A DNA stretch of 64,000 nt, taken from contig CAZPQW010000002.1 of NCBI GenBank assembly GCA_964588985.1, forward strand, positions 1 to 64,000, written 5' to 3'. Made by a program: the position numbers and the translations under genes. Shown here one piece after another: positions 1 to 64,000 of the stretch. This stretch comes from an uncultured Solirubrobacteraceae bacterium. GTDB lineage: Bacteria; Actinomycetota; Thermoleophilia; Solirubrobacterales; Solirubrobacteraceae. The notes under the pieces were generated by a model. That model made no database searches, was not told where the DNA came from, and worked only from the letters and a program-made list of their open reading frames with translations. Every line of letters begins with the position of its first letter. Position 1 is the stretch's first letter.

Positions 1-931
1 CCGCGTTGAAGAAGTTGAAGCCGAGCGCGCGGTCGAGCAGCACGAAGAACTGCGAGGCGGCGATGAACGGCGTCGCGATCACGACCAGCAGCGAGGTCGA
101 GAAGTTCGCCCACACGAGCAGCGGCATGCGGAAGAAGCTCATGCCCGGCGCGCGCATCGTGATGATGGTCACGAGGAAGTTGAGCGCGGTCATGATCGAG
201 GACGCGCCCGCGAACTGCACGCCGATCGAGAAGAACGTCTGGCCGACCGGCGCGGTGTCCGACAGCGGCGCGTACGCGGTCCATCCGTCGGCGAACGCCC
301 CGCCCGGCGCGAAGAAGCTCAGCAGCATCATCGTGCCCGCGAGGGGCAGCAGCCAGAACGACAGCGCGTTCAGGCGCGGGAAGGCCATGTCCGGGGCGCC
401 GATCATCAGCGGGATCACGAAGTTGCCGAAGCCGGCGAACACGGGGACCATGAACAGGAAGATCAGCAGCGTCGCGTGGACGGAGAACAGGCCGTTGAAC
501 GTGTTCGCGTCGACGAAGTGCGAGCCGGGCTGGGCCAGCTGCGCGCGCATCAGCATCGCGATCAGGCCGCCGACGAGCAGGAAGAAGAACGAGTTGACGA
601 GGTACTGCACGCCGATCACCTTGTGGTCGGTGTTGATGCGGAAGTAGTCCTTCCAGCTGGTCGCGCCGTGGCCGGAGTGGTCCTCGGGGCGCGTGGGGCG
701 TCCGGCGGCCCAGTAGAACCAGTAGTCGAAGCCGCCGAGGCCGATCAGGAAGGCGAGCGGAACGGCGATCAGCGACACCGACAGGATCGCTTCGCCGGAG
801 ATGTAGTGGTGGAACGTGGCGTGCCCGGTGGCCATGCGCACGATCCACGTGATCGCCGTCGCGAGCGCGACGCCGCCGAGCATCATCACGCCGGCGCGGT
901 AGAAGCCCGGGGCGCGGAATTTGGCGGTCAT
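1..931 (-). CDS. ctaD: Cytochrome c oxidase subunit I, paralog 2 (runs off the left edge), with an N-terminal hydrophobic extension
   Basis: Not in the ORF track because it has no stop in the window. Manual translation from ATG 931: MTAKFRAPGFYRAG...INTDHKVIGVQY...HATLLIFLFMVP..GFGNFVIPLMIGAPDMAFPRLNALSFWL...GWTAYAPLS, which are classic COX1 motifs. Confidence 0.95.
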   Translation of the reverse strand, partial: MTAKFRAPGFYRAGVMMLGGVALATAITWIVRMATGHATFHHYISGEAILSVSLIAVPLAFLIGLGGFDYWFYWAAGRPTRPEDHSGHGATSWKDYFRINTDHKVIGVQYLVNSFFFLLVGGLIAMLMRAQLAQPGSHFVDANTFNGLFSVHATLLIFLFMVPVFAGFGNFVIPLMIGAPDMAFPRLNALSFWLLPLAGTMMLLSFFAPGGAFADGWTAYAPLSDTAPVGQTFFSIGVQFAGASSIMTALNFLVTIITMRAPGMSFFRMPLLVWANFSTSLLVVIATPFIAASQFFVLLDRALGFNFFNA

Positions 932-970
932 CGGCGTGTCACCTGCGAGTCGGTCATCGGTCGCTCCACA

Positions 971-1741
971 TTATCCCGTAGGCCCGCCGGCCGTTGAGCC
1001 GGTGCTGCTGGTCGTCGCGCTCAGCTGGCTTTCGATCCACGCGTGGAACTTCGCGGGTGTGACCACGTGCACGGTGGAGCGCATCAGCGAGTGCCCGAGG
1101 CCGCACAGCAGGTTGCACACGACCGGGTAATCACCCAGCCGGTCCGGTGTCGCGCGCCAGTGCGTGGTGATCCCGGGCACGACGTCCTCCTGGATGCGGA
1201 AGGCCGGGATCCAGAACGCGTGGATCACGTCCTTGCTGCGCATGTTGAAGTACACCGATTCGCCCTCAGGCACGTACAGCTCGTCGCTGTTCAGCGGCTT
1301 GCCGCCGGTGACCGACGGTGGGTACTGGTAGGACCACGCGAACTGTTCGCCGGTCACGCCGATCTGGATCTCGCGCGCGGGTTTCTTCTCGTTGTCTTTC
1401 AAGATCACGAACGAGTATCCGACCAGCCCGATGATCAGGATCGTCGGCAGCGCCGTCCAGAAGACCTCCAGGCGCGTGTTTCCGTGTATCGGGGGACCGT
1501 CCTTGAGCTCCTCGCCCGGCTTCATGTGGAACTGCCACACCGAGTACAGGACGACGGTCACGACCATCACGAAGATCGGGACCGACGCGATCACGAGCAC
1601 GTGGTAGAGCGTGTCGGTGTTGCGCGCCTGCGTGGATGCCTGCGCGGGGAACCAGTGGATCGCGTAGCTGATGGCGATGCCGATCGCCGTGGCGAGCAGC
1701 GCCGCCAGGCCGGCGACGACGAGCGAGCGCTGTTTGCTCAC
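971..1741 (-). CDS. ctaC: Cytochrome c oxidase subunit II, paralog 2
   Basis: Two TM helices, HGNTRLEVFWT, QFAWSYQY, DVIHAFWIP, CuA motif CNLLCGLGHSLM; directly upstream of COX1. Confidence 0.95.
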   Translation of the reverse strand: MSKQRSLVVAGLAALLATAIGIAISYAIHWFPAQASTQARNTDTLYHVLVIASVPIFVMVVTVVLYSVWQFHMKPGEELKDGPPIHGNTRLEVFWTALPTILIIGLVGYSFVILKDNEKKPAREIQIGVTGEQFAWSYQYPPSVTGGKPLNSDELYVPEGESVYFNMRSKDVIHAFWIPAFRIQEDVVPGITTHWRATPDRLGDYPVVCNLLCGLGHSLMRSTVHVVTPAKFHAWIESQLSATTSSTGSTAGGPTG

Positions 1742-1967
1742 GAGCGTGCGCTCCGGGCGGCCGGGTTGAAGTTCTGTGCTGCGAGCCTCTCCATCGGGGC
1801 GTGATCCTAATGCCTTCGCCCACGGACCGCTCGGACCTTGACGTCCGGGCCCTCAGCGACTACATTGAGGCAATAGTTGCAAATACCCGTGGGGCCGCTT
1901 GCGAAGGCGGCGGAGCGGGTATCCGATGAAGGCGATGCAGCGTCCGGAAGGCGTGTGAGCTAAGGCG

Positions 1968-2381
1968 ATGCAAGTCCACGAAGGCATGAGTCGGATGGTC
2001 CTCACGGTGGGACCTGGGCACACCCTGAGGGCGGTTGCGCGGCTGATGTCGGAGCGGGCGGTGGGCGCGGCGGTGGTCATGGACCCCGACGGAAACGGCC
2101 CGGGGATCATCACCGAGCGCGACATCCTCATCTCCGTCGGGGACGGACAGGACCCCGACCGCGAGTACGTCGCCGAGCACCTCACACGCGATGTGGTCTA
2201 CGCGGCGCCGGACTGGTCGCTGGAGGAGGCCGCGGCGGCGATGGTGCGTGGAGGTTTTAGGCATCTGATTGTCCTCGAGCAGGCTGAGACGGTCGGCATT
2301 CTCTCTGTGCGCGACGTGGTGCGCTGCTGGACGGAGGATGGAGCGATCTGCCCAGTGCCTGCCAGGGTGGCCGTGGGGTAA
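1968..2381 (+). CDS. CBS-domain pair protein
   Basis: VGAAVVMD..GIITERDI and FRHLIVLE..VGILSVRDV tandem CBS motifs. Confidence 0.9.
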   Translation: MQVHEGMSRMVLTVGPGHTLRAVARLMSERAVGAAVVMDPDGNGPGIITERDILISVGDGQDPDREYVAEHLTRDVVYAAPDWSLEEAAAAMVRGGFRHLIVLEQAETVGILSVRDVVRCWTEDGAICPVPARVAVG

Positions 2382-2485
2382 GGGGTGGCACGACCGCTTG
2401 GGGAGCGGGCGTGCCAACGGCCACTGCGAACGGGCGCGATTGAGGGGTCGCGCCCCACGCACCGCAGCGACGTCGGTCGCCGCCG

Positions 2486-3412
2486 TCAGGCCATTGCGGC
2501 GGCGGCCCGACGCGCGCGGAGCGCGCCCAGGGCTCCGAGAGCTGCCACGGGCGCCGCGAGCAGCGCCTGAGCGCACAACATCGCTCCGGTGCGCTCTCCC
2601 ACGGGCCCGCTGCTGAGCATCGCGGCCTGATGCGCCTGCACGAGCAGATCGAGCGCATACGCGACCAGTCCCACGGTGACGAGCGACATCGCGAGAGCCA
2701 GCGGAAGACTGGCGGCGGAGGCCCGCCGCAGCGCGCCGCTCGAGACCTCCACGCGCGCCAGCACCAGTCTGGGGGCGACGGCGCACACGATCGCGCACAC
2801 AATGCCGCCGAGAAGCCACGGCACGCTCGCGGCGAGGACGAAGTCCAGGGGAAAGCGACCATCCCTCGACGGCGCAGCGGAAATCAGCAGGCCCATAAGG
2901 CCGCGGAACAAGACGACCGCCACCGCGGGAAGCGCGAGCAGCGCCGCGAGCCTGAGGTCGCGTCCGATATACGCGCCGCGGAGCGCCTGCCAAACCAGCG
3001 GCAGTCCGCCGATCGCGATCGACAGCGCGCCGAGGATCGCTCCCGCGAGGATGGCAACCCTCGCGATCGCGAGCAGCGGGTGGTGGGAGGCCGCGAGCGA
3101 GAACGGCCCGTCCTCGGTCTCCTGCTGGAATCCCGCGCCCAGCAGCGACAGTGCGATCCAGCAGCAGAACACGCCGCACACCGACAGGCGCGCCCGCACG
3201 GCCGGGGCGATGCTCGTCCGCCATCTCGCCTGGGGCCGCAGGTGGGCGTCGGCGGCCCCCGCCAGCAGCGAGACCAGGCTGCGCGCTCCGGGCGGGTCGT
3301 CTTCGATCAGGGCAGTGATCTCGACGCCGTAGCGTGCGCGCCACTCGGCTGGATAGAGACTCACGAGCAGCGCGCCAACCCGTCCCCGGACGTGCGATGG
3401 ACGCGCGCTCAC
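2486..3412 (-). CDS. Multi-TM membrane protein (PadR-associated)
   Basis: N-terminal LYPAEWRARYGVE motif typical of PadR-linked membrane proteins; several hydrophobic helices; GTGA overlap with padR. Confidence 0.75.
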   Translation of the reverse strand: MSARPSHVRGRVGALLVSLYPAEWRARYGVEITALIEDDPPGARSLVSLLAGAADAHLRPQARWRTSIAPAVRARLSVCGVFCCWIALSLLGAGFQQETEDGPFSLAASHHPLLAIARVAILAGAILGALSIAIGGLPLVWQALRGAYIGRDLRLAALLALPAVAVVLFRGLMGLLISAAPSRDGRFPLDFVLAASVPWLLGGIVCAIVCAVAPRLVLARVEVSSGALRRASAASLPLALAMSLVTVGLVAYALDLLVQAHQAAMLSSGPVGERTGAMLCAQALLAAPVAALGALGALRARRAAAAMA

Positions 3413-3738
3413 GCGTGAGACCCCGCTGCCCGCAGGCGCGTGAGGCCCGTCTGCGCCACGGCGGAGATCGTCGTCAGCTGCGCCTCGAGCGCGCGCGCGC
3501 CGCCGGCAGTGATGCGGTAGGGACGCCGGCGTCCCTCGGCCGGAAGGGCCTCGATCATGCCCAGCTCCTCCAGGCGCGAGAGGACGCCGTAGAGGGTGCC
3601 CGGCCCGAGATGCACACCCGCCATCTCGTCGATGTCGCTCACCATCGCGTAGCCGTGCTTCTCACCCCCGGCGAGGCTCGAGAGAACCAGGACCGAGGGG
3701 TCGGACCAGCGTCCGAGATCGTCCAGCTTCGATGCCAT
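3409..3738 (-). CDS. PadR-family transcriptional regulator
   Basis: LSSLAGGEKHGYAM...GPGTLYGVLSRLEELGMIE...RRRPYRITAGG. Confidence 0.92.
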   Translation of the reverse strand: MASKLDDLGRWSDPSVLVLSSLAGGEKHGYAMVSDIDEMAGVHLGPGTLYGVLSRLEELGMIEALPAEGRRRPYRITAGGARALEAQLTTISAVAQTGLTRLRAAGSHA

Positions 3739-3775
3739 CGCGCCTCCGATGCTCGCCTGTTAGTACGTCAGGCGA

Positions 3776-3794
3776 TGTATCGTATCACGATGTA
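3776..3794. promoter_or_regulatory. Possible PadR autoregulatory operator (imperfect inverted repeat)
   Basis: TGTATCG-tatca-CGATGTA in an AT-richer stretch just upstream of the padR start. Confidence 0.45.
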
Positions 3795-3800
3795 GTTGGC

Positions 3801-4037
3801 TCAGTGGTCGGTGGGCGCGTCGAGCGGGAGCTCATCGACTTCCCGGCGCGTATCTTTGATCCAGCGCACGAGGCAGCCGATCGTCAGCAAACCGCCCGCG
3901 ATCGTGACCTCGATGAAGGTCGTCACGCCCACGAGCAGCAGCGTGATTCCGAGCGCGGTCAGCAGCGGGAGGATCGTGGGGCCCGGGAGGTGGATCTCCT
4001 CGCCGACGGGCGGTACCTGCGGGTCGAGCGAGCTCAT
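3801..4037 (-). CDS. Small membrane protein, cytochrome c oxidase subunit IV-like
   Basis: 78 aa, EEIHLPGPTILPLLTALG plus two TM segments; last gene of the cox operon. Confidence 0.7.
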   Translation of the reverse strand: MSSLDPQVPPVGEEIHLPGPTILPLLTALGITLLLVGVTTFIEVTIAGGLLTIGCLVRWIKDTRREVDELPLDAPTDH

Positions 4038-4147
4038 GACACGTACACCGCGGCCACCACGAACGTGATGCCGAACATGAACATGCAGATCGCGGTCACG
4101 ATCAGGCCGGTACGGATGTTCTTGCGTGCGAGGCGTCTTGTCATCAT
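4034..4147 (-). CDS. 37-aa single-TM protein in the cox operon
   Basis: Manual translation MMTRRLARKNIRTGLIVTAICMFMFGITFVVAAVYVS*. Its stop overlaps the next ATG (ATGA); below the ORF-track length cutoff. Confidence 0.7.
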   Translation of the reverse strand: MMTRRLARKNIRTGLIVTAICMFMFGITFVVAAVYVS

Positions 4148-4162
4148 CGGCGGGGTCGCATT

Positions 4163-5086
4163 CTATACGTGGGCGTCCAGCACCATCGAGCAGAACAGCA
4201 GCGCGAGGTACGCCAGGGAGAACAGGTAGAGCTGCAGGGCCGAGCGGCGGTCGGCGCGGCGGTAGAGCCGGATCGCGCCGCCGATGAAGCCGAAGCCGAG
4301 CAGGATCGAGGAGACGGCGTAGGTCACGCCGAAGCCGCCTGCGCAGAACGGCAGCTGGGTGACCGCGTAGAGCAGCACCGAGTAGAGCAGGATCTGCTTG
4401 CGCGTCTCGTCCTCACCCCTGACGACGGGAAGCATCGGCACGCCGACCTTGCGGTACTCCTCCTTCATCAGCAGCGACAGCGCCCAGAAGTGCGGCGGGG
4501 TCCAGAAGAACACGATGAAGAACAGGAACACCGCGGCGCCGCTCACCGAGCCCGTGACGGCCGCCCAGCCCACCAGTGGGGGCACGGCGCCCGCTGCGCC
4601 GCCGATCACGATGTTCTGCGGCGTGCGGCGCTTCAGCCACACCGTGTACACGAACACGTAGCCGAGGAAGCCGGAGAACGACAGCGCCGCCGCGAGCGGG
4701 TTGACCGTCAGCGACAGCTCCAGCAGCGACAGCGCCGCGAGCGTGCAGCCGAACGTCAGAGCCGCCCGCGGGGAGATGCGGCCGGCGGGAACAGGTCTGT
4801 TGGCGGTGCGCGCCATCTGCAGGTCGATGTCGCGGTCGAACCAGTGGTTCACTGCGCCCGCTCCGCCGGCGGACAGGTAGCCGCCTAGGCACGTCAGCGC
4901 GACCAGCAGGGGAGAGGGGTCGCCGGCGACGTACATCGTCGCGATCGTCGTCAGCAGCAGCAGCGACTGGACCTTCGGCTTGGTCAGCTCGACGTAGTCG
5001 CTCAGCAGTTGGCGGGTCCGTGGGGCGAGCCCGAGCGTGGGCGTGTCGAGCGCTGGTACGGCGCCAGTGGGCGGCGCGCTGCTCAC
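4163..5086 (-). CDS. ctaB: Heme o synthase (protoheme IX farnesyltransferase)
   Basis: LTKPKV, NHWFDRDIDLQMARTANRP, YTVWLKRRTPQNIVIGG, FWTPPHFWAL. Confidence 0.96.
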   Translation of the reverse strand: MSSAPPTGAVPALDTPTLGLAPRTRQLLSDYVELTKPKVQSLLLLTTIATMYVAGDPSPLLVALTCLGGYLSAGGAGAVNHWFDRDIDLQMARTANRPVPAGRISPRAALTFGCTLAALSLLELSLTVNPLAAALSFSGFLGYVFVYTVWLKRRTPQNIVIGGAAGAVPPLVGWAAVTGSVSGAAVFLFFIVFFWTPPHFWALSLLMKEEYRKVGVPMLPVVRGEDETRKQILLYSVLLYAVTQLPFCAGGFGVTYAVSSILLGFGFIGGAIRLYRRADRRSALQLYLFSLAYLALLFCSMVLDAHV

Positions 5087-5089
5087 GAC

Positions 5090-6793
5090 CTACACACCGA
5101 CCTGCGTCGCCCCGGTCGGGACCGTCGCCGCGCCTGACGCGCGCGCGCCGCTGCCGCGTCGCTCGATCTCTCGACGGATGTCCTTCATCGGCTCAGCCGA
5201 GCGTACCAGCGGGGTCACATCGAAGTTGTTCTCCGGCGGAGGGGAGGAGGTGAACCACTCGAGCGTGTTCGCCTTCCAGGGGTCCGGTCCCGCGATCGTG
5301 CCCACCTTGAGACTGCGCGCGACGTTGACGATCGTCACGAGGATTCCGGCGGCGAGGATGAACGAGCCGCCGGTGGAGATCGCGTTGTAGAGCCCGAGGT
5401 GGCCGACGTTGTCGTACTCGTATACGCGACGCGGCATGCCGTCGAGGCCGATCACGTGCTGGATCAAGAACGTCACCAGGAAGCCGACGAACATCAGGTA
5501 GAAGCTGAGCTTGCCGAGGCTCTCGCTGAGCATGCGGCCGGTGATCTTCGGGAACCAGTAGTAGATCGCCGCGAAGATCGTGAACACCGCGCCGCCCATC
5601 AGCACGAAGTGGATGTGCGCGACCACGAAGTAGGTTTCGTTCAGCTGCCAGTCGACCGGGAAGATCGCGAGGAACACGCCCGAGATCCCGCCGATCAGGA
5701 ACAGCGCGATGAAGCCCACGCAGAACAGCAGCGGCGTCTTGAATTCGATCGTGCCGCGCCACAGAGTCGCGATCCAGTTGAGCATCTTCACGCCCGTGGG
5801 CACCGCGATCAGGAACGAGCTGAGCATCACGAGCACGAGGATCGCCTCGGGGATTGGCGCGGTGAACATGTGGTGCGCCCACGTGAGGAAGCCGAGGAAC
5901 GCGATCGCCACGGTCGAGGCCGCGATCGCCTTGTAGCCGAAGATCGGCTTGCGCGCGAACACCGGCAGGATCTCCGAGACGATGCCGAAGCCGGGGAGGA
6001 CCATGATGTAGACCTCGGGGTGGCCGAAGAACCAGAACAGGTTCTGCCACAGAAGCGGCGAGCCGCCCTCGGTGGGGTCGAAGAAGTGCGTGCCGAAGTG
6101 CCGGTCGGTGAGCAGCATCGTGACCGCGGCGGCGATCACCGGCAGCGCGAAGATCAGCAGCACCGAGTAGGTGAGCATCGCCCACACGAACAGCGGCAGG
6201 CGTCCCCAGCTCATCCCACGCGCGCGCATGTTCGCGACCGTCGCGTAGAAGTTGATCGCGCCGAGGATCGAGGACAGGCCCGTGAGGTGGATCAGGTAGA
6301 TCCACGCGTCCTGGCCGCCGGCCGGTGAGTACAGGGCGTTGGACAGCGGCGGGTAGCTCGTCCAGCCCGCTTCCGGCGGGTTCCAGAAGATCGACGCGTA
6401 GAACACGATCCCGCCCGCGAGCAGCAGCCAGAAGGAGAGCGCGTTCAGGCGCGGGAATGCCATGTCGCGCGCGCCGATCATCAGCGGCAGGAAGTAGTTC
6501 GCGAGCCCCGCCATCATCGGCACCACGAACAGGAAGATCATCGTGGTGCCGTGCATCGTGAACAGCTGGTTGTAGACGACGGGTGTCACCAGCGTGTTGT
6601 TCGGCGCGCCGAGCTGCAGGCGGATCATCAGCGCCTCGACGCCGCCCAGCAGGAAGAACACGAACGTCGTGACCATGTACATGATCCCGATGCGCTTGTG
6701 GTCGGTTGTGGTGATCCAGCTCGTCCAGCCGCTCGCCTCGCGCTCGGCGCGGTGGGCGCTCACCTGGGGGATGGGGGCTACGTAGGTGGCCAT
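5090..6793 (-). CDS. ctaD: Cytochrome c oxidase subunit I (A1-type)
   Basis: TDHKRIG, MHGTTM, DMAFPRLN, WFFGHPEVY, WAHHMF, VPTGVK, VAHIHFV, GMPRR. Start reassigned to MATYVAP at 6793. Confidence 0.97.
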   Translation of the reverse strand: MATYVAPIPQVSAHRAEREASGWTSWITTTDHKRIGIMYMVTTFVFFLLGGVEALMIRLQLGAPNNTLVTPVVYNQLFTMHGTTMIFLFVVPMMAGLANYFLPLMIGARDMAFPRLNALSFWLLLAGGIVFYASIFWNPPEAGWTSYPPLSNALYSPAGGQDAWIYLIHLTGLSSILGAINFYATVANMRARGMSWGRLPLFVWAMLTYSVLLIFALPVIAAAVTMLLTDRHFGTHFFDPTEGGSPLLWQNLFWFFGHPEVYIMVLPGFGIVSEILPVFARKPIFGYKAIAASTVAIAFLGFLTWAHHMFTAPIPEAILVLVMLSSFLIAVPTGVKMLNWIATLWRGTIEFKTPLLFCVGFIALFLIGGISGVFLAIFPVDWQLNETYFVVAHIHFVLMGGAVFTIFAAIYYWFPKITGRMLSESLGKLSFYLMFVGFLVTFLIQHVIGLDGMPRRVYEYDNVGHLGLYNAISTGGSFILAAGILVTIVNVARSLKVGTIAGPDPWKANTLEWFTSSPPPENNFDVTPLVRSAEPMKDIRREIERRGSGARASGAATVPTGATQVGV

Positions 6794-6818
6794 GTCGTGC
6801 GCTGGTCTCCTGATCTTC

Positions 6819-7658
6819 CTATGGGTTTTCGACCTGGCCGGCGCCCGTCTGCGCGTCCAGTTTCGAGCGCGCTTCCTTCGCGGCGGCATTCGCTTCGGCG
6901 ATCTGCTGCTTCTGGCGCGACAGCCACGCGTCGAATTCGGCGGGCGGAACGGCGTGGACGGTGGCGATCATTCGTGCGTGGCCACGGCCGCACAGCACGG
7001 CGCACTGGCCGTGGTAGTAGCCGGGCTTGGAGATCTTGAACCACGTGTAGCTGTGGTAGCCGGGCACCGCCTGGAACTTGCCGCCGAGTTCGGGGATCCA
7101 CCAGGAGTGGACCACGTCGGCGGAGACGATGTCGAGGCTCACGGTCGTGTTCGTGGGGACGACCATTTCTTCGTAGGAGTAGGGCGCGCCCAGGCCGTCC
7201 GGTTCGGTGGCGCCGGGGTAGATGTACTGCCACAGGTACTGGCGGCCGATCACGGTGATTTTCAGCGCTTTGCCGTTCGGGGGCAGCTTCTGGTCGGCGC
7301 TCGCGTACAGCAGGCCGTTCTGCTCGGCGAGCTGGTCGCCCGTGGCGCCCGAGTTGGGCGGGTTCTGGATCGAGGAGAGCTTCGCGAACGTCAGCACCGC
7401 GAGCGCGATCAGGATCAGGGCGGCGGCGCTCGTCCAGCCGATCTCCAGCCGTGTGTTACCGCGGATCTGCGCGGCCACCGCGCCCTTGCGCGCACGGAAC
7501 TTGATCAGCGCGTAGATCAGGCCACCCTCGACCGCGAAGAAGATCACGAGCGCGATCACGAGCGTGATCTTGTAGAGGTTGTCGATCTGGTTCGCGTTCG
7601 GCGAGCCGCCCGACAGCGGGGTGAAGAACGCGAGCGTTGTGGAGACGAGATGGCCCAA
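6819..7658 (-). CDS. ctaC: Cytochrome c oxidase subunit II
   Basis: GNTRLEIGWT, QYLWQYIY, DVVHSWWIP, CuA motif CAVLCGRGHARM. Confidence 0.95.
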   Translation of the reverse strand: MGHLVSTTLAFFTPLSGGSPNANQIDNLYKITLVIALVIFFAVEGGLIYALIKFRARKGAVAAQIRGNTRLEIGWTSAAALILIALAVLTFAKLSSIQNPPNSGATGDQLAEQNGLLYASADQKLPPNGKALKITVIGRQYLWQYIYPGATEPDGLGAPYSYEEMVVPTNTTVSLDIVSADVVHSWWIPELGGKFQAVPGYHSYTWFKISKPGYYHGQCAVLCGRGHARMIATVHAVPPAEFDAWLSRQKQQIAEANAAAKEARSKLDAQTGAGQVENP

Positions 7659-7720
7659 GGCGGCGGGGATTCTATTCAGCAGCGGACGGGATGCGCTTAA
7701 TGACCTTTGTCACGAGGTTT

Positions 7721-8533
7721 TCAGCGCCCTGAGAATCGGGTCTGACGCTTTTCCACGAACGCCATCGCGCCCTCCAGGAAATCGTCGCTGCCAGCCATCT
7801 CCTGCTGGATCTGCGCCTCCAGCTCGAGCTGCTCGTCCATGCGGGTATACAGCCAGTTGTTGAGCTGGCGCTTGGTCCCCGCGTAGGAGCGCGTGGGTCC
7901 TCCGGCGAGCCGCGCGGCCAGCGCGGCGGTCTCGGACGCGAGCTCCTCGTCGGCGACCACGCGGTTGATCAGCCCCCACTCGAGCGCCTGTCTCGCGGGC
8001 AGCTTCTCGCCGAGCATCGAGAGCTCGGTCGCTCGCGCCATGCCCACGCGGGTCGGCAGGAACAGCGACGAGCCGCCGTCGGGAACGAGTCCGATGTTGA
8101 CGAACGCGAGCAGGAAGTACGCGCTCTCGCTCGCGACGATCAGGTCGCAGCAGAGCGCGAGCGAGCAGCCGATGCCGACGGCGGGCCCGTTGACCGACGC
8201 GAGCACCGGCTTGGGAACGTCGCGGATCGCGCGCATGATCGGGTGATATCGCTCGGTGAGCGCCTTGTACACGTTCGGGCGGCCGTCCGGGGTTACCTCT
8301 CCGCCGCTCACGTCCTTCAGGTCCGCGCCCGAGGAGAACGCGCGCCCGGCGCCCGTGATCACGATCGCGCGCACGCTCTCGTCGGAGGCCGCGCCGTGCA
8401 GCGCGGAGAGCAGGTCCGCGCCGAACTGCGCGTTCCACGCGTTCAGCGCTGACGGCCTGTTCAGCTCGATGCTCGCCACGCCCGCGTCCACACCCATGTT
8501 GACCGTCTCAAGCTCGATGTTCGACTCGCTCAT
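7721..8533 (-). CDS. Enoyl-CoA hydratase/isomerase (PaaG-like crotonase)
   Basis: LNRPSALNA, AFSSGADL, VNGPAVGIG, FVNIGLVPDGG; start MSESNIE with GAGAGGAG RBS. Confidence 0.92.
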   Translation of the reverse strand: MSESNIELETVNMGVDAGVASIELNRPSALNAWNAQFGADLLSALHGAASDESVRAIVITGAGRAFSSGADLKDVSGGEVTPDGRPNVYKALTERYHPIMRAIRDVPKPVLASVNGPAVGIGCSLALCCDLIVASESAYFLLAFVNIGLVPDGGSSLFLPTRVGMARATELSMLGEKLPARQALEWGLINRVVADEELASETAALAARLAGGPTRSYAGTKRQLNNWLYTRMDEQLELEAQIQQEMAGSDDFLEGAMAFVEKRQTRFSGR

Positions 8534-8621
8534 GCTCTCCTCTCCCGGTGAGAGATCGTGATCGGACGTGCCCGGCGCGGGAGAACCCGACGCTTGACGC
8601 GTTGATCCTATGGTGTACGAG

Positions 8622-9386
8622 ATGCAACGTCCCGTGATCGGCATATGCACCGCCCTGGAGCGCGCCCGCTGGAGCGTCTGGGACCAGCAGGCCGCGCTGC
8701 TGCCGCTCAGCTACCTCGAGGCCGTGCAGCGCGCTGGCGGCCTCGTCGTGCTGCTCCCGCCCGACGATCGGCTCGCGGAGGACCCCGACCAGGCATTGGA
8801 CCTGATCGACGGCCTGGTGCTCGCCGGCGGCGCCGACGTGGACGCTGCCTCCTACGACCAGACGCCCCACCCGGAGACGGTCGACACGGTGCCGCGGCGC
8901 GACGCGTTCGAGATCGCGCTGGTGCGCGGCGCGATCGAGCGGGAGCTGCCGGTGCTGGGCATCTGCCGCGGGATGCAGATCATCAACGTGGCGCTCGGCG
9001 GCACGCTCGTGCAGCACCTACCGGAGCTCGTCGGCCACGGCGAGCACCGGCGCGTGCTCGGCACGTTCGACGGCTCAGAGCACGATGTGAAGCTCGTCGA
9101 GGGATCGCTCGCGGCCGCCGCCGCCGGCGAGCTGACCCACACGACCAAGTCCCACCACCACCAGGGCGTGGACTGCCTCGGCGAGGGGCTGGTCGTGACC
9201 GGACGCTCCACGCTGGACGACTTCCCCGAGGCGATCGAGATGGATGGGAGCCCGCCCTCCGGGCCATCCGATCATCCCTTCGTGCTCGGCGTGCAGTGGC
9301 ACCCCGAGGCGGACGAGACGAGCCGCGTCGTCGGAGCGCTCGTGCAGGCCGCCGCGCGCACGGGAGTCGCATCCACGCGCGAGTAG
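8622..9386 (+). CDS. Gamma-glutamyl-gamma-aminobutyrate hydrolase family (peptidase C26)
   Basis: LAGGADVD, LGICRGMQ, SHHHQG, GVQWHPE. Confidence 0.92.
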   Translation: MQRPVIGICTALERARWSVWDQQAALLPLSYLEAVQRAGGLVVLLPPDDRLAEDPDQALDLIDGLVLAGGADVDAASYDQTPHPETVDTVPRRDAFEIALVRGAIERELPVLGICRGMQIINVALGGTLVQHLPELVGHGEHRRVLGTFDGSEHDVKLVEGSLAAAAAGELTHTTKSHHHQGVDCLGEGLVVTGRSTLDDFPEAIEMDGSPPSGPSDHPFVLGVQWHPEADETSRVVGALVQAAARTGVASTRE

Positions 9387-9409
9387 CGTCCTCATATACT
9401 CCCCGCGCA

Positions 9410-10363
9410 GTGCGGCTGCGCAAGGCGATCAGAGCAACCGCATGGGGGGTCGTCGCGGCTGGTGTTGCGGCCCCGCTGCTTCGAAAGCGCGTGAATGCTC
9501 CGCCGCTCGTGCTGCAGACGATCGCCTACGCCGCGCCCGTCGCGCTGTGTGTCGCGACGCCGCGTTCGCGCACCCGCGACGTCGCCACGTGCTCGCTGCA
9601 GATGTGGGCCTATCTGGCGGCGTACAAGTCGCCCCACGACGACCCCGACGCGCAGGAGCAGCGGGTTCGCGTGCGCTACCCGATCGTGATCGACCGGCTG
9701 TTGGGCTTGGGCGAGCTGCCGTCGGTGCGTCTGCAGCGCTCGCTCGGCCGCCGCGGCCCGGACGGCGTGCAGGACTGGCACGCGCTCGACCGCGTGCTCG
9801 TGTGGGCGCACTGGAGCTGGTTCTTCGTACCCCACGGAACGGTCGCGTACACGCTGATCCGCCACCCTGCGAACTTCAAGCGCGCGGCGGCGATGACGTA
9901 CGCGGTGTTCAACCTCGGTGCGAGCGTGTACTGGCTCGTGCCGACCGCGCCTCCGTGGTACGCGGCGTCGCTGGAGGCGAGCGAGGAGCACGAGCCGCCG
10001 GAGGTGCGACGGCTGATGGTGGAGTATGGGGAGTTCTTCTGGAGAGACGGCTGGGGCTCGCTCTACAGTGTGTTCGGAGGTAACCCCCTGGCTGCGATGC
10101 CCTCTCTGCACTTCGCCACATCCGCGATGGCCGCTCTCCTGCTCGCCGAGGTGGGGCCGCTCGCGGGTGCGCTCGGATTCGGCTATACGGCGACACTCGG
10201 TTTCGCGCTCGTGTATCTGGGGGAGCACTACGTGATCGATCTGATCGCCGGCGCCGCGCTGACGGCGGCGGTGCGTCGCCTGGGTCCACGTGCGGGACCG
10301 GCGCTGGGACAGATGGGGAGGGCCGTGGCGGCGCTGGAGGCGATGGCACACGAGACGAGCTGA
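9410..10363 (+). CDS. PAP2 family (IPC-synthase/Aur1-like) membrane phosphoesterase
   Basis: PTAPPWY, NPLAAMPSLH, VYLGEHYVIDLIAG; GTG start inferred within the 8645 ORF. Confidence 0.88.
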   Translation: MRLRKAIRATAWGVVAAGVAAPLLRKRVNAPPLVLQTIAYAAPVALCVATPRSRTRDVATCSLQMWAYLAAYKSPHDDPDAQEQRVRVRYPIVIDRLLGLGELPSVRLQRSLGRRGPDGVQDWHALDRVLVWAHWSWFFVPHGTVAYTLIRHPANFKRAAAMTYAVFNLGASVYWLVPTAPPWYAASLEASEEHEPPEVRRLMVEYGEFFWRDGWGSLYSVFGGNPLAAMPSLHFATSAMAALLLAEVGPLAGALGFGYTATLGFALVYLGEHYVIDLIAGAALTAAVRRLGPRAGPALGQMGRAVAALEAMAHETS

Positions 10364-10373
10364 GCGGGAGGAG

Positions 10374-11555
10374 GTGAGCACGAGCGAGATGGTGTGGGGC
10401 GAGGTAGCTGGGGGGAAGGGCGAGGGGCGCGATGACATTCCCGTGTCCGCGTCGAGCGCTGCAGAGGAGGAGATGCCGCGTGTGCTGCTCACGCGCCGGC
10501 AGATCGTCGCGTTCGGCTTGTTCATCCTCTCCGCGGTCGGCTTCATGTACTTCGTGCTGCCGAAGCTCGCGGGCATCGGCAAGACCGTGCACCGGCTCGA
10601 GGGCGGCAACACGTGGTGGATCGCCGTCGGCGTGGTGTTGGAGCTGCTGTCGTTCGCCGGCTACATGGCTCTGTTCCGGTCGGTGTTCGTCACCAAGACG
10701 CATCCGCCCGGGAGGATCGGCTGGCGGGCGAGCTACGAGATCACGATGGCCGGTGTGGTGGCGACGCGCCTCTTTGCGACAGCCGGCGCCGGTGGGATCG
10801 CGCTGACCGCGTGGGCGCTGCGTCGCTCCGGGATGGCGCCGCGACTCGTGGCGTGTCGCATGGTCGCATTCATGGTGCTGCTGTACGTGATCTTCGCCGG
10901 CTCGCTGCTGCTCGACGGCATCGGCCTTGGCACCGGGCTGTTCCCGGGGGGCGGCTCGTTCGCGATCACGATCGTCCCCGCGATCGTCGCCGCGATCCTG
11001 TTCGCCGTCGCGGGCGCGATGGCGCTGCTGCCGGGAGACCTCGAAGGGCGCCTCGGACGGTGGGGCGCCGGCTCTAGCCGCCCCGCGCGGTGGGTCGCGC
11101 GCGCGGTCGCGGCGCCGGCGCTCGTGGCGAGCGGCATCCGCACCGCGATCGACCTGATCCGCGAACGCGACCCGGGACTGCTGGGTGCGGTCGCATGGTG
11201 GGGCTTCGACATCGCGGTGCTGTGGGCGATGTTCCACGCGTTCGGCTCAGCCCCGCCGTTCACGGTCATCTGGATGGCGTACTTCGTGGGCATGCTCGGC
11301 AACCTGCTGCCGCTGCCGGGCGGCATCGGCGGGGTCGAGGGCGGCATGTTCGGGGCGTTCGCCGCGTTCGGAGTGGAACTCCAGGTGTCGCTCGCCGCGG
11401 TGCTTGCCTACCGCGCGATCTCCTTCTGGCTACCCACCTTCCCGGGCGCTGTCGCGTACTTCCAGCTGCGCCGCACGGTGGCGCGCTGGCGCGATGAGCA
11501 GGGCACACTTCCGGCGAGCGTGATCGAGCGCACAGGCGTGCTTCAGAGCTCCTGA
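10374..11555 (+). CDS. Lysylphosphatidylglycerol synthase TM / flippase-like protein
   Basis: LPLPGGIGGVEG, AAVLAYRAISFWLP, many TM helices; GGAGG RBS before the GTG. Confidence 0.85.
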   Translation: MSTSEMVWGEVAGGKGEGRDDIPVSASSAAEEEMPRVLLTRRQIVAFGLFILSAVGFMYFVLPKLAGIGKTVHRLEGGNTWWIAVGVVLELLSFAGYMALFRSVFVTKTHPPGRIGWRASYEITMAGVVATRLFATAGAGGIALTAWALRRSGMAPRLVACRMVAFMVLLYVIFAGSLLLDGIGLGTGLFPGGGSFAITIVPAIVAAILFAVAGAMALLPGDLEGRLGRWGAGSSRPARWVARAVAAPALVASGIRTAIDLIRERDPGLLGAVAWWGFDIAVLWAMFHAFGSAPPFTVIWMAYFVGMLGNLLPLPGGIGGVEGGMFGAFAAFGVELQVSLAAVLAYRAISFWLPTFPGAVAYFQLRRTVARWRDEQGTLPASVIERTGVLQSS

Positions 11556-11596
11556 GTGATACGCTATACAAAGTAAAGTGACTATGGAGACTTGAG

Positions 11597-12619
11597 ATGA
11601 GCGACATCGAGAACGTGATCATCGTCGGCAGCGGGCCGGCCGGCTACACCGCCGCGCTCTACACCGCGCGCGCGAACCTCAACCCGCTCGTGATCGAGGG
11701 CTTCGCGTGGGGCGGGCTGCTCCAGCAGACCACCGACGTGGAGAACTACCCGGGCTTCCCCGAGGGTGTGATGGGTCCCGAGATGATGCAGAAGTTCCGC
11801 GACCAGGCCGAGCGCTTCGGCGCGCGCCTGCTCACCGACCAGGCCGACCGCGTGGAGCTCTCGAACGAGCCGGGCGGCGTGCACAGCGTGTGGGTGGGAG
11901 ACACCGAGCACCGCGCGCGCACCGTCGTCTTGGCGATGGGCGCGGAGCACAAGAAGCTCGGCGTGAGCGGCGAGGAGGAGCTCTCCGGCCGCGGCGTGAG
12001 CTACTGCGCGACGTGTGACGCGGCGTTCTTCCGCGGTGCTCCGACGATCATCGTCGGTGGCGGGGACTCCGCGATGGAGGAGGCGATCTTCCTCTCCAAG
12101 TTCTCGTCGAAGGTGATCGTCGTGCACCGTCGCGACGAGTTCCGTGCCTCGAAGATCATGCTCGAGCGGGCGCGTGCGCAGGAGAACATCGAGTTCCTCA
12201 CCCCCTACCGCGTGGACGAGTTCGTCGCGGGCGACGCCGGCACGCTCGGCCACGCGAGGCTCGTCAACACCGAGACAGGCGAGGAGCGCGAGGTTCCCGT
12301 GTCGGGCACGTTCATCGCCGTCGGGCACGAGCCGCAGTCGGCGCTCGTGCGCGGGCAGATCGACGTTGACGAGAACGGCTACGTGTCCACGAAGGGCAAG
12401 TCCACGCTCACCAACCGCCCCGGCGTGTTCGCCGCCGGCGACCTCGTCGACCACACCTACCGCCAGGCGATCACCGCCGCCGCCTCCGGATGCCAGGCAG
12501 CGCTCGACGCCGAGTGGTACCTGCGCGACACGCCCGGCGTGCCGGTGCCGGCCGGGATGTCAAAGGGCGATCCGGCCGAAGCGCAGTGGGCTGAGCCGGT
12601 GGCCGACGCTACGGCGTAG
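11597..12619 (+). CDS. trxB: Thioredoxin reductase
   Basis: GSGPAGYTAALY, GVSYCATCD, GGGDSAMEEA, HRRDEFRAS, YRQAITAA. Confidence 0.97.
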   Translation: MSDIENVIIVGSGPAGYTAALYTARANLNPLVIEGFAWGGLLQQTTDVENYPGFPEGVMGPEMMQKFRDQAERFGARLLTDQADRVELSNEPGGVHSVWVGDTEHRARTVVLAMGAEHKKLGVSGEEELSGRGVSYCATCDAAFFRGAPTIIVGGGDSAMEEAIFLSKFSSKVIVVHRRDEFRASKIMLERARAQENIEFLTPYRVDEFVAGDAGTLGHARLVNTETGEEREVPVSGTFIAVGHEPQSALVRGQIDVDENGYVSTKGKSTLTNRPGVFAAGDLVDHTYRQAITAAASGCQAALDAEWYLRDTPGVPVPAGMSKGDPAEAQWAEPVADATA

Positions 12620-12624
12620 CGGCC

Positions 12625-13074
12625 TTACGCCGCGCTGCTGTAAGTGATCGTCTCCTGCATCTGGATGCCGAGGGCGTCGATGATGCTCTGCAGTCGATCT
12701 AGGTTCACGCCCGAGTAATGGTTGGCCTCCCAGCGCTGGATCTGCTGCTCGGCGACGCCGATGCGTGCGGCGAGTTGGCGTTGGGTTAGTTTCCCGGCGA
12801 TGCGCGCTTCTACCAGCGTGGTGGGCAGGTCGTGCAAGGAGGTGATCTCGCGGCTGGTGATGTGTCCATCGCGTAGCTTCTCGTAATGGTCGATCTGCTC
12901 GCGCAACGTTTCGATCCAGCTGGCGATCGCGTCGTGCATAAGCTGGGGCATACCTGGGTCGATGTTGGGGGGTAGATCACGTGGGTCCCGCGCGTCGTGG
13001 GCGATTAGGCTCTCTTCGAAGCGGGCGAGATCGGCCTTGGTGCTCCGGTACTGGCGCTGGTTTTGGAGGATCAT
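12625..13074 (-). CDS. XRE-type HTH protein with N-terminal helical region (putative antitoxin/regulator)
   Basis: MILQNQRQY...LVEARIAGKLTQRQLAARIGVAEQQIQRWEAN; ATGA-coupled to the upstream gene. Confidence 0.85.
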   Translation of the reverse strand: MILQNQRQYRSTKADLARFEESLIAHDARDPRDLPPNIDPGMPQLMHDAIASWIETLREQIDHYEKLRDGHITSREITSLHDLPTTLVEARIAGKLTQRQLAARIGVAEQQIQRWEANHYSGVNLDRLQSIIDALGIQMQETITYSSAA

Positions 13075-13511
13075 GGGAGTCCCGTCAGGTCGATGGCGAT
13101 CATGCCCTTGGGTTGCTTCGTGATGGCGTCGCGTTGGAAGTAGTCTCGAAAACGCATGCCGCCGGGCTCGGCCACCCAGTCGGCGGGATAGAACTCGCCG
13201 CCGTAGCGTGCCTTCTGTGCAGCGCATTTGTGGCTGAAGTCCTGTAGCTCGGGGTCCAAGCGGTCGAGAGCTACTCCGGCGGGCTCCCAGCAGGCGTCGA
13301 AGTCGCCGGGGTGCTCCTCGACGGTGATGAAGCTGCCGTCGAGATACGCGGTGTCACAGCCTGCGGACTTCAGCGAGTGCAGTGCGTCCAGCAACCCGTC
13401 GAGCAGATCTCGGCGATGCGTGCTTGTCGCGTAGCGAGTCACGATCTCGGTCCAGGTCGCGTTGTGGATGCCGGGCGGGAGGATCCCGCGTGCATCGAAT
13501 TCCGGAATCAT
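13071..13511 (-). CDS. DUF6932-like protein with pol-beta-type nucleotidyltransferase motif
   Basis: GILPPGIH...YLDGSFIT..EHPGDFDACW...KGMIAIDL. Confidence 0.75.
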   Translation of the reverse strand: MIPEFDARGILPPGIHNATWTEIVTRYATSTHRRDLLDGLLDALHSLKSAGCDTAYLDGSFITVEEHPGDFDACWEPAGVALDRLDPELQDFSHKCAAQKARYGGEFYPADWVAEPGGMRFRDYFQRDAITKQPKGMIAIDLTGLP

Positions 13512-13583
13512 AACACAACGATATGATTGGGTTGAGACGATACTCTCGGGCGGGGGTCCCTTGACCTCCTATGTGGGTGACGC

Positions 13584-14171
13584 TCAGCGGCTGGAGTCGA
13601 GACGCGGCGTCAACGCCCCCTCCAGCTCCAGCAGCCACCGCTTGCGGTCCAGCCCGCCGCCGTACCCGCCGAGGTTGCCCCCTGTACGCAGCACGCGGTG
13701 GCAGGGGATCACGATCGGGATCGGGTTGGAGCCGAGCGCGTTGCCCGCCGCGCGCGAGCCGCGCGGGCTGCCGGCTTCGGCGGCGACCTCGGAGTAGCTG
13801 AGCACTCCGCCGTAGGGGATCTCTGAGGTCACCTGCAGCACGCGCTGTCCGAACGGGCCGATCAGCGACCAGTCCAGGTCCATGTCGAACTCGCGCCGGC
13901 GCCCGGAGAAGTACTCGTCCAGCTCGCGCAGCACCGGCTGCGGCGCGGAGGGCGCCTCGACGATGCATGGCGAGAGTCGCGTGGCGAGGCGTTCGAGGAC
14001 CGCGTCCACGTTCTCCTCGGGGAACGCCAGGCGCACGAGCCCACGCTCGGTGCTCGCCGCCAACAGACTTCCAAACGGCGAGTCCACCGCCGCATAGCTC
14101 ACGTCCACGAGACCCTCCTCAATTGCTCGTTGTGCCACGCGAAGCGCGGCCTGTTCTGCGGCGCGGCTCAT
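13584..14171 (-). CDS. ogt: Methylated-DNA--protein-cysteine methyltransferase
   Basis: IPYGGVLSY, RAAGNALGSNPIPIVIPCHRV, GYGGGLDRKRWLLELE; start MSRAAEQ. Confidence 0.95.
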   Translation of the reverse strand: MSRAAEQAALRVAQRAIEEGLVDVSYAAVDSPFGSLLAASTERGLVRLAFPEENVDAVLERLATRLSPCIVEAPSAPQPVLRELDEYFSGRRREFDMDLDWSLIGPFGQRVLQVTSEIPYGGVLSYSEVAAEAGSPRGSRAAGNALGSNPIPIVIPCHRVLRTGGNLGGYGGGLDRKRWLLELEGALTPRLDSSR

Positions 14172-14644
14172 GCCGTCACAGCCTTTCTCAGCTTCGCCAG
14201 ACCCTCGTGCAGCGAGCGGCGCGCCGCATCCTCCGAGCAGCCGATCGCGGCGGCGATCTCCCGGTGGGGGAGATCGGCCATGAAGCGCAGCGTCACAGCC
14301 GAGCGCTGGCGCTCGGGCAGCTCCCCGACCGCGTCCCATAGCTCGCCGTCGTGCTCGGGCATAGCCGTGGCCGCTTCCTGCACGGCCGCCGGCTCGGCCA
14401 CCGGCAGCGCCCTGCGTGCCCGACCACGGTGCGCGTCGAGTGCCTTGCGGTGCGCGATCGTGAGCACCCACGCGCGCAGGTTGGAGTCCGCGCGCAGGCG
14501 CGGATAGGCGCGTAGTGCGGAGATGAACGTCTCCTGGAAGCAGTCGTCTGCCTCCGAGCGTCCCACCGACGCCACCAGGAAGCGCCACACCACCTCGCGC
14601 TCGGCGTCGAGGAAGCGCTGGAAGGGGGGAAGCGTTGCGCTCAC
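14168..14644 (-). CDS. ECF RNA polymerase sigma factor
   Basis: ADDCFQETFISALRA, WVLTIAHRKALD, LPERQRSAVTLRF..HREIAAAIG. Confidence 0.9.
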   Translation of the reverse strand: MSATLPPFQRFLDAEREVVWRFLVASVGRSEADDCFQETFISALRAYPRLRADSNLRAWVLTIAHRKALDAHRGRARRALPVAEPAAVQEAATAMPEHDGELWDAVGELPERQRSAVTLRFMADLPHREIAAAIGCSEDAARRSLHEGLAKLRKAVTA

Positions 14645-14684
14645 GAGGGTCTAACGCGCTCCGCGCCCGAAACGTGAGATCGGC

Positions 14685-16388
14685 TCAGCTCTCGTACTCG
14701 AAGAAGCCCGCGCCCTCTGCGCGGCCAAGGCGGCCTGCGGCGATCAGCTTGCGAAGCGCGGGCGCCACCCGGTAGCGCTCCTCGCGGTACTCCTGCCACA
14801 GCGCTTCCAGCACCGGGAGCACATGATCCAAGCCGATCGTGTCCGCCCACTCGAACGGGCCGTGCGGGTGGCTCAGCCCGAGCACCATCCCCAGGTCGAT
14901 GTCGCGCGCCTCGCCCACGCCCTCGCCGAGCGCAAACGACGCCTCGTTGATCAGCTGGCACACGATCCGTCCCAGCACCAGCCCCGGCGCGTCGCCCACC
15001 CACGCCACGTGCTTGCCCAGCGCCGCGAAGAAGCGCTCCGAGCGCTCGGCCGCGACAGGGGAGGAGCTCTCGTTGCGCGTCAGCTCCACCAGCCTCGCCT
15101 CGCTCAGCGGCGGCAGCGCGTGGAACCCCACCGCGCTGCCTCCGGGGTCGAGCGAGCTCAGCGAGCCCCTCGCGCACAGCAGCAGGCGCGCTCCTCCGGG
15201 CTTCGTCTTGTGCGTGCCGCGGCGATCGGGCCTGCCGCTCACCGTGGGCTGCTGCTCGCCATCCCGGCGCGCAGGGTGGGCGTCGCACTCGATCGCAAGC
15301 GACGGCAGCGTCCCCGCGCTGGGCTCGTGCGGCCCGCGCACCTCATAGCCGGCTCGGGCGGCCGCGTCGCGCAGTTCGTCCGCCAACACGCCGTCCCCGG
15401 AGATCACCACCACGCCCTCACCTGCGATCGAGCCCTCCTCGATCGGCGCGGGGTCCTCGGGGCGGTAGGAGGTGCCGCCGGTTCTCTGCCCGTCGGGGTA
15501 GGCGTAGTAGCCGCGGCCGCTCTTGCGTCCGTGCAGGCCCGCCGCGACGTAGCGCGCCGCGATCATCGACGGGCGCCAGCGCGGCTCGCCGAAGCTCTGC
15601 TCGAAGAAGCTCTTGGAGATCTCGAAGCCCGTGTCCACGCCCACGAGGTCCATCAGCTCGAACGGGCCCATGCGAAAGCCGCCGTGCATGCGGCAGATGC
15701 GGTCGATCGTCTCGACGTCCGCGATCCGCTCCTGCAGCAGGCGCAGCGCCTCCAGGCCGAACGGCCGGTTGCAGCGGTTCACCAGGAACCCCGGCCCGTC
15801 GAGCGCGCGGATCACCGTCTTGCCCATAGCCTCGCCCGTCGCGTGCGCGATCGCCAGGGCCCGCTCGCCCGACTGCTCGCCCGCCACCACCTCCAGCAGG
15901 CGCATCACCGGCGCGGGGTTGAAGAAGTGCATGCCCACCACCCGCTCCGGGTCGCTCGCCGCGGCCGCGATCGCGGTCACCAGCAGCGAGGAGGTGTTGC
16001 TCGCGAGCACGCACTCCGCGCTCACGACCTGCGACAGGCGCGCGTAGATGTCGTGCTTGAGGTCGATCCGCTCGGGCACCGCCTCGATCACCAGCTCACA
16101 CGGGGCGAACGCGTCCAGCGAGTCCACCGTCTGCAGCCGCTCCGCGCTCGCGGCCGCCTCCTCGGTGCTCAGCTTCCCGCGCGCCGCTTCTTTCTCCAGG
16201 CCGTCGCGCGCCCGCGCGAGACCGCGATCGAGCGCATCGGGGATCGGGTCGTGCAGCAGCGTCTTCGCGCCCGAGCGCGCCGCCAGTTGTGCGATGCCGG
16301 AGCCCATCGTGCCGGCTCCCAGCACGCCGATCACAGACGCCGCGCTACCCGAGCGGCCGGCCGTGCCGGCCTTGTCGATATCCGTCAC
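14685..16388 (-). CDS. 3-hydroxyacyl-CoA dehydrogenase (PaaH-like, duplicated C-domain)
   Basis: GAGTMGSGIA, EAVPE, SNTSS, GMHFFNPAP, MGPFELMD, and a second HGPFEWAD. Confidence 0.93.
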   Translation of the reverse strand: MTDIDKAGTAGRSGSAASVIGVLGAGTMGSGIAQLAARSGAKTLLHDPIPDALDRGLARARDGLEKEAARGKLSTEEAAASAERLQTVDSLDAFAPCELVIEAVPERIDLKHDIYARLSQVVSAECVLASNTSSLLVTAIAAAASDPERVVGMHFFNPAPVMRLLEVVAGEQSGERALAIAHATGEAMGKTVIRALDGPGFLVNRCNRPFGLEALRLLQERIADVETIDRICRMHGGFRMGPFELMDLVGVDTGFEISKSFFEQSFGEPRWRPSMIAARYVAAGLHGRKSGRGYYAYPDGQRTGGTSYRPEDPAPIEEGSIAGEGVVVISGDGVLADELRDAAARAGYEVRGPHEPSAGTLPSLAIECDAHPARRDGEQQPTVSGRPDRRGTHKTKPGGARLLLCARGSLSSLDPGGSAVGFHALPPLSEARLVELTRNESSSPVAAERSERFFAALGKHVAWVGDAPGLVLGRIVCQLINEASFALGEGVGEARDIDLGMVLGLSHPHGPFEWADTIGLDHVLPVLEALWQEYREERYRVAPALRKLIAAGRLGRAEGAGFFEYES

Positions 16389-17542
16389 GGCACCAGCGCG
16401 TTGATGCCCGTCATCGCCCGTCCGATGATCAGCTTCTGGATCTGGGAGGTGCCCTCATACAGGGTCGTCACGCGCACGTCGCGGAAGTAGCGCTCGACTG
16501 GGTGGTCGTCCACGTAGCCCGCGCCGCCGTGCACCTGGATCGCCGTGTTCGCGCACTCCACCGCCGCCTCCGTTGCGTGGAGCTTCGCCACCGAGGTCTC
16601 CAGCGTGTTCGGACGGCCCAGGTCCTTCAGCCAGCCCGCGCGCCACACGAGCATCCGCGACGCGTCGGTCTTCAGCACCATGTCCGCGATCATCCCCTGC
16701 ACCAGCTGGAAGCTCGCGATCGGCTTGCCGAACTGTTCGCGCTCCTTCGCGTACTTCACCGACTCCTCCACGCAGCCCTGGCACACGCCAACGCAGCCCG
16801 CCGCCACCGAGTAGCGCCCGGAGTCCAGCGATGACATCGCCACCTTGAAGCCGTCGCCGATCGTGCCGAGCAGCTGATCGTCTGAGACCTCCACGTCTTC
16901 GAGCGCGATCGACGCCGTGTCGGAGGCGTGCAGGCCCATCTTGTGCTCGATCGGGGAAGGTTTGAAGCCGGGCTGATCGGTGTCCACGAGGAAACAGCCA
17001 AGGCCCTTGTAGCCGAGCTCGGGGTCGGTCTGGGCGAAGATCAGCGCCACCTTCGCGTAGTTCGCCATCGAGATCCACATCTTCGCGCCGTTGATCACCC
17101 AGCCGGTGTCGGTCTTCTTCGCGCGCGTCTTCTGGTTCGCCGCGTCGGAGCCCGTGTCCGGCTCTGTGAGGCCGAAGCAGCCGAGCCACTCGCCCGATGT
17201 GAGCTTCGGCAGGTACTTCATCTTCTGCTCCTCCGTGCCCCACTTGAGGATCGCCGAGCACACCAGCGAGGTCTGCACCGAAACGACCGTGCGCACCGAT
17301 GAGCAGCCGCGGCCGATCTCCTCGACCACGAGGCCGTAGCTCATGTAGTCCAGGCCCGCGCCGCCGTACTCCTGCGGCACGATCGCGCCGAGGTAGCCCT
17401 GGTCGGCGAGCTTCTTCACGATCTCCAGGTCGAAGTGGTGGTTGCGCGCGTTTTCGCGCGACTGCACCACGATCTCTTTGTCGGTGAACTCGCGCACCGT
17501 CTGCTTGATCAGGCGCTGCTCGTCGGTCAGTTCGAAGTCCAT
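16385..17542 (-). CDS. Acyl-CoA dehydrogenase
   Basis: FGLTEPDTGSD, NGAKMWIS, REQFGKPI, IQVHGGAGY, LYEGTSQIQ. Confidence 0.95.
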   Translation of the reverse strand: MDFELTDEQRLIKQTVREFTDKEIVVQSRENARNHHFDLEIVKKLADQGYLGAIVPQEYGGAGLDYMSYGLVVEEIGRGCSSVRTVVSVQTSLVCSAILKWGTEEQKMKYLPKLTSGEWLGCFGLTEPDTGSDAANQKTRAKKTDTGWVINGAKMWISMANYAKVALIFAQTDPELGYKGLGCFLVDTDQPGFKPSPIEHKMGLHASDTASIALEDVEVSDDQLLGTIGDGFKVAMSSLDSGRYSVAAGCVGVCQGCVEESVKYAKEREQFGKPIASFQLVQGMIADMVLKTDASRMLVWRAGWLKDLGRPNTLETSVAKLHATEAAVECANTAIQVHGGAGYVDDHPVERYFRDVRVTTLYEGTSQIQKLIIGRAMTGINALVP

Positions 17543-17573
17543 GCGGTCTCTCCAGCCACTCGGATGTTGTCAG

Positions 17574-18959
17574 CTACTCGGGGGTCTTCAGCTGCTTGGG
17601 CGTCTTCCAGGGAGCGTTTACGCGCCTCTCGATCTCCTCCGCGATGCCCTCGATCGGCACCCGCTCCTGTGCGAGCGAGTCGCGATCGCGCAACGTCACG
17701 GTCCCGTCCTCGATGCTCTGGTGGTCGATCGTAAGACACAACGGCGTTCCTATCTCGTCCTGGCGGCGGTAGCGCTTACCGATCGAGCCGCCCTCGTCGT
17801 ACTCCGACTGCACCCGCTTGCGCAGCGCCTCGTGAACCTCGTGCGCGAGCTCCGGCTGGCCGTCCTTCTTCACCAGCGGCAGCACCGCCGCCTTGATCGG
17901 CGCGAGACGCGGGTGCAGCCGCAGCACCGTCCGCTGCTCGCCGTCGCCCGCTCCCTCGTCGGAGACCAGTTCCTCGTCGTATGCGTCCACCAGGAACGCG
18001 AGCGTCGCGCGGTCCGCGCCCGCCGCCGGCTCGATCACGTGCGGGACGTAGCGCTCGCCGGATGCCTGGTCGAAGTACTCGAGCTTCTCGCCGGAGAACT
18101 CCGCGTGCTGGGTGAGGTCGAAGTCGCCGCGGTTGGCGATCCCCTCGAGCTCCTGCCAGCCGATCGGGAACAGGTATTCCACGTCGGAGGTGCCCGAGGA
18201 GTAGTGCGACAGCTCGTCAGGGTCGTGCGCGCGCAGGCGCAGGTGGTCGGGACGGATGCCCAGGTCGACGTACCAGCGCTCGCGCTCTGACAGCCAGTGC
18301 TCGAACCATTTCTGCGCCTCTGTGGGCGGCACGAAGAACTCCATCTCCATCTGCTCGAACTCGCGCGTGCGGAAGATGAAGTTGCCGGGCGTGATCTCGT
18401 TGCGGAACGACTTGCCCACCTGCGCGATCCCGAACGGCGGCTTCTTGCGCGAGAACTGCAGCACGTTCTTGAAGTTGATGAAGATGCCCTGCGCGGTCTC
18501 CGGGCGCAGGTACGCGGTCGCGCCGGACTCCTTCACCGGGCCGATCGTCGTCTCGAACATCAGGTTGAAGTCGCGCGCCTCCGTCAGGTCGCACTCCTCC
18601 GTCTCGCCCGGGTGCTTCGACGGTTTGCGCCCGCACGGAAGCTCTGAGAGGTGATCGGCGCGGAAGCGCTGCCCGCACGTCTTGCAGTCGACCATCGGGT
18701 CGGTGAAGCCCGCCAGGTGCCCCGAGGCCTCCCACACGCGCGGGTGCTGGAGGATCGCCGAGTCGATCGCCACTATGTCGTCGCGCTCCTGCAGCATCGC
18801 GCGCCACCACTCGTTCTTCACGTTCGACTTCAACAGCACGCCGTAGTGGCCGTAGTCGTAAGTAGAGCCCACGCCGCCGTAGATCTCGGAGGAGGGAAAG
18901 ATGAAGCCGCGCCGCTTGCACAGGGCGACGATCTTCTCCATTGTCACGGGCTCGCTCAT
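17574..18959 (-). CDS. glyQS: Glycine--tRNA ligase (alpha2 type)
   Basis: LRPETAQG, GKSFRNEITP, FRTREFEQME, ELEGIANR, IGKRYRRQDEIG. Confidence 0.97.
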   Translation of the reverse strand: MSEPVTMEKIVALCKRRGFIFPSSEIYGGVGSTYDYGHYGVLLKSNVKNEWWRAMLQERDDIVAIDSAILQHPRVWEASGHLAGFTDPMVDCKTCGQRFRADHLSELPCGRKPSKHPGETEECDLTEARDFNLMFETTIGPVKESGATAYLRPETAQGIFINFKNVLQFSRKKPPFGIAQVGKSFRNEITPGNFIFRTREFEQMEMEFFVPPTEAQKWFEHWLSERERWYVDLGIRPDHLRLRAHDPDELSHYSSGTSDVEYLFPIGWQELEGIANRGDFDLTQHAEFSGEKLEYFDQASGERYVPHVIEPAAGADRATLAFLVDAYDEELVSDEGAGDGEQRTVLRLHPRLAPIKAAVLPLVKKDGQPELAHEVHEALRKRVQSEYDEGGSIGKRYRRQDEIGTPLCLTIDHQSIEDGTVTLRDRDSLAQERVPIEGIAEEIERRVNAPWKTPKQLKTPE

Positions 18960-19005
18960 CGGCGCCGCATGCTATTCGAGTCTTGGGGGGTTACTCTCCG
19001 CCACC

Positions 19006-19503
19006 GTGGCGCGCGTGCTGATAGTCGGAGGTGGTTGTCCGGGCCGGCAGCTCGGCGCCGGTCTCGTCGCGGACGGGCACGCGGTGCGCATCACCACGCG
19101 CTCCGAGGACGGACGTGCGGCGATCGAGTCCAGCGGCGCGGAGTGCTGGGTCGGCACGCCCGACCGGCTCGCCACGCTGCGCGGAGCCCTGGAGAACGTC
19201 ACGCTCGTGTTCTGGCTGCTCGGCTTCGCGGTCGGGTCGGACGAGGAGCTGCGCGCGCTCTACGGCCCGCGTCTGGAGCTGTTCCTCACCCAGGCGATCG
19301 ACACCACCGTACGCGGCTTCGTATACGGCGCGCGCGGAACGACCGTCGCGGAGGACGTGCTCGCCGACGGGGAGCGCACGGTGCGCGCGATCACCGAGCG
19401 CAGCTCGATTCCCACCGCGTTCCTCACCAGCGACCCCGCCGACGTGGACGGCTGGCTGGCGGAGGCGCAGGGCGCCGTGGGCGCGCTGCTCGGTGGCGGA
19501 TGA
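19006..19503 (+). CDS. NAD(P)-binding Rossmann-fold protein
   Basis: RVLIVGGGCPGRQL glycine-rich start; GTG start inferred. Confidence 0.7.
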   Translation: MARVLIVGGGCPGRQLGAGLVADGHAVRITTRSEDGRAAIESSGAECWVGTPDRLATLRGALENVTLVFWLLGFAVGSDEELRALYGPRLELFLTQAIDTTVRGFVYGARGTTVAEDVLADGERTVRAITERSSIPTAFLTSDPADVDGWLAEAQGAVGALLGGG

Positions 19504-19553
19504 TTCGCGCCTGAGATCAAGCCCGCCGGCCGGATGGCCGATGAGATCTGGCT

Positions 19554-20156
19554 ATGGCAGACGAACGCTCTCGCTACGGCTTGATGGTCTCGGCCCTCGG
19601 AGCGATCCTGCTCGCGATCTCCGTGTTCCTGCCCTGGTATGGGATCAGCTTCACCGCCGCGGGAATCGCCGCCGCGCAGCAGATCAGCCAGCAGGTCGTC
19701 CAGGAGTTCGGCAACGCGACGCTGCAGTCCTACACGAGCGGCCTGCACGCGAATCTCGCCGGGCTCGCCGGGCACCAGTTCGCTGCTGTCAGTGCGCACC
19801 AAGTCTTGAAGTACATGAACGTCACGCTGCTCGTGATCGCGGGCCTCGCGCTGCTCGACGTGATGCTGCCGCTCGCGCGGCCGCTGCCGTCGATGCCAGA
19901 CGGAGCGGGAGGGTCCGCCGTGCTGCTCGGCGCCATCGCGGCGGTGTGCGTGGTGTTTCGGATGGTCGACCGGCCGGTGCCGGTCGAAGGGCTCATGTCG
20001 CTGTCGCTGCGCGAGGGCGCGTGGCTCGCGCTGCTCGGCTCGATCACGATGGTCCTCGGCGGGATGTGGCCGCGCGTCACGACCGCACCGGCGAGCTCCG
20101 AACCGAAGCTCCAGGACAGCTGGTCAGCCCTCTCGGGCTGGACCCCCAGCGCCTGA
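19554..20156 (+). CDS. Hypothetical membrane protein
   Basis: ISVFLPWY followed by about four hydrophobic helices; coding-like codon usage. Confidence 0.7.
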   Translation: MADERSRYGLMVSALGAILLAISVFLPWYGISFTAAGIAAAQQISQQVVQEFGNATLQSYTSGLHANLAGLAGHQFAAVSAHQVLKYMNVTLLVIAGLALLDVMLPLARPLPSMPDGAGGSAVLLGAIAAVCVVFRMVDRPVPVEGLMSLSLREGAWLALLGSITMVLGGMWPRVTTAPASSEPKLQDSWSALSGWTPSA

Positions 20157-20272
20157 TCTCGTCGGCTGGGACGTCGGATCGAGGGGACTCCGGGGCGCGC
20201 GCTCCGGGGCGCTATCCTGATCTGTAATCCCTATAAAGTCGATCCGGATTAGATCTGGAAGGATGGACATCA

Positions 20273-20932
20273 ATGACGCTGCAACTTGGCGACGTAGCAC
20301 CGGACTTCGAGGCGGACACCACCGAGGGTCGCATCAAATTCCACGAGTGGATCGGCGACTCCTGGGCGGTGCTGTTCAGCCATCCCAAGGACTTCACCCC
20401 CGTCTGCACCACGGAGCTCGGGTACATGGCCAAAGCCAAGCCTGAGTTCGACCAGCGCAACGTGAAGATCATCGGCCTGTCCGTCGACGCGCTCGACAAC
20501 CACGAGGCGTGGGCGAAGGACATCGAGGAGACCCAGGGAACGGCCCCGAACTACCCGATCATCAGCGACAGCGACTTCAACGTTTCGAAGCTCTACGGCA
20601 TGCTGCCCGCGAGCACGTCCGGCGACCCGCTCACGCGCACGCCCGCCGACAACCAGACGGTGCGCAACGTGTTCGTGATCGGGCCGGACAAGAAGGTCAA
20701 GCTGATCCTCGTCTACCCGATGACCACCGGGCGCAACTTCGACGAGGTGCTGCGTGTGATCGACTCGCTGCAGCTGACCGCCAACCACAAGGTCGCCACG
20801 CCCGTCAACTGGAAACGCGGCGAGAAGGTCATCATCGCCGGGTCGGTTTCCAACGACGAGGCCAAAGAGACCTACCCGGACGGGTGGGAGGAGCCCCGCC
20901 CCTACATCCGTCTGGTCCCAGAGCCCGTCTAA
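20273..20932 (+). CDS. 1-Cys peroxiredoxin (Prx6 type)
   Basis: FSHPKDFTPVCTTELG, YPMTTGRNFDEVLR. Confidence 0.95.
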   Translation: MTLQLGDVAPDFEADTTEGRIKFHEWIGDSWAVLFSHPKDFTPVCTTELGYMAKAKPEFDQRNVKIIGLSVDALDNHEAWAKDIEETQGTAPNYPIISDSDFNVSKLYGMLPASTSGDPLTRTPADNQTVRNVFVIGPDKKVKLILVYPMTTGRNFDEVLRVIDSLQLTANHKVATPVNWKRGEKVIIAGSVSNDEAKETYPDGWEEPRPYIRLVPEPV

Positions 20933-21507
20933 GCAGAAGAAGGTAGGCCGAAGCCGTCGGGAGCGGCCGTCTGCAGCCACTCGAGCAGATGCTCGAGGAT
21001 GCGGGCGGTCGCGCCCCAGATGAGGTGCTCGTCGACCACGTACGCGTCGGTCTCGAAGCTGATCCCGCGCCGTTCGATCTGCGTGCGCGTGCGGCCCGCC
21101 CGGATGGCCGACAACGGCAGCTCGAGCACCGCGTCGACCTCGCGCTCCGAAGGGCGCCACTCGACGCCCGCGGGGATGGTGCCGACGAACGGATGGATCA
21201 CGTAGTTGGTCACGAACGTCGAGGTGGGGGGCAGCTCGCCGATCAGGCTCACGCGCTCGCGCTCCAGGCCGATCTCCTCCTGCGCCTCGCGCAGCGCCGT
21301 GTCCGTAAGGGTCGCGTCCTCGGGGTCCCTGCGCCCGCCGGGGAACGAGATCTCGCCCGCGTGGCGGCGCAGGTCCGCGCGACGACGGGTGAGCACCACG
21401 TGGGGTTCGGCGACACCTGCGACATCGCTGAGGAACAGCGGCACGAGGACCGCGGCCGGAACCTGCTCGGCGGTCGACTGCTCAGGCGGCCAGGTGAACG
21501 CGCTCAA
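20929..21507 (-). CDS. CoA pyrophosphatase (Nudix)
   Basis: LTRR..LRRHAGEISFPGG, ALREAQEEIGL, IWGATA. Confidence 0.92.
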   Translation of the reverse strand: MSAFTWPPEQSTAEQVPAAVLVPLFLSDVAGVAEPHVVLTRRRADLRRHAGEISFPGGRRDPEDATLTDTALREAQEEIGLERERVSLIGELPPTSTFVTNYVIHPFVGTIPAGVEWRPSEREVDAVLELPLSAIRAGRTRTQIERRGISFETDAYVVDEHLIWGATARILEHLLEWLQTAAPDGFGLPSSA

Positions 21508-21916
21508 TGCGCTCCTGGAACATGACCTCGCCGTCGAGCGCGCGGTGCACCGGGCACTTCGCCGCGATCACGCGCAGGCGCTCCACCTGCTCGTCGGGGA
21601 GGTTCTCCGGCAGCCGCATCACGAGCTGGAACTTCGTCGGGCATCCGCGCTCGGCGGGGCTGTACTCGACCGCCACCTCCACGTGGCCGATGTCCCACCC
21701 CTTGCGGGCCGCGTACATCTCCATCGTGATCGCCGTACACGACGCGAGGCTCACCGCGAGCAGCTCCTGCGGGTCCGGTCCCATGTCGTCTCCGCCCACG
21801 TCCAGCGGCTCGTCGACCGTCAGCTGATGGTCGCGCACCTGCACCGTGTGTCTGAACGTCCCGCCATCGCGCCGCGCGGTGGCCTTCATCCGTGTGAGCC
21901 CTTGCGTTTCAGCCAT
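21482..21916 (-). CDS. OsmC family protein
   Basis: DEPLDVGG..GPDPQELLAVSLASCT...KCPVHRAL. Confidence 0.92.
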   Translation of the reverse strand: MAETQGLTRMKATARRDGGTFRHTVQVRDHQLTVDEPLDVGGDDMGPDPQELLAVSLASCTAITMEMYAARKGWDIGHVEVAVEYSPAERGCPTKFQLVMRLPENLPDEQVERLRVIAAKCPVHRALDGEVMFQERIERVHLAA

Positions 21917-21973
21917 TTCGATCCCTTCAATCGATCCTGCGTCCCTCGCCAGCGATGATATCCCTCGTCCCGG

Positions 21974-23242
21974 CTAGGACAGGGGATTGAAAAGCAGGCC
22001 GGTGAGCAGCTTTGGGTAGAAGAACGTCGACTTCGGCGGCATGTTCTCGCCTGCTGCGGCCACGTCGCGAACCTGCTCGACCGGCATGGGACGCATGAAA
22101 AAGGCGGCATCGAACTCGCCCGAGCGGACCTTCTCGAGCGCCTCGGCGGTGTCGCGCGCGTAGAACAGGCCGTTGAAGTGCGAGATGTCATCGTCGCTCA
22201 GACCCAGGGCATTCTTGAGCACCAATGTCTCCAGCACTCCAGTGTCGAGGTGACGGTAGGGCTCTGAGTGCCCGGGGAGCGCGGCGTCGGCGATCGCCTG
22301 GTCTTTGAGTGTGAGCCTCAGCGCACGGCCGTTGCGGCCGTCGATGTAGCCGAGCTGCATCGGGCCGCCGGAGTCCGGCTCGGGCGCGATCTGCTCGACC
22401 GGGATCTCGGAGATGTCGAAGTCGCGCTCCAGCGCATCTTGGAGGGCCTCGTAGCGGGCGTCGTCGAGGCCGCGGACGAGCCGGTGGGTGGGGAACACCG
22501 TCAGGCCCGGGTCCTCCAGAGCGACGAGGCACATGAGGATGTAGTTGTGCTCGCCCGCGCCGCTGACCTCCTCGGCGTAGGTGCGCATCGTCTCGTAGCG
22601 GTGGTGGCCGTCCGCGATCAGCAGCTCCGCGTCGCGTGTCGCGGCCTGCACGGCGGCGATCGCCTCGGGGTCGGTCACGCGCCAGATGCGGTGGACGGTG
22701 CCGTCGCCGTCTGTCACTTCGCCCCACGGGGCCGAGGCGGTCGCCCGTTCGAGCGCCTGCCAGGCGGCCTGGGTTGGGTCGGAGTAGAGCGAGAAGATGG
22801 GGGAGACGTTCGTGCGTGTCGCGCGGGTGAGGCGCAGCCGGTCCTCCTTCGGGCCGGGGTGCGTGCGCTCGTGCGGACGGACGCGGCCGGGGCCGTACTC
22901 CTCGATTCGCACGCGGCAGAAGAAGCCGCGACGGGTGCGGGATTGGCCGTCCGGCCCGGTGTAGTCCTGGGTGTGCGCCCAGATCGCCGGCTCATCGTCG
23001 CGGACGATGGCGCCCTGCCGCTGCCAGCTCTCGAACAGCTCGCCCGCGGCCGTGTAAGGGTCCTGCTGGTTTGGCTCGGCGTTGGGGAGGTCGACGGCGA
23101 CGACATTGAACGGGGAGCGCTCGAGCAGCTCGGCGCGCTGGGTCATGTCGATCACGTCGTAGGGGGGCGCGACGACGCTCGAGATCGGCCCGACGACGGC
23201 GGGGTCGTAGTGGAGGGCGCGCAGCGGTTGAACGTCGGCCAT
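21974..23242 (-). CDS. DUF1015 family protein
   Basis: APPYDVI, RPHERT, IADGHHRYET, MPPKSTFFYPKLLTG. Confidence 0.92.
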   Translation of the reverse strand: MADVQPLRALHYDPAVVGPISSVVAPPYDVIDMTQRAELLERSPFNVVAVDLPNAEPNQQDPYTAAGELFESWQRQGAIVRDDEPAIWAHTQDYTGPDGQSRTRRGFFCRVRIEEYGPGRVRPHERTHPGPKEDRLRLTRATRTNVSPIFSLYSDPTQAAWQALERATASAPWGEVTDGDGTVHRIWRVTDPEAIAAVQAATRDAELLIADGHHRYETMRTYAEEVSGAGEHNYILMCLVALEDPGLTVFPTHRLVRGLDDARYEALQDALERDFDISEIPVEQIAPEPDSGGPMQLGYIDGRNGRALRLTLKDQAIADAALPGHSEPYRHLDTGVLETLVLKNALGLSDDDISHFNGLFYARDTAEALEKVRSGEFDAAFFMRPMPVEQVRDVAAAGENMPPKSTFFYPKLLTGLLFNPLS

Positions 23243-23307
23243 GGGCGGGGGCGGAGGCTAGCAGTCGGGAGGGCCGGCGCCGTATAGCAGTAGACTTACC
23301 GGTGCGT

Positions 23308-23381
23308 CGGGGCGTGGCGCAGCCTGGTAGCGCGCGCCGTTTGGGTCGGCGAGGTCCCCGGTTCGAATCCGGGCGCCCCGA
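23308..23381 (+). tRNA. tRNA-Pro (anticodon UGG), CCA not encoded
   Basis: CGGGGCG/CGCCCCG acceptor stem, TGGCGCAGCCTGGTAGCGC D-arm, CGCCG-TT-TGG-GT-CGGCG anticodon arm, GGTTCGAATCC T-loop. Confidence 0.96.
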
Positions 23382-23439
23382 TACTTTTGTCTGCGAATGC
23401 AGGCGAACAGTAATGAATAGGGGCGAGCAGGCCCGCGGA

Positions 23440-23560
23440 TTAGCTCGGCAAGGTCGCGGCGGCATGCTCAAGATCGCGGCGATCTATGACGCGCTCGACG
23501 AGGTAACCGGCTTGCTCGTCGGTGTTAAGTGTTTGTAGCTCGGCTTGCGTGATACATCCA
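23440..23560 (-). pseudogene. Possible eroded toxin remnant downstream of the Phd antitoxin
   Basis: Open frame without a convincing start: ..ITQAELQTLNTDEQAGYLVERVIDRRDLEHAAATLPS*. It occupies the toxin position. Confidence 0.3.
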
Positions 23561-23578
23561 GAAGGAGCCCCGCCGGCT

Positions 23579-23860
23579 CTACCGACTGCTCGGCGGCTCG
23601 TCTGCTTCGAGTTCCGTGCGTACGTCGGCGAGCGACACTGTTTCGCCGGCCGCCAGCTCGCGGTCGGCGGTGGCCATGCCCTCGATGAACTCAGGGGCGT
23701 GGGCGAGAACGAAGTCCTCGAACTCTGCCGAGTCGACCGGGAGCATGTAGACCACAGGCCGACCACGACGCGTGACCAGCGCCGGCTCCTTGCTCTGCTC
23801 GATGTCGTTGATGATGGAGCTTGCGTGTCTCGCAAGCTCGCGTACGCCGATCGTGCTCAT
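23579..23860 (-). CDS. Phd/YefM family antitoxin
   Basis: MSTIGVRELARHASSII...PALVTRRGRPV; acidic C-terminus. Confidence 0.88.
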   Translation of the reverse strand: MSTIGVRELARHASSIINDIEQSKEPALVTRRGRPVVYMLPVDSAEFEDFVLAHAPEFIEGMATADRELAAGETVSLADVRTELEADEPPSSR

Positions 23861-24076
23861 ATCGGTTCCCTGGATGTGCGTATCAATGTACACACAAGAA
23901 TAGCACCCGGGTGAACTCCGCCTGCCCAACAGTTTCCTGTACGAATGTTACGTATGGCATACATCGGGCTGGCGCGGCGCGAAGCCCGGCATGAGGCGCG
24001 CGTGGCTGCTGCAAATCTGCCGCAGACGTCCGAAAAACCGCATTCCCAAGCCAACTTGAACCGATCGCCCCGATTC

Positions 24077-24733
24077 TCACATTCGAAGCCGGTCGAGTCC
24101 CTCGAGGATGAGATCGAGCCCCCACACGAACTCGACGGCGTTGTCGTAGCCGGACTCGGGGAGCTTCGTCGCGATCTCGACGAGGTGCGGGTAGTCCTCG
24201 AGCGCGTCGATCGTCCGGGCCCTGCGCTGCGCGGCTTCCCCGGCGCTGGCGGGGGTTTCGAGTCCCAGATCCCGTTCCTGCAGGGCGAAGCCGTAGATGT
24301 AGGCGTCCTGAAGCGAATAGGCGTGGATCGCCATCTCGAACGAGAAGCCCGCGCCCCGCAGGCAGCCCATCACCGCGTTGTGGTTTCGCAGGTTCGCCGG
24401 CCCCGGGCGCCGCGACTCCATCATCCCTATGGCCCATCCGTGGCGCTTCAGCGCATCGCGCGTCGAGATTGCGCGGCGCCGCATCGCGGAGCGCCAGTCG
24501 AGATCCCCGGATGGGAGCTCGATCTCGCCGAAGACGATGTCGACCATGCCGTCCAGGAGCTCCTCCTTGTTCGCGACGTGCTTGTAGAGCGCCATCGGCA
24601 CGACGCCGAGCTCCTGTGCGAGCCCGCGCATGCTGAACGCGTCCAGCCCCGCCTCGTCGGCGAGGGCGACGGCGGCCTGGAGTACTCGGGCGCTGCTCAG
24701 TGGTTGGCGGGTCGCGATCTTCTGTTTCGTCAT
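24077..24733 (-). CDS. TetR family regulator (TetR_C domain)
   Basis: LADEAGLDAFSMRGLAQELGVVPMALYKHVANKEELLD; FVWGLDLILEGL. Confidence 0.94.
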   Translation of the reverse strand: MTKQKIATRQPLSSARVLQAAVALADEAGLDAFSMRGLAQELGVVPMALYKHVANKEELLDGMVDIVFGEIELPSGDLDWRSAMRRRAISTRDALKRHGWAIGMMESRRPGPANLRNHNAVMGCLRGAGFSFEMAIHAYSLQDAYIYGFALQERDLGLETPASAGEAAQRRARTIDALEDYPHLVEIATKLPESGYDNAVEFVWGLDLILEGLDRLRM

Positions 24734-24738
24734 CGGCC

Positions 24739-24767
24739 TTGACAAGTGTACACCGTACACCTATAGT
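24739..24767 (+). promoter_or_regulatory. Sigma70-type promoter for the DUF4389 gene
   Basis: TTGACA (24739-24744), 17-bp spacer, TATAGT (24762-24767). Confidence 0.85.
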
Positions 24768-24793
24768 TCCCGAAACGAGTGTACGCCGTACAC
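24746..24793. promoter_or_regulatory. Two TetR operators, GTGTAC-N3-GTACAC
   Basis: GTGTACaccGTACAC (24746-24760) and GTGTACgccGTACAC (24779-24793) between the divergent genes. Confidence 0.88.
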
Positions 24794-24811
24794 CTCACTG
24801 AAAGGCACCTC

Positions 24812-25438
24812 ATGGACCCCGACGCGCCGTATCCCGTCCAGTACTCCGTCGACTACCCGGACCGGCCGCTCAACCGCCTCACCACCTTCTTTCGCCTGTT
24901 CATGGTCATCCCGATCGGCATCGTGCTCGCCCTTCTCGAGGGCAGCGTCTCCGCCTACGGTGGGAGGGCCGGCGGGACCGCCAGCGCTGTCGGCCTGGTC
25001 GTGCTGCCCACGGTGCTGTTGATCCTCTTCCGGCAGAAGTACCCGCGTTGGTGGTTCGACTGGAACCTCGAACTGATGCGCTTCTCCGCCCGCGTCGGCG
25101 TCTACCTGACACTGATGGAGGATCGCTACCCCTCCACCGACGAGCAGCAGGCGGTGCACCTCGAGTTTCCCTACCCGGACGCGCGCAACGACCTCAACCG
25201 CTGGCTGCCGCTGGTGAAGTGGCTGCTGGCGATTCCGCACTATGTGGTGCTGTTCTTCCTCTACATCGCCGCGTTCTTCGTCGTGATCGCCGCGTGGTTC
25301 GCGATCCTGTTCACCGGGCGCTTCCCACGCGGGATGTTCGACTTCCTCGTCGGCGTCGGTCGCTGGACAAATCGGGTGGTCGCCTACGCGCACGTGCTCG
25401 TGACCGATCGCTACCCGCCGTTCCGTCTCGCCCCGTAG
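24812..25438 (+). CDS. DUF4389 domain membrane protein (two repeats)
   Basis: LNRLTTFFRL...KYPRWWFDW..EDRYP and LNRWLPLVKWLLAIPHY...TDRYPPFRL. Confidence 0.88.
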   Translation: MDPDAPYPVQYSVDYPDRPLNRLTTFFRLFMVIPIGIVLALLEGSVSAYGGRAGGTASAVGLVVLPTVLLILFRQKYPRWWFDWNLELMRFSARVGVYLTLMEDRYPSTDEQQAVHLEFPYPDARNDLNRWLPLVKWLLAIPHYVVLFFLYIAAFFVVIAAWFAILFTGRFPRGMFDFLVGVGRWTNRVVAYAHVLVTDRYPPFRLAP

Positions 25439-25528
25439 GTTCCCGTACGGGAGCCGGCGGGCGATGGCCGTGATTGGGCCACAGATAGGTCTGATCACGG
25501 CTCCGCGGAACTGTTAGGGTCATTTGTC

Positions 25529-26059
25529 GTGAGGGCGGTACCCGATGCCATTGCGAGGTACCGGCGATCGGTGGCTGTCGTCACGGCGTCATTCGCACTG
25601 ACGCTGCCGGGAGTGGCGGTGGCTCTCTCCCACCCGAAGGTGCGCGGCGGCTATTACGCCAGCCTCGTCGGAGTCCCATCCGCGGGCGTGTCGTTTCATG
25701 TGCGCGGGCGTGGAAAGCTCCCCGATCTCACGCTCGGCTGCGAACCGGCGACACCGAACGTGTCGGCATCCACCGTCGACATAGCGGTACATGCGCCGGT
25801 CTTGACGCTGAGCAAGACGGGCCGTTTCTCCTACAGCGGTCCCGCTGAAGTGACCGAAGACTTCGCGGGCGCTCCGAAGATCGGCACGACGACCCTGACC
25901 ATCAGCGGATACCACGTCAACGGCCCTGTGCACCACTACACCTTCGAGGGTCGTCACCTGCAGGAGACCACCGCCTTCAAGGGCACGGCCGGCAGCCCAG
26001 CCTGCGCGCCGACGAGTGCCACGAGGTTCATGCTGTTCGGCCCGGTTCCGGGCGAGTAG
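25529..26059 (+). CDS. Hypothetical secreted protein
   Basis: Signal-like N-terminus (ALTLPGVAVA), beta-rich body, two Cys. Confidence 0.6.
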   Translation: MRAVPDAIARYRRSVAVVTASFALTLPGVAVALSHPKVRGGYYASLVGVPSAGVSFHVRGRGKLPDLTLGCEPATPNVSASTVDIAVHAPVLTLSKTGRFSYSGPAEVTEDFAGAPKIGTTTLTISGYHVNGPVHHYTFEGRHLQETTAFKGTAGSPACAPTSATRFMLFGPVPGE

Positions 26060-26258
26060 CGCCGGTATCGTCGAAGCTCGCTGCCGGCCTCGGTCATTGC
26101 CGGTCTACGGTGCTCTGACGCGGGGGCCGCCCGCTGGCACATATCCAGCTAGTAGAAACTGTCGGATATTGGATAGATTTTGTTGATCGTCGGATGCAAA
26201 ACGCGCAAGCATCGGAGATCATTCGAAGTCGGATGTTCAACACGATCGCGACCTGACG

Positions 26259-27743
26259 ATGGCGACAGATCCCGCACTCGACAGACTCCGAGAAATCAAG
26301 CACATCGTGGTGCTGATGATGGAGAACCGGTCGTTCGACCACATGCTCGGTTACCTGAAGCACTCGGAGATGCCGGACGTCAACGGCCTCGACGGGACCG
26401 AGACGAACCCAGACCCCGCGGGCCGGGAGTACCCGGTGTTCGAATGGCCCCTGCAGGACACGGTGTTCCACCCCGCGTTGGATGAAACGGGGAAGATCCT
26501 CGACCCCTGCCACGGAAAGCCATGCGTGGCGCAGCAGATCGCCGGAGGCAACCGTGGCTTCATCGAGAACTTCCTCGCGACGCGCAAGGACAGGAACGGC
26601 GATCACGTGGATCTGCCGCCCGCGTACCACGCGTTTCCGATGGGCCACTACGGCAAGCAGCACCTGCCGACATATGACTTCCTCGCGCGCAACTTCTGCG
26701 TGTGCGACTCGTGGCACAGCAGCGTGCCGGGAGACACGTGGCCGAACCGGCTGTTCGCGCTCGCCGGGCTCGAGGTCGATCGCGCCGCCGAGAGCCTGCT
26801 CGAGCGGCTCGCCGATGATGTCAGACACCTGATCCCCGCGTTGAAGGAAGCGCCGATCTTCGACGTGCCGACGTTCCCTCGTGAGCTGGGCGAGGAGCAG
26901 TGGCGGTGGTACTCGCAGGACCCGGCGACGCTACGAGCGGCGGACGCTCATTACCGCGACTTCACCGACATCAAACGGGGGAACTTCGCGTTCTTCGATC
27001 GCCAGCGCCTCGACCTGCTCGAGAGGGCGATCGGCGCGGCAATTGTGACGCCGGACAGCTTCCTCGACGATGCGGCGAGCGGCCGGCTGCGCGACGTGTC
27101 GTGGATCGACCCGAACTTCATCGATCTGAAAGTGCTGCACCCGAACTCCGACGACGATCACCCGCCGTCGGACATCCGCGCGGGGCAGGCGCTCGCGCTG
27201 GAGGTGTACGAAGCGCTGCGCAACAGCCGCGACTGGGAGGAGACCCTGTTCGTGATCGTGTATGACGAGCACGGCGGCTTCTACGACCACGTGCCACCTC
27301 CCGAGCTGGGGTTCGACGACGGCTCGGGCTACAAGACCTACGGCGTGCGCGTGCCTGCGCTCGTGATCGGACCGCGTGTCGCCAACACGGTCAGCCATGA
27401 CCTGTTCGACCACACGAGCCTCATCAAGACGATCCTCACGCGGTTCGCGCCCGATCCCGCCCGCGCGATCGCCAACATGGGACCCCGCGTTCAGCACGCC
27501 AGGCACCTCGGTGGCCTTCTGGAGCCGACAGCACGCACCGACATCCCCGACGCGGAGGACGCCCGCAGGCGGATCGCCGAATGGCAAGTGCAGGCGCGCG
27601 CGAGCCGACGCGGAACGGCAGGCGGACCGTCGGCCGCGCTCGACGGAGCCGGCCGGCCGTTCTCGCTCCACGACTTCCAGGAAGACTTCGCACGGTTCGC
27701 GCTTCTGATGCGCCACAACGGTCTGCCGTGGGGAGAGCCCTAA
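26259..27743 (+). CDS. Phosphoesterase / phospholipase C (AcpA/PlcH family)
   Basis: HIVVLMMENRSFDH, SVPGDTWPNR, DDHPP, YDEHGGFYDHVPP, GVRVP, FDHTS. Confidence 0.93.
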   Translation: MATDPALDRLREIKHIVVLMMENRSFDHMLGYLKHSEMPDVNGLDGTETNPDPAGREYPVFEWPLQDTVFHPALDETGKILDPCHGKPCVAQQIAGGNRGFIENFLATRKDRNGDHVDLPPAYHAFPMGHYGKQHLPTYDFLARNFCVCDSWHSSVPGDTWPNRLFALAGLEVDRAAESLLERLADDVRHLIPALKEAPIFDVPTFPRELGEEQWRWYSQDPATLRAADAHYRDFTDIKRGNFAFFDRQRLDLLERAIGAAIVTPDSFLDDAASGRLRDVSWIDPNFIDLKVLHPNSDDDHPPSDIRAGQALALEVYEALRNSRDWEETLFVIVYDEHGGFYDHVPPPELGFDDGSGYKTYGVRVPALVIGPRVANTVSHDLFDHTSLIKTILTRFAPDPARAIANMGPRVQHARHLGGLLEPTARTDIPDAEDARRRIAEWQVQARASRRGTAGGPSAALDGAGRPFSLHDFQEDFARFALLMRHNGLPWGEP

Positions 27744-27932
27744 AGGCTCTCGTGGCTCGGCTACGCCTCTCGTTCGGTGGGTGTCAACGCGCCTGACGGG
27801 AGCCCGCGGAGCCCGCCCCGAATCCGTGTTTTCGGTCTCGCGCGAAGCGCGTCTGCGTCGCCTCAGGTCCGTCCGTGGCCCCTGGCACCCTGTTCAAGCC
27901 AGCTATCCCCACCCGCCGATCTGGACCGCGCT

Positions 27933-28364
27933 ATGAACCACAGAAGAGAACCGCACGAGGGCTCATGGATCTATGTATCTCTGCCGCAAGGCGAGCCGCT
28001 CGCGCTCGGCGTCATGGACGCGTGTCGACGGCATGGCTGGCCGGTCGTGGCGGCAAGCGACGACCCCGCGGACCGCAGACTGCAGGCGCTGCGACTGGCG
28101 GACGCGTGCATCCTCGACATCTCCGGCGAGGGCCCCGATGCCGGCGCCGAGCTCGCAACCGCGCTGCGCGAGGGACGGCCGGTGATAGCGCTGCGCGGTG
28201 CCATCGCTCCGTGCTCGCCGTTCCTCGAGGACATCGCGCGCGAGTCTTCCCTCCTCCGGCAGCTGAGCTGCGACGACACCGAGGAGTGCTTGACCGCGCT
28301 CGACGGCGTGCTCGCAGACCACGCCTGGCAGACGCAGGTCGCGCGGGCGGCGCCCGGTGGTTGA
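27933..28364 (+). CDS. Nucleoside 2-deoxyribosyltransferase-like protein
   Basis: WIYVS...ADACILDISGEGPDAGAELATALREGRPVIAL resembles the NDT/Rcl G..E(L)..A...G(K/R)PV signature. Confidence 0.6.
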   Translation: MNHRREPHEGSWIYVSLPQGEPLALGVMDACRRHGWPVVAASDDPADRRLQALRLADACILDISGEGPDAGAELATALREGRPVIALRGAIAPCSPFLEDIARESSLLRQLSCDDTEECLTALDGVLADHAWQTQVARAAPGG

Positions 28365-28923
28365 GCCCGGCACGCTCCTGACGCTCGGGCACTCGAATCA
28401 CACGCTGGAGCACTTCGTGGAACTGCTGCGAGCACACGACGTGAAGGGCGTCGTCGACGTGCGCTCGTGGCCGGCCTCGCGATACGCGCCGTGGTTCGAC
28501 CGTGACCCTCTTCAGCGAACGCTGCGGGACGCGGGGGTGCGGTACCTATTCCTCGGCCGCGAGCTCGGCGGACGACCCGATGAGGAGGATCTCTACGACG
28601 AGCACGGTCACGTTCGCTATGACGCACTCGCTCGCTCTGAGGAGTTTGGGCTTGGCCTACAGCGCCTGCGCTTCGGAGTTGAGACGCTGCGGCTCGCGGT
28701 CGTGTGCGCCGAGGAGAACCCCGAGCATTGTCACCGCCGTATGCTGGTCGCGCGCGTGCTGTTCGAGGAGGGGATGCCTGTCCAACACATCCGCGGAGAC
28801 GGTCGGCTGGAATCGGAGCGTGGTTTCAGGCGGCTGGACTCGCTGTTCGAGGAGCCTCTTCCATGGAGATCTACAGCATCGGTTTCACGAAGACGACGGC
28901 CGAGAGCTTCTTCGCTCGCCTGA
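28357..28923 (+). CDS. DUF488 family protein (copy 1)
   Basis: TLGHSNH, VVDVRSWPASR, ELGGRP, CAEENPEHCHRR. Confidence 0.9.
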   Translation: MVEPGTLLTLGHSNHTLEHFVELLRAHDVKGVVDVRSWPASRYAPWFDRDPLQRTLRDAGVRYLFLGRELGGRPDEEDLYDEHGHVRYDALARSEEFGLGLQRLRFGVETLRLAVVCAEENPEHCHRRMLVARVLFEEGMPVQHIRGDGRLESERGFRRLDSLFEEPLPWRSTASVSRRRRPRASSLA

Positions 28924-29303
28924 GCGCCAGCGGCGTGCGGCGTCTGCTCGACGTACGCCGCAACCCCTCCTCACAGCTGTCCGGTTTCGCGAAGGGCCGA
29001 GATCTCCCGTACTTCCTGCGCGAGCTCGTGGGAGCTGAGTACGTGTATGAGCCGCTGCTCGCGCCGAGCGACGAGATTCTCGCGGCATACAAGCGCCGAG
29101 GCGAGATGCCGTGGCCGGAGTACGAAGAGCGATTTATCGCGCTCCTACGCGAGCGTGAAGTCGAGCGCCGCCTCGATCGCGACGCGTTCCTCACGCCAAC
29201 CGCGCTGCTCTGCTCGGAGGCCACACCCGAGCGCTGCCATCGTCGCCTCGCGCTCGAGTACCTGGCGGAGCACTGGGGAGGCTTTCAGATCACCCATCTC
29301 TAG
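28863..29303 (+). CDS. DUF488 family protein (copy 2)
   Basis: MEIYSIGFTK, LLDVRRNPSSQLSGFAK, LAPS, CSEATPERCHRR; GAGGAG RBS upstream. Confidence 0.9.
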   Translation: MEIYSIGFTKTTAESFFARLSASGVRRLLDVRRNPSSQLSGFAKGRDLPYFLRELVGAEYVYEPLLAPSDEILAAYKRRGEMPWPEYEERFIALLREREVERRLDRDAFLTPTALLCSEATPERCHRRLALEYLAEHWGGFQITHL

Positions 29304-29359
29304 ACGCGGGACCATGAAATTGGCCGCCTCGAGCTCCGCCGTCGGAATAGCCCTTGGCG

Positions 29360-30031
29360 ATGCCCGGCGAGCGAATCCTCACAATCGCGAGCTCCCGCAA
29401 GCTGGGCGGCTACTGCGTCGCGGGCGTCTCGCTGCCGGATCGTCGCCTGGTACGCCCCGTGTCGCCGTTTGGCAGCGGCGCGCTCTCCGCTCGCGAGTGT
29501 CGGGTGCTCGGGCACGCTCCTCGCCTCTTGGATGTCGTGAGCTTCGAGCACGTTGGCCCCGCCGCCGATCCCGCGCAGCCGGAGAACCTCGTCATCGCCG
29601 AGACGCCATGGCGGCTGGCTGGCAGGGCCAGCTCCGATCGGGCGCTCGAGATCCTGCTCGGCGTGGTCTACACCGGGCCGACGCTGCTCGTCAACCACGG
29701 ACGCGCTGTACCCGCGCACGTCGCCGCCGCTGGTTTGAAGGCATCACTCGTCCTGATCGAGCCCGTCGACCTTCGCTTTGGGCACGGACCTCGGGCGGCC
29801 GCGCACACGGGCAGCCCGCGCGCCCTGTTCCGATTCGGCGGGCGGGCGTGGAACCTGCCGCTCACCGACTTCGACATCGGGCCGAGGCTGCTTCGGCTAC
29901 CCGAGGGCCTGCACGGGTGGGCTGACCTCGGGCTCGACCGGCCCAAGTGCACGCTGCTGACCGTCAGCCTCGGCTCGCTCCACGAGGACTGGCACCACAA
30001 GCTCGTCGCGGCCGTCCTGCGCTTCGACTAA
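29360..30031 (+). CDS. Dual OB-fold domain protein
   Basis: ASSRKLGGYCVAG...VRPVS, QPEN, SLVLIEP, RALFRF..WNLPLTD, LTVSLG...KLVAAV. Confidence 0.78.
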   Translation: MPGERILTIASSRKLGGYCVAGVSLPDRRLVRPVSPFGSGALSARECRVLGHAPRLLDVVSFEHVGPAADPAQPENLVIAETPWRLAGRASSDRALEILLGVVYTGPTLLVNHGRAVPAHVAAAGLKASLVLIEPVDLRFGHGPRAAAHTGSPRALFRFGGRAWNLPLTDFDIGPRLLRLPEGLHGWADLGLDRPKCTLLTVSLGSLHEDWHHKLVAAVLRFD

Positions 30032-30986
30032 TGGCTGTCCCGCAACGATCTCGCCTCCTCCAACGTCGGCTGCGCGTCCGTCCCGCCAGCGCCCCGGGTG
30101 GAGAGCGTCCCGCAAGCGCACGCCAGCGCGAGCGCGTCCTCGACGCTCTCGCCCGCCGCAAGCCCCGCAAGCAGCCCGGCGTCGAACGTGTCGCCGGCGC
30201 CGACAGTGTCGACCGGCTCGATCCCACCCGGCGCGGGCGCGGAAATCAGTCCGTGCTCCGCCTCCGCAGCGATCGCACCGCCCGCACCGAGCTTGACCGC
30301 CACGAGCGACCCCCGACCGGCCAGCTCCTGCGCCGCCGCCGCGGGATCCTCCAGCCCCGCGATCCGACAAACCTCGACCGCGTTGGGCAGCAGCAAGTCG
30401 ACGTGGGGGAGGAGCTCGCGCAGCCCGCCGTTCCAGCCCCCCGACGGGTCCCAGTTCGGATCGACAGACGTGCTCGCTCCGGTGCCGCGCGCGGCCGCTA
30501 GCAGCCCCGGCAGCCCAGCAGCGAGCCCAGTCTGCAGGAAGTACGACGCGACGTGCACATGCCGCGCCCGCCCGAGCAGCCCCGTGTCGACCCGCTCAGC
30601 GCTCATCGCCCCGATCGCCCCCGGGTAGGTGAGGATCGCGCGGTCCTCGCCTCTCGCGAGCACGACCGTGACGCCGGTCCGCAGCGCCCCGTCGACGACG
30701 ACCCCACTCGTGTCGACACCACGCTCCTGCAGCGAGCAAACCATGAACTCCCCGAACAGGTCATCGCCTACGACCCCCGCGATCGCGGTGCGCAACCCGA
30801 GCCGTGCGGCGGCGCAGGCCATGATCGCCCCCGAGCCGCCGATCGTGAGTCCGGCGTCGCCGACGAGCCGCTCGGCCTGCCCGAACACGACGTCCAACTC
30901 GGCGTCGGCGAGCACGAGGTCGGGGTTGACGTCGCCGAGCACGAGCACGTCGAGGTCGCGCCCCGGTCGCTGCTCCCCGAACCTCA

Positions 30987-30990
<4 letters not shown>
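30028..30990 (-). CDS. PfkB family carbohydrate kinase
   Basis: GGSGAIMACAAARLG, PNAVE, VKLGAGG, DTVGAGDTFDAG. Confidence 0.93.
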
Positions 30991-32105
<1,115 letters not shown>

Positions 32106-32124
32106 GGTCTGCTCTCCTGCTCGG

Positions 32125-33000
32125 TCATTGCTTCACCCCGGTGAAGGCGATCGATCTGACGAACCAGCGCTGTGCGAAGAGGAAGATCGCGAGCATCGGG
32201 ATCAGGCTCATCACGGTGCCGGCCATCAGCAGGTTCCATTCTGTGCTGTGCGCTCCCTGGAGCGTTGAGAGGCCGAGCTGTAGCGGCGCGTGGGAGGCGC
32301 TGTCGATGATGATGAGCGGCCAGAGGAAGTCGTTCCACGACCACATGAACTGGATGATCCCGAGCGTGGCCAGGGCGGGGAGCGAGAGCGGCAGGACGAT
32401 CTTGAAGAGGATCCCGAGGCGGGAGGTGCCGTCGATCCGCGCGGCCTCCTCGAGCTCGATCGGCAGCGTGCGGAAGAACTGGCGCAGCATGAAGATGCCG
32501 AACGCGCTGCAGAGGTTGGGCATGATCAGGCCGCCGACGCTGTCCACGAGCCCCAGTTTCTTGACGATCAGGAACGTGGGTATGAGGATCACCTGGAAGG
32601 GGACCATGAGCGTGGCGAGGAACAGCATGAACAGCAGTTCGCGCCCGAAGAAGCGGATGCGCGCGAAGGCGTAGGCGGCGAGGCTGCAGAACAGCAGGTT
32701 CCCGGCGACGGTCGCCAGCGAGTACATGAGGCTGTTGAGGAAGAAGTGCCCGAACGGGACCGAGTTCCACGTGGCGGGGTAGTTGGAGAAGTGAAGCGTC
32801 GAGGGAGTCAGCACCGGCGGGAAGCTGCTCGCCTGCTGCTTGGTCTCCAGCGAGAGGATCACCATCCACACGAACGGCACCAGCATGATCGCCGCGACCG
32901 GCGCGAGGAAGAGATGCCAGGCGCTGAAGGGCAGGCGCGCGCGGCTCTTCCCGCGCGTGTGGGGGAGGGGCGGGAAGCGCTCGGGTGTGGCGGGGGCTAT
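32125..33000 (-). CDS. Carbohydrate ABC transporter permease (start uncertain)
   Basis: LEEAARIDG, WNDFLWPL. No ATG/GTG/TTG in frame between the upstream gene's stop and the first TM helix. Confidence 0.85.
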   Translation of the reverse strand: MAPATPERFPPLPHTRGKSRARLPFSAWHLFLAPVAAIMLVPFVWMVILSLETKQQASSFPPVLTPSTLHFSNYPATWNSVPFGHFFLNSLMYSLATVAGNLLFCSLAAYAFARIRFFGRELLFMLFLATLMVPFQVILIPTFLIVKKLGLVDSVGGLIMPNLCSAFGIFMLRQFFRTLPIELEEAARIDGTSRLGILFKIVLPLSLPALATLGIIQFMWSWNDFLWPLIIIDSASHAPLQLGLSTLQGAHSTEWNLLMAGTVMSLIPMLAIFLFAQRWFVRSIAFTGVKQ

Positions 33001-33022
33001 CGAGTGGGCGGAGATGGCTTCC

Positions 33023-33964
33023 TCATGAGCTGTAGTGGACGCGTCGACGGCCGACCCAGAGCTGCAGCAGCGTGACGAGCAGGACGGCGAGGAACAGCAC
33101 GTAGGCAATCGCCGCGCCGTAGCCGGCGTTGAAGAACTGGAAGGCCTGCTGGTAGAGGTAGTAGACGATCACGGTGGTCGAGCCGAGCGGGCCGCCGCGC
33201 GTGGTGACGTAGATCTCGTCGAACAGCTGCAGCGCGTTGATCGTGGACCACACCACGAGGAACAGCGTGGCGGGGCCGAGCAGCGGCAGGACGACGCTGC
33301 GAAACGTCGACCAGCTGCTCGCACCGTCGATCTCGGCCGCCTCCAGCAGGTCGCCGGGAATCCCCTGGAGCGCGGCGAGGTAGATGATCACGTCGAACCC
33401 GAGCCAGCCCCACACGGTCATCGCGACGATGCAGTAGATCGCCTCGCTGGGGTCCTGCAGGAACTGCTGCTGGGGCAGCCCCACGAGGCTGAGGAGGTAG
33501 TTGACCAGTCCGAACGTGGGGTCGAGCAGCCACAGGAAGACGATCCCGGTGGCGACGGTGGAGGTGACGAGCGGCACGAACACCGCCAGGCGGTAGAAGC
33601 GGATGCCGCGGATCTTGCGGTTGAGCGCGACCGCGAGGCCGAGCGCCCCGATCATCGACACCGGCACGAACACGGCCGTGTAGAGGAGGGTGTGGCCGAT
33701 CGCCGAGCGGAACGCGGCGTCTTTGGACAGCGCCCGGTAGTTGGCGAGGCCCACGTAGTGCGCCGGTGCGATCAGGTTGTTGGCCTGGAACGACAGCAGC
33801 AGCGACCAGCCGATCGGGACCAGCGCGAACAGCGCGATCAGGATCAGGGCTGGGGTCACGAACGCCCAGCCGGCCACGTGCTCGGATGCGATCAGTCTCC
33901 TCGTCAGGGCCGGACGCTTCGCCTCGGCGGCCCGGCCCTGTGAGGGGTGCATACGCACGTTCAT
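33023..33964 (-). CDS. Carbohydrate ABC transporter permease
   Basis: VGLANY, LAALQGIP..LEAAEIDGA, FDEIYVTTRGGP. Confidence 0.93.
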   Translation of the reverse strand: MNVRMHPSQGRAAEAKRPALTRRLIASEHVAGWAFVTPALILIALFALVPIGWSLLLSFQANNLIAPAHYVGLANYRALSKDAAFRSAIGHTLLYTAVFVPVSMIGALGLAVALNRKIRGIRFYRLAVFVPLVTSTVATGIVFLWLLDPTFGLVNYLLSLVGLPQQQFLQDPSEAIYCIVAMTVWGWLGFDVIIYLAALQGIPGDLLEAAEIDGASSWSTFRSVVLPLLGPATLFLVVWSTINALQLFDEIYVTTRGGPLGSTTVIVYYLYQQAFQFFNAGYGAAIAYVLFLAVLLVTLLQLWVGRRRVHYSS

Positions 33965-33980
33965 CCAGCGAGCCGCCCCG

Positions 33981-35270
33981 TCATTCCGGCACGGACAGCA
34001 TCCCGTTCACCTGCTGGGCGGCCTGGCTCAGCGCCTGCTGCGGCTGAGCCTTGCCCAGCAGCACTCCCTGGACCGCCTGGCCGATGACCGTGGAGATCTT
34101 CGGGTAGAGGGTGGTGACCGGCCGCGACTGCGTTGCGTTTGCGAGGTTCTTCACCCACACCGCGATACCGGGGAACTTGCGCGTGTAGTTTGCGTACCCT
34201 GGCAGCTTGGTGACCGATTCCCTGATCGGCAGGTCCCCGGTCATGGTCGACCACTTGAGGTCCACGGCCGGGGAGGTGAGCCACTTCAGGAACTCCCACG
34301 CCGCTTTTTCGTGCGCGGCCCCGTTGTTGAACATCACCCAGTTGTCCGGCCCGGAGATCGTCTGGTGGTTGAGGTCGGCCGGCAGGATCTGCACGCCGTA
34401 GGGCACCTTCGAGGCCGCGATCGTCGCCAGATCCCAGGGCCCGGTCCACAGCATGCCGATGTGCCCTGAGGTGAACAGGCCGAGGTAGCTGTCGCTGCCG
34501 TTGTCGAGGTAGATCGAGTGATGCTGGGCGAGTGATTGCAGCAGCGTCAGCGCCTTGATGCCGGCGGTCGAGTCGAAGGCGGCGTGCTTGCCGTCGGGGG
34601 TCAGGATCGCGCCCCCCGCCTGCCAGAGCATCGCCCAGTAGCGCCAGACGGTGTCCTCGCTGGCGTCGTTGACGTAGGCCCAGCCGAACTGCTTGCTCGC
34701 CGTGTTGGTGAGCTTTATGGCGGCGTTTTCGAAGTCGCTCCACGTCCAGTTCGCGCTCGGCGGAGCGAGCCCGGCCTGGGCGAACAGCTGCTTGTTGTAG
34801 ACGAGCGCGAGGTTGTCGACGAGCGCGGGCACGCCGACGATCTTGCTCCCCACGGTGGCGACCTTGCGCTCCGAGGGCCAGAAGTCGTTCCAGTCGAAGG
34901 CGGGGTCTTCGGCGAGCTTGTTGAGCGTGACGACCTGTGGGTTGGTGGCGATGTTCGGCGCCCACGACCCGTACAGGTAGGAGATGTCGGGCGGCTTGCC
35001 GCCGGCGATCGCGGCGAGGACCTTCTGCAGCGCGTAGTCGCTGTTGCCCGAGAACTGGGCGTTGACGGTGATGTTGGGATGGGAGGCGTTGAACTCGGCG
35101 ACGAGCGTCGCGATCGATTTGGCCTCGATTTCCGTGTCGCCCTCCCATAGCGTGACCGTCACGTGACCGTTGCCGGCCGAGGTGCTGCTTGAGCTGCTGG
35201 ACCCGCCGCAGCCGCTGAAGGCCAGAGCGCCGGTGAGGAGGATCAGGAGTGTCGGGACTACGCGTTTCAT
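33981..35270 (-). CDS. Sugar ABC transporter substrate-binding lipoprotein
   Basis: Lipobox FSGC, Ser linker, LVYNKQLF, GPW, AWEFLKWL. Confidence 0.92.
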   Translation of the reverse strand: MKRVVPTLLILLTGALAFSGCGGSSSSSSTSAGNGHVTVTLWEGDTEIEAKSIATLVAEFNASHPNITVNAQFSGNSDYALQKVLAAIAGGKPPDISYLYGSWAPNIATNPQVVTLNKLAEDPAFDWNDFWPSERKVATVGSKIVGVPALVDNLALVYNKQLFAQAGLAPPSANWTWSDFENAAIKLTNTASKQFGWAYVNDASEDTVWRYWAMLWQAGGAILTPDGKHAAFDSTAGIKALTLLQSLAQHHSIYLDNGSDSYLGLFTSGHIGMLWTGPWDLATIAASKVPYGVQILPADLNHQTISGPDNWVMFNNGAAHEKAAWEFLKWLTSPAVDLKWSTMTGDLPIRESVTKLPGYANYTRKFPGIAVWVKNLANATQSRPVTTLYPKISTVIGQAVQGVLLGKAQPQQALSQAAQQVNGMLSVPE

Positions 35271-35292
35271 CGTTTCTCCCTGTGCGTCGGCG

Positions 35293-36171
35293 TTAGCCCA
35301 GCACGACGGACCTTGTCAGGTGCTGGGGGTTGTCGGGGTCCAGACCCTTCGACTCGGCGAGTGAGACCGCCGCGCGCTGCAGCGTGACGAGCTCGGCCAT
35401 CGGGTCTGCTGCGGCTTGCACGACCGTTGCGCCGGTGGCGCGCACGTCCTCGGCGAGGTTCGGATCGGGGGTGGAGAGCATCCACACGAGCGATGCCTGC
35501 CCGGCGACGCTGATGGGGCCGTGGCGGTACTCCATGGCGGGGTAGGACTCGGCCCACGCCTGTCCGGCCTCGCGGAACTTGAGCGCGGCCTCGGCGGCGA
35601 GGCCGACGGTCCAGTGGTGGCCGAGGAAGACGAAGTGCTCGAAGTCGGCGGGGTCGACGGCGAGTGGCGCGGCGAGGCCGCGCTCGGCGTCGGCGAGCGC
35701 GGGGGAGAGGTCGTGGCCTGAGTGGGCGCGCAGCAGCGCGAGCGCGGTGGTGGCGAACCGTGTCTGCACGATCGAGGTCTCGTCGGCGAAGGGCAGCACG
35801 ATCGCGTCGTCGGCTGTTTCGAGCACCGGTGTGCGGGGCACGGCGGAGACCGCGACGGTGCGGGTGTCGACGGGCAGCGCGGCGAGGCAGCGGACGACCT
35901 CGGTGGTGGTGCCGGAGCGCGAGATGGCGAGCACGGTGTCGTAGGTGCGCGCTGTGGGCATCTCGGAGGCGACGAACGCGTCGGTCTCACCGTGGCCGCT
36001 CTCCTCGCGGATGGCGGCGATGGCCTGGGCGATGAAATAGGAGGTCCCGCAGCCGACGATCGCGACGCGCTCGCCGGGGGCTGGTAGCCGCTCGGCGACG
36101 CTGGGCAGGGCCTCGATCGCCTCGCGCCAGGTCTGCGGCTGGCTGAATATCTCCCGCTCAGTGACGCTCAT
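35293..36171 (-). CDS. SIS-domain sugar isomerase/deaminase (AgaS/GlmS-like)
   Basis: EIFSQP, GCGTS, ISRSGTTTE, EAALKFRE, EYRHGP, DPDNPQHLTRSV. Confidence 0.9.
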   Translation of the reverse strand: MSVTEREIFSQPQTWREAIEALPSVAERLPAPGERVAIVGCGTSYFIAQAIAAIREESGHGETDAFVASEMPTARTYDTVLAISRSGTTTEVVRCLAALPVDTRTVAVSAVPRTPVLETADDAIVLPFADETSIVQTRFATTALALLRAHSGHDLSPALADAERGLAAPLAVDPADFEHFVFLGHHWTVGLAAEAALKFREAGQAWAESYPAMEYRHGPISVAGQASLVWMLSTPDPNLAEDVRATGATVVQAAADPMAELVTLQRAAVSLAESKGLDPDNPQHLTRSVVLG

Positions 36172-36198
36172 TTCTGCACTATATACGCATAGATCGAT

Positions 36199-36216
36199 CA
36201 AAAAGCAACAAAAAGC
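36199..36216. promoter_or_regulatory. Direct repeat CAAAAAGC x2 (10-bp period), candidate DeoR/AgaR-type operator
   Basis: Copies at 36199-36206 and 36209-36216 in the AT-rich divergent promoter region. Confidence 0.45.
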
Positions 36217-36266
36217 CAGGATATATTTGTTCGGCTGTGTCGCTTTGCGCCTAGACTGAGCGCCAT

Positions 36267-37028
36267 ATGCACCAATCTGAGCGTCTCGGAAAGATCCTCG
36301 AGCGGCTTTCGCTCGACGGCAGCGTGAGCGTGGTGGAGCTCGCGCGCTCGCTCGATGTGTCGGCGGCGACGGTGCGCCGCGACCTGGTTGCGCTGGAGAG
36401 CCAGCGCCTGCTGGATCGCACGCACGGCGGCGCGGTGCCGCAGGGCGTCCTCTACGAGCTGCCGCTGCGCTACAAGGCCAACCGCCAGCCGGAGCAGAAG
36501 CGGCGGATCGCGCAGGAGGCGGCCAGCCGGGTGCTCGATGGGTGGGCGATAGGCCTGACGGGGGGGACGACGACGACGGAGGTGGCGCGCGCGCTGGTGG
36601 ACCGCCAGCGTCTGACGGTGGTGACGAACGCGCTGAACATCGCCTCGGAGATCGCGGTGCGCCCGAACCTGAAGCTCGTGGTGACGGGCGGCGTGGCGCG
36701 CTCGGAGTCCTACGAGCTGGTTGGTCCGATCGCGGAGAAGAGCCTCGAGGGCCTGAACCTCGACATGGCGTTCCTCGCGGTGGATGGGATCTCTTCCCGC
36801 GCGGGTTTGACGACCCACCACGAGATCGAGGCGGGTACCGACAGGGCGCTGATGGCGCGCGCGGATCAGGTGGTGGTGGTGGCCGACAGCTCGAAGATCG
36901 ACCACGTGGCGTTCGCGCGCATCTGCGAGCTCTCGGAGGTGGACGAGCTGATCACCGACGAGGGCGCTGACGCGGCGGCGGTGGCGGCGATCGAGGAGGC
37001 CGGCGTGCGGGTGACGATCGTCTCGTAG
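36267..37028 (+). CDS. DeoR/GlpR family regulator (AgaR-like)
   Basis: VSAATVRRDL, RTHGGA, GGTTT, VVTNALNIA, ADSSKI. Confidence 0.94.
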   Translation: MHQSERLGKILERLSLDGSVSVVELARSLDVSAATVRRDLVALESQRLLDRTHGGAVPQGVLYELPLRYKANRQPEQKRRIAQEAASRVLDGWAIGLTGGTTTTEVARALVDRQRLTVVTNALNIASEIAVRPNLKLVVTGGVARSESYELVGPIAEKSLEGLNLDMAFLAVDGISSRAGLTTHHEIEAGTDRALMARADQVVVVADSSKIDHVAFARICELSEVDELITDEGADAAAVAAIEEAGVRVTIVS

Positions 37029-37031
37029 ATC

Positions 37032-38333
37032 TCAGGGACGGATGCCCGGCGGCAGCAGCGCGCCGTGGGCGTCGATCAGCTCGTCGACGAGCTCGTGGAT
37101 CTGGCCGATGGTGAGCGTGGCGGCGGCGTTCGGGTCGAGCATCACGGCCTGGTAGACGTGGTCGCGCCTGCCTTCGAGGGCGGCGAGCACGGTCAGCTCG
37201 ACGACGTTCATGAACGTGCGGTTGAGCGCGGCGCACTGTGGCGGCAGCTTTCCGATAGCGATCGGGTGCACGCCGTCGCCGTCGACGCGGCAGGGGACCT
37301 CCACGCACCACCCGTCGGGCAGGTTCTCGATCAGCCCGTCGTTGCGCACGTTGCCGTACTCGATGCGCTCGGTGCCGGTGGCCATCGAGTGTATGTAGCG
37401 CGGCGCGAGCTCGCCCTCGTTCAAGACCTCGAGCGGCTCGCCGGCGGCGAGCTTGCGCTTTATCTCGGCGTACTCGTCGAGGTTCTCGTGGGAGCGGCGG
37501 ATGTACTCGTCGACGGGGATATTGTACCGCTCGATCTGATCGTCGTGGCGCATGAACCACGGCAGGTACTCGGCGGAGTGCTCGCTTGACTCGGTGGGGA
37601 AGTGCCCGAACTGGCGGTATAGCTCGACGCGCACGCGCCTGCCGAGGCCGTCGGGGTCGCGGGCGATCGCCTCGTCGAGCAGCGGGTAGAGGCTCTTGCC
37701 GTCGCGCTCGAACCTGAGCACGAACGCCTGGTGGTTGACGCCGGCGGTGAGGAAGTCGATCTCTCCGACAGGCACGTCGACGATCTCGGCGATCTGTTCG
37801 TGGGTGTTCTGCACCGAGTGGCACAGGCCGACGACGCGTGTGCTGCGCCCGCTCGCCCAGATCGCCCACGGCAGCATCGCCATCGGGTTGGTGTAGTTGA
37901 GCAGCGGCGCGTGCGGGCACACCGCGGCCATGTCGTCGGCGATGTCGAGCAGCACGGGGATGGTGCGCAGCCCGCGGAAGATGCCGCCCACGCCGAGCGT
38001 GTCGCCGATCGTCTGGCGCAGCCCGTAGCGCTTGGGGATGTCGAAGTCGCGCAGCGTGGCGTCGAAGCCTCCGACCTGGATCTCGTTGATGACGTAGTCG
38101 GCGCCGTCGAGCGCGGCGCGGCGGTCGAGGTGGGCCTCGATCCGCAGGTGGGCGCCGGTCGCGCGGTTGGTCGCGGCGGCGATCAGCTCTGCGGTGGTGA
38201 GGCGCTCGGGGTCGATGTCGTGCAGCACGACGGTCGCCTCGGCGAGCTCGGGGAACGCGATCAGGTCGGCGAGGAGGATCCTGGTGAACTCGACGCTGCC
38301 GGCGCCTATGAGGACGATACGTGGGGAGAACAT
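37032..38333 (-). CDS. melA: GH4 alpha-galactosidase (NAD-dependent)
   Basis: IGAGSVEF, QTIGDTLGVGGIFR, NYTNPMA, GLCHSVQ, AGVNH, TESSEH. Confidence 0.9.
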   Translation of the reverse strand: MFSPRIVLIGAGSVEFTRILLADLIAFPELAEATVVLHDIDPERLTTAELIAAATNRATGAHLRIEAHLDRRAALDGADYVINEIQVGGFDATLRDFDIPKRYGLRQTIGDTLGVGGIFRGLRTIPVLLDIADDMAAVCPHAPLLNYTNPMAMLPWAIWASGRSTRVVGLCHSVQNTHEQIAEIVDVPVGEIDFLTAGVNHQAFVLRFERDGKSLYPLLDEAIARDPDGLGRRVRVELYRQFGHFPTESSEHSAEYLPWFMRHDDQIERYNIPVDEYIRRSHENLDEYAEIKRKLAAGEPLEVLNEGELAPRYIHSMATGTERIEYGNVRNDGLIENLPDGWCVEVPCRVDGDGVHPIAIGKLPPQCAALNRTFMNVVELTVLAALEGRRDHVYQAVMLDPNAAATLTIGQIHELVDELIDAHGALLPPGIRP

Positions 38334-38424
38334 GATCGAGATTGTTCTCTTTCCGCTAGAAATTTGCAAGAGTGAGCACGACTGTGAGCACAATAACCGG
38401 ATCGAGCGCGATGATGTACCGACG

Positions 38425-39381
38425 ATGATCGTCTGTGTCGCAGGGAACCCCTCCGTCGACAAGCTGTTCGAGGTCGAGGAGCTGGTGCACGGAGAGATCC
38501 ACCGGCCTGACGCCTTCCTGTCGCTGCCCGGCGGCAAGGGCATCCACGTCGCGCAGGTCGCGACGGTGCTCGGCGCCGAGGCGCTCGCGACAGGGATCCT
38601 CGCCGGCCACACCGGCCGGTGGATCGCCGATACGCTCGCGGCGGAAGGCGTTCCGGCCGAGTTCGTGTGGGGCGACGGGGAGACGCGCTCGAGCCTCTCG
38701 GTCGCCGATCGCGCCACGGGACGGCTGACCGAGTTCTACGAGGACGGCATACCGCCGCGTCCGGAGGAGTGGTCGGAGCTGGTGCGGATCGTCGAGGGTC
38801 TGATGGGGCGGGCGAGCTGGCTCGCGCTGGCGGGGTCGCCGCCCGCGGTCGACGGGGAGGGTGAGAGCTACTCGAGCTTGATCGCCGCTGCGCACAGAGC
38901 GGGCGTTCCCGTCGCCGTCGACTCGCGCGGGGCGGCGCTCGCGCAGGCGCTCGAGAGCGCTCCCGAGTTGATGAAGATCAACGTCCACGAGGCCGAGGAG
39001 CTGCTCGGCCGGGCGGTCGAGGGCATCGAGCAGGCGCAAACGGCGGCGGTCGAGATTCGCTCTCGCATCGGCGGTGAGGGGCACGCGTGTGTGATCACGC
39101 TCGGCGAGCGGGGCATGGTGCTGGTCGATCCGGCCGGTGATGCTTGGCACGGCGCGGTCGCGGTGCGCGGCTCCTACCCGGTTGGCAGCGGCGACGCGTT
39201 CCTCGCGGGGCTGCTCACGGCGCTGAGCCGCGGCGACTCCTGGTCACAGGCCGCGGCCCTCGCCCTGGGAGCCGCGGCCGCGAACGCCGAGGCTCCCGGG
39301 GCGGCTCGCCTGGAGCCGGAGCGGGCGCGGGCGCTGGCTGGCCGCGCTGAGATCCGCACACTCAGTGAAGTTCCATCTTGA
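38425..39381 (+). CDS. 1-phosphofructokinase / tagatose-6-phosphate kinase family
   Basis: NPSVD, PGGKGIHVA, GETR, KINVHE, VGSGDAFLAG. Confidence 0.9.
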   Translation: MIVCVAGNPSVDKLFEVEELVHGEIHRPDAFLSLPGGKGIHVAQVATVLGAEALATGILAGHTGRWIADTLAAEGVPAEFVWGDGETRSSLSVADRATGRLTEFYEDGIPPRPEEWSELVRIVEGLMGRASWLALAGSPPAVDGEGESYSSLIAAAHRAGVPVAVDSRGAALAQALESAPELMKINVHEAEELLGRAVEGIEQAQTAAVEIRSRIGGEGHACVITLGERGMVLVDPAGDAWHGAVAVRGSYPVGSGDAFLAGLLTALSRGDSWSQAAALALGAAAANAEAPGAARLEPERARALAGRAEIRTLSEVPS

Positions 39382-40405
39382 GCAGCTGGAGCCGGCTCCA
39401 GGGGAAGGACGCTGTGATCTGCTGGGCGCCCTTGCCTTCGAAGTATCCGCTGGCGCCGATGTACGGATTGCTCCCCGTGGGAGTCGGATCCTGCGCGTAG
39501 AACGTCACGTTCGAGGACTTGTCCCTGACGACGATCCCGTAGCGCTGCGCGGCTTCGGCCAGCATCAACGTCAACCTGGGGAGATGCAACGAAGCGAGGT
39601 TGAGCGTCGGGTCGAGGCGCAGATGCGCTCCCTCCGGCAACGACGTCGGTTCGGTGGACGTGCCGTCGGTCCGCTGCGCGGGCCAGGCAGAGACTCCGGT
39701 ACGTGGGCTCGGAACCGCCATCGCCAACGCGTGGTTGATCTGCCCCGTTGCGAGATCCTCCAAGGTGATCAACCCTCCGACGATCGGGAGTGAACAGGCG
39801 CTCGCGCCCCACAGTTCGCTGGCGCCGAGCCAAGCCGTGGGAGAGTATGCGCCCGAGCTCTGGCTCACGTTGGCCATCGCGCCACCCCAACGAGCGGTCG
39901 GACCGGTAGCCGTCCGGGCGAAAGCCCAGAACTCCCACATGCGGTCGGTCGAGGGCTGCCAGACCACCAACTGGCCATCGCCGCCTTTCGCGGGTGACGC
40001 GTTCGCTGGGAGCGGGACCGCTGTCCACGCGGCCTGCAACGGGCTGGTCAACGCGTTTGTCCTGTTGAGTGCCACCTTCACCAAAGGCTGCCGAGCGGGC
40101 ACCGTGTAGATCGGGACGGACCATGACGTGGTGTTGATGTTCACGCCTCTACCTGCCGCCATGGATTCTGCGATCTGGCGATTGAGGGCGCCGACGATTT
40201 CAGTTGAGGCGGGATCCAGCGGCACGGCGCCGGATACCACCTTGTTCCAAATGCTTCCAGCGCCGAAGAATCGGAATGGACTGGAGGATGCCTGTGCGAT
40301 AGGCGCCGACGCTGTTGCCAGGGCAAGAGCTGTGACTACCAAGATCGTGGTGCTGAAGACTGATAGGCGGGTTCGAACCGCCGACATGCGGTGCGCACGT
40401 GACAT
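39362..40405 (-). CDS. Hypothetical secreted protein
   Basis: AAGGAG RBS, signal peptide (..APIAQA), conserved-looking core (INHAL, WPAQRTDG, PEGAHLRL, AAQRYGIVVRD). Confidence 0.75.
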   Translation of the reverse strand: MSRAHRMSAVRTRLSVFSTTILVVTALALATASAPIAQASSSPFRFFGAGSIWNKVVSGAVPLDPASTEIVGALNRQIAESMAAGRGVNINTTSWSVPIYTVPARQPLVKVALNRTNALTSPLQAAWTAVPLPANASPAKGGDGQLVVWQPSTDRMWEFWAFARTATGPTARWGGAMANVSQSSGAYSPTAWLGASELWGASACSLPIVGGLITLEDLATGQINHALAMAVPSPRTGVSAWPAQRTDGTSTEPTSLPEGAHLRLDPTLNLASLHLPRLTLMLAEAAQRYGIVVRDKSSNVTFYAQDPTPTGSNPYIGASGYFEGKGAQQITASFPWSRLQLLKMELH

Positions 40406-40720
40406 GGGAACTCCTTGCATATGGCAGGTGTATGTCGGAGAAACACCTGCGGGCGGGAACTTGTGGTGCAAGTATCGTTTCGCCGCTCAAGTCAGATGAG
40501 GCGAGTTGGAGAACGCTGGACGTTTGTCACCGCCGGCGTACCGCGAAGCCGGTCGGTCAGGTCAAGGCCGCGCTGCGTTGGCTTGCGCGCAAGCGGCATG
40601 AGTCACAGCGCGTTGAACGCTGATCCAGACTGGGCACTGTGGCAGCTGGCCTCGACAGGCTCGCAGCCCATCGAGGCCAGACAGCTGTCGGCGAGTGCTG
40701 GGACTCGCCGTCCCTGCGTG

Positions 40721-41998
40721 TTACCCGAGCCCGACGGCCGTCCCGACGAACGTCCCCTGCTTGACGGCTTTGGCGGCTTTCTTCCCGTTGGGAACGCCAC
40801 AGGTGGCCCCGCCGGTGAAGCTCTCCGACACGGTTCCGCTGACGATGGTGAGCGCTTCCGTGAGCGGCCCGCCTTCGAGCTTCCCTTCGAGAGGCACGCC
40901 GGGCACTTCGGTCGCGGGCACGACCAGCGACCCGTGCGAGTTGCCGAGTCCCTTGGGCGCCCATTTGACGACCAGCGAGGTCGACGTCGTGGTCGGTTCC
41001 GAGGAGATGCTCGCGAGCGTCGCGCAGGTGACTTCTTCGGTCGTGGTGAGGTGCGCCACGTAGGTTCCCCCGGCGGGTTCCTGGGGCCCGTCACAGCCCG
41101 TCAGCACGCCTTTGATCGTGATCGTCTGGACGTGCGGGGTTTCGGTCAGGCCGGGGGAGAGCTTGATCGTCCCGCTGTTCTGTTCGCAGGTCTCGGTCGC
41201 GGGAGTCCCGCCGCCTCCGCCTCCACCGGTGCCGCCGCCTTCACCGTCCTGGTTGGGGCTCGTGACTTCGAACGAGCCGGCTGCACTGGTGCCTTCGGCG
41301 TCGGTGTTCGTCACGGTGACCAGGTAGGTCGTGTTCGGTTCCACCGGCCCGAGGGCCGCGCTCGACCACGTGCCGGCGACCGTTGTCGTCAATACAGGCG
41401 GACCCGGTTTGACGGGTGTGGCGGTGACCGTGGAGGAGGTGATCAACCCGGCCGTTTCGCCGGCCAGCGTCCAGCCGACCGTCATCCGCAGGTATTCGGT
41501 TTCGCCCGCTTCGTAGAGCCCGACGTATGCGCTCACTTCGGTTGGCGCGGCCGGCGGCTGCAGCGGCGGCGTGCCCGTTTCCAGGAACGCGCTCGTGCCG
41601 ACGTTGTAGATGTGGTCGCCGTGGGCGTCTTCGGCTGAGAAGGTCGTGCTGCCTTCGGCGGCGCCTTCGAGTCGAGCGAAGGAGCGGGTGTCGCCGACCC
41701 AGTCCCATGTCACGCTCGCCCACGCGGAGTAGGTCGTCGTTTTGTAGCCGCCGCCGCGACCGCTTCCGCCGCAGCGCGTCTGCATGTAGACGTTGCCCTC
41801 CGGAAGGCCGTTCGGGGCGAAGCCGGTCGCGTACACCTTCTCCTGGATGCCGCCGCAGGAGTGCCCGAGCAGCGAGAAGGCCGCGCCCTGGCTCAGAACC
41901 AGCTGGATCGGCGTTGACGCGCTGGCCGCGGGAGCCAGCGCCAGGCAGCCCAGTCCAGCGGCGATTGCGCTCACGATGGTGCGTCGGGCACTGGTCAC
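40721..41998 (-). CDS. Secreted modular protein with fibronectin type III-like domain
   Basis: Signal peptide (APAASA), PAAPTEV...EPNTTYLVTVTNT..EGTS, Gly linker, Cys pairs. Confidence 0.75.
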   Translation of the reverse strand: MTSARRTIVSAIAAGLGCLALAPAASASTPIQLVLSQGAAFSLLGHSCGGIQEKVYATGFAPNGLPEGNVYMQTRCGGSGRGGGYKTTTYSAWASVTWDWVGDTRSFARLEGAAEGSTTFSAEDAHGDHIYNVGTSAFLETGTPPLQPPAAPTEVSAYVGLYEAGETEYLRMTVGWTLAGETAGLITSSTVTATPVKPGPPVLTTTVAGTWSSAALGPVEPNTTYLVTVTNTDAEGTSAAGSFEVTSPNQDGEGGGTGGGGGGGTPATETCEQNSGTIKLSPGLTETPHVQTITIKGVLTGCDGPQEPAGGTYVAHLTTTEEVTCATLASISSEPTTTSTSLVVKWAPKGLGNSHGSLVVPATEVPGVPLEGKLEGGPLTEALTIVSGTVSESFTGGATCGVPNGKKAAKAVKQGTFVGTAVGLG

Positions 41999-42198
41999 AG
42001 ACGTTCCCCTCTCACGTGGATTGCTTGCATCTGCGGGCGCCGAAGACCCCTTCGAAGACCCCCTGTCTATTAGAAGACAACCCTACAGCCGAGAAATCAC
42101 GCGGACATGAGAATTTATTTTCGATCTCGCGTACGCTGTCAGGCGTATTTCGGCGTGGATGCTTGGGTCATGGACGTTTCGGGCATAGGAGATGGAAC

Positions 42199-44277
42199 AT
42201 GAGGAACGCAAGGCTGCTGGGCGCACTCGCATCGGTCTCCGTAGGCGCATTCGCCGCGGCTGGAGCGGCCCAGGCCGCGCCGTCGCGCACGGTGGTGCAG
42301 AGCAGCGCACCCGCCGCCGCCTCGGCCAACGAGGTCGCCGCGACGCCCGCGTCCACGCCGATCGAATTCAGCGTGGGCCTGCGATTGAGCGACCCGGCAG
42401 GCGCGGTTGCGCTCGAGCGCGCGGTCTCGGACCCGGGCAGCCCCAGCTTCCACCGCTACCTGACCCCCGCCCAGTGGGAGCAGCGCTACTCGCCCACGCC
42501 GGCCTCGGTCCAGGCCGTCACGGCCTGGCTGAAAGCGGAAGGCATCGCCGTCGAATCGGTCCCCCCCGACCGCATGACCGTTCACGCGAGCGCATCGGCG
42601 GCCACGATCGAGCGCGCGTTCGGCACGAGCCTCGGCGAGTTCCGCCACCAGGGTCGCGTCGTGCGGCTCGCCTCGACGCCTCTGCAGGTGCCAAGCGGGA
42701 TCGCCTCGCTCATCACCGGCGTCACCGGGGTGGACCAGAGCCTCGCAACTCCAGGCGCCACCGGCGCCGACACCCGCCGTGCGGCGAAGGTCTCCGGGCA
42801 GGAAATCCCGCAGCCGCCCGGCTTCCGCAACGCCACGCCGTGCTCGCCCACGTACGGCAAGCAGCTCGACACCACCGATCCCGCGTACGGAGGCGGCTAC
42901 CCCACGCCGCTGCCATACGCGGTCTGCGGCTACATCCCGGCCCAGCTCCAGGGCGCCTACGGGCTCACGCCGAAGATCGCCGCCGGGATCGACGGCAAAG
43001 GCGTGACCGTCGCGATCGTCGACGCGTACGCATCGCCGACGCTGCTGAGCGACGCGCAGCACTACAGCCAGCTCAACCAGCCCACGCAGGTGCTCGGCAG
43101 CGGCCAGTTCAGTGAGCTGCTCAGCAAGTCCTTCAGCGACATCGAACTCTGCGAAGCCAGCGAATGGTCCGGCGAGCAGACGCTCGACGTCGAGGCGGTC
43201 CACGCGACAGCGCCCGGCGCGAAGATCCTCTACGTGGGAGCGAAGAACTGCATCGGCGGTCTCTACGACTCTGTGCAGCAGATCGTCGATGGGCACCTCG
43301 CGAGCATCGTCACCGACTCCTGGGGAGACGACGGCGGGGACCTGCTCGACTCGCCGCAGTCCCGGGAAGGCTTCGACAACGTCCTGCTGATGGCGGACGG
43401 GACGGGCGTCGGCGTGCAGTTCTCCGCGGGCGACGAAGGCGACGAGTTCGCCAACCTCGGGATGACGGTCGCGGACTACCCGTCCTCGAGCCCGTACGCC
43501 ACCTCGGTCGGCGGCACGAGCCTGCAGGTCGGTGAGCACGGCGCCCGCGTCGGCGAGCTGGGCTGGTCGACCTCGAAGAGCGTGCTCTGCACCCCGCTGT
43601 TGCAGCTCGAAGGCTACCCCGGCTGCAAGGCGGCAAAGCTCGGCACGTGGCTGTCGCCGGCGCCCGGCGCCTACCTCTACGGTGGAGGCGGCGGGACGAG
43701 CTACGAGTACGCCGAGCCGTGGTACCAGGAAGGCATCGTGCCCGCGGCGCTCGCCGAACGCAACAGCAGGATCACGGGCATCGCGAACAGGGTCGAGCCG
43801 GACATCTCGATGGACGCGGACCCGACGACCGGCATGCTCGTCGGCGAGACACAGGAATTTCCCGACGGCACCTACTACGACCAGTACCGGATCGGCGGGA
43901 CGAGCCTGTCCTCGCCGCTGTTCGCGGGCGTGATGGCCGACGCAGACCAGGCGGCCGGGGTCTCGCTCGGCTTCGTCAACCCACTTCTCTACAAGCTGGG
44001 GGCTTCTCCCGGCTCGGCGGCCGCCGACTTCTACGACGTGGTGCCCGGCGGCAAGCAGGCGCTCGTCAGGAACGACTACCTCGACGGCGTCGACGCGAAC
44101 GAAGGGACGATCACCTCGGTGCGCGTGCTCGACTACCAGGGCCGCGAGATCTTCTGCAGCGGCACGGGCAACTGCACCAAGCAGAAGGTCGCGCTCGACA
44201 CGGCGCCCGGGTTCGACTCGATGACCGGGCTCGGCACGCCGCGCTCGGCGCTGATCGCGGCGCTGGCCAAACCCTGA
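42199..44277 (+). CDS. Sedolisin (S53) serine protease with pro-kumamolisin domain
   Basis: Signal peptide, FHRYLTP pro-domain, EQTLDVE, SAGDEG, GGTSLSSPL, GFDSMTGLGTP. Confidence 0.93.
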   Translation: MRNARLLGALASVSVGAFAAAGAAQAAPSRTVVQSSAPAAASANEVAATPASTPIEFSVGLRLSDPAGAVALERAVSDPGSPSFHRYLTPAQWEQRYSPTPASVQAVTAWLKAEGIAVESVPPDRMTVHASASAATIERAFGTSLGEFRHQGRVVRLASTPLQVPSGIASLITGVTGVDQSLATPGATGADTRRAAKVSGQEIPQPPGFRNATPCSPTYGKQLDTTDPAYGGGYPTPLPYAVCGYIPAQLQGAYGLTPKIAAGIDGKGVTVAIVDAYASPTLLSDAQHYSQLNQPTQVLGSGQFSELLSKSFSDIELCEASEWSGEQTLDVEAVHATAPGAKILYVGAKNCIGGLYDSVQQIVDGHLASIVTDSWGDDGGDLLDSPQSREGFDNVLLMADGTGVGVQFSAGDEGDEFANLGMTVADYPSSSPYATSVGGTSLQVGEHGARVGELGWSTSKSVLCTPLLQLEGYPGCKAAKLGTWLSPAPGAYLYGGGGGTSYEYAEPWYQEGIVPAALAERNSRITGIANRVEPDISMDADPTTGMLVGETQEFPDGTYYDQYRIGGTSLSSPLFAGVMADADQAAGVSLGFVNPLLYKLGASPGSAAADFYDVVPGGKQALVRNDYLDGVDANEGTITSVRVLDYQGREIFCSGTGNCTKQKVALDTAPGFDSMTGLGTPRSALIAALAKP

Positions 44278-44403
44278 GCGGCACAGCAGGTCGGACTGCT
44301 TGCGAGCGTTCGCACGCCGGTTGAACGCCTGTCTAAACCACCACGTCCAGATTTTGGCCCGCTGATCATGTGGGCGCTCGACACGCGCTGCAATAGTCGA
44401 CAT

Positions 44404-44503
44404 CGCCCTAGGGTTCCGCTGCCACCGCTGGCAGGTCTGGTCCGAGAGGGCGGGCCGGCACTTACATAGCCGAGCTGACACGGAGGGATAAAAGCCCGGG
44501 AGA
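44404..44503 (+). ncRNA. Guanidine-I (ykkC-yxkD) riboswitch aptamer
   Basis: CTAGGGTTCCG...CTGGTCCGAGAG...ACACGGAGGGATAAAAGCCCGGGAG consensus, upstream of cgdAB/carboxylase/atzF genes. Confidence 0.93.
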
Positions 44504-44527
44504 CATCGTGATCTCTCGGGCCTTTTT
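44491..44527 (+). terminator. Riboswitch expression-platform terminator
   Basis: GCCCGGGAGA-catcgtga-TCTCTCGGGC followed by CTTTTT; overlaps the aptamer 3' stem (ON-switch layout). Confidence 0.85.
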
Positions 44528-44546
44528 GCGTTGAAAGGTCGTCTTC

Positions 44547-45161
44547 TTGCAGCTGATCGGCAGGACAGCACTGATTCTGATCGATGTCCAAAAGGGCGAG
44601 GTGCTGCCCGGCGAGCACGGCATCGCGATCATGTCGGGCGGCGAGGAGAGGCACGAGCGCACACAGGCGCTGCTCGCGGCCGCACGGGCCGCGGGGATAC
44701 CTCCGATCTTCATCCAGGAGGTCCACAAGCGCTCGCTCGTCGACTTCGGTCGCGAGCTCGACGGTGAGGAGACGATTCACTGTCTCGAGGGAGATGTGGC
44801 GACCGAGCTGGCGGACGGCATCGAGCCGCTCCCCGAGGAGTACCTGATTCGCAAGCGCCGCTACTCGGCGTTTTTCGCCACCGAGCTCGAGCTGGTCTTG
44901 AAGTCATATGAGATAGAGACGCTCGTGTTGGTCGGCGCACTCACCGACGTGTGCGTTCACTACACCTTCGCCGACGCCCACCAGCACGACTACCACTGTC
45001 GCGTCGTCACGGACTGTGTGGGCGGTTCCTCCGACGCGGCGCACGAAGCCGCGCTGTCCGCGATGCGCTACCTGCAGCGCGACTGCCTGACGACCAGCGA
45101 CGAGGTGCTCGACGCGTTTGCCGAGATCGGCGCCCGGTCGAGCGTGGGTGCGCTCGCATGA
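44547..45161 (+). CDS. Isochorismatase-family cysteine hydrolase
   Basis: LIDVQ (Asp), IRKRRYSAF (Lys), TDVCV (Cys) triad; GAAAGG RBS before the TTG. Confidence 0.92.
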   Translation: MQLIGRTALILIDVQKGEVLPGEHGIAIMSGGEERHERTQALLAAARAAGIPPIFIQEVHKRSLVDFGRELDGEETIHCLEGDVATELADGIEPLPEEYLIRKRRYSAFFATELELVLKSYEIETLVLVGALTDVCVHYTFADAHQHDYHCRVVTDCVGGSSDAAHEAALSAMRYLQRDCLTTSDEVLDAFAEIGARSSVGALA

Positions 45162-46975
45162 GCATCATCGAGAGACGGCCCGCGCTGGAGGTGGAGGACC
45201 TCCATGTCACGTTCCGCTCTCCCGCGGGGGACGTCCAGGCGCTGCGCGGGGCGACGCTCACGGTCGGGCGCGGTGAGATCGTCGGCCTCGTGGGCGAGTC
45301 CGGCTCGGGCAAGACGGTGCTCGGGTTGACGGCGCTCGGCCTGCTGCCGCGCACCCCGCACCCGGAGGTGACCGGCACCGTGCGCCTCGACGGGGAGGAC
45401 ATGGTCGCGGCGAGCGAGGACGAGCGTCGCGCGCGCCGCGGCTCCTACATCACAGCCGTCTTCCAGGATCCGATGGGCTCGCTCAACCCGTCGATGCGCA
45501 TCCAGGCGCAGGTCGCGGAGGCCCTCGGCGGCGAGGGCGAGGGCGATCAGTCCGAGCTGATCCACGAACTGCTCGCCCACACGGGGATCCCCGAGCCGGA
45601 TGTGAAGGCCCGCTGCTACCCGCACGAACTCTCCGGCGGCCTGCGCCAACGGGTGATGATCGCGATGGCGCTCGCGCGCAACCCGCGTCTGGTCGTCGCC
45701 GACGAGCCCACCACCGCGCTCGACGTGACCGTCCAGGCGCGCGTGCTCGACCTGCTCGCCGGAGCCGCACGCGAGCGCGGGGTGGCGCTGCTGCTCGTCA
45801 CTCACGATCTCGGTGTCGCGGCCCGCGTGTGCGACCGCATCGCGGTGGCGTACGCCGGCAAAGTGGTCGAGATCGGCAGGGCCGCGCAGATCCTCTCGCG
45901 TCCGCGCCACCCCTACACCGTAGGTCTGCTCGCGAGCCGTCCGCGGCTCGACGGCTCGATCGCCGGCGGGGACCTGCCGACGCTTCCGGGCCAGCCGCCC
46001 GACCCCCGCAGCCCAGCCGTGGGCTGCGCGTTCGCCGCGCGCTGCCCGGTCGCCGACGAGCAGTGCGCCGCACCCGCTCCCGTCGTGCTCGAGGAGGGGA
46101 GACGGTGCGAGTGCCACCGCCCGGGGGCTCTCGAGACGTGGCCGCTCGCGCCGCTCCGAGTGCGCAGCGGCGAGCCGGTGGGTATCGGCCATCCGCTGCA
46201 CGTAGCCAACGGCTCGATCCCGATCCCCGCACTCGTCGTCGAGGACCTCGAATGTCACTTCCCGCGACCGCGCCGCCACCCACTCGCGTCCGCTCCCGAG
46301 CCGCTGCGCGCCGTCGCCGGAATCAGCCTCAGGGTCCCGGCCGCGGGCTCCCTCGCGATCGTCGGCGAGTCCGGCTCCGGCAAGTCGACGCTGCTGCGCG
46401 CGGTCGTCGGGCTGCTCACGCCCACCGCCGGAACCATCACGCTCGGCCCGGGCGCCTCGCCGCAGCTGATCTTCCAGGACGCGGGCGCCTCGCTCACGCC
46501 GTGGATGCCCGTCGGCGCGCAGATCTCCGAGCGTCTCGCGACGCTGAACGTGCCGCGCGCCGAGCGCGCCGCCCGCGTCGCGAGCACGCTCGAATCGGTC
46601 GGGCTGCCGGCCGAGGTCGCCGCGGTCGTTCCGCGCAAGCTCTCCGGGGGACAGCGCCAGCGCGCGGCGATCGCCCGCGCGATCGTCGTACCGCCCGCGC
46701 TGCTCGCGTGCGACGAGCCTGTCTCCGCACTCGACGTGTCGCTCGCCGCGCAGGTGCTCAACCTCCTGTGCGAGCTGCGCGCCACGCTCGGCATCGCGCT
46801 GCTGTTCGTCACGCACGACCTCGCCGCCGCGCGTGCGGTCGCCGACGAGGTCGCCGTCGTCAAGGAGGGCATCGTCGTCGAGCACGCCGCGACCGAGCAG
46901 ATCTTCATCTCGCCGCAGCACCCGTACACGCGCGAGCTGATCGCCGCCGTTCCCGACCTAGCGGAGGCCGCATGA
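45158..46975 (+). CDS. Peptide/nickel-type ABC transporter, fused double ATPase
   Basis: Two GESGSGK Walker A motifs, [28 protein letters not shown]. Confidence 0.93.
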
Positions 46976-47898
46976 GCCTCGCGGTGGATAGGCGCGTGAC
47001 GCCGGTGGCGGCCGTCGCCGCGGGGAAGCCCGAGTCGGTCGGCGGACCCCAGCCGCTGCGCCTGCGCCTGTGGCGCGGACGCCCGCTCGCCTCCGCGGGG
47101 AACCAACGCGCGGGGGTAGTCGCCGCATTGATCCCGGTCGGGGCGATGACGCTCGTCGCGCTCGCGGCGCCGCTGCTCGCGACGCACACCGCGACCGGCG
47201 TCACCACGATCGGGCCGCTGCACGCGCCCACCTTCAGCTACCCGTTCGGCACCGACGACATCGGCCGCGACGTGTTCTCGCGCGTGCTGTACGGGATCCG
47301 CGAGTCGTGGCTCGGCGCGATCGGGGTGATCGCGGTCGGCGCGCTCTTCGGCGGGCTGCTCGGCGCGCTCGCCGGCGCGATCGGCGGGTTCGTGGACACC
47401 GTGCTGATGCGCCTCACCGACCTGTTCCTCGCGCTGCCCGCGCCGGTGCTCGCGATCGCGGTGATCGCCTCGATCGGCCCGAGCCTGTTTCACACGCTGC
47501 TCGCGCTCTCGATCGTGTGGTGGCCGTGGTACGCGCGGATCGTGCGCGGCGAGGTGCGCGCGCTCGCGTCGCGGCCGCACGCCGAAGCCGCCCGTCTGGC
47601 GGGCGTCGGTCGCGTGCGGCTCGTGGTCCGCCACCTCGTGCCCGGGGCGCTCGCGCCGGTGATCGTGACGATGTCGCTCGACGTCGGCAACCTGATCCTC
47701 GCGCTCTCGAGCCTCTCGTTCATCGGCCTCGGTGCGCCGCCGCCGGCGCCCGAGCTCGGGGCGATGAGCTCTCAGGGGCTCGAGTACCTCTTTGGACACG
47801 CGTGGGTGCCGCTGGCCCCCGCCGCCGCTGTGGCGCTGCTCGCGCTCGCGGCCAACCTCATTGGTGATCACGCCAATCGGAGACTCGACAAAGGATGA
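46972..47898 (+). CDS. Peptide-type ABC permease (DppC-like)
   Basis: PFGTDDIGRDVFSR, EAARLAG, LSFIGLG..PELG; ATGA-coupled. Confidence 0.92.
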   Translation: MSLAVDRRVTPVAAVAAGKPESVGGPQPLRLRLWRGRPLASAGNQRAGVVAALIPVGAMTLVALAAPLLATHTATGVTTIGPLHAPTFSYPFGTDDIGRDVFSRVLYGIRESWLGAIGVIAVGALFGGLLGALAGAIGGFVDTVLMRLTDLFLALPAPVLAIAVIASIGPSLFHTLLALSIVWWPWYARIVRGEVRALASRPHAEAARLAGVGRVRLVVRHLVPGALAPVIVTMSLDVGNLILALSSLSFIGLGAPPPAPELGAMSSQGLEYLFGHAWVPLAPAAAVALLALAANLIGDHANRRLDKG

Positions 47899-47902
47899 CC
47901 AG

Positions 47903-49471
47903 ATGATCCAGCGACACCGAATCACCCTTGCCCTGATCGTCCTGATGGGCATGGCTCTCGCCGGCTGCGGCTCGGCCTCCACGACCTCGTCCACCAGCAC
48001 CACGGCGAGCACCACGAGCGGCGGCAGCGACATCCTGCGGATCCCCTATCTGGCGGATATGTCGGTCCCCGACCCCGACATCTTCTATGACATCGAGGGC
48101 AACTCGGTGATCCTGTCGACCTACGAAGGGCTGCTCACATACGCCCCCGGCACCACCAAGCTGGTGGGGGCGCTCGCGACGAGCTGGACGGTCGCACCAG
48201 ATCGACTCACCTACACCTTCCACCTGCATCCGGGCGTTCACTTCCACGATGGGACCGCGCTCACATCGAAGGCGGTCAAGGCGAGCTTCCTGCGTCGCCT
48301 CGCGGTCGGCCAGGCGCCGTCCTACATGCTCAAGCCGATCGCGTCGATGAGCACGCCCGACCCGCTCACGCTGGTCGTCAAGCTCAAACACCCGGTCAAC
48401 CCGTTCCTCGACTACCTCGCCTCCAGCTGGGGCCCGAAGATCATCGGCCCCGAAGCGATCGTCACCCACGCCGGCAGCGACGAGGGTCAGAAGTGGCTGC
48501 AGACGCACGACGACGGCACCGGTCCGTTCCGGCTGACCGCGTTCGAACGGGGCCGCCAGTACGTGCTCACCCGCTCGGCGAACTACTGGGGAGCGAAGCC
48601 GTTCTTCAAAGAGGTCCTGATCAAGATCACGCCCGACATCGGCACCCAGCAGCTCGAGCTCAAGAACGGTGGGGTGGACGCGATCCTTCACTCCTTCCCC
48701 GCCTCCGAACTCAGCTCGCTCCCGTCGAACGTGCGCGTCGAGGAGGACAAGTCGTTCCTGCGCCTGCTCCTGTACGTCAACACGCAGAAGCCGCCGTTCA
48801 ACGACCCGGCGGTGCGCGCGGCGCTGCGCTCCACGATCAACATCCCGCAGCTCGTGAGCGAGGCGTACTCGGGCACCGCGACCGCATCCACCGGCGCGTA
48901 TCCCGACGGTCTGCTGCCGAGCCAGCCGCCGCTCGAATACACGCCCAGCACCGCGGCCGCGGCCGCCGGTGTGAAAGCCGCGTCGACCAAGTCCATCACC
49001 CTCGGCTACACGGCCGACGAGTCCGGCGTGCAGCGACGCGTCGGCGAGCTGCTGCAGGCGGACCTCGAAGCCGCCGGCTGGCAGGTGACGGTCAAGGAGG
49101 TGCAGCTGCCGCAGGTCTACGGCTACATCAACGACCTCAAGGCCGCGCCCGACCTGCTGCTGCAGACCAACACCCCGGACGCGGCCAACCCCGACACGTG
49201 GGCGCGGATCGTCTTCTACTCGACCGGTGGCCTGAACTTCCTCGGCTACCACGACGCGAACGTCGACCGTCACCTCGACGAAGCCGTGAGCGCCGAACCC
49301 GCGAAGGCGACCGCGCTCTACCAGCAGGTGGGCAAGGAAGTGATCGAATCGAACGAGATCTTCTTCCTCGGCGACGTGAAGAACGTGTTCGTGCTCAACA
49401 AGTCCCTCTCGGGCGTCGAGCAGATCCCGGCCTACCCGTGGACCGTGAGCCTCGCGGCGCTGAAACGGTGA
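47903..49471 (+). CDS. Peptide-type (SBP family 5) substrate-binding lipoprotein
   Basis: Lipobox LAGC, YEGLL, LATSW..YTFHLHPGVHFHDG, GTGPFRL, PFNDPAVRAAL. Confidence 0.92.
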   Translation: MIQRHRITLALIVLMGMALAGCGSASTTSSTSTTASTTSGGSDILRIPYLADMSVPDPDIFYDIEGNSVILSTYEGLLTYAPGTTKLVGALATSWTVAPDRLTYTFHLHPGVHFHDGTALTSKAVKASFLRRLAVGQAPSYMLKPIASMSTPDPLTLVVKLKHPVNPFLDYLASSWGPKIIGPEAIVTHAGSDEGQKWLQTHDDGTGPFRLTAFERGRQYVLTRSANYWGAKPFFKEVLIKITPDIGTQQLELKNGGVDAILHSFPASELSSLPSNVRVEEDKSFLRLLLYVNTQKPPFNDPAVRAALRSTINIPQLVSEAYSGTATASTGAYPDGLLPSQPPLEYTPSTAAAAAGVKAASTKSITLGYTADESGVQRRVGELLQADLEAAGWQVTVKEVQLPQVYGYINDLKAAPDLLLQTNTPDAANPDTWARIVFYSTGGLNFLGYHDANVDRHLDEAVSAEPAKATALYQQVGKEVIESNEIFFLGDVKNVFVLNKSLSGVEQIPAYPWTVSLAALKR

Positions 49472-49478
49472 GCCGCTG

Positions 49479-50480
49479 ATGCCCACGCTCCTCGCCCAAC
49501 GCCTACTCGCCCTGGTAGCGGTCCTGTTCGGGCTGGCGGTGATCGTGTTCGTGCTGCAGGCCGTGATCCCGGCCGACCCGGCACGGGCGATGGTCGGCGC
49601 CAGCGCACCGAAGTCGGTGGTGGAAGCCAAGCGCCACGAACTGGGCTACGACAAACCGCTGCCGCAGCGGTTCCTGGAGTACGTGGACCGCCTCCTCCAC
49701 GGCAACCTCCAGGAATCGCTGCGGACGCGCAACCCGGTGAGCAAAGACCTCGCGACGTTCGCCCCGGCGACGCTCGAACTGGCGCTCGCCGCGGCGGCGA
49801 TCGCGGGGGTGCTGGGCGTTGGGCTCGGGCTGGCGCTCGTCGGCGCGGGACGGGCGGCGCGGCTGCTGCGGATCGTGCTGATCAGCGGGGCGTCGGTGCC
49901 GACGTTCCTCACGGCGCTGCTCGCGATCCTGCTGTTCTACTCGACGCTTCACCTGCTGCCGGCGTCGGGGAGGGTGGACGACACGCTCGTGTTGCCGTCC
50001 GGGCCGACGAAACTGCTGCTGGTCGACTCGCTGCTGCACGGCGAGCCGAACCTGCTGTGGAGCACGCTCACGCACCTGCTGATGCCCGCGCTCACGCTCG
50101 CGCTGCTGCCGGCGCTCGCGATCGCGCGCACGCTTGCGACGTCGTGCGAGAAGGTGATGCGCGAGGACTACGTGCGCACGGCGCGCTCGAAGGGGTTGAG
50201 GGAGCGCAGGGTGCTGCTGCGCCACGCGCTGCGCAACGCGAGCGGCCCCGCGCTGACGATGAGCGGGCTGCAGTTCGGCCTGCTGCTCGGCGGGATCGTG
50301 GTGGTCGAGCAGATCTTCGCGTGGCCCGGCCTCGGCCTCTATCTCGACCAGTCGATCGCCTATGCGGACTTCCCCGCGATCACCGGCACGACGCTGCTGC
50401 TCGGCACCGCGTACGTGCTGGTGAACTTCCTCGTCGACCTCTCCCAGGCATGGGCGGACCCGCGCATCAGGACGGTTTAG
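49479..50480 (+). CDS. Peptide-type ABC permease (DppB-like)
   Basis: PADPA, PATLELA, DYVRTARSKGL, VEQIFAWPGLG, DPRIR. Confidence 0.93.
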   Translation: MPTLLAQRLLALVAVLFGLAVIVFVLQAVIPADPARAMVGASAPKSVVEAKRHELGYDKPLPQRFLEYVDRLLHGNLQESLRTRNPVSKDLATFAPATLELALAAAAIAGVLGVGLGLALVGAGRAARLLRIVLISGASVPTFLTALLAILLFYSTLHLLPASGRVDDTLVLPSGPTKLLLVDSLLHGEPNLLWSTLTHLLMPALTLALLPALAIARTLATSCEKVMREDYVRTARSKGLRERRVLLRHALRNASGPALTMSGLQFGLLLGGIVVVEQIFAWPGLGLYLDQSIAYADFPAITGTTLLLGTAYVLVNFLVDLSQAWADPRIRTV

Positions 50481-50482
50481 AA

Positions 50483-51208
50483 ATGTCCGCTGCCACAGGG
50501 GCACAACCGCTCTACCAGGACGAGCTCCCATCCGCGGGCGCTCGCTCGTGGACGTGCCGTCGCGGCACCGCGCTCACTCTGACCGACCTGGCGGGCGGGG
50601 CGAACGTGTCCGCGCTGCTCTACAGCGCAGCGAACCCGCTCGAGCGCTACTGCATGCCCGACACGCTCAAGGCGCAGCACGTCAGCCGCCTCACCGCGGG
50701 TGTTGCGCTGTATTCCGACATGGGGCGCGTGCTCGCCTCGATCGTCGAGGACGGATGTGGCTGGCACGACACCATCTCCGGCCACGCCACGGCCGAGACG
50801 GTCGCCTCGAAGTGGGGAGCAAACACGTACCAGCAGGCGCGCAACGAGTGGAGGCGCAGTGCACGAGAGGCGTTCCTCGTGGAGCTCGCAAAGCACGGCC
50901 TTGGACAGCGTGACCTACATCCAAATATTAATTTCTTCTCCAAGGTGGAGGTCGAGGACGAGGAGACCGGCGCGCTCAGTTACGTCGCGGGCAACTCTCC
51001 CGCCGGCTCGCACGTGACGCTGCGCTTCGAGCTGGACACGCTGATCGTGCTGTGGAACGGCCCGCACCCGCTCGCCGAGGAGTGGCTTGCGCGACCGGTG
51101 CGCGTCACGCTCGAGCACTTCCCGACGGCCGGCGCCGACGACGCGGTTCGCACGAGCTGCGAGGAGAACGAACGCGGCTTCGCGGTCACCGAGGCGGCGC
51201 TCGCGTGA
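50483..51208 (+). CDS. cgdA: Urea carboxylase-associated DUF1989 protein (carboxyguanidine deiminase subunit A-like)
   Basis: [48 protein letters not shown]. Confidence 0.9.
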
Positions 51209-51852
51209 GCGTGTCCGTGCAGAGCGAGGAGCGCTCCGAGCTCGCCGCGCGGCTCGTCCTAGACGTGCCCGCCGGCGAGGGCTTCGCGCACGAGCTCGCC
51301 GCGGGGGAGACGCTTCGGATCGTCGACCTGCACGGCAACCAGGCCGTCGACACGCTGTTCTTCGACGCGCACGACTACGCCAACCGCTACAGCGCGGTCG
51401 ACACGCTGCGCGAGCAGGGCGGCGTGTACCTCGGGCTCGGCTCGCGGCTGCTCGCGCTCGACGGGACGGCGCTCGTGACGATCGTGGGGGATACGTGCGG
51501 ACGCCACGACACGCTCGGCGGCGCCTGCTCGCAGGAGTCGAACGTGGTGCGCTACGGCGAGCACACCCGCCACATGCACGCGTGCCGCAACACGTTCCTC
51601 GCGCAGGCGCGCGAATGGGGGCGAGGACTCGACAAGCGCGACCTCACCGCGAACGTGAACTTCTTCATGAACGTGCCGCTCACACCCGAGGGTGGCCTGG
51701 AGTTCGTCGACGGCGTCTCAGCGCCCGGGAAGTACGTCGAGCTGCGCGCCGAGCGCGACACGCTCGTGCTGATCTCCAACTGCCCCCAGCTCAACAACCC
51801 CTGCAACGCGTTCGACCCGACCCCGGTGCGCCTGCTCTTCTGGCCGTCATGA
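51205..51852 (+). CDS. cgdB: Urea carboxylase-associated DUF1989 protein (carboxyguanidine deiminase subunit B-like)
   Basis: [46 protein letters not shown]. Confidence 0.92.
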
Positions 51853-53816
51853 GCGCGATCGAGGTCCTCGCGCCGGGCGCGTTCACGACCGTCCAGGACT
51901 GGCCTGGGCGCACCGGCTTCTGGGAGGTCGGCGTGCCGCCGTCCGGCCCGATGGACAGCCGCTCGCACAGGATCGGCAACCGCCTGCTCGGCAACGCCCC
52001 CGACGCGGCCGGCCTCGAGGTCACGCTGACGGGCCCGAAGCTCCGCTTCCTCGTGGACGCGACCGTCGCGATGACGGGCGCGCCGCTCGCCGTCACGCTC
52101 GACGGCGAGACAGTCCCGCAGTGGACCGCGCTCGACGTTCCCGCCGGGGGAGTGCTGTCGCTCGGCACGATCCGCGGCGCCGGGATGCGCGCGTACGTGA
52201 CGGTGCGCGGCGGCATCGCGGGCGCACCGGCGATGGGCAGCCGCGCGGTCTTCTCCCCGGCTGGTCTCGGGGGCGGGCAGCTGCGCCGGGGCGAGCTGCT
52301 CGCGCTCGCCGGCGGCGAGACGCGGGGGAGCGCATCCGAGTTTGCTGTCAGCCCGCCCGCGTTCTCCAACGAGGTCAGCCTGCGCGTCGTGCTCGGCCCG
52401 CACGGCGCCCCCGAGCTCCTCACACCCGACGGCCTCGTGGAGCTGCTCGACGCGGACTGGGTCGTGGACCCGCACTCCAACCGCGCGGGGGTGAGGCTCG
52501 CCGGCCCACGGCCGGGCTGGTCGCGATCGGACGGCGGCGAAGCGGGCCTTCACCCGTCGAACATCCTCGACAGCGCATACAGCGTCGGCACGGTGATGCT
52601 CACCGGCGACATGGCGGTGATCGTCGGGCCGGATGGCCCGAGCCTCGGCGGCTTCGCAGCGTTCGCGCAGGTGATCCAGGCCGACCTGTGGCGCCTCGGG
52701 CAGCTGCGCGCTGGCGACCGCGTGAGACTGCGGGCCGTCGGCGTTCGCTACGCGGCCGCGCTGCACGCCGACGCGGAGCGCGAGATCGAAGGCGGCGGCG
52801 TGGGGCTGCGTGCGCCGGTCTCGACGAACGCCCTCAAGCCCACCGTCGAGTTCGACCGCGCCTACGACGGCGCGCACGGACTCGCGACGTTCCGCCGCGC
52901 GGGCGAGCGAGCGGTGCTGATCGAGTTCGGCGATCCGGTGCTCGACCTGCGCTCGCGGGTGCGCGCGCAGACGCTCCGGATCGCGCTCGAGGAGCTCCAC
53001 ATCGACGGCGTGCTCGACATCACCCCGGGCGTGCGCTCGCTGCACATCCAGCACGACCCCGACACGCTCGCCGCGGAGAGCCTGATCGACGCGCTCGCGC
53101 GCCTGGAGTCCTCGCTGCCGGCGCCCGAGCGGTCGGCGATCCCCGGGCGCACGGTGCACATGCCGCTGAGCTGGGGCCACAGCGAGGTCCTGCGGGCGGT
53201 CGGACGCTACGAGAGCGTCCGCGCGGGCGCCCCCTGGTGCCCCGACAACGTCGACTTCATCCGCCGCATGAACGGCCTGCCCGACGAGCGCGCGGTCCGC
53301 GAGATCGTCACGAGCGCCGCGTATCTGGTGCTCGGGCTGGGCGACGTCTACATGGGCGCGCCGGTGGCGGTGCCGCTGGATCCGCGCCACCGGCTCGTCA
53401 CCACCAAGTACAACCCTCCGCGCACCTGGACGCCCGCCAACGCGGTCGGGATCGGGGGAGCGTTCCTGTGCGTTTACGGCGTCGAGGGGCCCGGCGGCTA
53501 CCAGCTCGTGGGCCGCACCACGCCCGTGTGGCACGCCGGCGACGACCCGCCGTGGCGGCTGCGCCACTTCGACCAGCTGCGCTTCGAGCTCGTCGAGGAG
53601 GACGAGCTGGAGGAGCTGCGCAGGCTGAGCGAGCGCGGCGCGTGGGCGCCGCGGACCGAGCCGACCGCCTTCTCGCTGGTCGAGCACGAGCACTTTCTGG
53701 AGGAGCACCGCGAGGAGATCGCGGCGTTCACCGCGCGGCGCGACGCCGCGTTCGCCGCCGAGCGCGACGCGTGGAGCATGACCGAGACCGCCACCACGGC
53801 AAAGGTCGCGGCGTGA
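51849..53816 (+). CDS. Urea/guanidine carboxylase carboxyltransferase module only (no BC, no BCCP)
   Basis: [92 protein letters not shown]; 655 aa; no MKM. Confidence 0.92.
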
Positions 53817-55546
53817 AGCTCGACATCGCCACGCTTCTCGCCGGCTACCGCGACGGCTCCACGAGCCCATCGCGCGTCGCGCAGGAGTTGATCGACCGGC
53901 TTGCCAAGCCACAGGAGCAGCAGCTATGGATCGCACGGGTGAGCGACGAGGCGCTGCGCGCGGCGGCCGCCGCGCTGGACGAGGCCGACCCGTCGCTTCC
54001 GCTCTACGGCATCCCGTTCGCGGTGAAGGACAACATCGACGTCGCCGGCATGCCGACCACGGCCGGCTGCCCGGGCTTCTCATACGCCGCCACGCGCACC
54101 GCGACGGTCGTGCAGCGGCTCCTCGACGCCGGCGCGATGCTGATCGGCAAGACGAACATGGACCAGTTCGCCACCGGCCTCGTCGGTACGCGCAGCCCCT
54201 ACGGCAGCTGCTCCTCGGTGGCCGACCCGGCGCGCATCAGCGGAGGCTCGAGCTCCGGCTCGGCGGTGGCGGTCGCGCTCGGTTACGCGTCGTTCGCGCT
54301 CGGGACAGACACCGCCGGATCGGGGCGCGTCCCCGCGGCGTTCAACGGCCTCGTCGGCGTCAAGCCCACACGGGGCCTGCTCAGCACCCGCGGCGTCGTG
54401 CCCGCGTGCGCGAGCCTCGACTGCGTGTCGGTGTTCACCGGCACCGTCCCCGACGCCGCGCGCGTGCTCGACGTGGTGGCGGCGTTCGACCTGGAGGATC
54501 CGTGGAGTCGACCCGAGGCCGTGTGCGACTCGCCGCGGCGTGGACGGATCGGCGTGCCGCTCGTCGGCCAGGTCGAGCAGGAGGAGTCCGCGGCGACGCT
54601 CGCGTGGGCGCAGGCGGTCGAGCGCGCCGGCAACCGCTGGACGCTCGTGGAAGTCGACATCGACCCGCTCCTGAAAGCAGCGCCGCTCCTGTACGAGGCG
54701 TGGGTCGCGGAGCGGACCGCCGACCTCGCACCGCACATCGAAGCGGAGCCAGAGGGCCTCGACCCGACCGTCGCCGCGATCGTGCTCGGCGGGCGCGAGA
54801 CGAAGGCGACCGACGTGTTCCGCGCGCAGCACCGCCTGCGCGAGCTCGAGCGCGCGGCCGCCTCGATCTGGGAGCGGGCCGACGCGCTGCTGCTGCCCAC
54901 CACCGCTCTGCATCCGACGCACGCCGAGGTCGCAGCCGATCCGGTGGGGACGAACAGCCGCCTCGGGCGGTTCACGAACTTCGTCAACCTGATGGACCTC
55001 TGCTCGCTCGCGCTGCCGGGCGCGCCGCGGCCCGACGGGCTGCCGTTCGGCGTGACGCTGCACGCGCCCGCCCACCACGACCGCCGGCTGCTGGAGCTCG
55101 GCTGCGAATGGAGCTCGCAGCCGGCCAGCGTCGAGCTGCCCGGCGTCGTGAGGCTCGCGGTGGCTGGCGCCCACATGACGGGGATGCCGCTGAACGACCG
55201 CCTCACCGAGCGCGGCGCGCGGCTCCTCGGCACTGCTCGCACGGCGCCCAGCTATGAGCTGTACGCGCTCGCGAACGGCGGCCCGATCGCGCGCCCCGGC
55301 GTCGTGCGCGTCGAGGACGGCGGCGCGAGCATCGAGGTCGAGGTGTGGGAGCTGTCTCGCGCGGCGCTGGGCGCGATCGTCGAGGAGGTGCCGGGCCCGC
55401 TCGCGATCGGCCACGTCGAGATGCTCGACGGCACGCGGATCTGCGGGTTCGTGTGCGAGGGCTACGCCGTCCACGGCGCAACCGACATCACCGCCCACGG
55501 CGGCTGGCGCGCATACCTCGAGGCGCCCGTGACGACGCCGGCGTGA
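53813..55546 (+). CDS. atzF: Allophanate hydrolase
   Basis: AVKDNID, DQFATGLVGTRSPYG, GGSSSGS, GTDTAGSGRVP, TNFVNL, C-domain GAHM..LN and GGWRAY. Confidence 0.95.
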   Translation: MKLDIATLLAGYRDGSTSPSRVAQELIDRLAKPQEQQLWIARVSDEALRAAAAALDEADPSLPLYGIPFAVKDNIDVAGMPTTAGCPGFSYAATRTATVVQRLLDAGAMLIGKTNMDQFATGLVGTRSPYGSCSSVADPARISGGSSSGSAVAVALGYASFALGTDTAGSGRVPAAFNGLVGVKPTRGLLSTRGVVPACASLDCVSVFTGTVPDAARVLDVVAAFDLEDPWSRPEAVCDSPRRGRIGVPLVGQVEQEESAATLAWAQAVERAGNRWTLVEVDIDPLLKAAPLLYEAWVAERTADLAPHIEAEPEGLDPTVAAIVLGGRETKATDVFRAQHRLRELERAAASIWERADALLLPTTALHPTHAEVAADPVGTNSRLGRFTNFVNLMDLCSLALPGAPRPDGLPFGVTLHAPAHHDRRLLELGCEWSSQPASVELPGVVRLAVAGAHMTGMPLNDRLTERGARLLGTARTAPSYELYALANGGPIARPGVVRVEDGGASIEVEVWELSRAALGAIVEEVPGPLAIGHVEMLDGTRICGFVCEGYAVHGATDITAHGGWRAYLEAPVTTPA

Positions 55547-56574
55547 AAGCCCGCTACCACCACCTTCCGGCCACCCCCGAGAACGTCCACTGGGGATACT
55601 TCGACCACGCGCTCGAGCCGGTGCTGACGGTCTCCTCGGGCGATCTGGTCGCTATCGAGACGCTCACCCACCACGCGGGCGACGCGCCCGACCTGCTGAT
55701 GGACGCGGGCATCGAGCGCGTGTTCGAGCAGGTGCAGGAGCGCGGGCCCGGGCCGCACCTGCTGACCGGGCCGATCGCGCTCGCCGGCGCGCGCCCGGGC
55801 GACGTGCTCGAAGTGGAGATCCTCAGCGCCGAGCCGCGATTGCCGCACGGCTCCAACCTCGCGGGGCACTGGGGCGCGCTGTACGAGGACTTCGCCAAGG
55901 AGCGCGTGACGATCTTCGAGCTCGACCTCCAGGCGATGCTCGGACGCGCGCTGTTCGCGTTCGACTGGCAGACGACCCCGCTCGTGGACTCGCCGGGGAC
56001 GATCGTCGTGCCCGGCAGCGTCGCGCGCGAGGCGGCGCTTGAGGGCGTCACGATCCCGCTGCGGCCACATCTCGGGACGATGGGCGTGGCGCCCGCGGCG
56101 AAGGGGAGGCACTCCTCGGTCCCGCCGGGCGAGCACGGCGGCAACATCGACAACTGGCGGATCGGCGCGGGCGCGCGGATGCTCTACCCGGTGCAGGTGC
56201 CCGGCGCCCTGCTCTCGCTCGGCGACCCGCACGTCTCCCAGGGCGACGGCGAGATCAGCGGCACCGCCCTGGAGGCGTCGCTAGACACGGTCGTGCGCCT
56301 CACGCTGCGCTCGGACATCACACTCAGCGGGCCGCTGCTGGAGACGCCGACCGAGCTGATGGTGCACGGGTTCGGCGACGACCTCGACGAGGCGATGGGA
56401 GTTGCCGCGCGGCGCACGATCGAGCTGCTGGGCTCCCGCTTCGGGCTCAGCCGCGACGACGCCTACTCCTTCTCGAGCCTCGCGGTGGACTTCACCGTCA
56501 CGCAGGTCGTCGACTCCCGCCAGGGCGTGCACGCCCGCATCGACAAGCGCTGCTTCCCCTTCGCCGGCGCGTGA
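55543..56574 (+). CDS. Acetamidase/formamidase family protein
   Basis: VHWGYFD, PHLLTGPI, GGNIDN, GDPHVSQGDGEISGTALE. Confidence 0.92.
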   Translation: MKARYHHLPATPENVHWGYFDHALEPVLTVSSGDLVAIETLTHHAGDAPDLLMDAGIERVFEQVQERGPGPHLLTGPIALAGARPGDVLEVEILSAEPRLPHGSNLAGHWGALYEDFAKERVTIFELDLQAMLGRALFAFDWQTTPLVDSPGTIVVPGSVAREAALEGVTIPLRPHLGTMGVAPAAKGRHSSVPPGEHGGNIDNWRIGAGARMLYPVQVPGALLSLGDPHVSQGDGEISGTALEASLDTVVRLTLRSDITLSGPLLETPTELMVHGFGDDLDEAMGVAARRTIELLGSRFGLSRDDAYSFSSLAVDFTVTQVVDSRQGVHARIDKRCFPFAGA

Positions 56575-56978
56575 TCGAGTCCTGGACGTTCACCCCCGCC
56601 GAAGGCGTCCCGCCGCGGGTCGCGCCGTTCGCGCACGCGACCGCCACCGGCGAGACGCTCTACGTGACCGGCCAGATGCCGACGGGCCTCGACGGCGAGC
56701 TGATCGCCGGCGGGGTGGTCGAGCAGACCGATCGGGTGATGCGCAACCTCGCGCGCGTGCTCGAGATGCTCGGCGGCGGGCTCTCCGACGTGGCGCAGAC
56801 GCGCGCCTACCTGCTGCACTGGGACGACTACGCGGAGTTCAACACCGCCTACGAGCGGTGGTTTCCCGAGCGCCTGCCGAGCCGCACGTGCGTGGGCGTG
56901 AGTGGGCTCGCGGCGGGCGCGCTCGTGGAGGTCGACCTCGTCGCGTGGCGCGCGGGAGGCTGGGCCGCCGCGCCATAG
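56571..56978 (+). CDS. RidA/YjgF family protein
   Basis: PFAHA, YVTGQMP, FNTAY, PSRTCVGV..LA.GALVEVD. Confidence 0.92.
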   Translation: MIESWTFTPAEGVPPRVAPFAHATATGETLYVTGQMPTGLDGELIAGGVVEQTDRVMRNLARVLEMLGGGLSDVAQTRAYLLHWDDYAEFNTAYERWFPERLPSRTCVGVSGLAAGALVEVDLVAWRAGGWAAAP

Positions 56979-56988
56979 CGGTTCGGGG

Positions 56989-57822
56989 CTACTCGGGCAC
57001 CGAGTGCGTGGGCGCCGCCACGTCCGGCGCCAGCTCCCTCAGCAACTGTGGCCACACCTCGGGGTCGTGCCCCGGGATCAGCCGGTAGCCGCGCTCGGCT
57101 GCGATCGCGTTGAGCCGGCGGATGGCGGGGAGCGTGTCCTCGGCCTGGCAGTGGACGAACCCGCCGACAGCCAGCTCGCGCTCGAAGTTCTCCGTCAGAT
57201 CGCCGGCGTCGAACGCGAACACGTAGCCGCTCCCGTCGGGCATGTCGATCACGAAGCTCTGATGCCCCGGCGTGTGGCCGGGTGTGAGCACAGCGGTGAT
57301 CCCGGGCGCGAGCTGTGTGTCGCCGTCCATCAGGCGCCAGTCGATGTCGGGGTCGTCGTAGTCGATCCGGAACATGCCGTGGCGCTCGGGGAAGGGGTGA
57401 TCGGCGAGCCCGTACTCCAGCTCAGACCGCTGCACCCACACGGGCACGCTCGGATCGAACAGCCGCAGTCCGCCAGCGTGATCGTTGTGCAGGTGGGAGA
57501 GATAGATACGCGTGACGTCCGCGAGCCGGACGCCGTGCGCCGCGAGCGCGTGCTCCAGGGGCTCGCCGTCGCCATCGGGCAGGATCGCGGTGATGTCGTG
57601 GTTACGCCCGTGCAGACGTTCGCGCAGCGGGAGGTCGCGGATCAGGGCGGTGTTGAAGCCGGTGTCGAGCAGCGTCCAGCCGTCGTCGGTGTCGAGGAGG
57701 ACCGCGGGGACCGGCTCGATCAACATCGCGCCGGATTCCTCGCCGTGGACCGAGTAGGACTTCGGCAGGCGCTCCCAGCCGAGGATCAGGGGAATCACCC
57801 TGCGCACGCTCGTCTCGCTCAC
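56989..57822 (-). CDS. N-acyl homoserine lactonase-family metallo-beta-lactamase
   Basis: LLDTG, SHLHNDHAGG, TPGHTPGHQS, FDAGD, PGHDP. Confidence 0.88.
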   Translation of the reverse strand: MSETSVRRVIPLILGWERLPKSYSVHGEESGAMLIEPVPAVLLDTDDGWTLLDTGFNTALIRDLPLRERLHGRNHDITAILPDGDGEPLEHALAAHGVRLADVTRIYLSHLHNDHAGGLRLFDPSVPVWVQRSELEYGLADHPFPERHGMFRIDYDDPDIDWRLMDGDTQLAPGITAVLTPGHTPGHQSFVIDMPDGSGYVFAFDAGDLTENFERELAVGGFVHCQAEDTLPAIRRLNAIAAERGYRLIPGHDPEVWPQLLRELAPDVAAPTHSVPE

Positions 57823-57900
57823 ACGCTGGATCTTAGGCGTGTACGCCGGCGGCGTTCGTGTCAACCTCGGACTCGGTGGGGTCTGTCACCCTGTCTGGAG

Positions 57901-59271
57901 GTGAACGCCCTCCCTCCCGGACCGACGGAGTCCCCCGCGGTGCAGATCACGCGCTGGCTGGTGCGCCCGATCGCGTTCATGGAGTCCTGCAGGCGACGCT
58001 TCGGCGACGCGTTCAGCGTGCGCTTCCCGGGCTTCGAGCGGCCGATGGTGATGCTGTCCGACCCCGAGGCGATCAAAGCCCTCTACACCGCGCACGAGCA
58101 CGGCCTCCCGCCGGGGCGCACGGTCACGCTGCTGCCGGTGATGGGGCCGAGCTCGATCCTGCTGCTGGAGGGCGGCGAGCACCTCGCGCGACGCAAAATG
58201 ATGCTGCCGCCGTTTCACGGCGCGCGGATGCGCTCGTACGAGTCGATCATCCGCGAGACAACCGAACGCCAGATCGACACCTGGCCCACTGATCAGCCTT
58301 TCGCGCTCCACCCCCACATGCAGGCGATCACGCTCGAGGTGATTCTCGAGGCGGTCTTCGGCGTGACCGACCAAGCGCGCGGCGAGCGGCTGCGCGAACG
58401 CCTGCCGATGCTGCTGCACGAGACATCCTCCACGGCTATCCAGTTCCGCTTCATCCTCGCCAGGCGCCTCGGAGTCGGCGACCCGCTGGCCCGGCTGAAG
58501 GAGATCACCGCGGGCATCGACGAGCTGCTGCTCGCCGAGATCTCAGACCGCCGCTCGGACCCCCTGCTGGACGAGCGCGAGGACATCCTCTCGCTGCTGA
58601 TCGTCGCGCGCTTCGACGACGGCGGCGCGATGAGCGACCGGGAGCTGCGCGACCAGCTCGTGACGCTGCTGCTCGCCGGCCACGAGACGACCGCGACGGG
58701 GCTCGCGTGGACGTTCGACCTGCTGCTCCGTCACCCAGCGGCGCTCGCGCGCCTCACAGCCGAGGTCGATGCGGGCGAGGACGTCTATCTGCGCGCGGTC
58801 GTCAGCGAGTCGCTGCGGCTGCGCCCGGTCGTGCCGCTCGCCGGACGGCGCCTGGCCTCAGAGCTCCACGCGGGGGAGTTGAACCTCCCCGCCGGCGCGG
58901 ACGTCACGCCCGCGATCTGGCTAACACACACGAGGCCGGACCTGTATCCCGAGCCGTACGCGTTCCGCCCCGAGCGCTTCGTGGAGAACCCGCCCAGCGG
59001 CTATGGGTGGATCCCGTTCGGCGGCGGCGTGCGGCGTTGCCTGGGGGCGAGCTTCGCGGAACTCGAGATGCGGGTGGTGCTCGAGACGATCCTGCGCCGC
59101 AGCGTGCTGGAGTCGGCGAGCGCGCGCGCGGAACACCCCACGCGCCGCAACGTGACCCTCTCACCGCGCAAGGGCACGCGGGTGCGCAGCCACGGACGGG
59201 TGGGCGCGCCCACTCGTGTGATCCGCGACGCGGACGGACTGAGCGCGGAGCCGGCTGGCGTCAGCTCGTAG
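57901..59271 (+). CDS. Cytochrome P450
   Basis: LPPGP, AGHETT, ESLR, FRPERF, PFGGGVRRCLG. Confidence 0.95.
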   Translation: MNALPPGPTESPAVQITRWLVRPIAFMESCRRRFGDAFSVRFPGFERPMVMLSDPEAIKALYTAHEHGLPPGRTVTLLPVMGPSSILLLEGGEHLARRKMMLPPFHGARMRSYESIIRETTERQIDTWPTDQPFALHPHMQAITLEVILEAVFGVTDQARGERLRERLPMLLHETSSTAIQFRFILARRLGVGDPLARLKEITAGIDELLLAEISDRRSDPLLDEREDILSLLIVARFDDGGAMSDRELRDQLVTLLLAGHETTATGLAWTFDLLLRHPAALARLTAEVDAGEDVYLRAVVSESLRLRPVVPLAGRRLASELHAGELNLPAGADVTPAIWLTHTRPDLYPEPYAFRPERFVENPPSGYGWIPFGGGVRRCLGASFAELEMRVVLETILRRSVLESASARAEHPTRRNVTLSPRKGTRVRSHGRVGAPTRVIRDADGLSAEPAGVSS

Positions 59272-59318
59272 CGGTCTGCTCCGGGGGACATCGGTGAGGC
59301 CGCGCTAGATTGAGGGCC

Positions 59319-60308
59319 GTGCCGAGCAGCCCCGAATCTCCCTCCGGCGCGGCGGTCAGCGTGAAAGGGCTCGTCAAGTCCTACGGCTCCGTGCGCGCGC
59401 TCGTCGGCGTCGACCTCGAGGTCGCACCCGGCACGGTGCTCGGCCTGCTCGGCCCCAACGGAGCGGGCAAGACCACGATCATCCGCATCCTCACCACGCT
59501 GCTGCGCCCCGACGCGGGAACCGCCGAGGTGGCGGGCCTCGACGTGGTCAGGGACGCGGCGACGCTCCGGGAGCGGATCGGGCTCGCGGGGCAGTACGCG
59601 GCGGTGGACGAGAACCTCACGGGCCTCGAGAACCTCACGATGGTGGGGAGGCTGTACGGCGAGACGCGCGCGGTCGCCAAGCGCCGCGGCAACGAGCTGC
59701 TCGAGCGCTTCGACCTGCTGGATGCGGCCGGCCGCGCGGCGAAGACCTACTCGGGTGGCATGCGTCGGCGGCTGGATCTCGCCGCGGCGCTCGTGGCGAA
59801 GCCCCCGGTGCTGTTCCTGGACGAGCCGACCACGGGCCTCGACCCGCGCAGCCGCCTGCAGCTGTGGGAGACGATCGAGGGTCTGGTCGCGGAGGGCACG
59901 ACCGTGCTGCTGACCACGCAGTATCTCGACGAGGCCGACCGTCTCGCGACCGAGATCGCGGTCATCGACCACGGCCGCGTGCTCGCGGGCGGCACCCCGG
60001 ACGAGCTCAAGGACCGTGTGGGGGGCGAGCGCCTGGAGATCCGCCTCGACGACGCGTCCTATGCGCAGCGCGCCGTCAGCGCGCTCTCCCCGCTCTGTGA
60101 CGAGCCGCCCACCGTCACGGGCGATCTCGTGACCGTCGGCGTGCGCGCACGCGGCGGCGCGATCGTCGACGCGGTGCGTCGACTCGACGAGGCCCAGGTC
60201 GGCGTGGAGGACATCGCGCTGCGCCGCCCGACGCTCGACGACGTGTTCCTCGCGCTCACCGGGCACGCCGCCGAATCCGACGACGAACGCGAGGAGGCCG
60301 CGGCGTGA
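59319..60308 (+). CDS. DrrA-like ABC exporter ATP-binding protein
   Basis: GPNGAGKT, YSGGMRRRLD, LDEPTTGLDP, TTQYLDEAD, PTLDDVFL. Confidence 0.93.
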   Translation: MPSSPESPSGAAVSVKGLVKSYGSVRALVGVDLEVAPGTVLGLLGPNGAGKTTIIRILTTLLRPDAGTAEVAGLDVVRDAATLRERIGLAGQYAAVDENLTGLENLTMVGRLYGETRAVAKRRGNELLERFDLLDAAGRAAKTYSGGMRRRLDLAAALVAKPPVLFLDEPTTGLDPRSRLQLWETIEGLVAEGTTVLLTTQYLDEADRLATEIAVIDHGRVLAGGTPDELKDRVGGERLEIRLDDASYAQRAVSALSPLCDEPPTVTGDLVTVGVRARGGAIVDAVRRLDEAQVGVEDIALRRPTLDDVFLALTGHAAESDDEREEAAA

Positions 60309-61069
60309 GGCGCCTCGTGACCGACACGCTCGTGATCGCCGAGCGCAACCTCGTGCGCCTCCCGCGCGCCCCCGAGCTGCTCGTCGCGTTCACCGTGCAG
60401 CCGATCATGTTCGTCTTGTTGTTCCGCTACGTCTTCGGCGGCGCTATCTCGACGCCCGGCTTCAGCTACGCGGACTTCCTGATCCCGGGGATCATCGTGC
60501 AGAACATCGCCTTCGGCGGGTTCGTGACCGCGCTCGGCCTCAACGAGGATCTGCACAAGGGGCTGATCGACCGCTTCCGCTCGCTGCCGATGGCGCGCGC
60601 GGCGGTGCTCGCCGGGCGCACGCTCTCCGACGTGGTCACCAATGCCCTGTCGGCGACGATCCTCGTGATCACCGGCCTGATCATCGGCTTCTCCTTCCAC
60701 ACGAACGTTCCGCACGTGCTCGCCGGAGCCGCGCTGCTGCTGCTGTTCGGCTACGCCTTCTCGTGGGTGTTCGCGTTCCTCGGGATGCTCGTCAAATCCG
60801 CCGAAGCCGCCAACTCGGTCGGGTTCATCGCGGTCTTCCCGCTCACGTTCATCTCCTCCGCGTTCGTGCCCGTGCACTCGATGCCGGCGGTTCTGCGCGA
60901 CTTCGCGGAAGTCAATCCGTTCACGATCACCGTTAACGCGATGCGCTCGCTGTGGCTCGGAGCGCCCGCCGGCGACAACGTGTGGGGCGCGTTCGTGTGG
61001 GCGCTCGTGATCGTCGCGATCTTCGCTCCCCTGGCGGTCGCGCGCTACCGGCGCGCGGCGGGTCAATAG
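60305..61069 (+). CDS. DrrB-like ABC-2 permease
   Basis: QPIMFVLLF, DRFRSLP, FISSAFVP..MP, VNPFT. Confidence 0.92.
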   Translation: MRRLVTDTLVIAERNLVRLPRAPELLVAFTVQPIMFVLLFRYVFGGAISTPGFSYADFLIPGIIVQNIAFGGFVTALGLNEDLHKGLIDRFRSLPMARAAVLAGRTLSDVVTNALSATILVITGLIIGFSFHTNVPHVLAGAALLLLFGYAFSWVFAFLGMLVKSAEAANSVGFIAVFPLTFISSAFVPVHSMPAVLRDFAEVNPFTITVNAMRSLWLGAPAGDNVWGAFVWALVIVAIFAPLAVARYRRAAGQ

Positions 61070-61078
61070 GGTCCCGCT

Positions 61079-62299
61079 ATGACCTACATCCCTCCGCAGG
61101 AGATCCTCGAGCGCTACGCATCCGTCCTCGTCAACTTCGCCCTCGGCGGAGGCGAGGGGGTCAAACCCGGCGAGGTCGTCAGAGTCGTAGCGCCCGAGAG
61201 CGCGAAGCCCCTCTACGCAGAGCTGAACAAGGCGGTGTGGCGGGCGGGGGCGCACGTGATCGGCGGCTACCAGCCCGACGACGATGATCAAATAAATCTC
61301 TCTCGCGACTTCTTCGAGATCGCGAGTCCCGAGCAGCTCGACCACTTCTCCGCCCTCTACACGCGCGGTCTGGTCGACGAGATGGACCACCAGGTGTCGG
61401 TGATCGCGGAGAGCGACCCGCACGCCCTGGACTCGGTCGACCCGGCGAAGATCATGCGCAAGGGCGAGGCGATGCGCCCGCTGCTGGACTGGCGTGGGGA
61501 GAAGGAGAACGAGGGGCGCTTCTCTTGGACGCTCGGCCTCTACGGCACGCCCGCGATGGCCGCCGAGGCGAGGATGTCGGTGGAGGAGTACTGGGAGCAG
61601 ATCGTGCACGCGTGCTACCTAGACGAGGAGGATCCGCTCACGCGCTGGCGCGAGGTGGGGCAGCGCCTGGACGAGACGCGCGAGCGCCTCGACGCGCTCG
61701 ACATCGCCCGCGTGCACATAGTGGGCGAGGACGCCGACCTGTGGGTCAGCCTCGGCGAGCAGCGGCGCTGGCTCGGCGGACGCGGTCGCAACATCCCCAG
61801 CTTCGAGATCTTCACCAGCCCCGACTGGCGCGGCACGGAGGGCTGGATCTACTGCAACCAGCCGCTCTACCGCTACGGCAACCTCGTCAAGGGCGTGCGC
61901 CTGACGTTCGTCGACGGGCGCGTGACCGACGCGAAAGCGGAGGAGAACGAGCGCGTGCTGACCGAGATGATCGCCACCGAGGGCGCGGACCGCATCGGCG
62001 AGTTCTCGCTCACCGACAGACGCCTCTCGCGGATCACGCGCTTCATGGCCCACACGCTGTACGACGAGAACGCGGGCGGCGAGTTCGGCAACACGCACAT
62101 CGCCGTCGGGCGCTCCTACCAGGACGCCTACGACGGCGACCCCAGCGAGGTGAGCAGGGAGCGCTGGGAGGAGCTCGGCTTCAACAACTCGAGCGTCCAC
62201 ACCGACATCGTCTCCACGACCGACCGCACGGTCACAGCTGTGCTGCGGGACGGCAGCGAACGCGTGATCTACCGCGGCGGCGAATTCCAGCTCGACTAG
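61079..62299 (+). CDS. Aminopeptidase, M29 (AmpS/T) family
   Basis: NIPSFEIFTSP, IGEFSL, LYDEN, NTHIAVG, NNSSVHTD. Confidence 0.92.
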   Translation: MTYIPPQEILERYASVLVNFALGGGEGVKPGEVVRVVAPESAKPLYAELNKAVWRAGAHVIGGYQPDDDDQINLSRDFFEIASPEQLDHFSALYTRGLVDEMDHQVSVIAESDPHALDSVDPAKIMRKGEAMRPLLDWRGEKENEGRFSWTLGLYGTPAMAAEARMSVEEYWEQIVHACYLDEEDPLTRWREVGQRLDETRERLDALDIARVHIVGEDADLWVSLGEQRRWLGGRGRNIPSFEIFTSPDWRGTEGWIYCNQPLYRYGNLVKGVRLTFVDGRVTDAKAEENERVLTEMIATEGADRIGEFSLTDRRLSRITRFMAHTLYDENAGGEFGNTHIAVGRSYQDAYDGDPSEVSRERWEELGFNNSSVHTDIVSTTDRTVTAVLRDGSERVIYRGGEFQLD

Positions 62300-62325
62300 C
62301 CGCGCGCGCGTCCATCAGCCAGAGA

Positions 62326-63174
62326 ATGTCCGACTCCACCGCAGAGGAGATCGAGGTCGTCGACCTCATGCACCTGGGTCACCCGCAGGTGATCGGCACG
62401 TGGCGCGTCGGCGACGTGGTCATAGACCCGGGGCCGAGCTCGTGTCTCGCGCAGCTGCTTCCCGTCCTCGAACGCCACCCGCCGCGCGTGATCGTGCTGA
62501 CGCACATCCACCTAGACCACGCCGGAGCGACCGGCACGCTGCTGCGCCGCTTCCCCGACGCGGAGGTGTGGGTGCACGAGATCGGCGCCCGCCACCTCGC
62601 CGACCCCTCGCGCCTGCTCGCGAGCGCCACCCGCCTCTACGGCGAGCACATGGACCTTTTGTGGGGCGAGGTCGCTCCGGTTCCGGCGGAGCGGATCAGG
62701 GAGCTGCGCGGTGGAGAGACCGTCGGCGCGTTCCGCGTCGCGTATACGCCCGGGCACGCCTCGCACCACGTCTCCTACCTGCACGAGCCGAGCGGGCGCG
62801 CGTTCACGGGCGACGTGGCCGGGGTTCGGATCGGCGACGGGCCGGTGTTCGCGCCGACGCCGCCGCCGGACATCGACCTCGAGGCGTGGCGCGACTCGAT
62901 CGAGCAGATCGAAGCGTGGCGGCCGCGGAGCCTCGCGTTCACCCACTTCGGCAGCTGCGACGACGTCGACAGCCACCTGGCCGCGCTGCGCGCCCGCCTC
63001 GACCAGCTCGAGACGATGGCGAGCAACCTCGACGAGGAGGGCTTCGCGGCGGCCGTGAGCGCCGAGTTGGCCGCTTCGAGCACTCCGGAGACGGCCGCGA
63101 CATACACACAGGCGATGCCTCCCGAACAGAGCTTCCACGGGCTCGCTCGATACATGCGGGGGCGCGAAGCGTGA
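62326..63174 (+). CDS. MBL-fold metallo-hydrolase
   Basis: THIHLDHAGA, TPGHASHH, FTGDVAG, THFG. Confidence 0.9.
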   Translation: MSDSTAEEIEVVDLMHLGHPQVIGTWRVGDVVIDPGPSSCLAQLLPVLERHPPRVIVLTHIHLDHAGATGTLLRRFPDAEVWVHEIGARHLADPSRLLASATRLYGEHMDLLWGEVAPVPAERIRELRGGETVGAFRVAYTPGHASHHVSYLHEPSGRAFTGDVAGVRIGDGPVFAPTPPPDIDLEAWRDSIEQIEAWRPRSLAFTHFGSCDDVDSHLAALRARLDQLETMASNLDEEGFAAAVSAELAASSTPETAATYTQAMPPEQSFHGLARYMRGREA

Positions 63175-63187
63175 GATAGTTCGCAGT

Positions 63188-64000
63188 GTGCACTCTGGGG
63201 AGGGGACGCACGCGGGCCAGGCGGTGCTGGTTCTCGGCGAGGCGGGAGGTCTGGGGGCGGCGCTCGTGCGCAAGCTCGAGCAGCAGGGCGTCCCCGTGCG
63301 CGCGGCGCTGTCGCTGAGCGACAGCCAGACCGCCGAGATCCTGAAGCAGGAGAGCTGGAGCTCGGTTGCGGTGGTCGCACGCGATGACGTGCTCGCGCTG
63401 CGCCTCACGCTGCTGAGCGCTCACCTGCGCCCCGACCTGCCGCTGTGGGTGACGATGTTCGACCGCACGATCACCCGCGAGTTGCAGCACGTGGCGCCCG
63501 CCGTGCACGTGATCTCGCCCTCTGAACTGGTGGCCTCCGATCTGGCCGAGCACTGCATCGCGGTCGCGGGCGAGGCCGCTACGCACAGGCGCAACGGCAC
63601 GCGGCTGGTTGACGACGCGCTGCGGCTGCTCGCGATCGCCGGCTGCGGCCTGCTCGCGACGCTCGTCTTCGAGGCGGTGCTGGCGATGGCGGCGCTGCAC
63701 GAGAACGTGGTCGACGCGCTCTACTACAGCACCCGTTCGGTCGCGACCGTCGCCGGAACGCCCGGCGCCTCCTCCGGCTCCGCTCTATACAAGGCGCTGT
63801 CCGCCGCGGACACGCTCGTCGCGCTGGTGCTCGTGGCGGTGTTCACCGCCGCGCTCGTGCGCCGCCTCAGCCGCCCGCGCCTCACCACGCTCGTCGGCCC
63901 GCGCGCCGCTCCCGCCCGCGGGCACGTGCTGCTCGTGGGCTTCGGGCAGGTCGGCTTCCGCCTCGCGCAGGAGCTGCGCCGCCGCGGCTTCGCTGTGCTC
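63188..64000 (+). CDS. RCK/TrkA-N domain membrane protein (partial, runs off the right edge)
   Basis: Manual translation: VLVLGEAGGLG...DDVLALRLTL..RPDLPLWVTMFDR, TM helices, DALYYSTRSVATV, then HVLLVGFGQVG. Confidence 0.7.
   Translation, partial: MHSGEGTHAGQAVLVLGEAGGLGAALVRKLEQQGVPVRAALSLSDSQTAEILKQESWSSVAVVARDDVLALRLTLLSAHLRPDLPLWVTMFDRTITRELQHVAPAVHVISPSELVASDLAEHCIAVAGEAATHRRNGTRLVDDALRLLAIAGCGLLATLVFEAVLAMAALHENVVDALYYSTRSVATVAGTPGASSGSALYKALSAADTLVALVLVAVFTAALVRRLSRPRLTTLVGPRAAPARGHVLLVGFGQVGFRLAQELRRRGFAVL

What the first reader, a model, noticed from the sequence alone, without database searches (positions are those of the whole stretch)
51849..53816. Urea/guanidine carboxylase reduced to a stand-alone carboxyltransferase: both biotin modules cleanly absent
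Established: urea/guanidine carboxylase is a ~1200-aa BC-CT-BCCP protein. Seen: this 655-aa ORF starts where CT begins ([19 protein letters not shown]) and ends right after the last CT helix ([10 protein letters not shown]). It has tidy ATGA/GTGA overlaps on both sides and intact CT motifs ([25 protein letters not shown]). No ATP-grasp biotin carboxylase, MKM biotin carrier or PxpA/LamB gene appears in the window. Losing both termini while keeping translational coupling argues for selection rather than decay. Hypotheses: (a) it borrows the BC-BCCP alpha subunit of actinobacterial acyl-CoA carboxylases in trans; (b) it is biotin-independent like the homologous PxpBC; (c) it binds, channels or decarboxylates carboxyguanidine made by the upstream hydrolase.
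Basis: partly seen in the sequence, partly recalled or inferred. Interest (0 to 1): 0.82.

Follow-up and report, generated by a model that had tools for sequence, protein, structure and literature searches.

The report
Guanidine carboxylase without its biotin parts
A soil actinobacterium switches on a complete guanidine-breakdown operon with a guanidine-sensing RNA, yet the key carboxylase has lost both its ATP-using and its biotin-carrying parts and has changed its substrate-selecting residue, so how the first step of the pathway runs is an open, testable question.

Summary
Window 51849-53816 (+) encodes a 655-aa protein that holds only the carboxyltransferase (CT) part of urea/guanidine carboxylase. 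Four-base start/stop overlaps join it to the genes on both sides.

The order is isochorismatase-like hydrolase, Opp-type ABC importer, CgdA, CgdB, CT-only, allophanate hydrolase, FmdA-like amidase.

This is not an assembly quirk:
- The protein falls in a strongly supported all-CT-only clade from Solirubrobacteraceae.
- The catalytic residues are kept in all 23 clade rows examined.
- Its evolutionary rate matches that of its neighbours.
- Other CT-only forms exist in Nocardia and in one gammaproteobacterial MAG.

New here: the residue that published criteria use to tell guanidine (Asp) from urea (Asn) carboxylases is Met or Ile throughout this clade.

The genome holds a single biotin carboxylase (AccA-type BC-BCCP), no PxpA and no second carboxylase.

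My best reading (about 0.45) is a CT subunit fed carboxybiotin in trans by housekeeping AccA/BCCP. A 2026 cryo-EM structure gives a precedent for such docking. A biotin-independent role with CgdAB is not excluded. I found no description in print. This is a new variant of a known kind.

The parts
44397..44504 (+). Guanidine-I riboswitch aptamer (RF00442) at the head of the operon. It is the only copy found in the genome.
   Evidence: 82.8 bits against a gathering score of 63, full model 1-107; the only match in G000.
44494..44530 (+). Terminator-like hairpin plus T tract that overlaps the 3' end of the aptamer. I infer it is the expression platform of a transcriptional ON switch.
   Evidence: a 10-pair stem at 44494-44521 followed by CTTTTTGCGT. 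The sequence is shown. The function is inferred; this is a consensus scan only.
44547..45161 (+). Isochorismatase-like (IHL) cysteine hydrolase, 204 aa. This family also holds guanylurea, biuret and triuret hydrolases.
   Evidence: PF00857, 142.3 bits; the best NCBIfam hit is BiuH at 80.1 bits, far below the cut-off of 370. The family's membership is described in PMC9800807 (passages).
45158..46975 (+). ABC transporter ATPase with two nucleotide-binding domains (Opp/Dpp/Nik type). An ATGA overlap joins it to the IHL gene.
   Evidence: ABC_tran in 2 stretches, oligo_HPY; start codon.
46972..47898 (+). ABC permease (OppC/NikC type). An ATGA overlap joins it to the ATPase gene.
47903..49471 (+). 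Family-5 solute-binding protein (SBP_bac_5).
   Evidence: PF00496, 209.6 bits. Start codon.
49479..50480 (+). ABC permease (OppB/NikB type).
50483..51208 (+). CgdA-like protein (urea amidolyase associated protein UAAP1, DUF1989).
   Evidence: TIGR03425, 269.1 bits against a cut-off of 205.95. Start codon.
51205..51852 (+). CgdB-like protein (UAAP2, DUF1989). A GTGA overlap joins it to CgdA, and an ATGA overlap joins it to the CT gene.
   Evidence: TIGR03424, 307.4 bits against a cut-off of 284.7..
51849..53816 (+). The finding: a stand-alone carboxyltransferase (CT_A_B + CT_C_D) of the urea/guanidine carboxylase family, 655 aa. D499, K520 and Y543 are kept. The Asp/Asn specificity position holds M250.
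53813..55546 (+). Allophanate hydrolase (Amidase + AH_C). A GTGA overlap joins it to the CT gene.
   Evidence: TIGR02713, 701.6 bits against a cut-off of 511.05..
55543..56574 (+). FmdA/AmdA-family amidase-like protein, the last gene of the string. A GTGA overlap joins it to the allophanate hydrolase gene.
   Evidence: PF03069, 105 bits. FmdA at 70.5 bits, far below the cut-off of 500..

Best explanation
P0001 is the carboxyltransferase of a guanidine-induced nitrogen-scavenging pathway. In its lineage it has lost its own biotin carboxylase and biotin carrier.

Proposed mechanism:
1. Guanidine binds the riboswitch and lets the 11-gene operon be transcribed.
2. The CT protein receives carboxybiotin in trans. 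The carrier would be a housekeeping biotin carrier: the BCCP domain of the genome's single AccA-type BC-BCCP, or the small free BCCP. The carrier is charged with ATP and bicarbonate by AccA.
3. K520 acts as general base, and the carboxyl group is passed to the nitrogen substrate.
4. CgdAB turns the product into allophanate.
5. Allophanate hydrolase releases ammonia.

Because the Asp/Asn specificity residue is Met or Ile in this clade, the acceptor is bound differently from canonical guanidine or urea carboxylases. The acceptor may not be plain guanidinium.

Shown: the architecture, the operon, the riboswitch, the conservation, the absence of any other BC, and the M250 change.

Inferred: the trans supply of carboxybiotin, the identity of the carrier, and the acceptor.
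For: Pathway context
- The pathway is otherwise complete and guanidine-controlled. There is a riboswitch and a terminator-like platform. CgdA, CgdB and AH all score above their NCBIfam equivalog cut-offs. Ten gene junctions are tight, six of them 4-base overlaps.
- The Guanidine-I riboswitch heads 7 of 10 Met/Ile-type loci examined: the window, L031, L034, L054, L055, L056 and L058.

Active site
- The CT active site is kept as in biotin-dependent enzymes. K520 aligns with K. lactis K1605, called the essential general base in PMC5770610 (passages).
- K520, D499 (= D1584), Y543 and HPSN 235-238 are each present in 23 of 23 clade rows.
- Of 77 columns that are at least 90% identical in 38 full-length enzymes, 74 are retained in the clade.

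No alternative route in the genome
- G000 has one Biotin_carb_C match, the 606-aa AccA-type BC-BCCP on C8.
- It has no other urea-carboxylase homologue, one CT_A_B match only and no PxpA.

No dedicated partner in relatives
- In 8 related CT-only loci no BC or BCCP lies within the fetched stretches, about 8 kb on either side.
- In five such genomes the 2-5 BC genes lie at least 30 kb away.

Same loss elsewhere
- Asp-type CT-only genes with CgdAB and AH occur in Nocardia (L126, L129).
- One occurs in a gammaproteobacterial MAG (L097), which has two Guanidine-I riboswitches.
- L097 sits among full-length proteobacterial enzymes in the tree.

Precedent
- Stand-alone CT_A_B/CT_C_D proteins MSMEG_0435-0436 bind two AccA3 BCCP domains on the mycobacterial LCC complex.
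- They hold a biotin 'positioned to participate in a carboxylation reaction' (PMC13012033; abstract and sections 11-12 read).
Against: - No physical or co-evolutionary link to AccA or any BCCP was found.
- The small free BCCP is present in about 58 of 61 family genomes whether or not they carry the operon. It was not found in G107, which does carry it (this count includes the unpublished genome G507).
- M250 (Met in 20 and Ile in 3 of 23 rows) replaces the Asp that published criteria require of guanidine carboxylases. The trans-biotin model does not explain this. It would be expected to weaken guanidinium binding.
- AccA BCCP domains are normally tethered within acyl-CoA carboxylase complexes, so efficient sharing is not a given.
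- MSMEG_0435-0436, the precedent, showed no urea carboxylase activity and acted as an inhibitor.
- The genome is a 48-contig draft. A BC gene lying in a gap cannot be excluded.
Confidence: 0.45

Rival explanations
1. Biotin- and ATP-independent partner of CgdAB.

The CT protein binds guanidine with CO2 or bicarbonate, or binds carboxyguanidine itself. It then makes, holds or hands over carboxyguanidine to CgdAB. The irreversible deiminase and allophanate hydrolase steps pull an otherwise unfavourable equilibrium. One ATP per guanidine would be saved.
For: - Both biotin modules are gone and no dedicated replacement exists.
- The CT gene is translationally coupled to CgdB by an ATGA overlap.
- The CgdA-CgdB-CT order is kept in all 17 CT-only loci examined besides the window's own: L030-L034, L047-L049, L054-L056, L058, L097, L126 and L129.
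- A hydrophobic Met or Ile replaces the charged specificity residue, and its neighbour changes from Phe to Leu.
- From general knowledge, not from a call: in biotin carboxyltransferases the carboxylating species is thought to be CO2 released from carboxybiotin.
Against: - The residues shared with biotin-dependent enzymes are kept almost completely: 74 of 77 columns and K520 in 23 of 23 rows. That is not expected if biotin were no longer used. The same residues could, however, serve substrate binding.
- No biotin-independent enzyme of this close family is known. The homologous PxpBC needs PxpA, which is absent here.
- The thermodynamic argument is my own inference and is untested.
Confidence: 0.22
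2. Changed acceptor.

The Met/Ile clade no longer carboxylates guanidine or urea. It acts on another small nitrogen compound of the guanylurea/biuret/substituted-guanidine kind. The Opp-type importer brings that compound in, and the isochorismatase-like and FmdA-like hydrolases process it. Guanidine is then only the signal or a side product. This reading can be combined with either source of the carboxyl group.
For: - The specificity position is Met or Ile in 23 of 23 clade rows and in 4 of 4 further genome loci of the clade. It is Asp, Asn or Ser in the other intact enzymes aligned.
- An IHL hydrolase gene lies in 6 of 10 Met/Ile-type loci, against 1 of 83 other loci.
- The Opp/Dpp-type importer with an SBP_bac_5 protein is found in the window and in 4 of the 80 genome loci, all four of Met type.
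- IHL enzymes include guanylurea and biuret hydrolases (PMC9800807, passages).
Against: - The riboswitch class is described as specific for guanidine (PMC12508155, passages).
- CgdA and CgdB score as equivalogs of the carboxyguanidine deiminase subunits.
- Three loci of the clade (L030, L032, L033) have Ile at the position, and L030 and L031 use an APC permease instead of the Opp system.
- The related loci are kin, so the association counts overstate independence.
Confidence: 0.2
3. Regulatory or sequestering protein.

Like MSMEG_0435-0436, the CT-only protein binds AccA BCCP-biotin to modulate acyl-CoA carboxylase when guanidine is present. It does not catalyse a pathway step.
For: The cryo-EM and activity data for MSMEG_0435-0436 show such a role for stand-alone CT-type proteins in an actinobacterium (PMC13012033).
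Against: - MSMEG_0435 lacks residues needed for urea carboxylase activity. P0001 keeps D499, K520 and Y543.
- P0001 is only distantly like MSMEG_0435: E 1.3e-28 against 7.9e-141 for K. lactis urea carboxylase.
- Without a carboxylating step, the CgdAB and AH genes of the operon would have no substrate from guanidine.
Confidence: 0.08

Closest known systems
Guanidine carboxylase / urea carboxylase (TIGR02712; K. lactis UC, PDB 3VA7 and 5I8I; the guanidine carboxylase pathway with CgdAB and allophanate hydrolase)
   Same: - The CT domain is homologous over its whole length: E 7.9e-141 to 3VA7, residues 3-631.
- It is about 50% identical to the CT part of full-length actinobacterial enzymes.
- The positions aligned with D1584, K1605 and Y1628 are kept.
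- It has the same operon partners (CgdA, CgdB, AH) and the same riboswitch class.
   Different: - It has no BC and no BCCP.
- It scores below the family cut-off (768.7 against 1303.85).
- It has Met at K. lactis position 1330, where guanidine carboxylases have Asp and urea carboxylases Asn (for the criterion; for the residue).
[quoted passage not shown]
   Same: - It is an actinobacterial CT_A_B/CT_C_D protein without its own BC or BCCP.
- The structure shows that such a protein can hold the biotin of an AccA-type BCCP in trans.
   Different: - Those are two separate small proteins that lack urea-carboxylase catalytic residues, show no UC activity, and lower propionyl-CoA carboxylase activity.
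- P0001 is a single chain and a close relative of true carboxylases.
- P0001 keeps the catalytic residues and sits in a catabolic operon.
- Sequence likeness is weak (E 1.3e-28, CT_A_B part only).
PxpABC 5-oxoprolinase (KipA/KipI family)
   Same: It shares the two CT-type domains and works without biotin modules of its own.
   Different: - PxpBC works with PxpA. No LamB/YcsF gene was found in this genome.
- P0001 scores 120.4 (cut-off 500) for PxpC and 50.9 (cut-off 145.55) for PxpB.
Multi-subunit biotin carboxylases with a shared alpha subunit (actinobacterial AccA with several AccD; E. coli-type BC + BCCP + CT)
   Same: One BC-BCCP serves several carboxyltransferases. G000 has one BC and four Carboxyl_trans genes.
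   Different: - Those CT subunits belong to the unrelated crotonase-fold Carboxyl_trans family.
- I found no described urea-carboxylase-type CT working as a free subunit in the library.

Membership tests
Urea/guanidine carboxylase (TIGR02712, EC 6.3.4.6) | N-terminal ATP-grasp biotin carboxylase domain | tested here: not met
   there are no BC Pfam domains. The alignment starts at model position 447.
Urea/guanidine carboxylase (TIGR02712, EC 6.3.4.6) | C-terminal biotinyl (BCCP) domain | tested here: not met
   there is no Biotin_lipoyl domain. The alignment ends at model position 1114 of 1201.
Urea/guanidine carboxylase (TIGR02712, EC 6.3.4.6) | CT domain with subdomains A-D | tested here: met
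   CT_A_B at 264.3 bits and CT_C_D at 132.6 bits. E 7.9e-141 to 3VA7.
Urea/guanidine carboxylase (TIGR02712, EC 6.3.4.6) | Whole-protein score above NCBI's equivalog cut-off | tested here: not met
   768.7 bits against a cut-off of 1303.85.
Urea/guanidine carboxylase (TIGR02712, EC 6.3.4.6) | Catalytic general base (K. lactis K1605) and Asp at K. lactis 1584 | tested here: met
   K520 and D499 by the alignment. Both are present in 23 of 23 clade rows. The roles come from PMC5770610 and PMC11410670.
Guanidine carboxylase as defined in PMC11410670 (Methods) | Asp at K. lactis position 1330 (Asn in urea carboxylases) | tested here: not met
   M250 by the alignment. The clade has Met in 20 and Ile in 3 of 23 rows.
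Riboswitch-controlled guanidine carboxylase pathway operon | Guanidine riboswitch, CgdA, CgdB and allophanate hydrolase together | tested here: met
   Each of the three proteins scores above its NCBIfam cut-off.
Riboswitch-controlled guanidine carboxylase pathway operon | ATP- and biotin-dependent carboxylase encoded in or near the operon | tested here: not met
   the only BC in the genome is AccA on another contig.
PxpABC 5-oxoprolinase | PxpA (LamB/YcsF) partner, and PxpB/PxpC scores above their cut-offs | tested here: not met
   no match in G000, which is 95.9% complete; both scores are far below the cut-offs.
AccA-BCCP-binding stand-alone CT-type proteins (MSMEG_0435-0436 type) | Physical binding to an AccA BCCP domain and its biotin | not testable with these tools
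   The one complex-prediction job gave no verdict (listed under Tried and rejected). A pull-down or a structure is needed.

The most novel reading that the evidence does not exclude
The Met/Ile-type CT-only protein, together with CgdAB, carboxylates guanidine or captures carboxyguanidine without biotin and without ATP. The downstream hydrolytic steps drive the reaction. That would be a biotin-free descendant of a biotin enzyme and a cheaper route for guanidine assimilation.
Probability: 0.2. Interest if true: 0.9.

Novelty: new variant of a known kind. Interest (0 to 1): 0.72.

Why it matters
The published guanidine carboxylase pathway is described as needing a biotin-containing, ATP-dependent carboxylase (PMC11410670, PMC12186494). 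Here a whole actinobacterial family, some Nocardia, and at least one proteobacterium keep the riboswitch, CgdAB and allophanate hydrolase. Yet they encode only the carboxyltransferase.

Two outcomes are possible, and both matter:
- A urea-carboxylase-type CT works as a free subunit fed by housekeeping acyl-CoA carboxylase components. That would give a catalytic meaning to the CT-AccA3 docking seen in mycobacteria.
- The step has become biotin-independent.

The Met/Ile replacement of the Asp/Asn specificity residue also has a practical consequence. Surveys that use the published signature would not count these genes as guanidine carboxylases. Guanidine-using capacity in soil Actinomycetota may therefore be underestimated.

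Tried and rejected
Work that led nowhere
- Complex prediction of the CT protein (alignment A1, 36 rows) with the AccA BCCP domain (residues 528-606 of P0271) returned no verdict: score 0.00 against a mark of 0.32, and the controls were not run. It counts neither for nor against binding.
- The search for a dedicated partner found nothing. No BC or BCCP lies in the fetched flanks of CT-only loci. No second BC exists in G000. No Guanidine-I riboswitch lies elsewhere in G000. The Guanidine-III search found nothing, but its control also found nothing, so it is uninformative.
- Co-distribution of the small free BCCP with the operon was rejected as a clue. The BCCP is near-universal in the family.
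- Independent loss in Solirubrobacteraceae and in Nocardia is not shown. The free tree separates the two groups, but an AU test does not reject holding them together (p 0.332). Only the gammaproteobacterial case is clearly separate.

Explanations considered and set aside
- Gene-call or assembly artefact: rejected by synteny and by intact frames in many genomes.
- Pseudogene or decay: rejected by the conservation and by the dN/dS comparison. NG86 values are inflated in all genes here by the extreme GC3 bias, so only the comparison with neighbours is meaningful.

Papers I could not read
- Fan et al. 2012 (PMC3308809) and Schneider et al. 2020 (PMC8184117) are not held.
- As a result, the roles I give to Y1628, D1321 and Y1324 are recalled, not read.
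- The residues that contact biotin could not be listed.

Tree methods
- Rows were left out of the first tree. Of P0002-P0120 only every eighth was used (15 of 119).
- All hits that did not cover query residues from at most 12 to at least 600 were dropped.
- The second tree used 36 chosen earlier rows plus 33 of the 80 genome loci.
Full report
OBSERVATION

The ORF at window 51849-53816 (+) translates to 655 residues without a stop.
- Pfam finds only the two halves of the urea-carboxylase-type carboxyltransferase: CT_A_B (residues 27-295) and CT_C_D (347-568).
- NCBIfam's urea carboxylase model TIGR02712 aligns residues 2-650 to model positions 447-1114 of 1201. The score is 768.7 bits against a cut-off of 1303.85. 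This is what a protein lacking the N-terminal biotin carboxylase (BC) and the C-terminal biotin carrier (BCCP) should give.
- The start overlaps the stop of the upstream gene (ATGA). The stop overlaps the GTG start of allophanate hydrolase (GTGA).
One small exception: the ORF runs 14 residues past the motif it named as the end.

SURROUNDINGS

The gene is the ninth of eleven genes that run from 44547 to 56574 on the + strand. Six of the ten junctions are 4-base overlaps. The order is:
1. isochorismatase-like (IHL) hydrolase;
2. a two-domain ABC ATPase;
3. permease;
4. family-5 solute-binding protein;
5. permease;
6. CgdA-like UAAP1;
7. CgdB-like UAAP2;
8. the CT-only protein;
9. allophanate hydrolase;
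10. an FmdA/AmdA-family amidase-like protein.

CgdA, CgdB and allophanate hydrolase each score above their NCBIfam equivalog cut-offs.

A Guanidine-I riboswitch aptamer lies at 44397-44504, 43 bases before the first gene (82.8 bits, gathering score 63). A terminator-like hairpin and T tract overlap its 3' end. It is the only Guanidine-I match in the genome. It ties the operon to guanidine.

THE REST OF THE GENOME

The window is C2:1-64000 of a 3.41-Mb, 48-contig assembly rated 95.9% complete.
- There is exactly one Biotin_carb_C match, a 606-aa AccA-type BC-BCCP on contig C8.
- There are four acyl-CoA-type Carboxyl_trans genes.
- There is a free BCCP of about 70 aa on C19, next to an enoyl-CoA hydratase.
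- There is no other urea carboxylase homologue, only one CT_A_B match and no LamB/YcsF (PxpA).

If the CT protein uses carboxybiotin, only AccA can make it in this genome as assembled.

IS IT SELECTED?

Spread among homologues
- The word-indexed search listed 120 clusters at 61-76% identity. All 120 are 614-708 aa with only the two CT Pfam domains. Those that carry a name are from Solirubrobacteraceae.

Spread among genomes of the same order
- Close homologues occur patchily. Urea-carboxylase-type matches were found in 6 of 29 other genomes of the family and in neither of 2 genomes of the same genus. The remaining hits of that call are PxpC/PxpB-like.
- In five family loci the order CgdA-CgdB-CT is kept, and AH follows in four (not found in L034). 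No BC or BCCP lies in the fetched flanks.

Tree
- A tree of 92 CT regions puts the window protein in a 23-row clade with SH-aLRT support of 100. All 23 rows are CT-only (the rows left out are listed under Tried and rejected).

Conservation
- In this clade K520, D499, Y543 and HPSN 235-238 are each present in 23 of 23 rows.
- K520 aligns with K. lactis K1605, described as the essential general base (PMC5770610, passages). D499 aligns with D1584.
- Of the columns at least 90% identical in 38 full-length enzymes, 74 of 77 are retained.

Rate
- Against four other Solirubrobacteraceae-type loci, the CT gene is 58-66% identical in protein, against 56-80% for its neighbours.
- Its NG86 dN/dS is 0.37-0.58, against 0.24-0.74 for the neighbours. 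The absolute values are inflated by GC3 bias, so only the comparison with neighbours counts.

None of this looks like decay.

HOW OFTEN WAS IT LOST?

- CT-only genes with CgdAB upstream also occur in another actinobacterial family (L047-L049). The named records L126 and L129 identify that family as Nocardia.
- One occurs in a gammaproteobacterial MAG (L097), which has two Guanidine-I riboswitches.
- In a second tree L097 sits inside a set of full-length proteobacterial and other enzymes (96). It lies outside the actinobacterial group (98). That loss is therefore separate.
- For Solirubrobacteraceae against Nocardia, the free tree separates the two groups. An AU test does not reject one origin (p 0.332). 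I do not claim independence there.
- The representative library also holds forms with a degenerate BC remnant and no BCCP, such as P0123 with a 31-bit Biotin_carb_C trace.
- It also holds CT-BCCP forms without BC, such as P0146 and P0205.

A CHANGE AT THE SPECIFICITY POSITION

The Methods of PMC11410670 (passages) set two requirements for guanidine carboxylases:
- Asp at K. lactis position 1584;
- Asp at position 1330, where urea carboxylases differ.

PMC12186494 (passages) says Asp marks guanidine carboxylases and Asn marks urea carboxylases.

By the alignment to the K. lactis enzyme, position 1330 is M250 in P0001.
- In the 23-row clade it is Met in 20 rows and Ile in 3, never Asp or Asn.
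- Of the 80 best genome loci, 4 have Met, and all four are CT-only Solirubrobacteraceae-type operons.
- The other 76 have Asp. Of these, 59 show BC and BCCP directly flanking the CT region, and 3 show neither BC nor BCCP.
- The Nocardia and gammaproteobacterial CT-only genes keep Asp.
- Few other columns set the clade apart: 251 Phe to Leu, 259, 294, 433 and 109.

By the published signature this protein is neither a guanidine nor a urea carboxylase.

OTHER TRAITS OF THE MET/ILE CLADE

- An IHL hydrolase gene lies in 6 of 10 such loci, against 1 of 83 other loci. The loci are kin, so this is a pattern, not a statistic.
- The Opp-type importer is shared by the window and the four Met-type genome loci. 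Two other loci of the clade use an APC permease.
- The riboswitch heads 7 of 10 Met/Ile loci.
- IHL enzymes include guanylurea and biuret hydrolases (PMC9800807, passages).

MECHANISM

The most economical reading is that the protein is still a carboxyltransferase and takes carboxybiotin from a housekeeping carrier charged by AccA.

In favour:
- the intact active site;
- the lack of any other route in the genome;
- the same loss in lineages that keep the guanidine-type Asp;
- the actinobacterial habit of sharing one alpha subunit among several carboxyltransferases;
- a 2026 cryo-EM study. In it the stand-alone CT-type pair MSMEG_0435-0436 binds two AccA3 BCCP domains and holds a biotin in the carboxylase-like site (PMC13012033; abstract and sections 11-12).

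Against:
- that pair is catalytically dead and inhibitory;
- I found no link between this CT and any carrier;
- the Met/Ile change is unexplained.

I put this reading at 0.45. The rivals are:
- a biotin-free role with CgdAB (0.22);
- a changed acceptor (0.20), which can be combined with either source of the carboxyl group;
- a purely regulatory role (0.08).

COMPARISON AND NOVELTY

The protein works like, and descends from, guanidine carboxylase. It fails four defining features of that family: BC, BCCP, the model cut-off and Asp1330. It is not PxpBC.

Six literature searches found no description of a CT-only guanidine or urea carboxylase. Two limits apply:
- the library lacks most subscription papers, including the two key ones I could not open;
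- supplementary files were not consulted.

It is not independent evidence.

I rate this a new variant of a known kind, with interest 0.72.

Noticed in passing
G000 contig C2, about 150311-152146 (L134:3312-5147, - strand), outside the window: A 611-aa protein with an N-terminal biotinyl domain fused to an acyl-CoA-type Carboxyl_trans domain. This is an unusual BCCP-CT fusion in a genome with a single BC. It could also be a carrier candidate.
   Followed up: partly
G000 contig C19:18963-19205 (L009:1498-1752, - strand): A free biotin carrier protein of about 70 aa next to an enoyl-CoA hydratase gene. An orthologue at 66-94% identity is present in about 58 of 61 genomes of the family (the count includes unpublished G507).
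   Followed up: partly
L034 (G013) 7765-8496: A Guanidine-I riboswitch is followed by a stretch 77% identical to only the C-terminal half of the window's second permease. The stretch overlaps the start of the CgdA frame. It looks like a remnant left when the importer was deleted.
   Followed up: no
L058 (record titled as a Bifidobacterium breve MAG): The whole operon is syntenic with, and 59-75% identical to, the Solirubrobacteraceae-type operon. Its CT groups inside that clade. The record's organism label looks wrong for this contig.
   Followed up: no
Proteins P0123, P0124, P0126, P0135 (representative library): These are CT proteins with an N-terminal extension of 220-430 aa that is a degenerate BC remnant and no BCCP. 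P0123 has a 31-bit Biotin_carb_C trace. All keep Asp at the specificity position. They may be intermediate stages of the loss.
   Followed up: partly
Proteins P0146, P0205 (representative library): These proteins start at the CT domain and end with a BCCP domain, with no BC. They are a different split of the same enzyme. Whether they are complete genes was not checked.
   Followed up: no
L054 9953-10969: In this Met-type locus the FmdA-like gene (75% identical to window 55543-56574) follows the CT gene directly. No allophanate hydrolase was found in the 8 kb downstream.
   Followed up: no
window 41527-44277 (+) and 56902-59271 (+): The operon is flanked upstream by a pro-kumamolisin/subtilase-type peptidase. 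Downstream lies a long ORF whose C-terminal part is a cytochrome P450.
   Followed up: no
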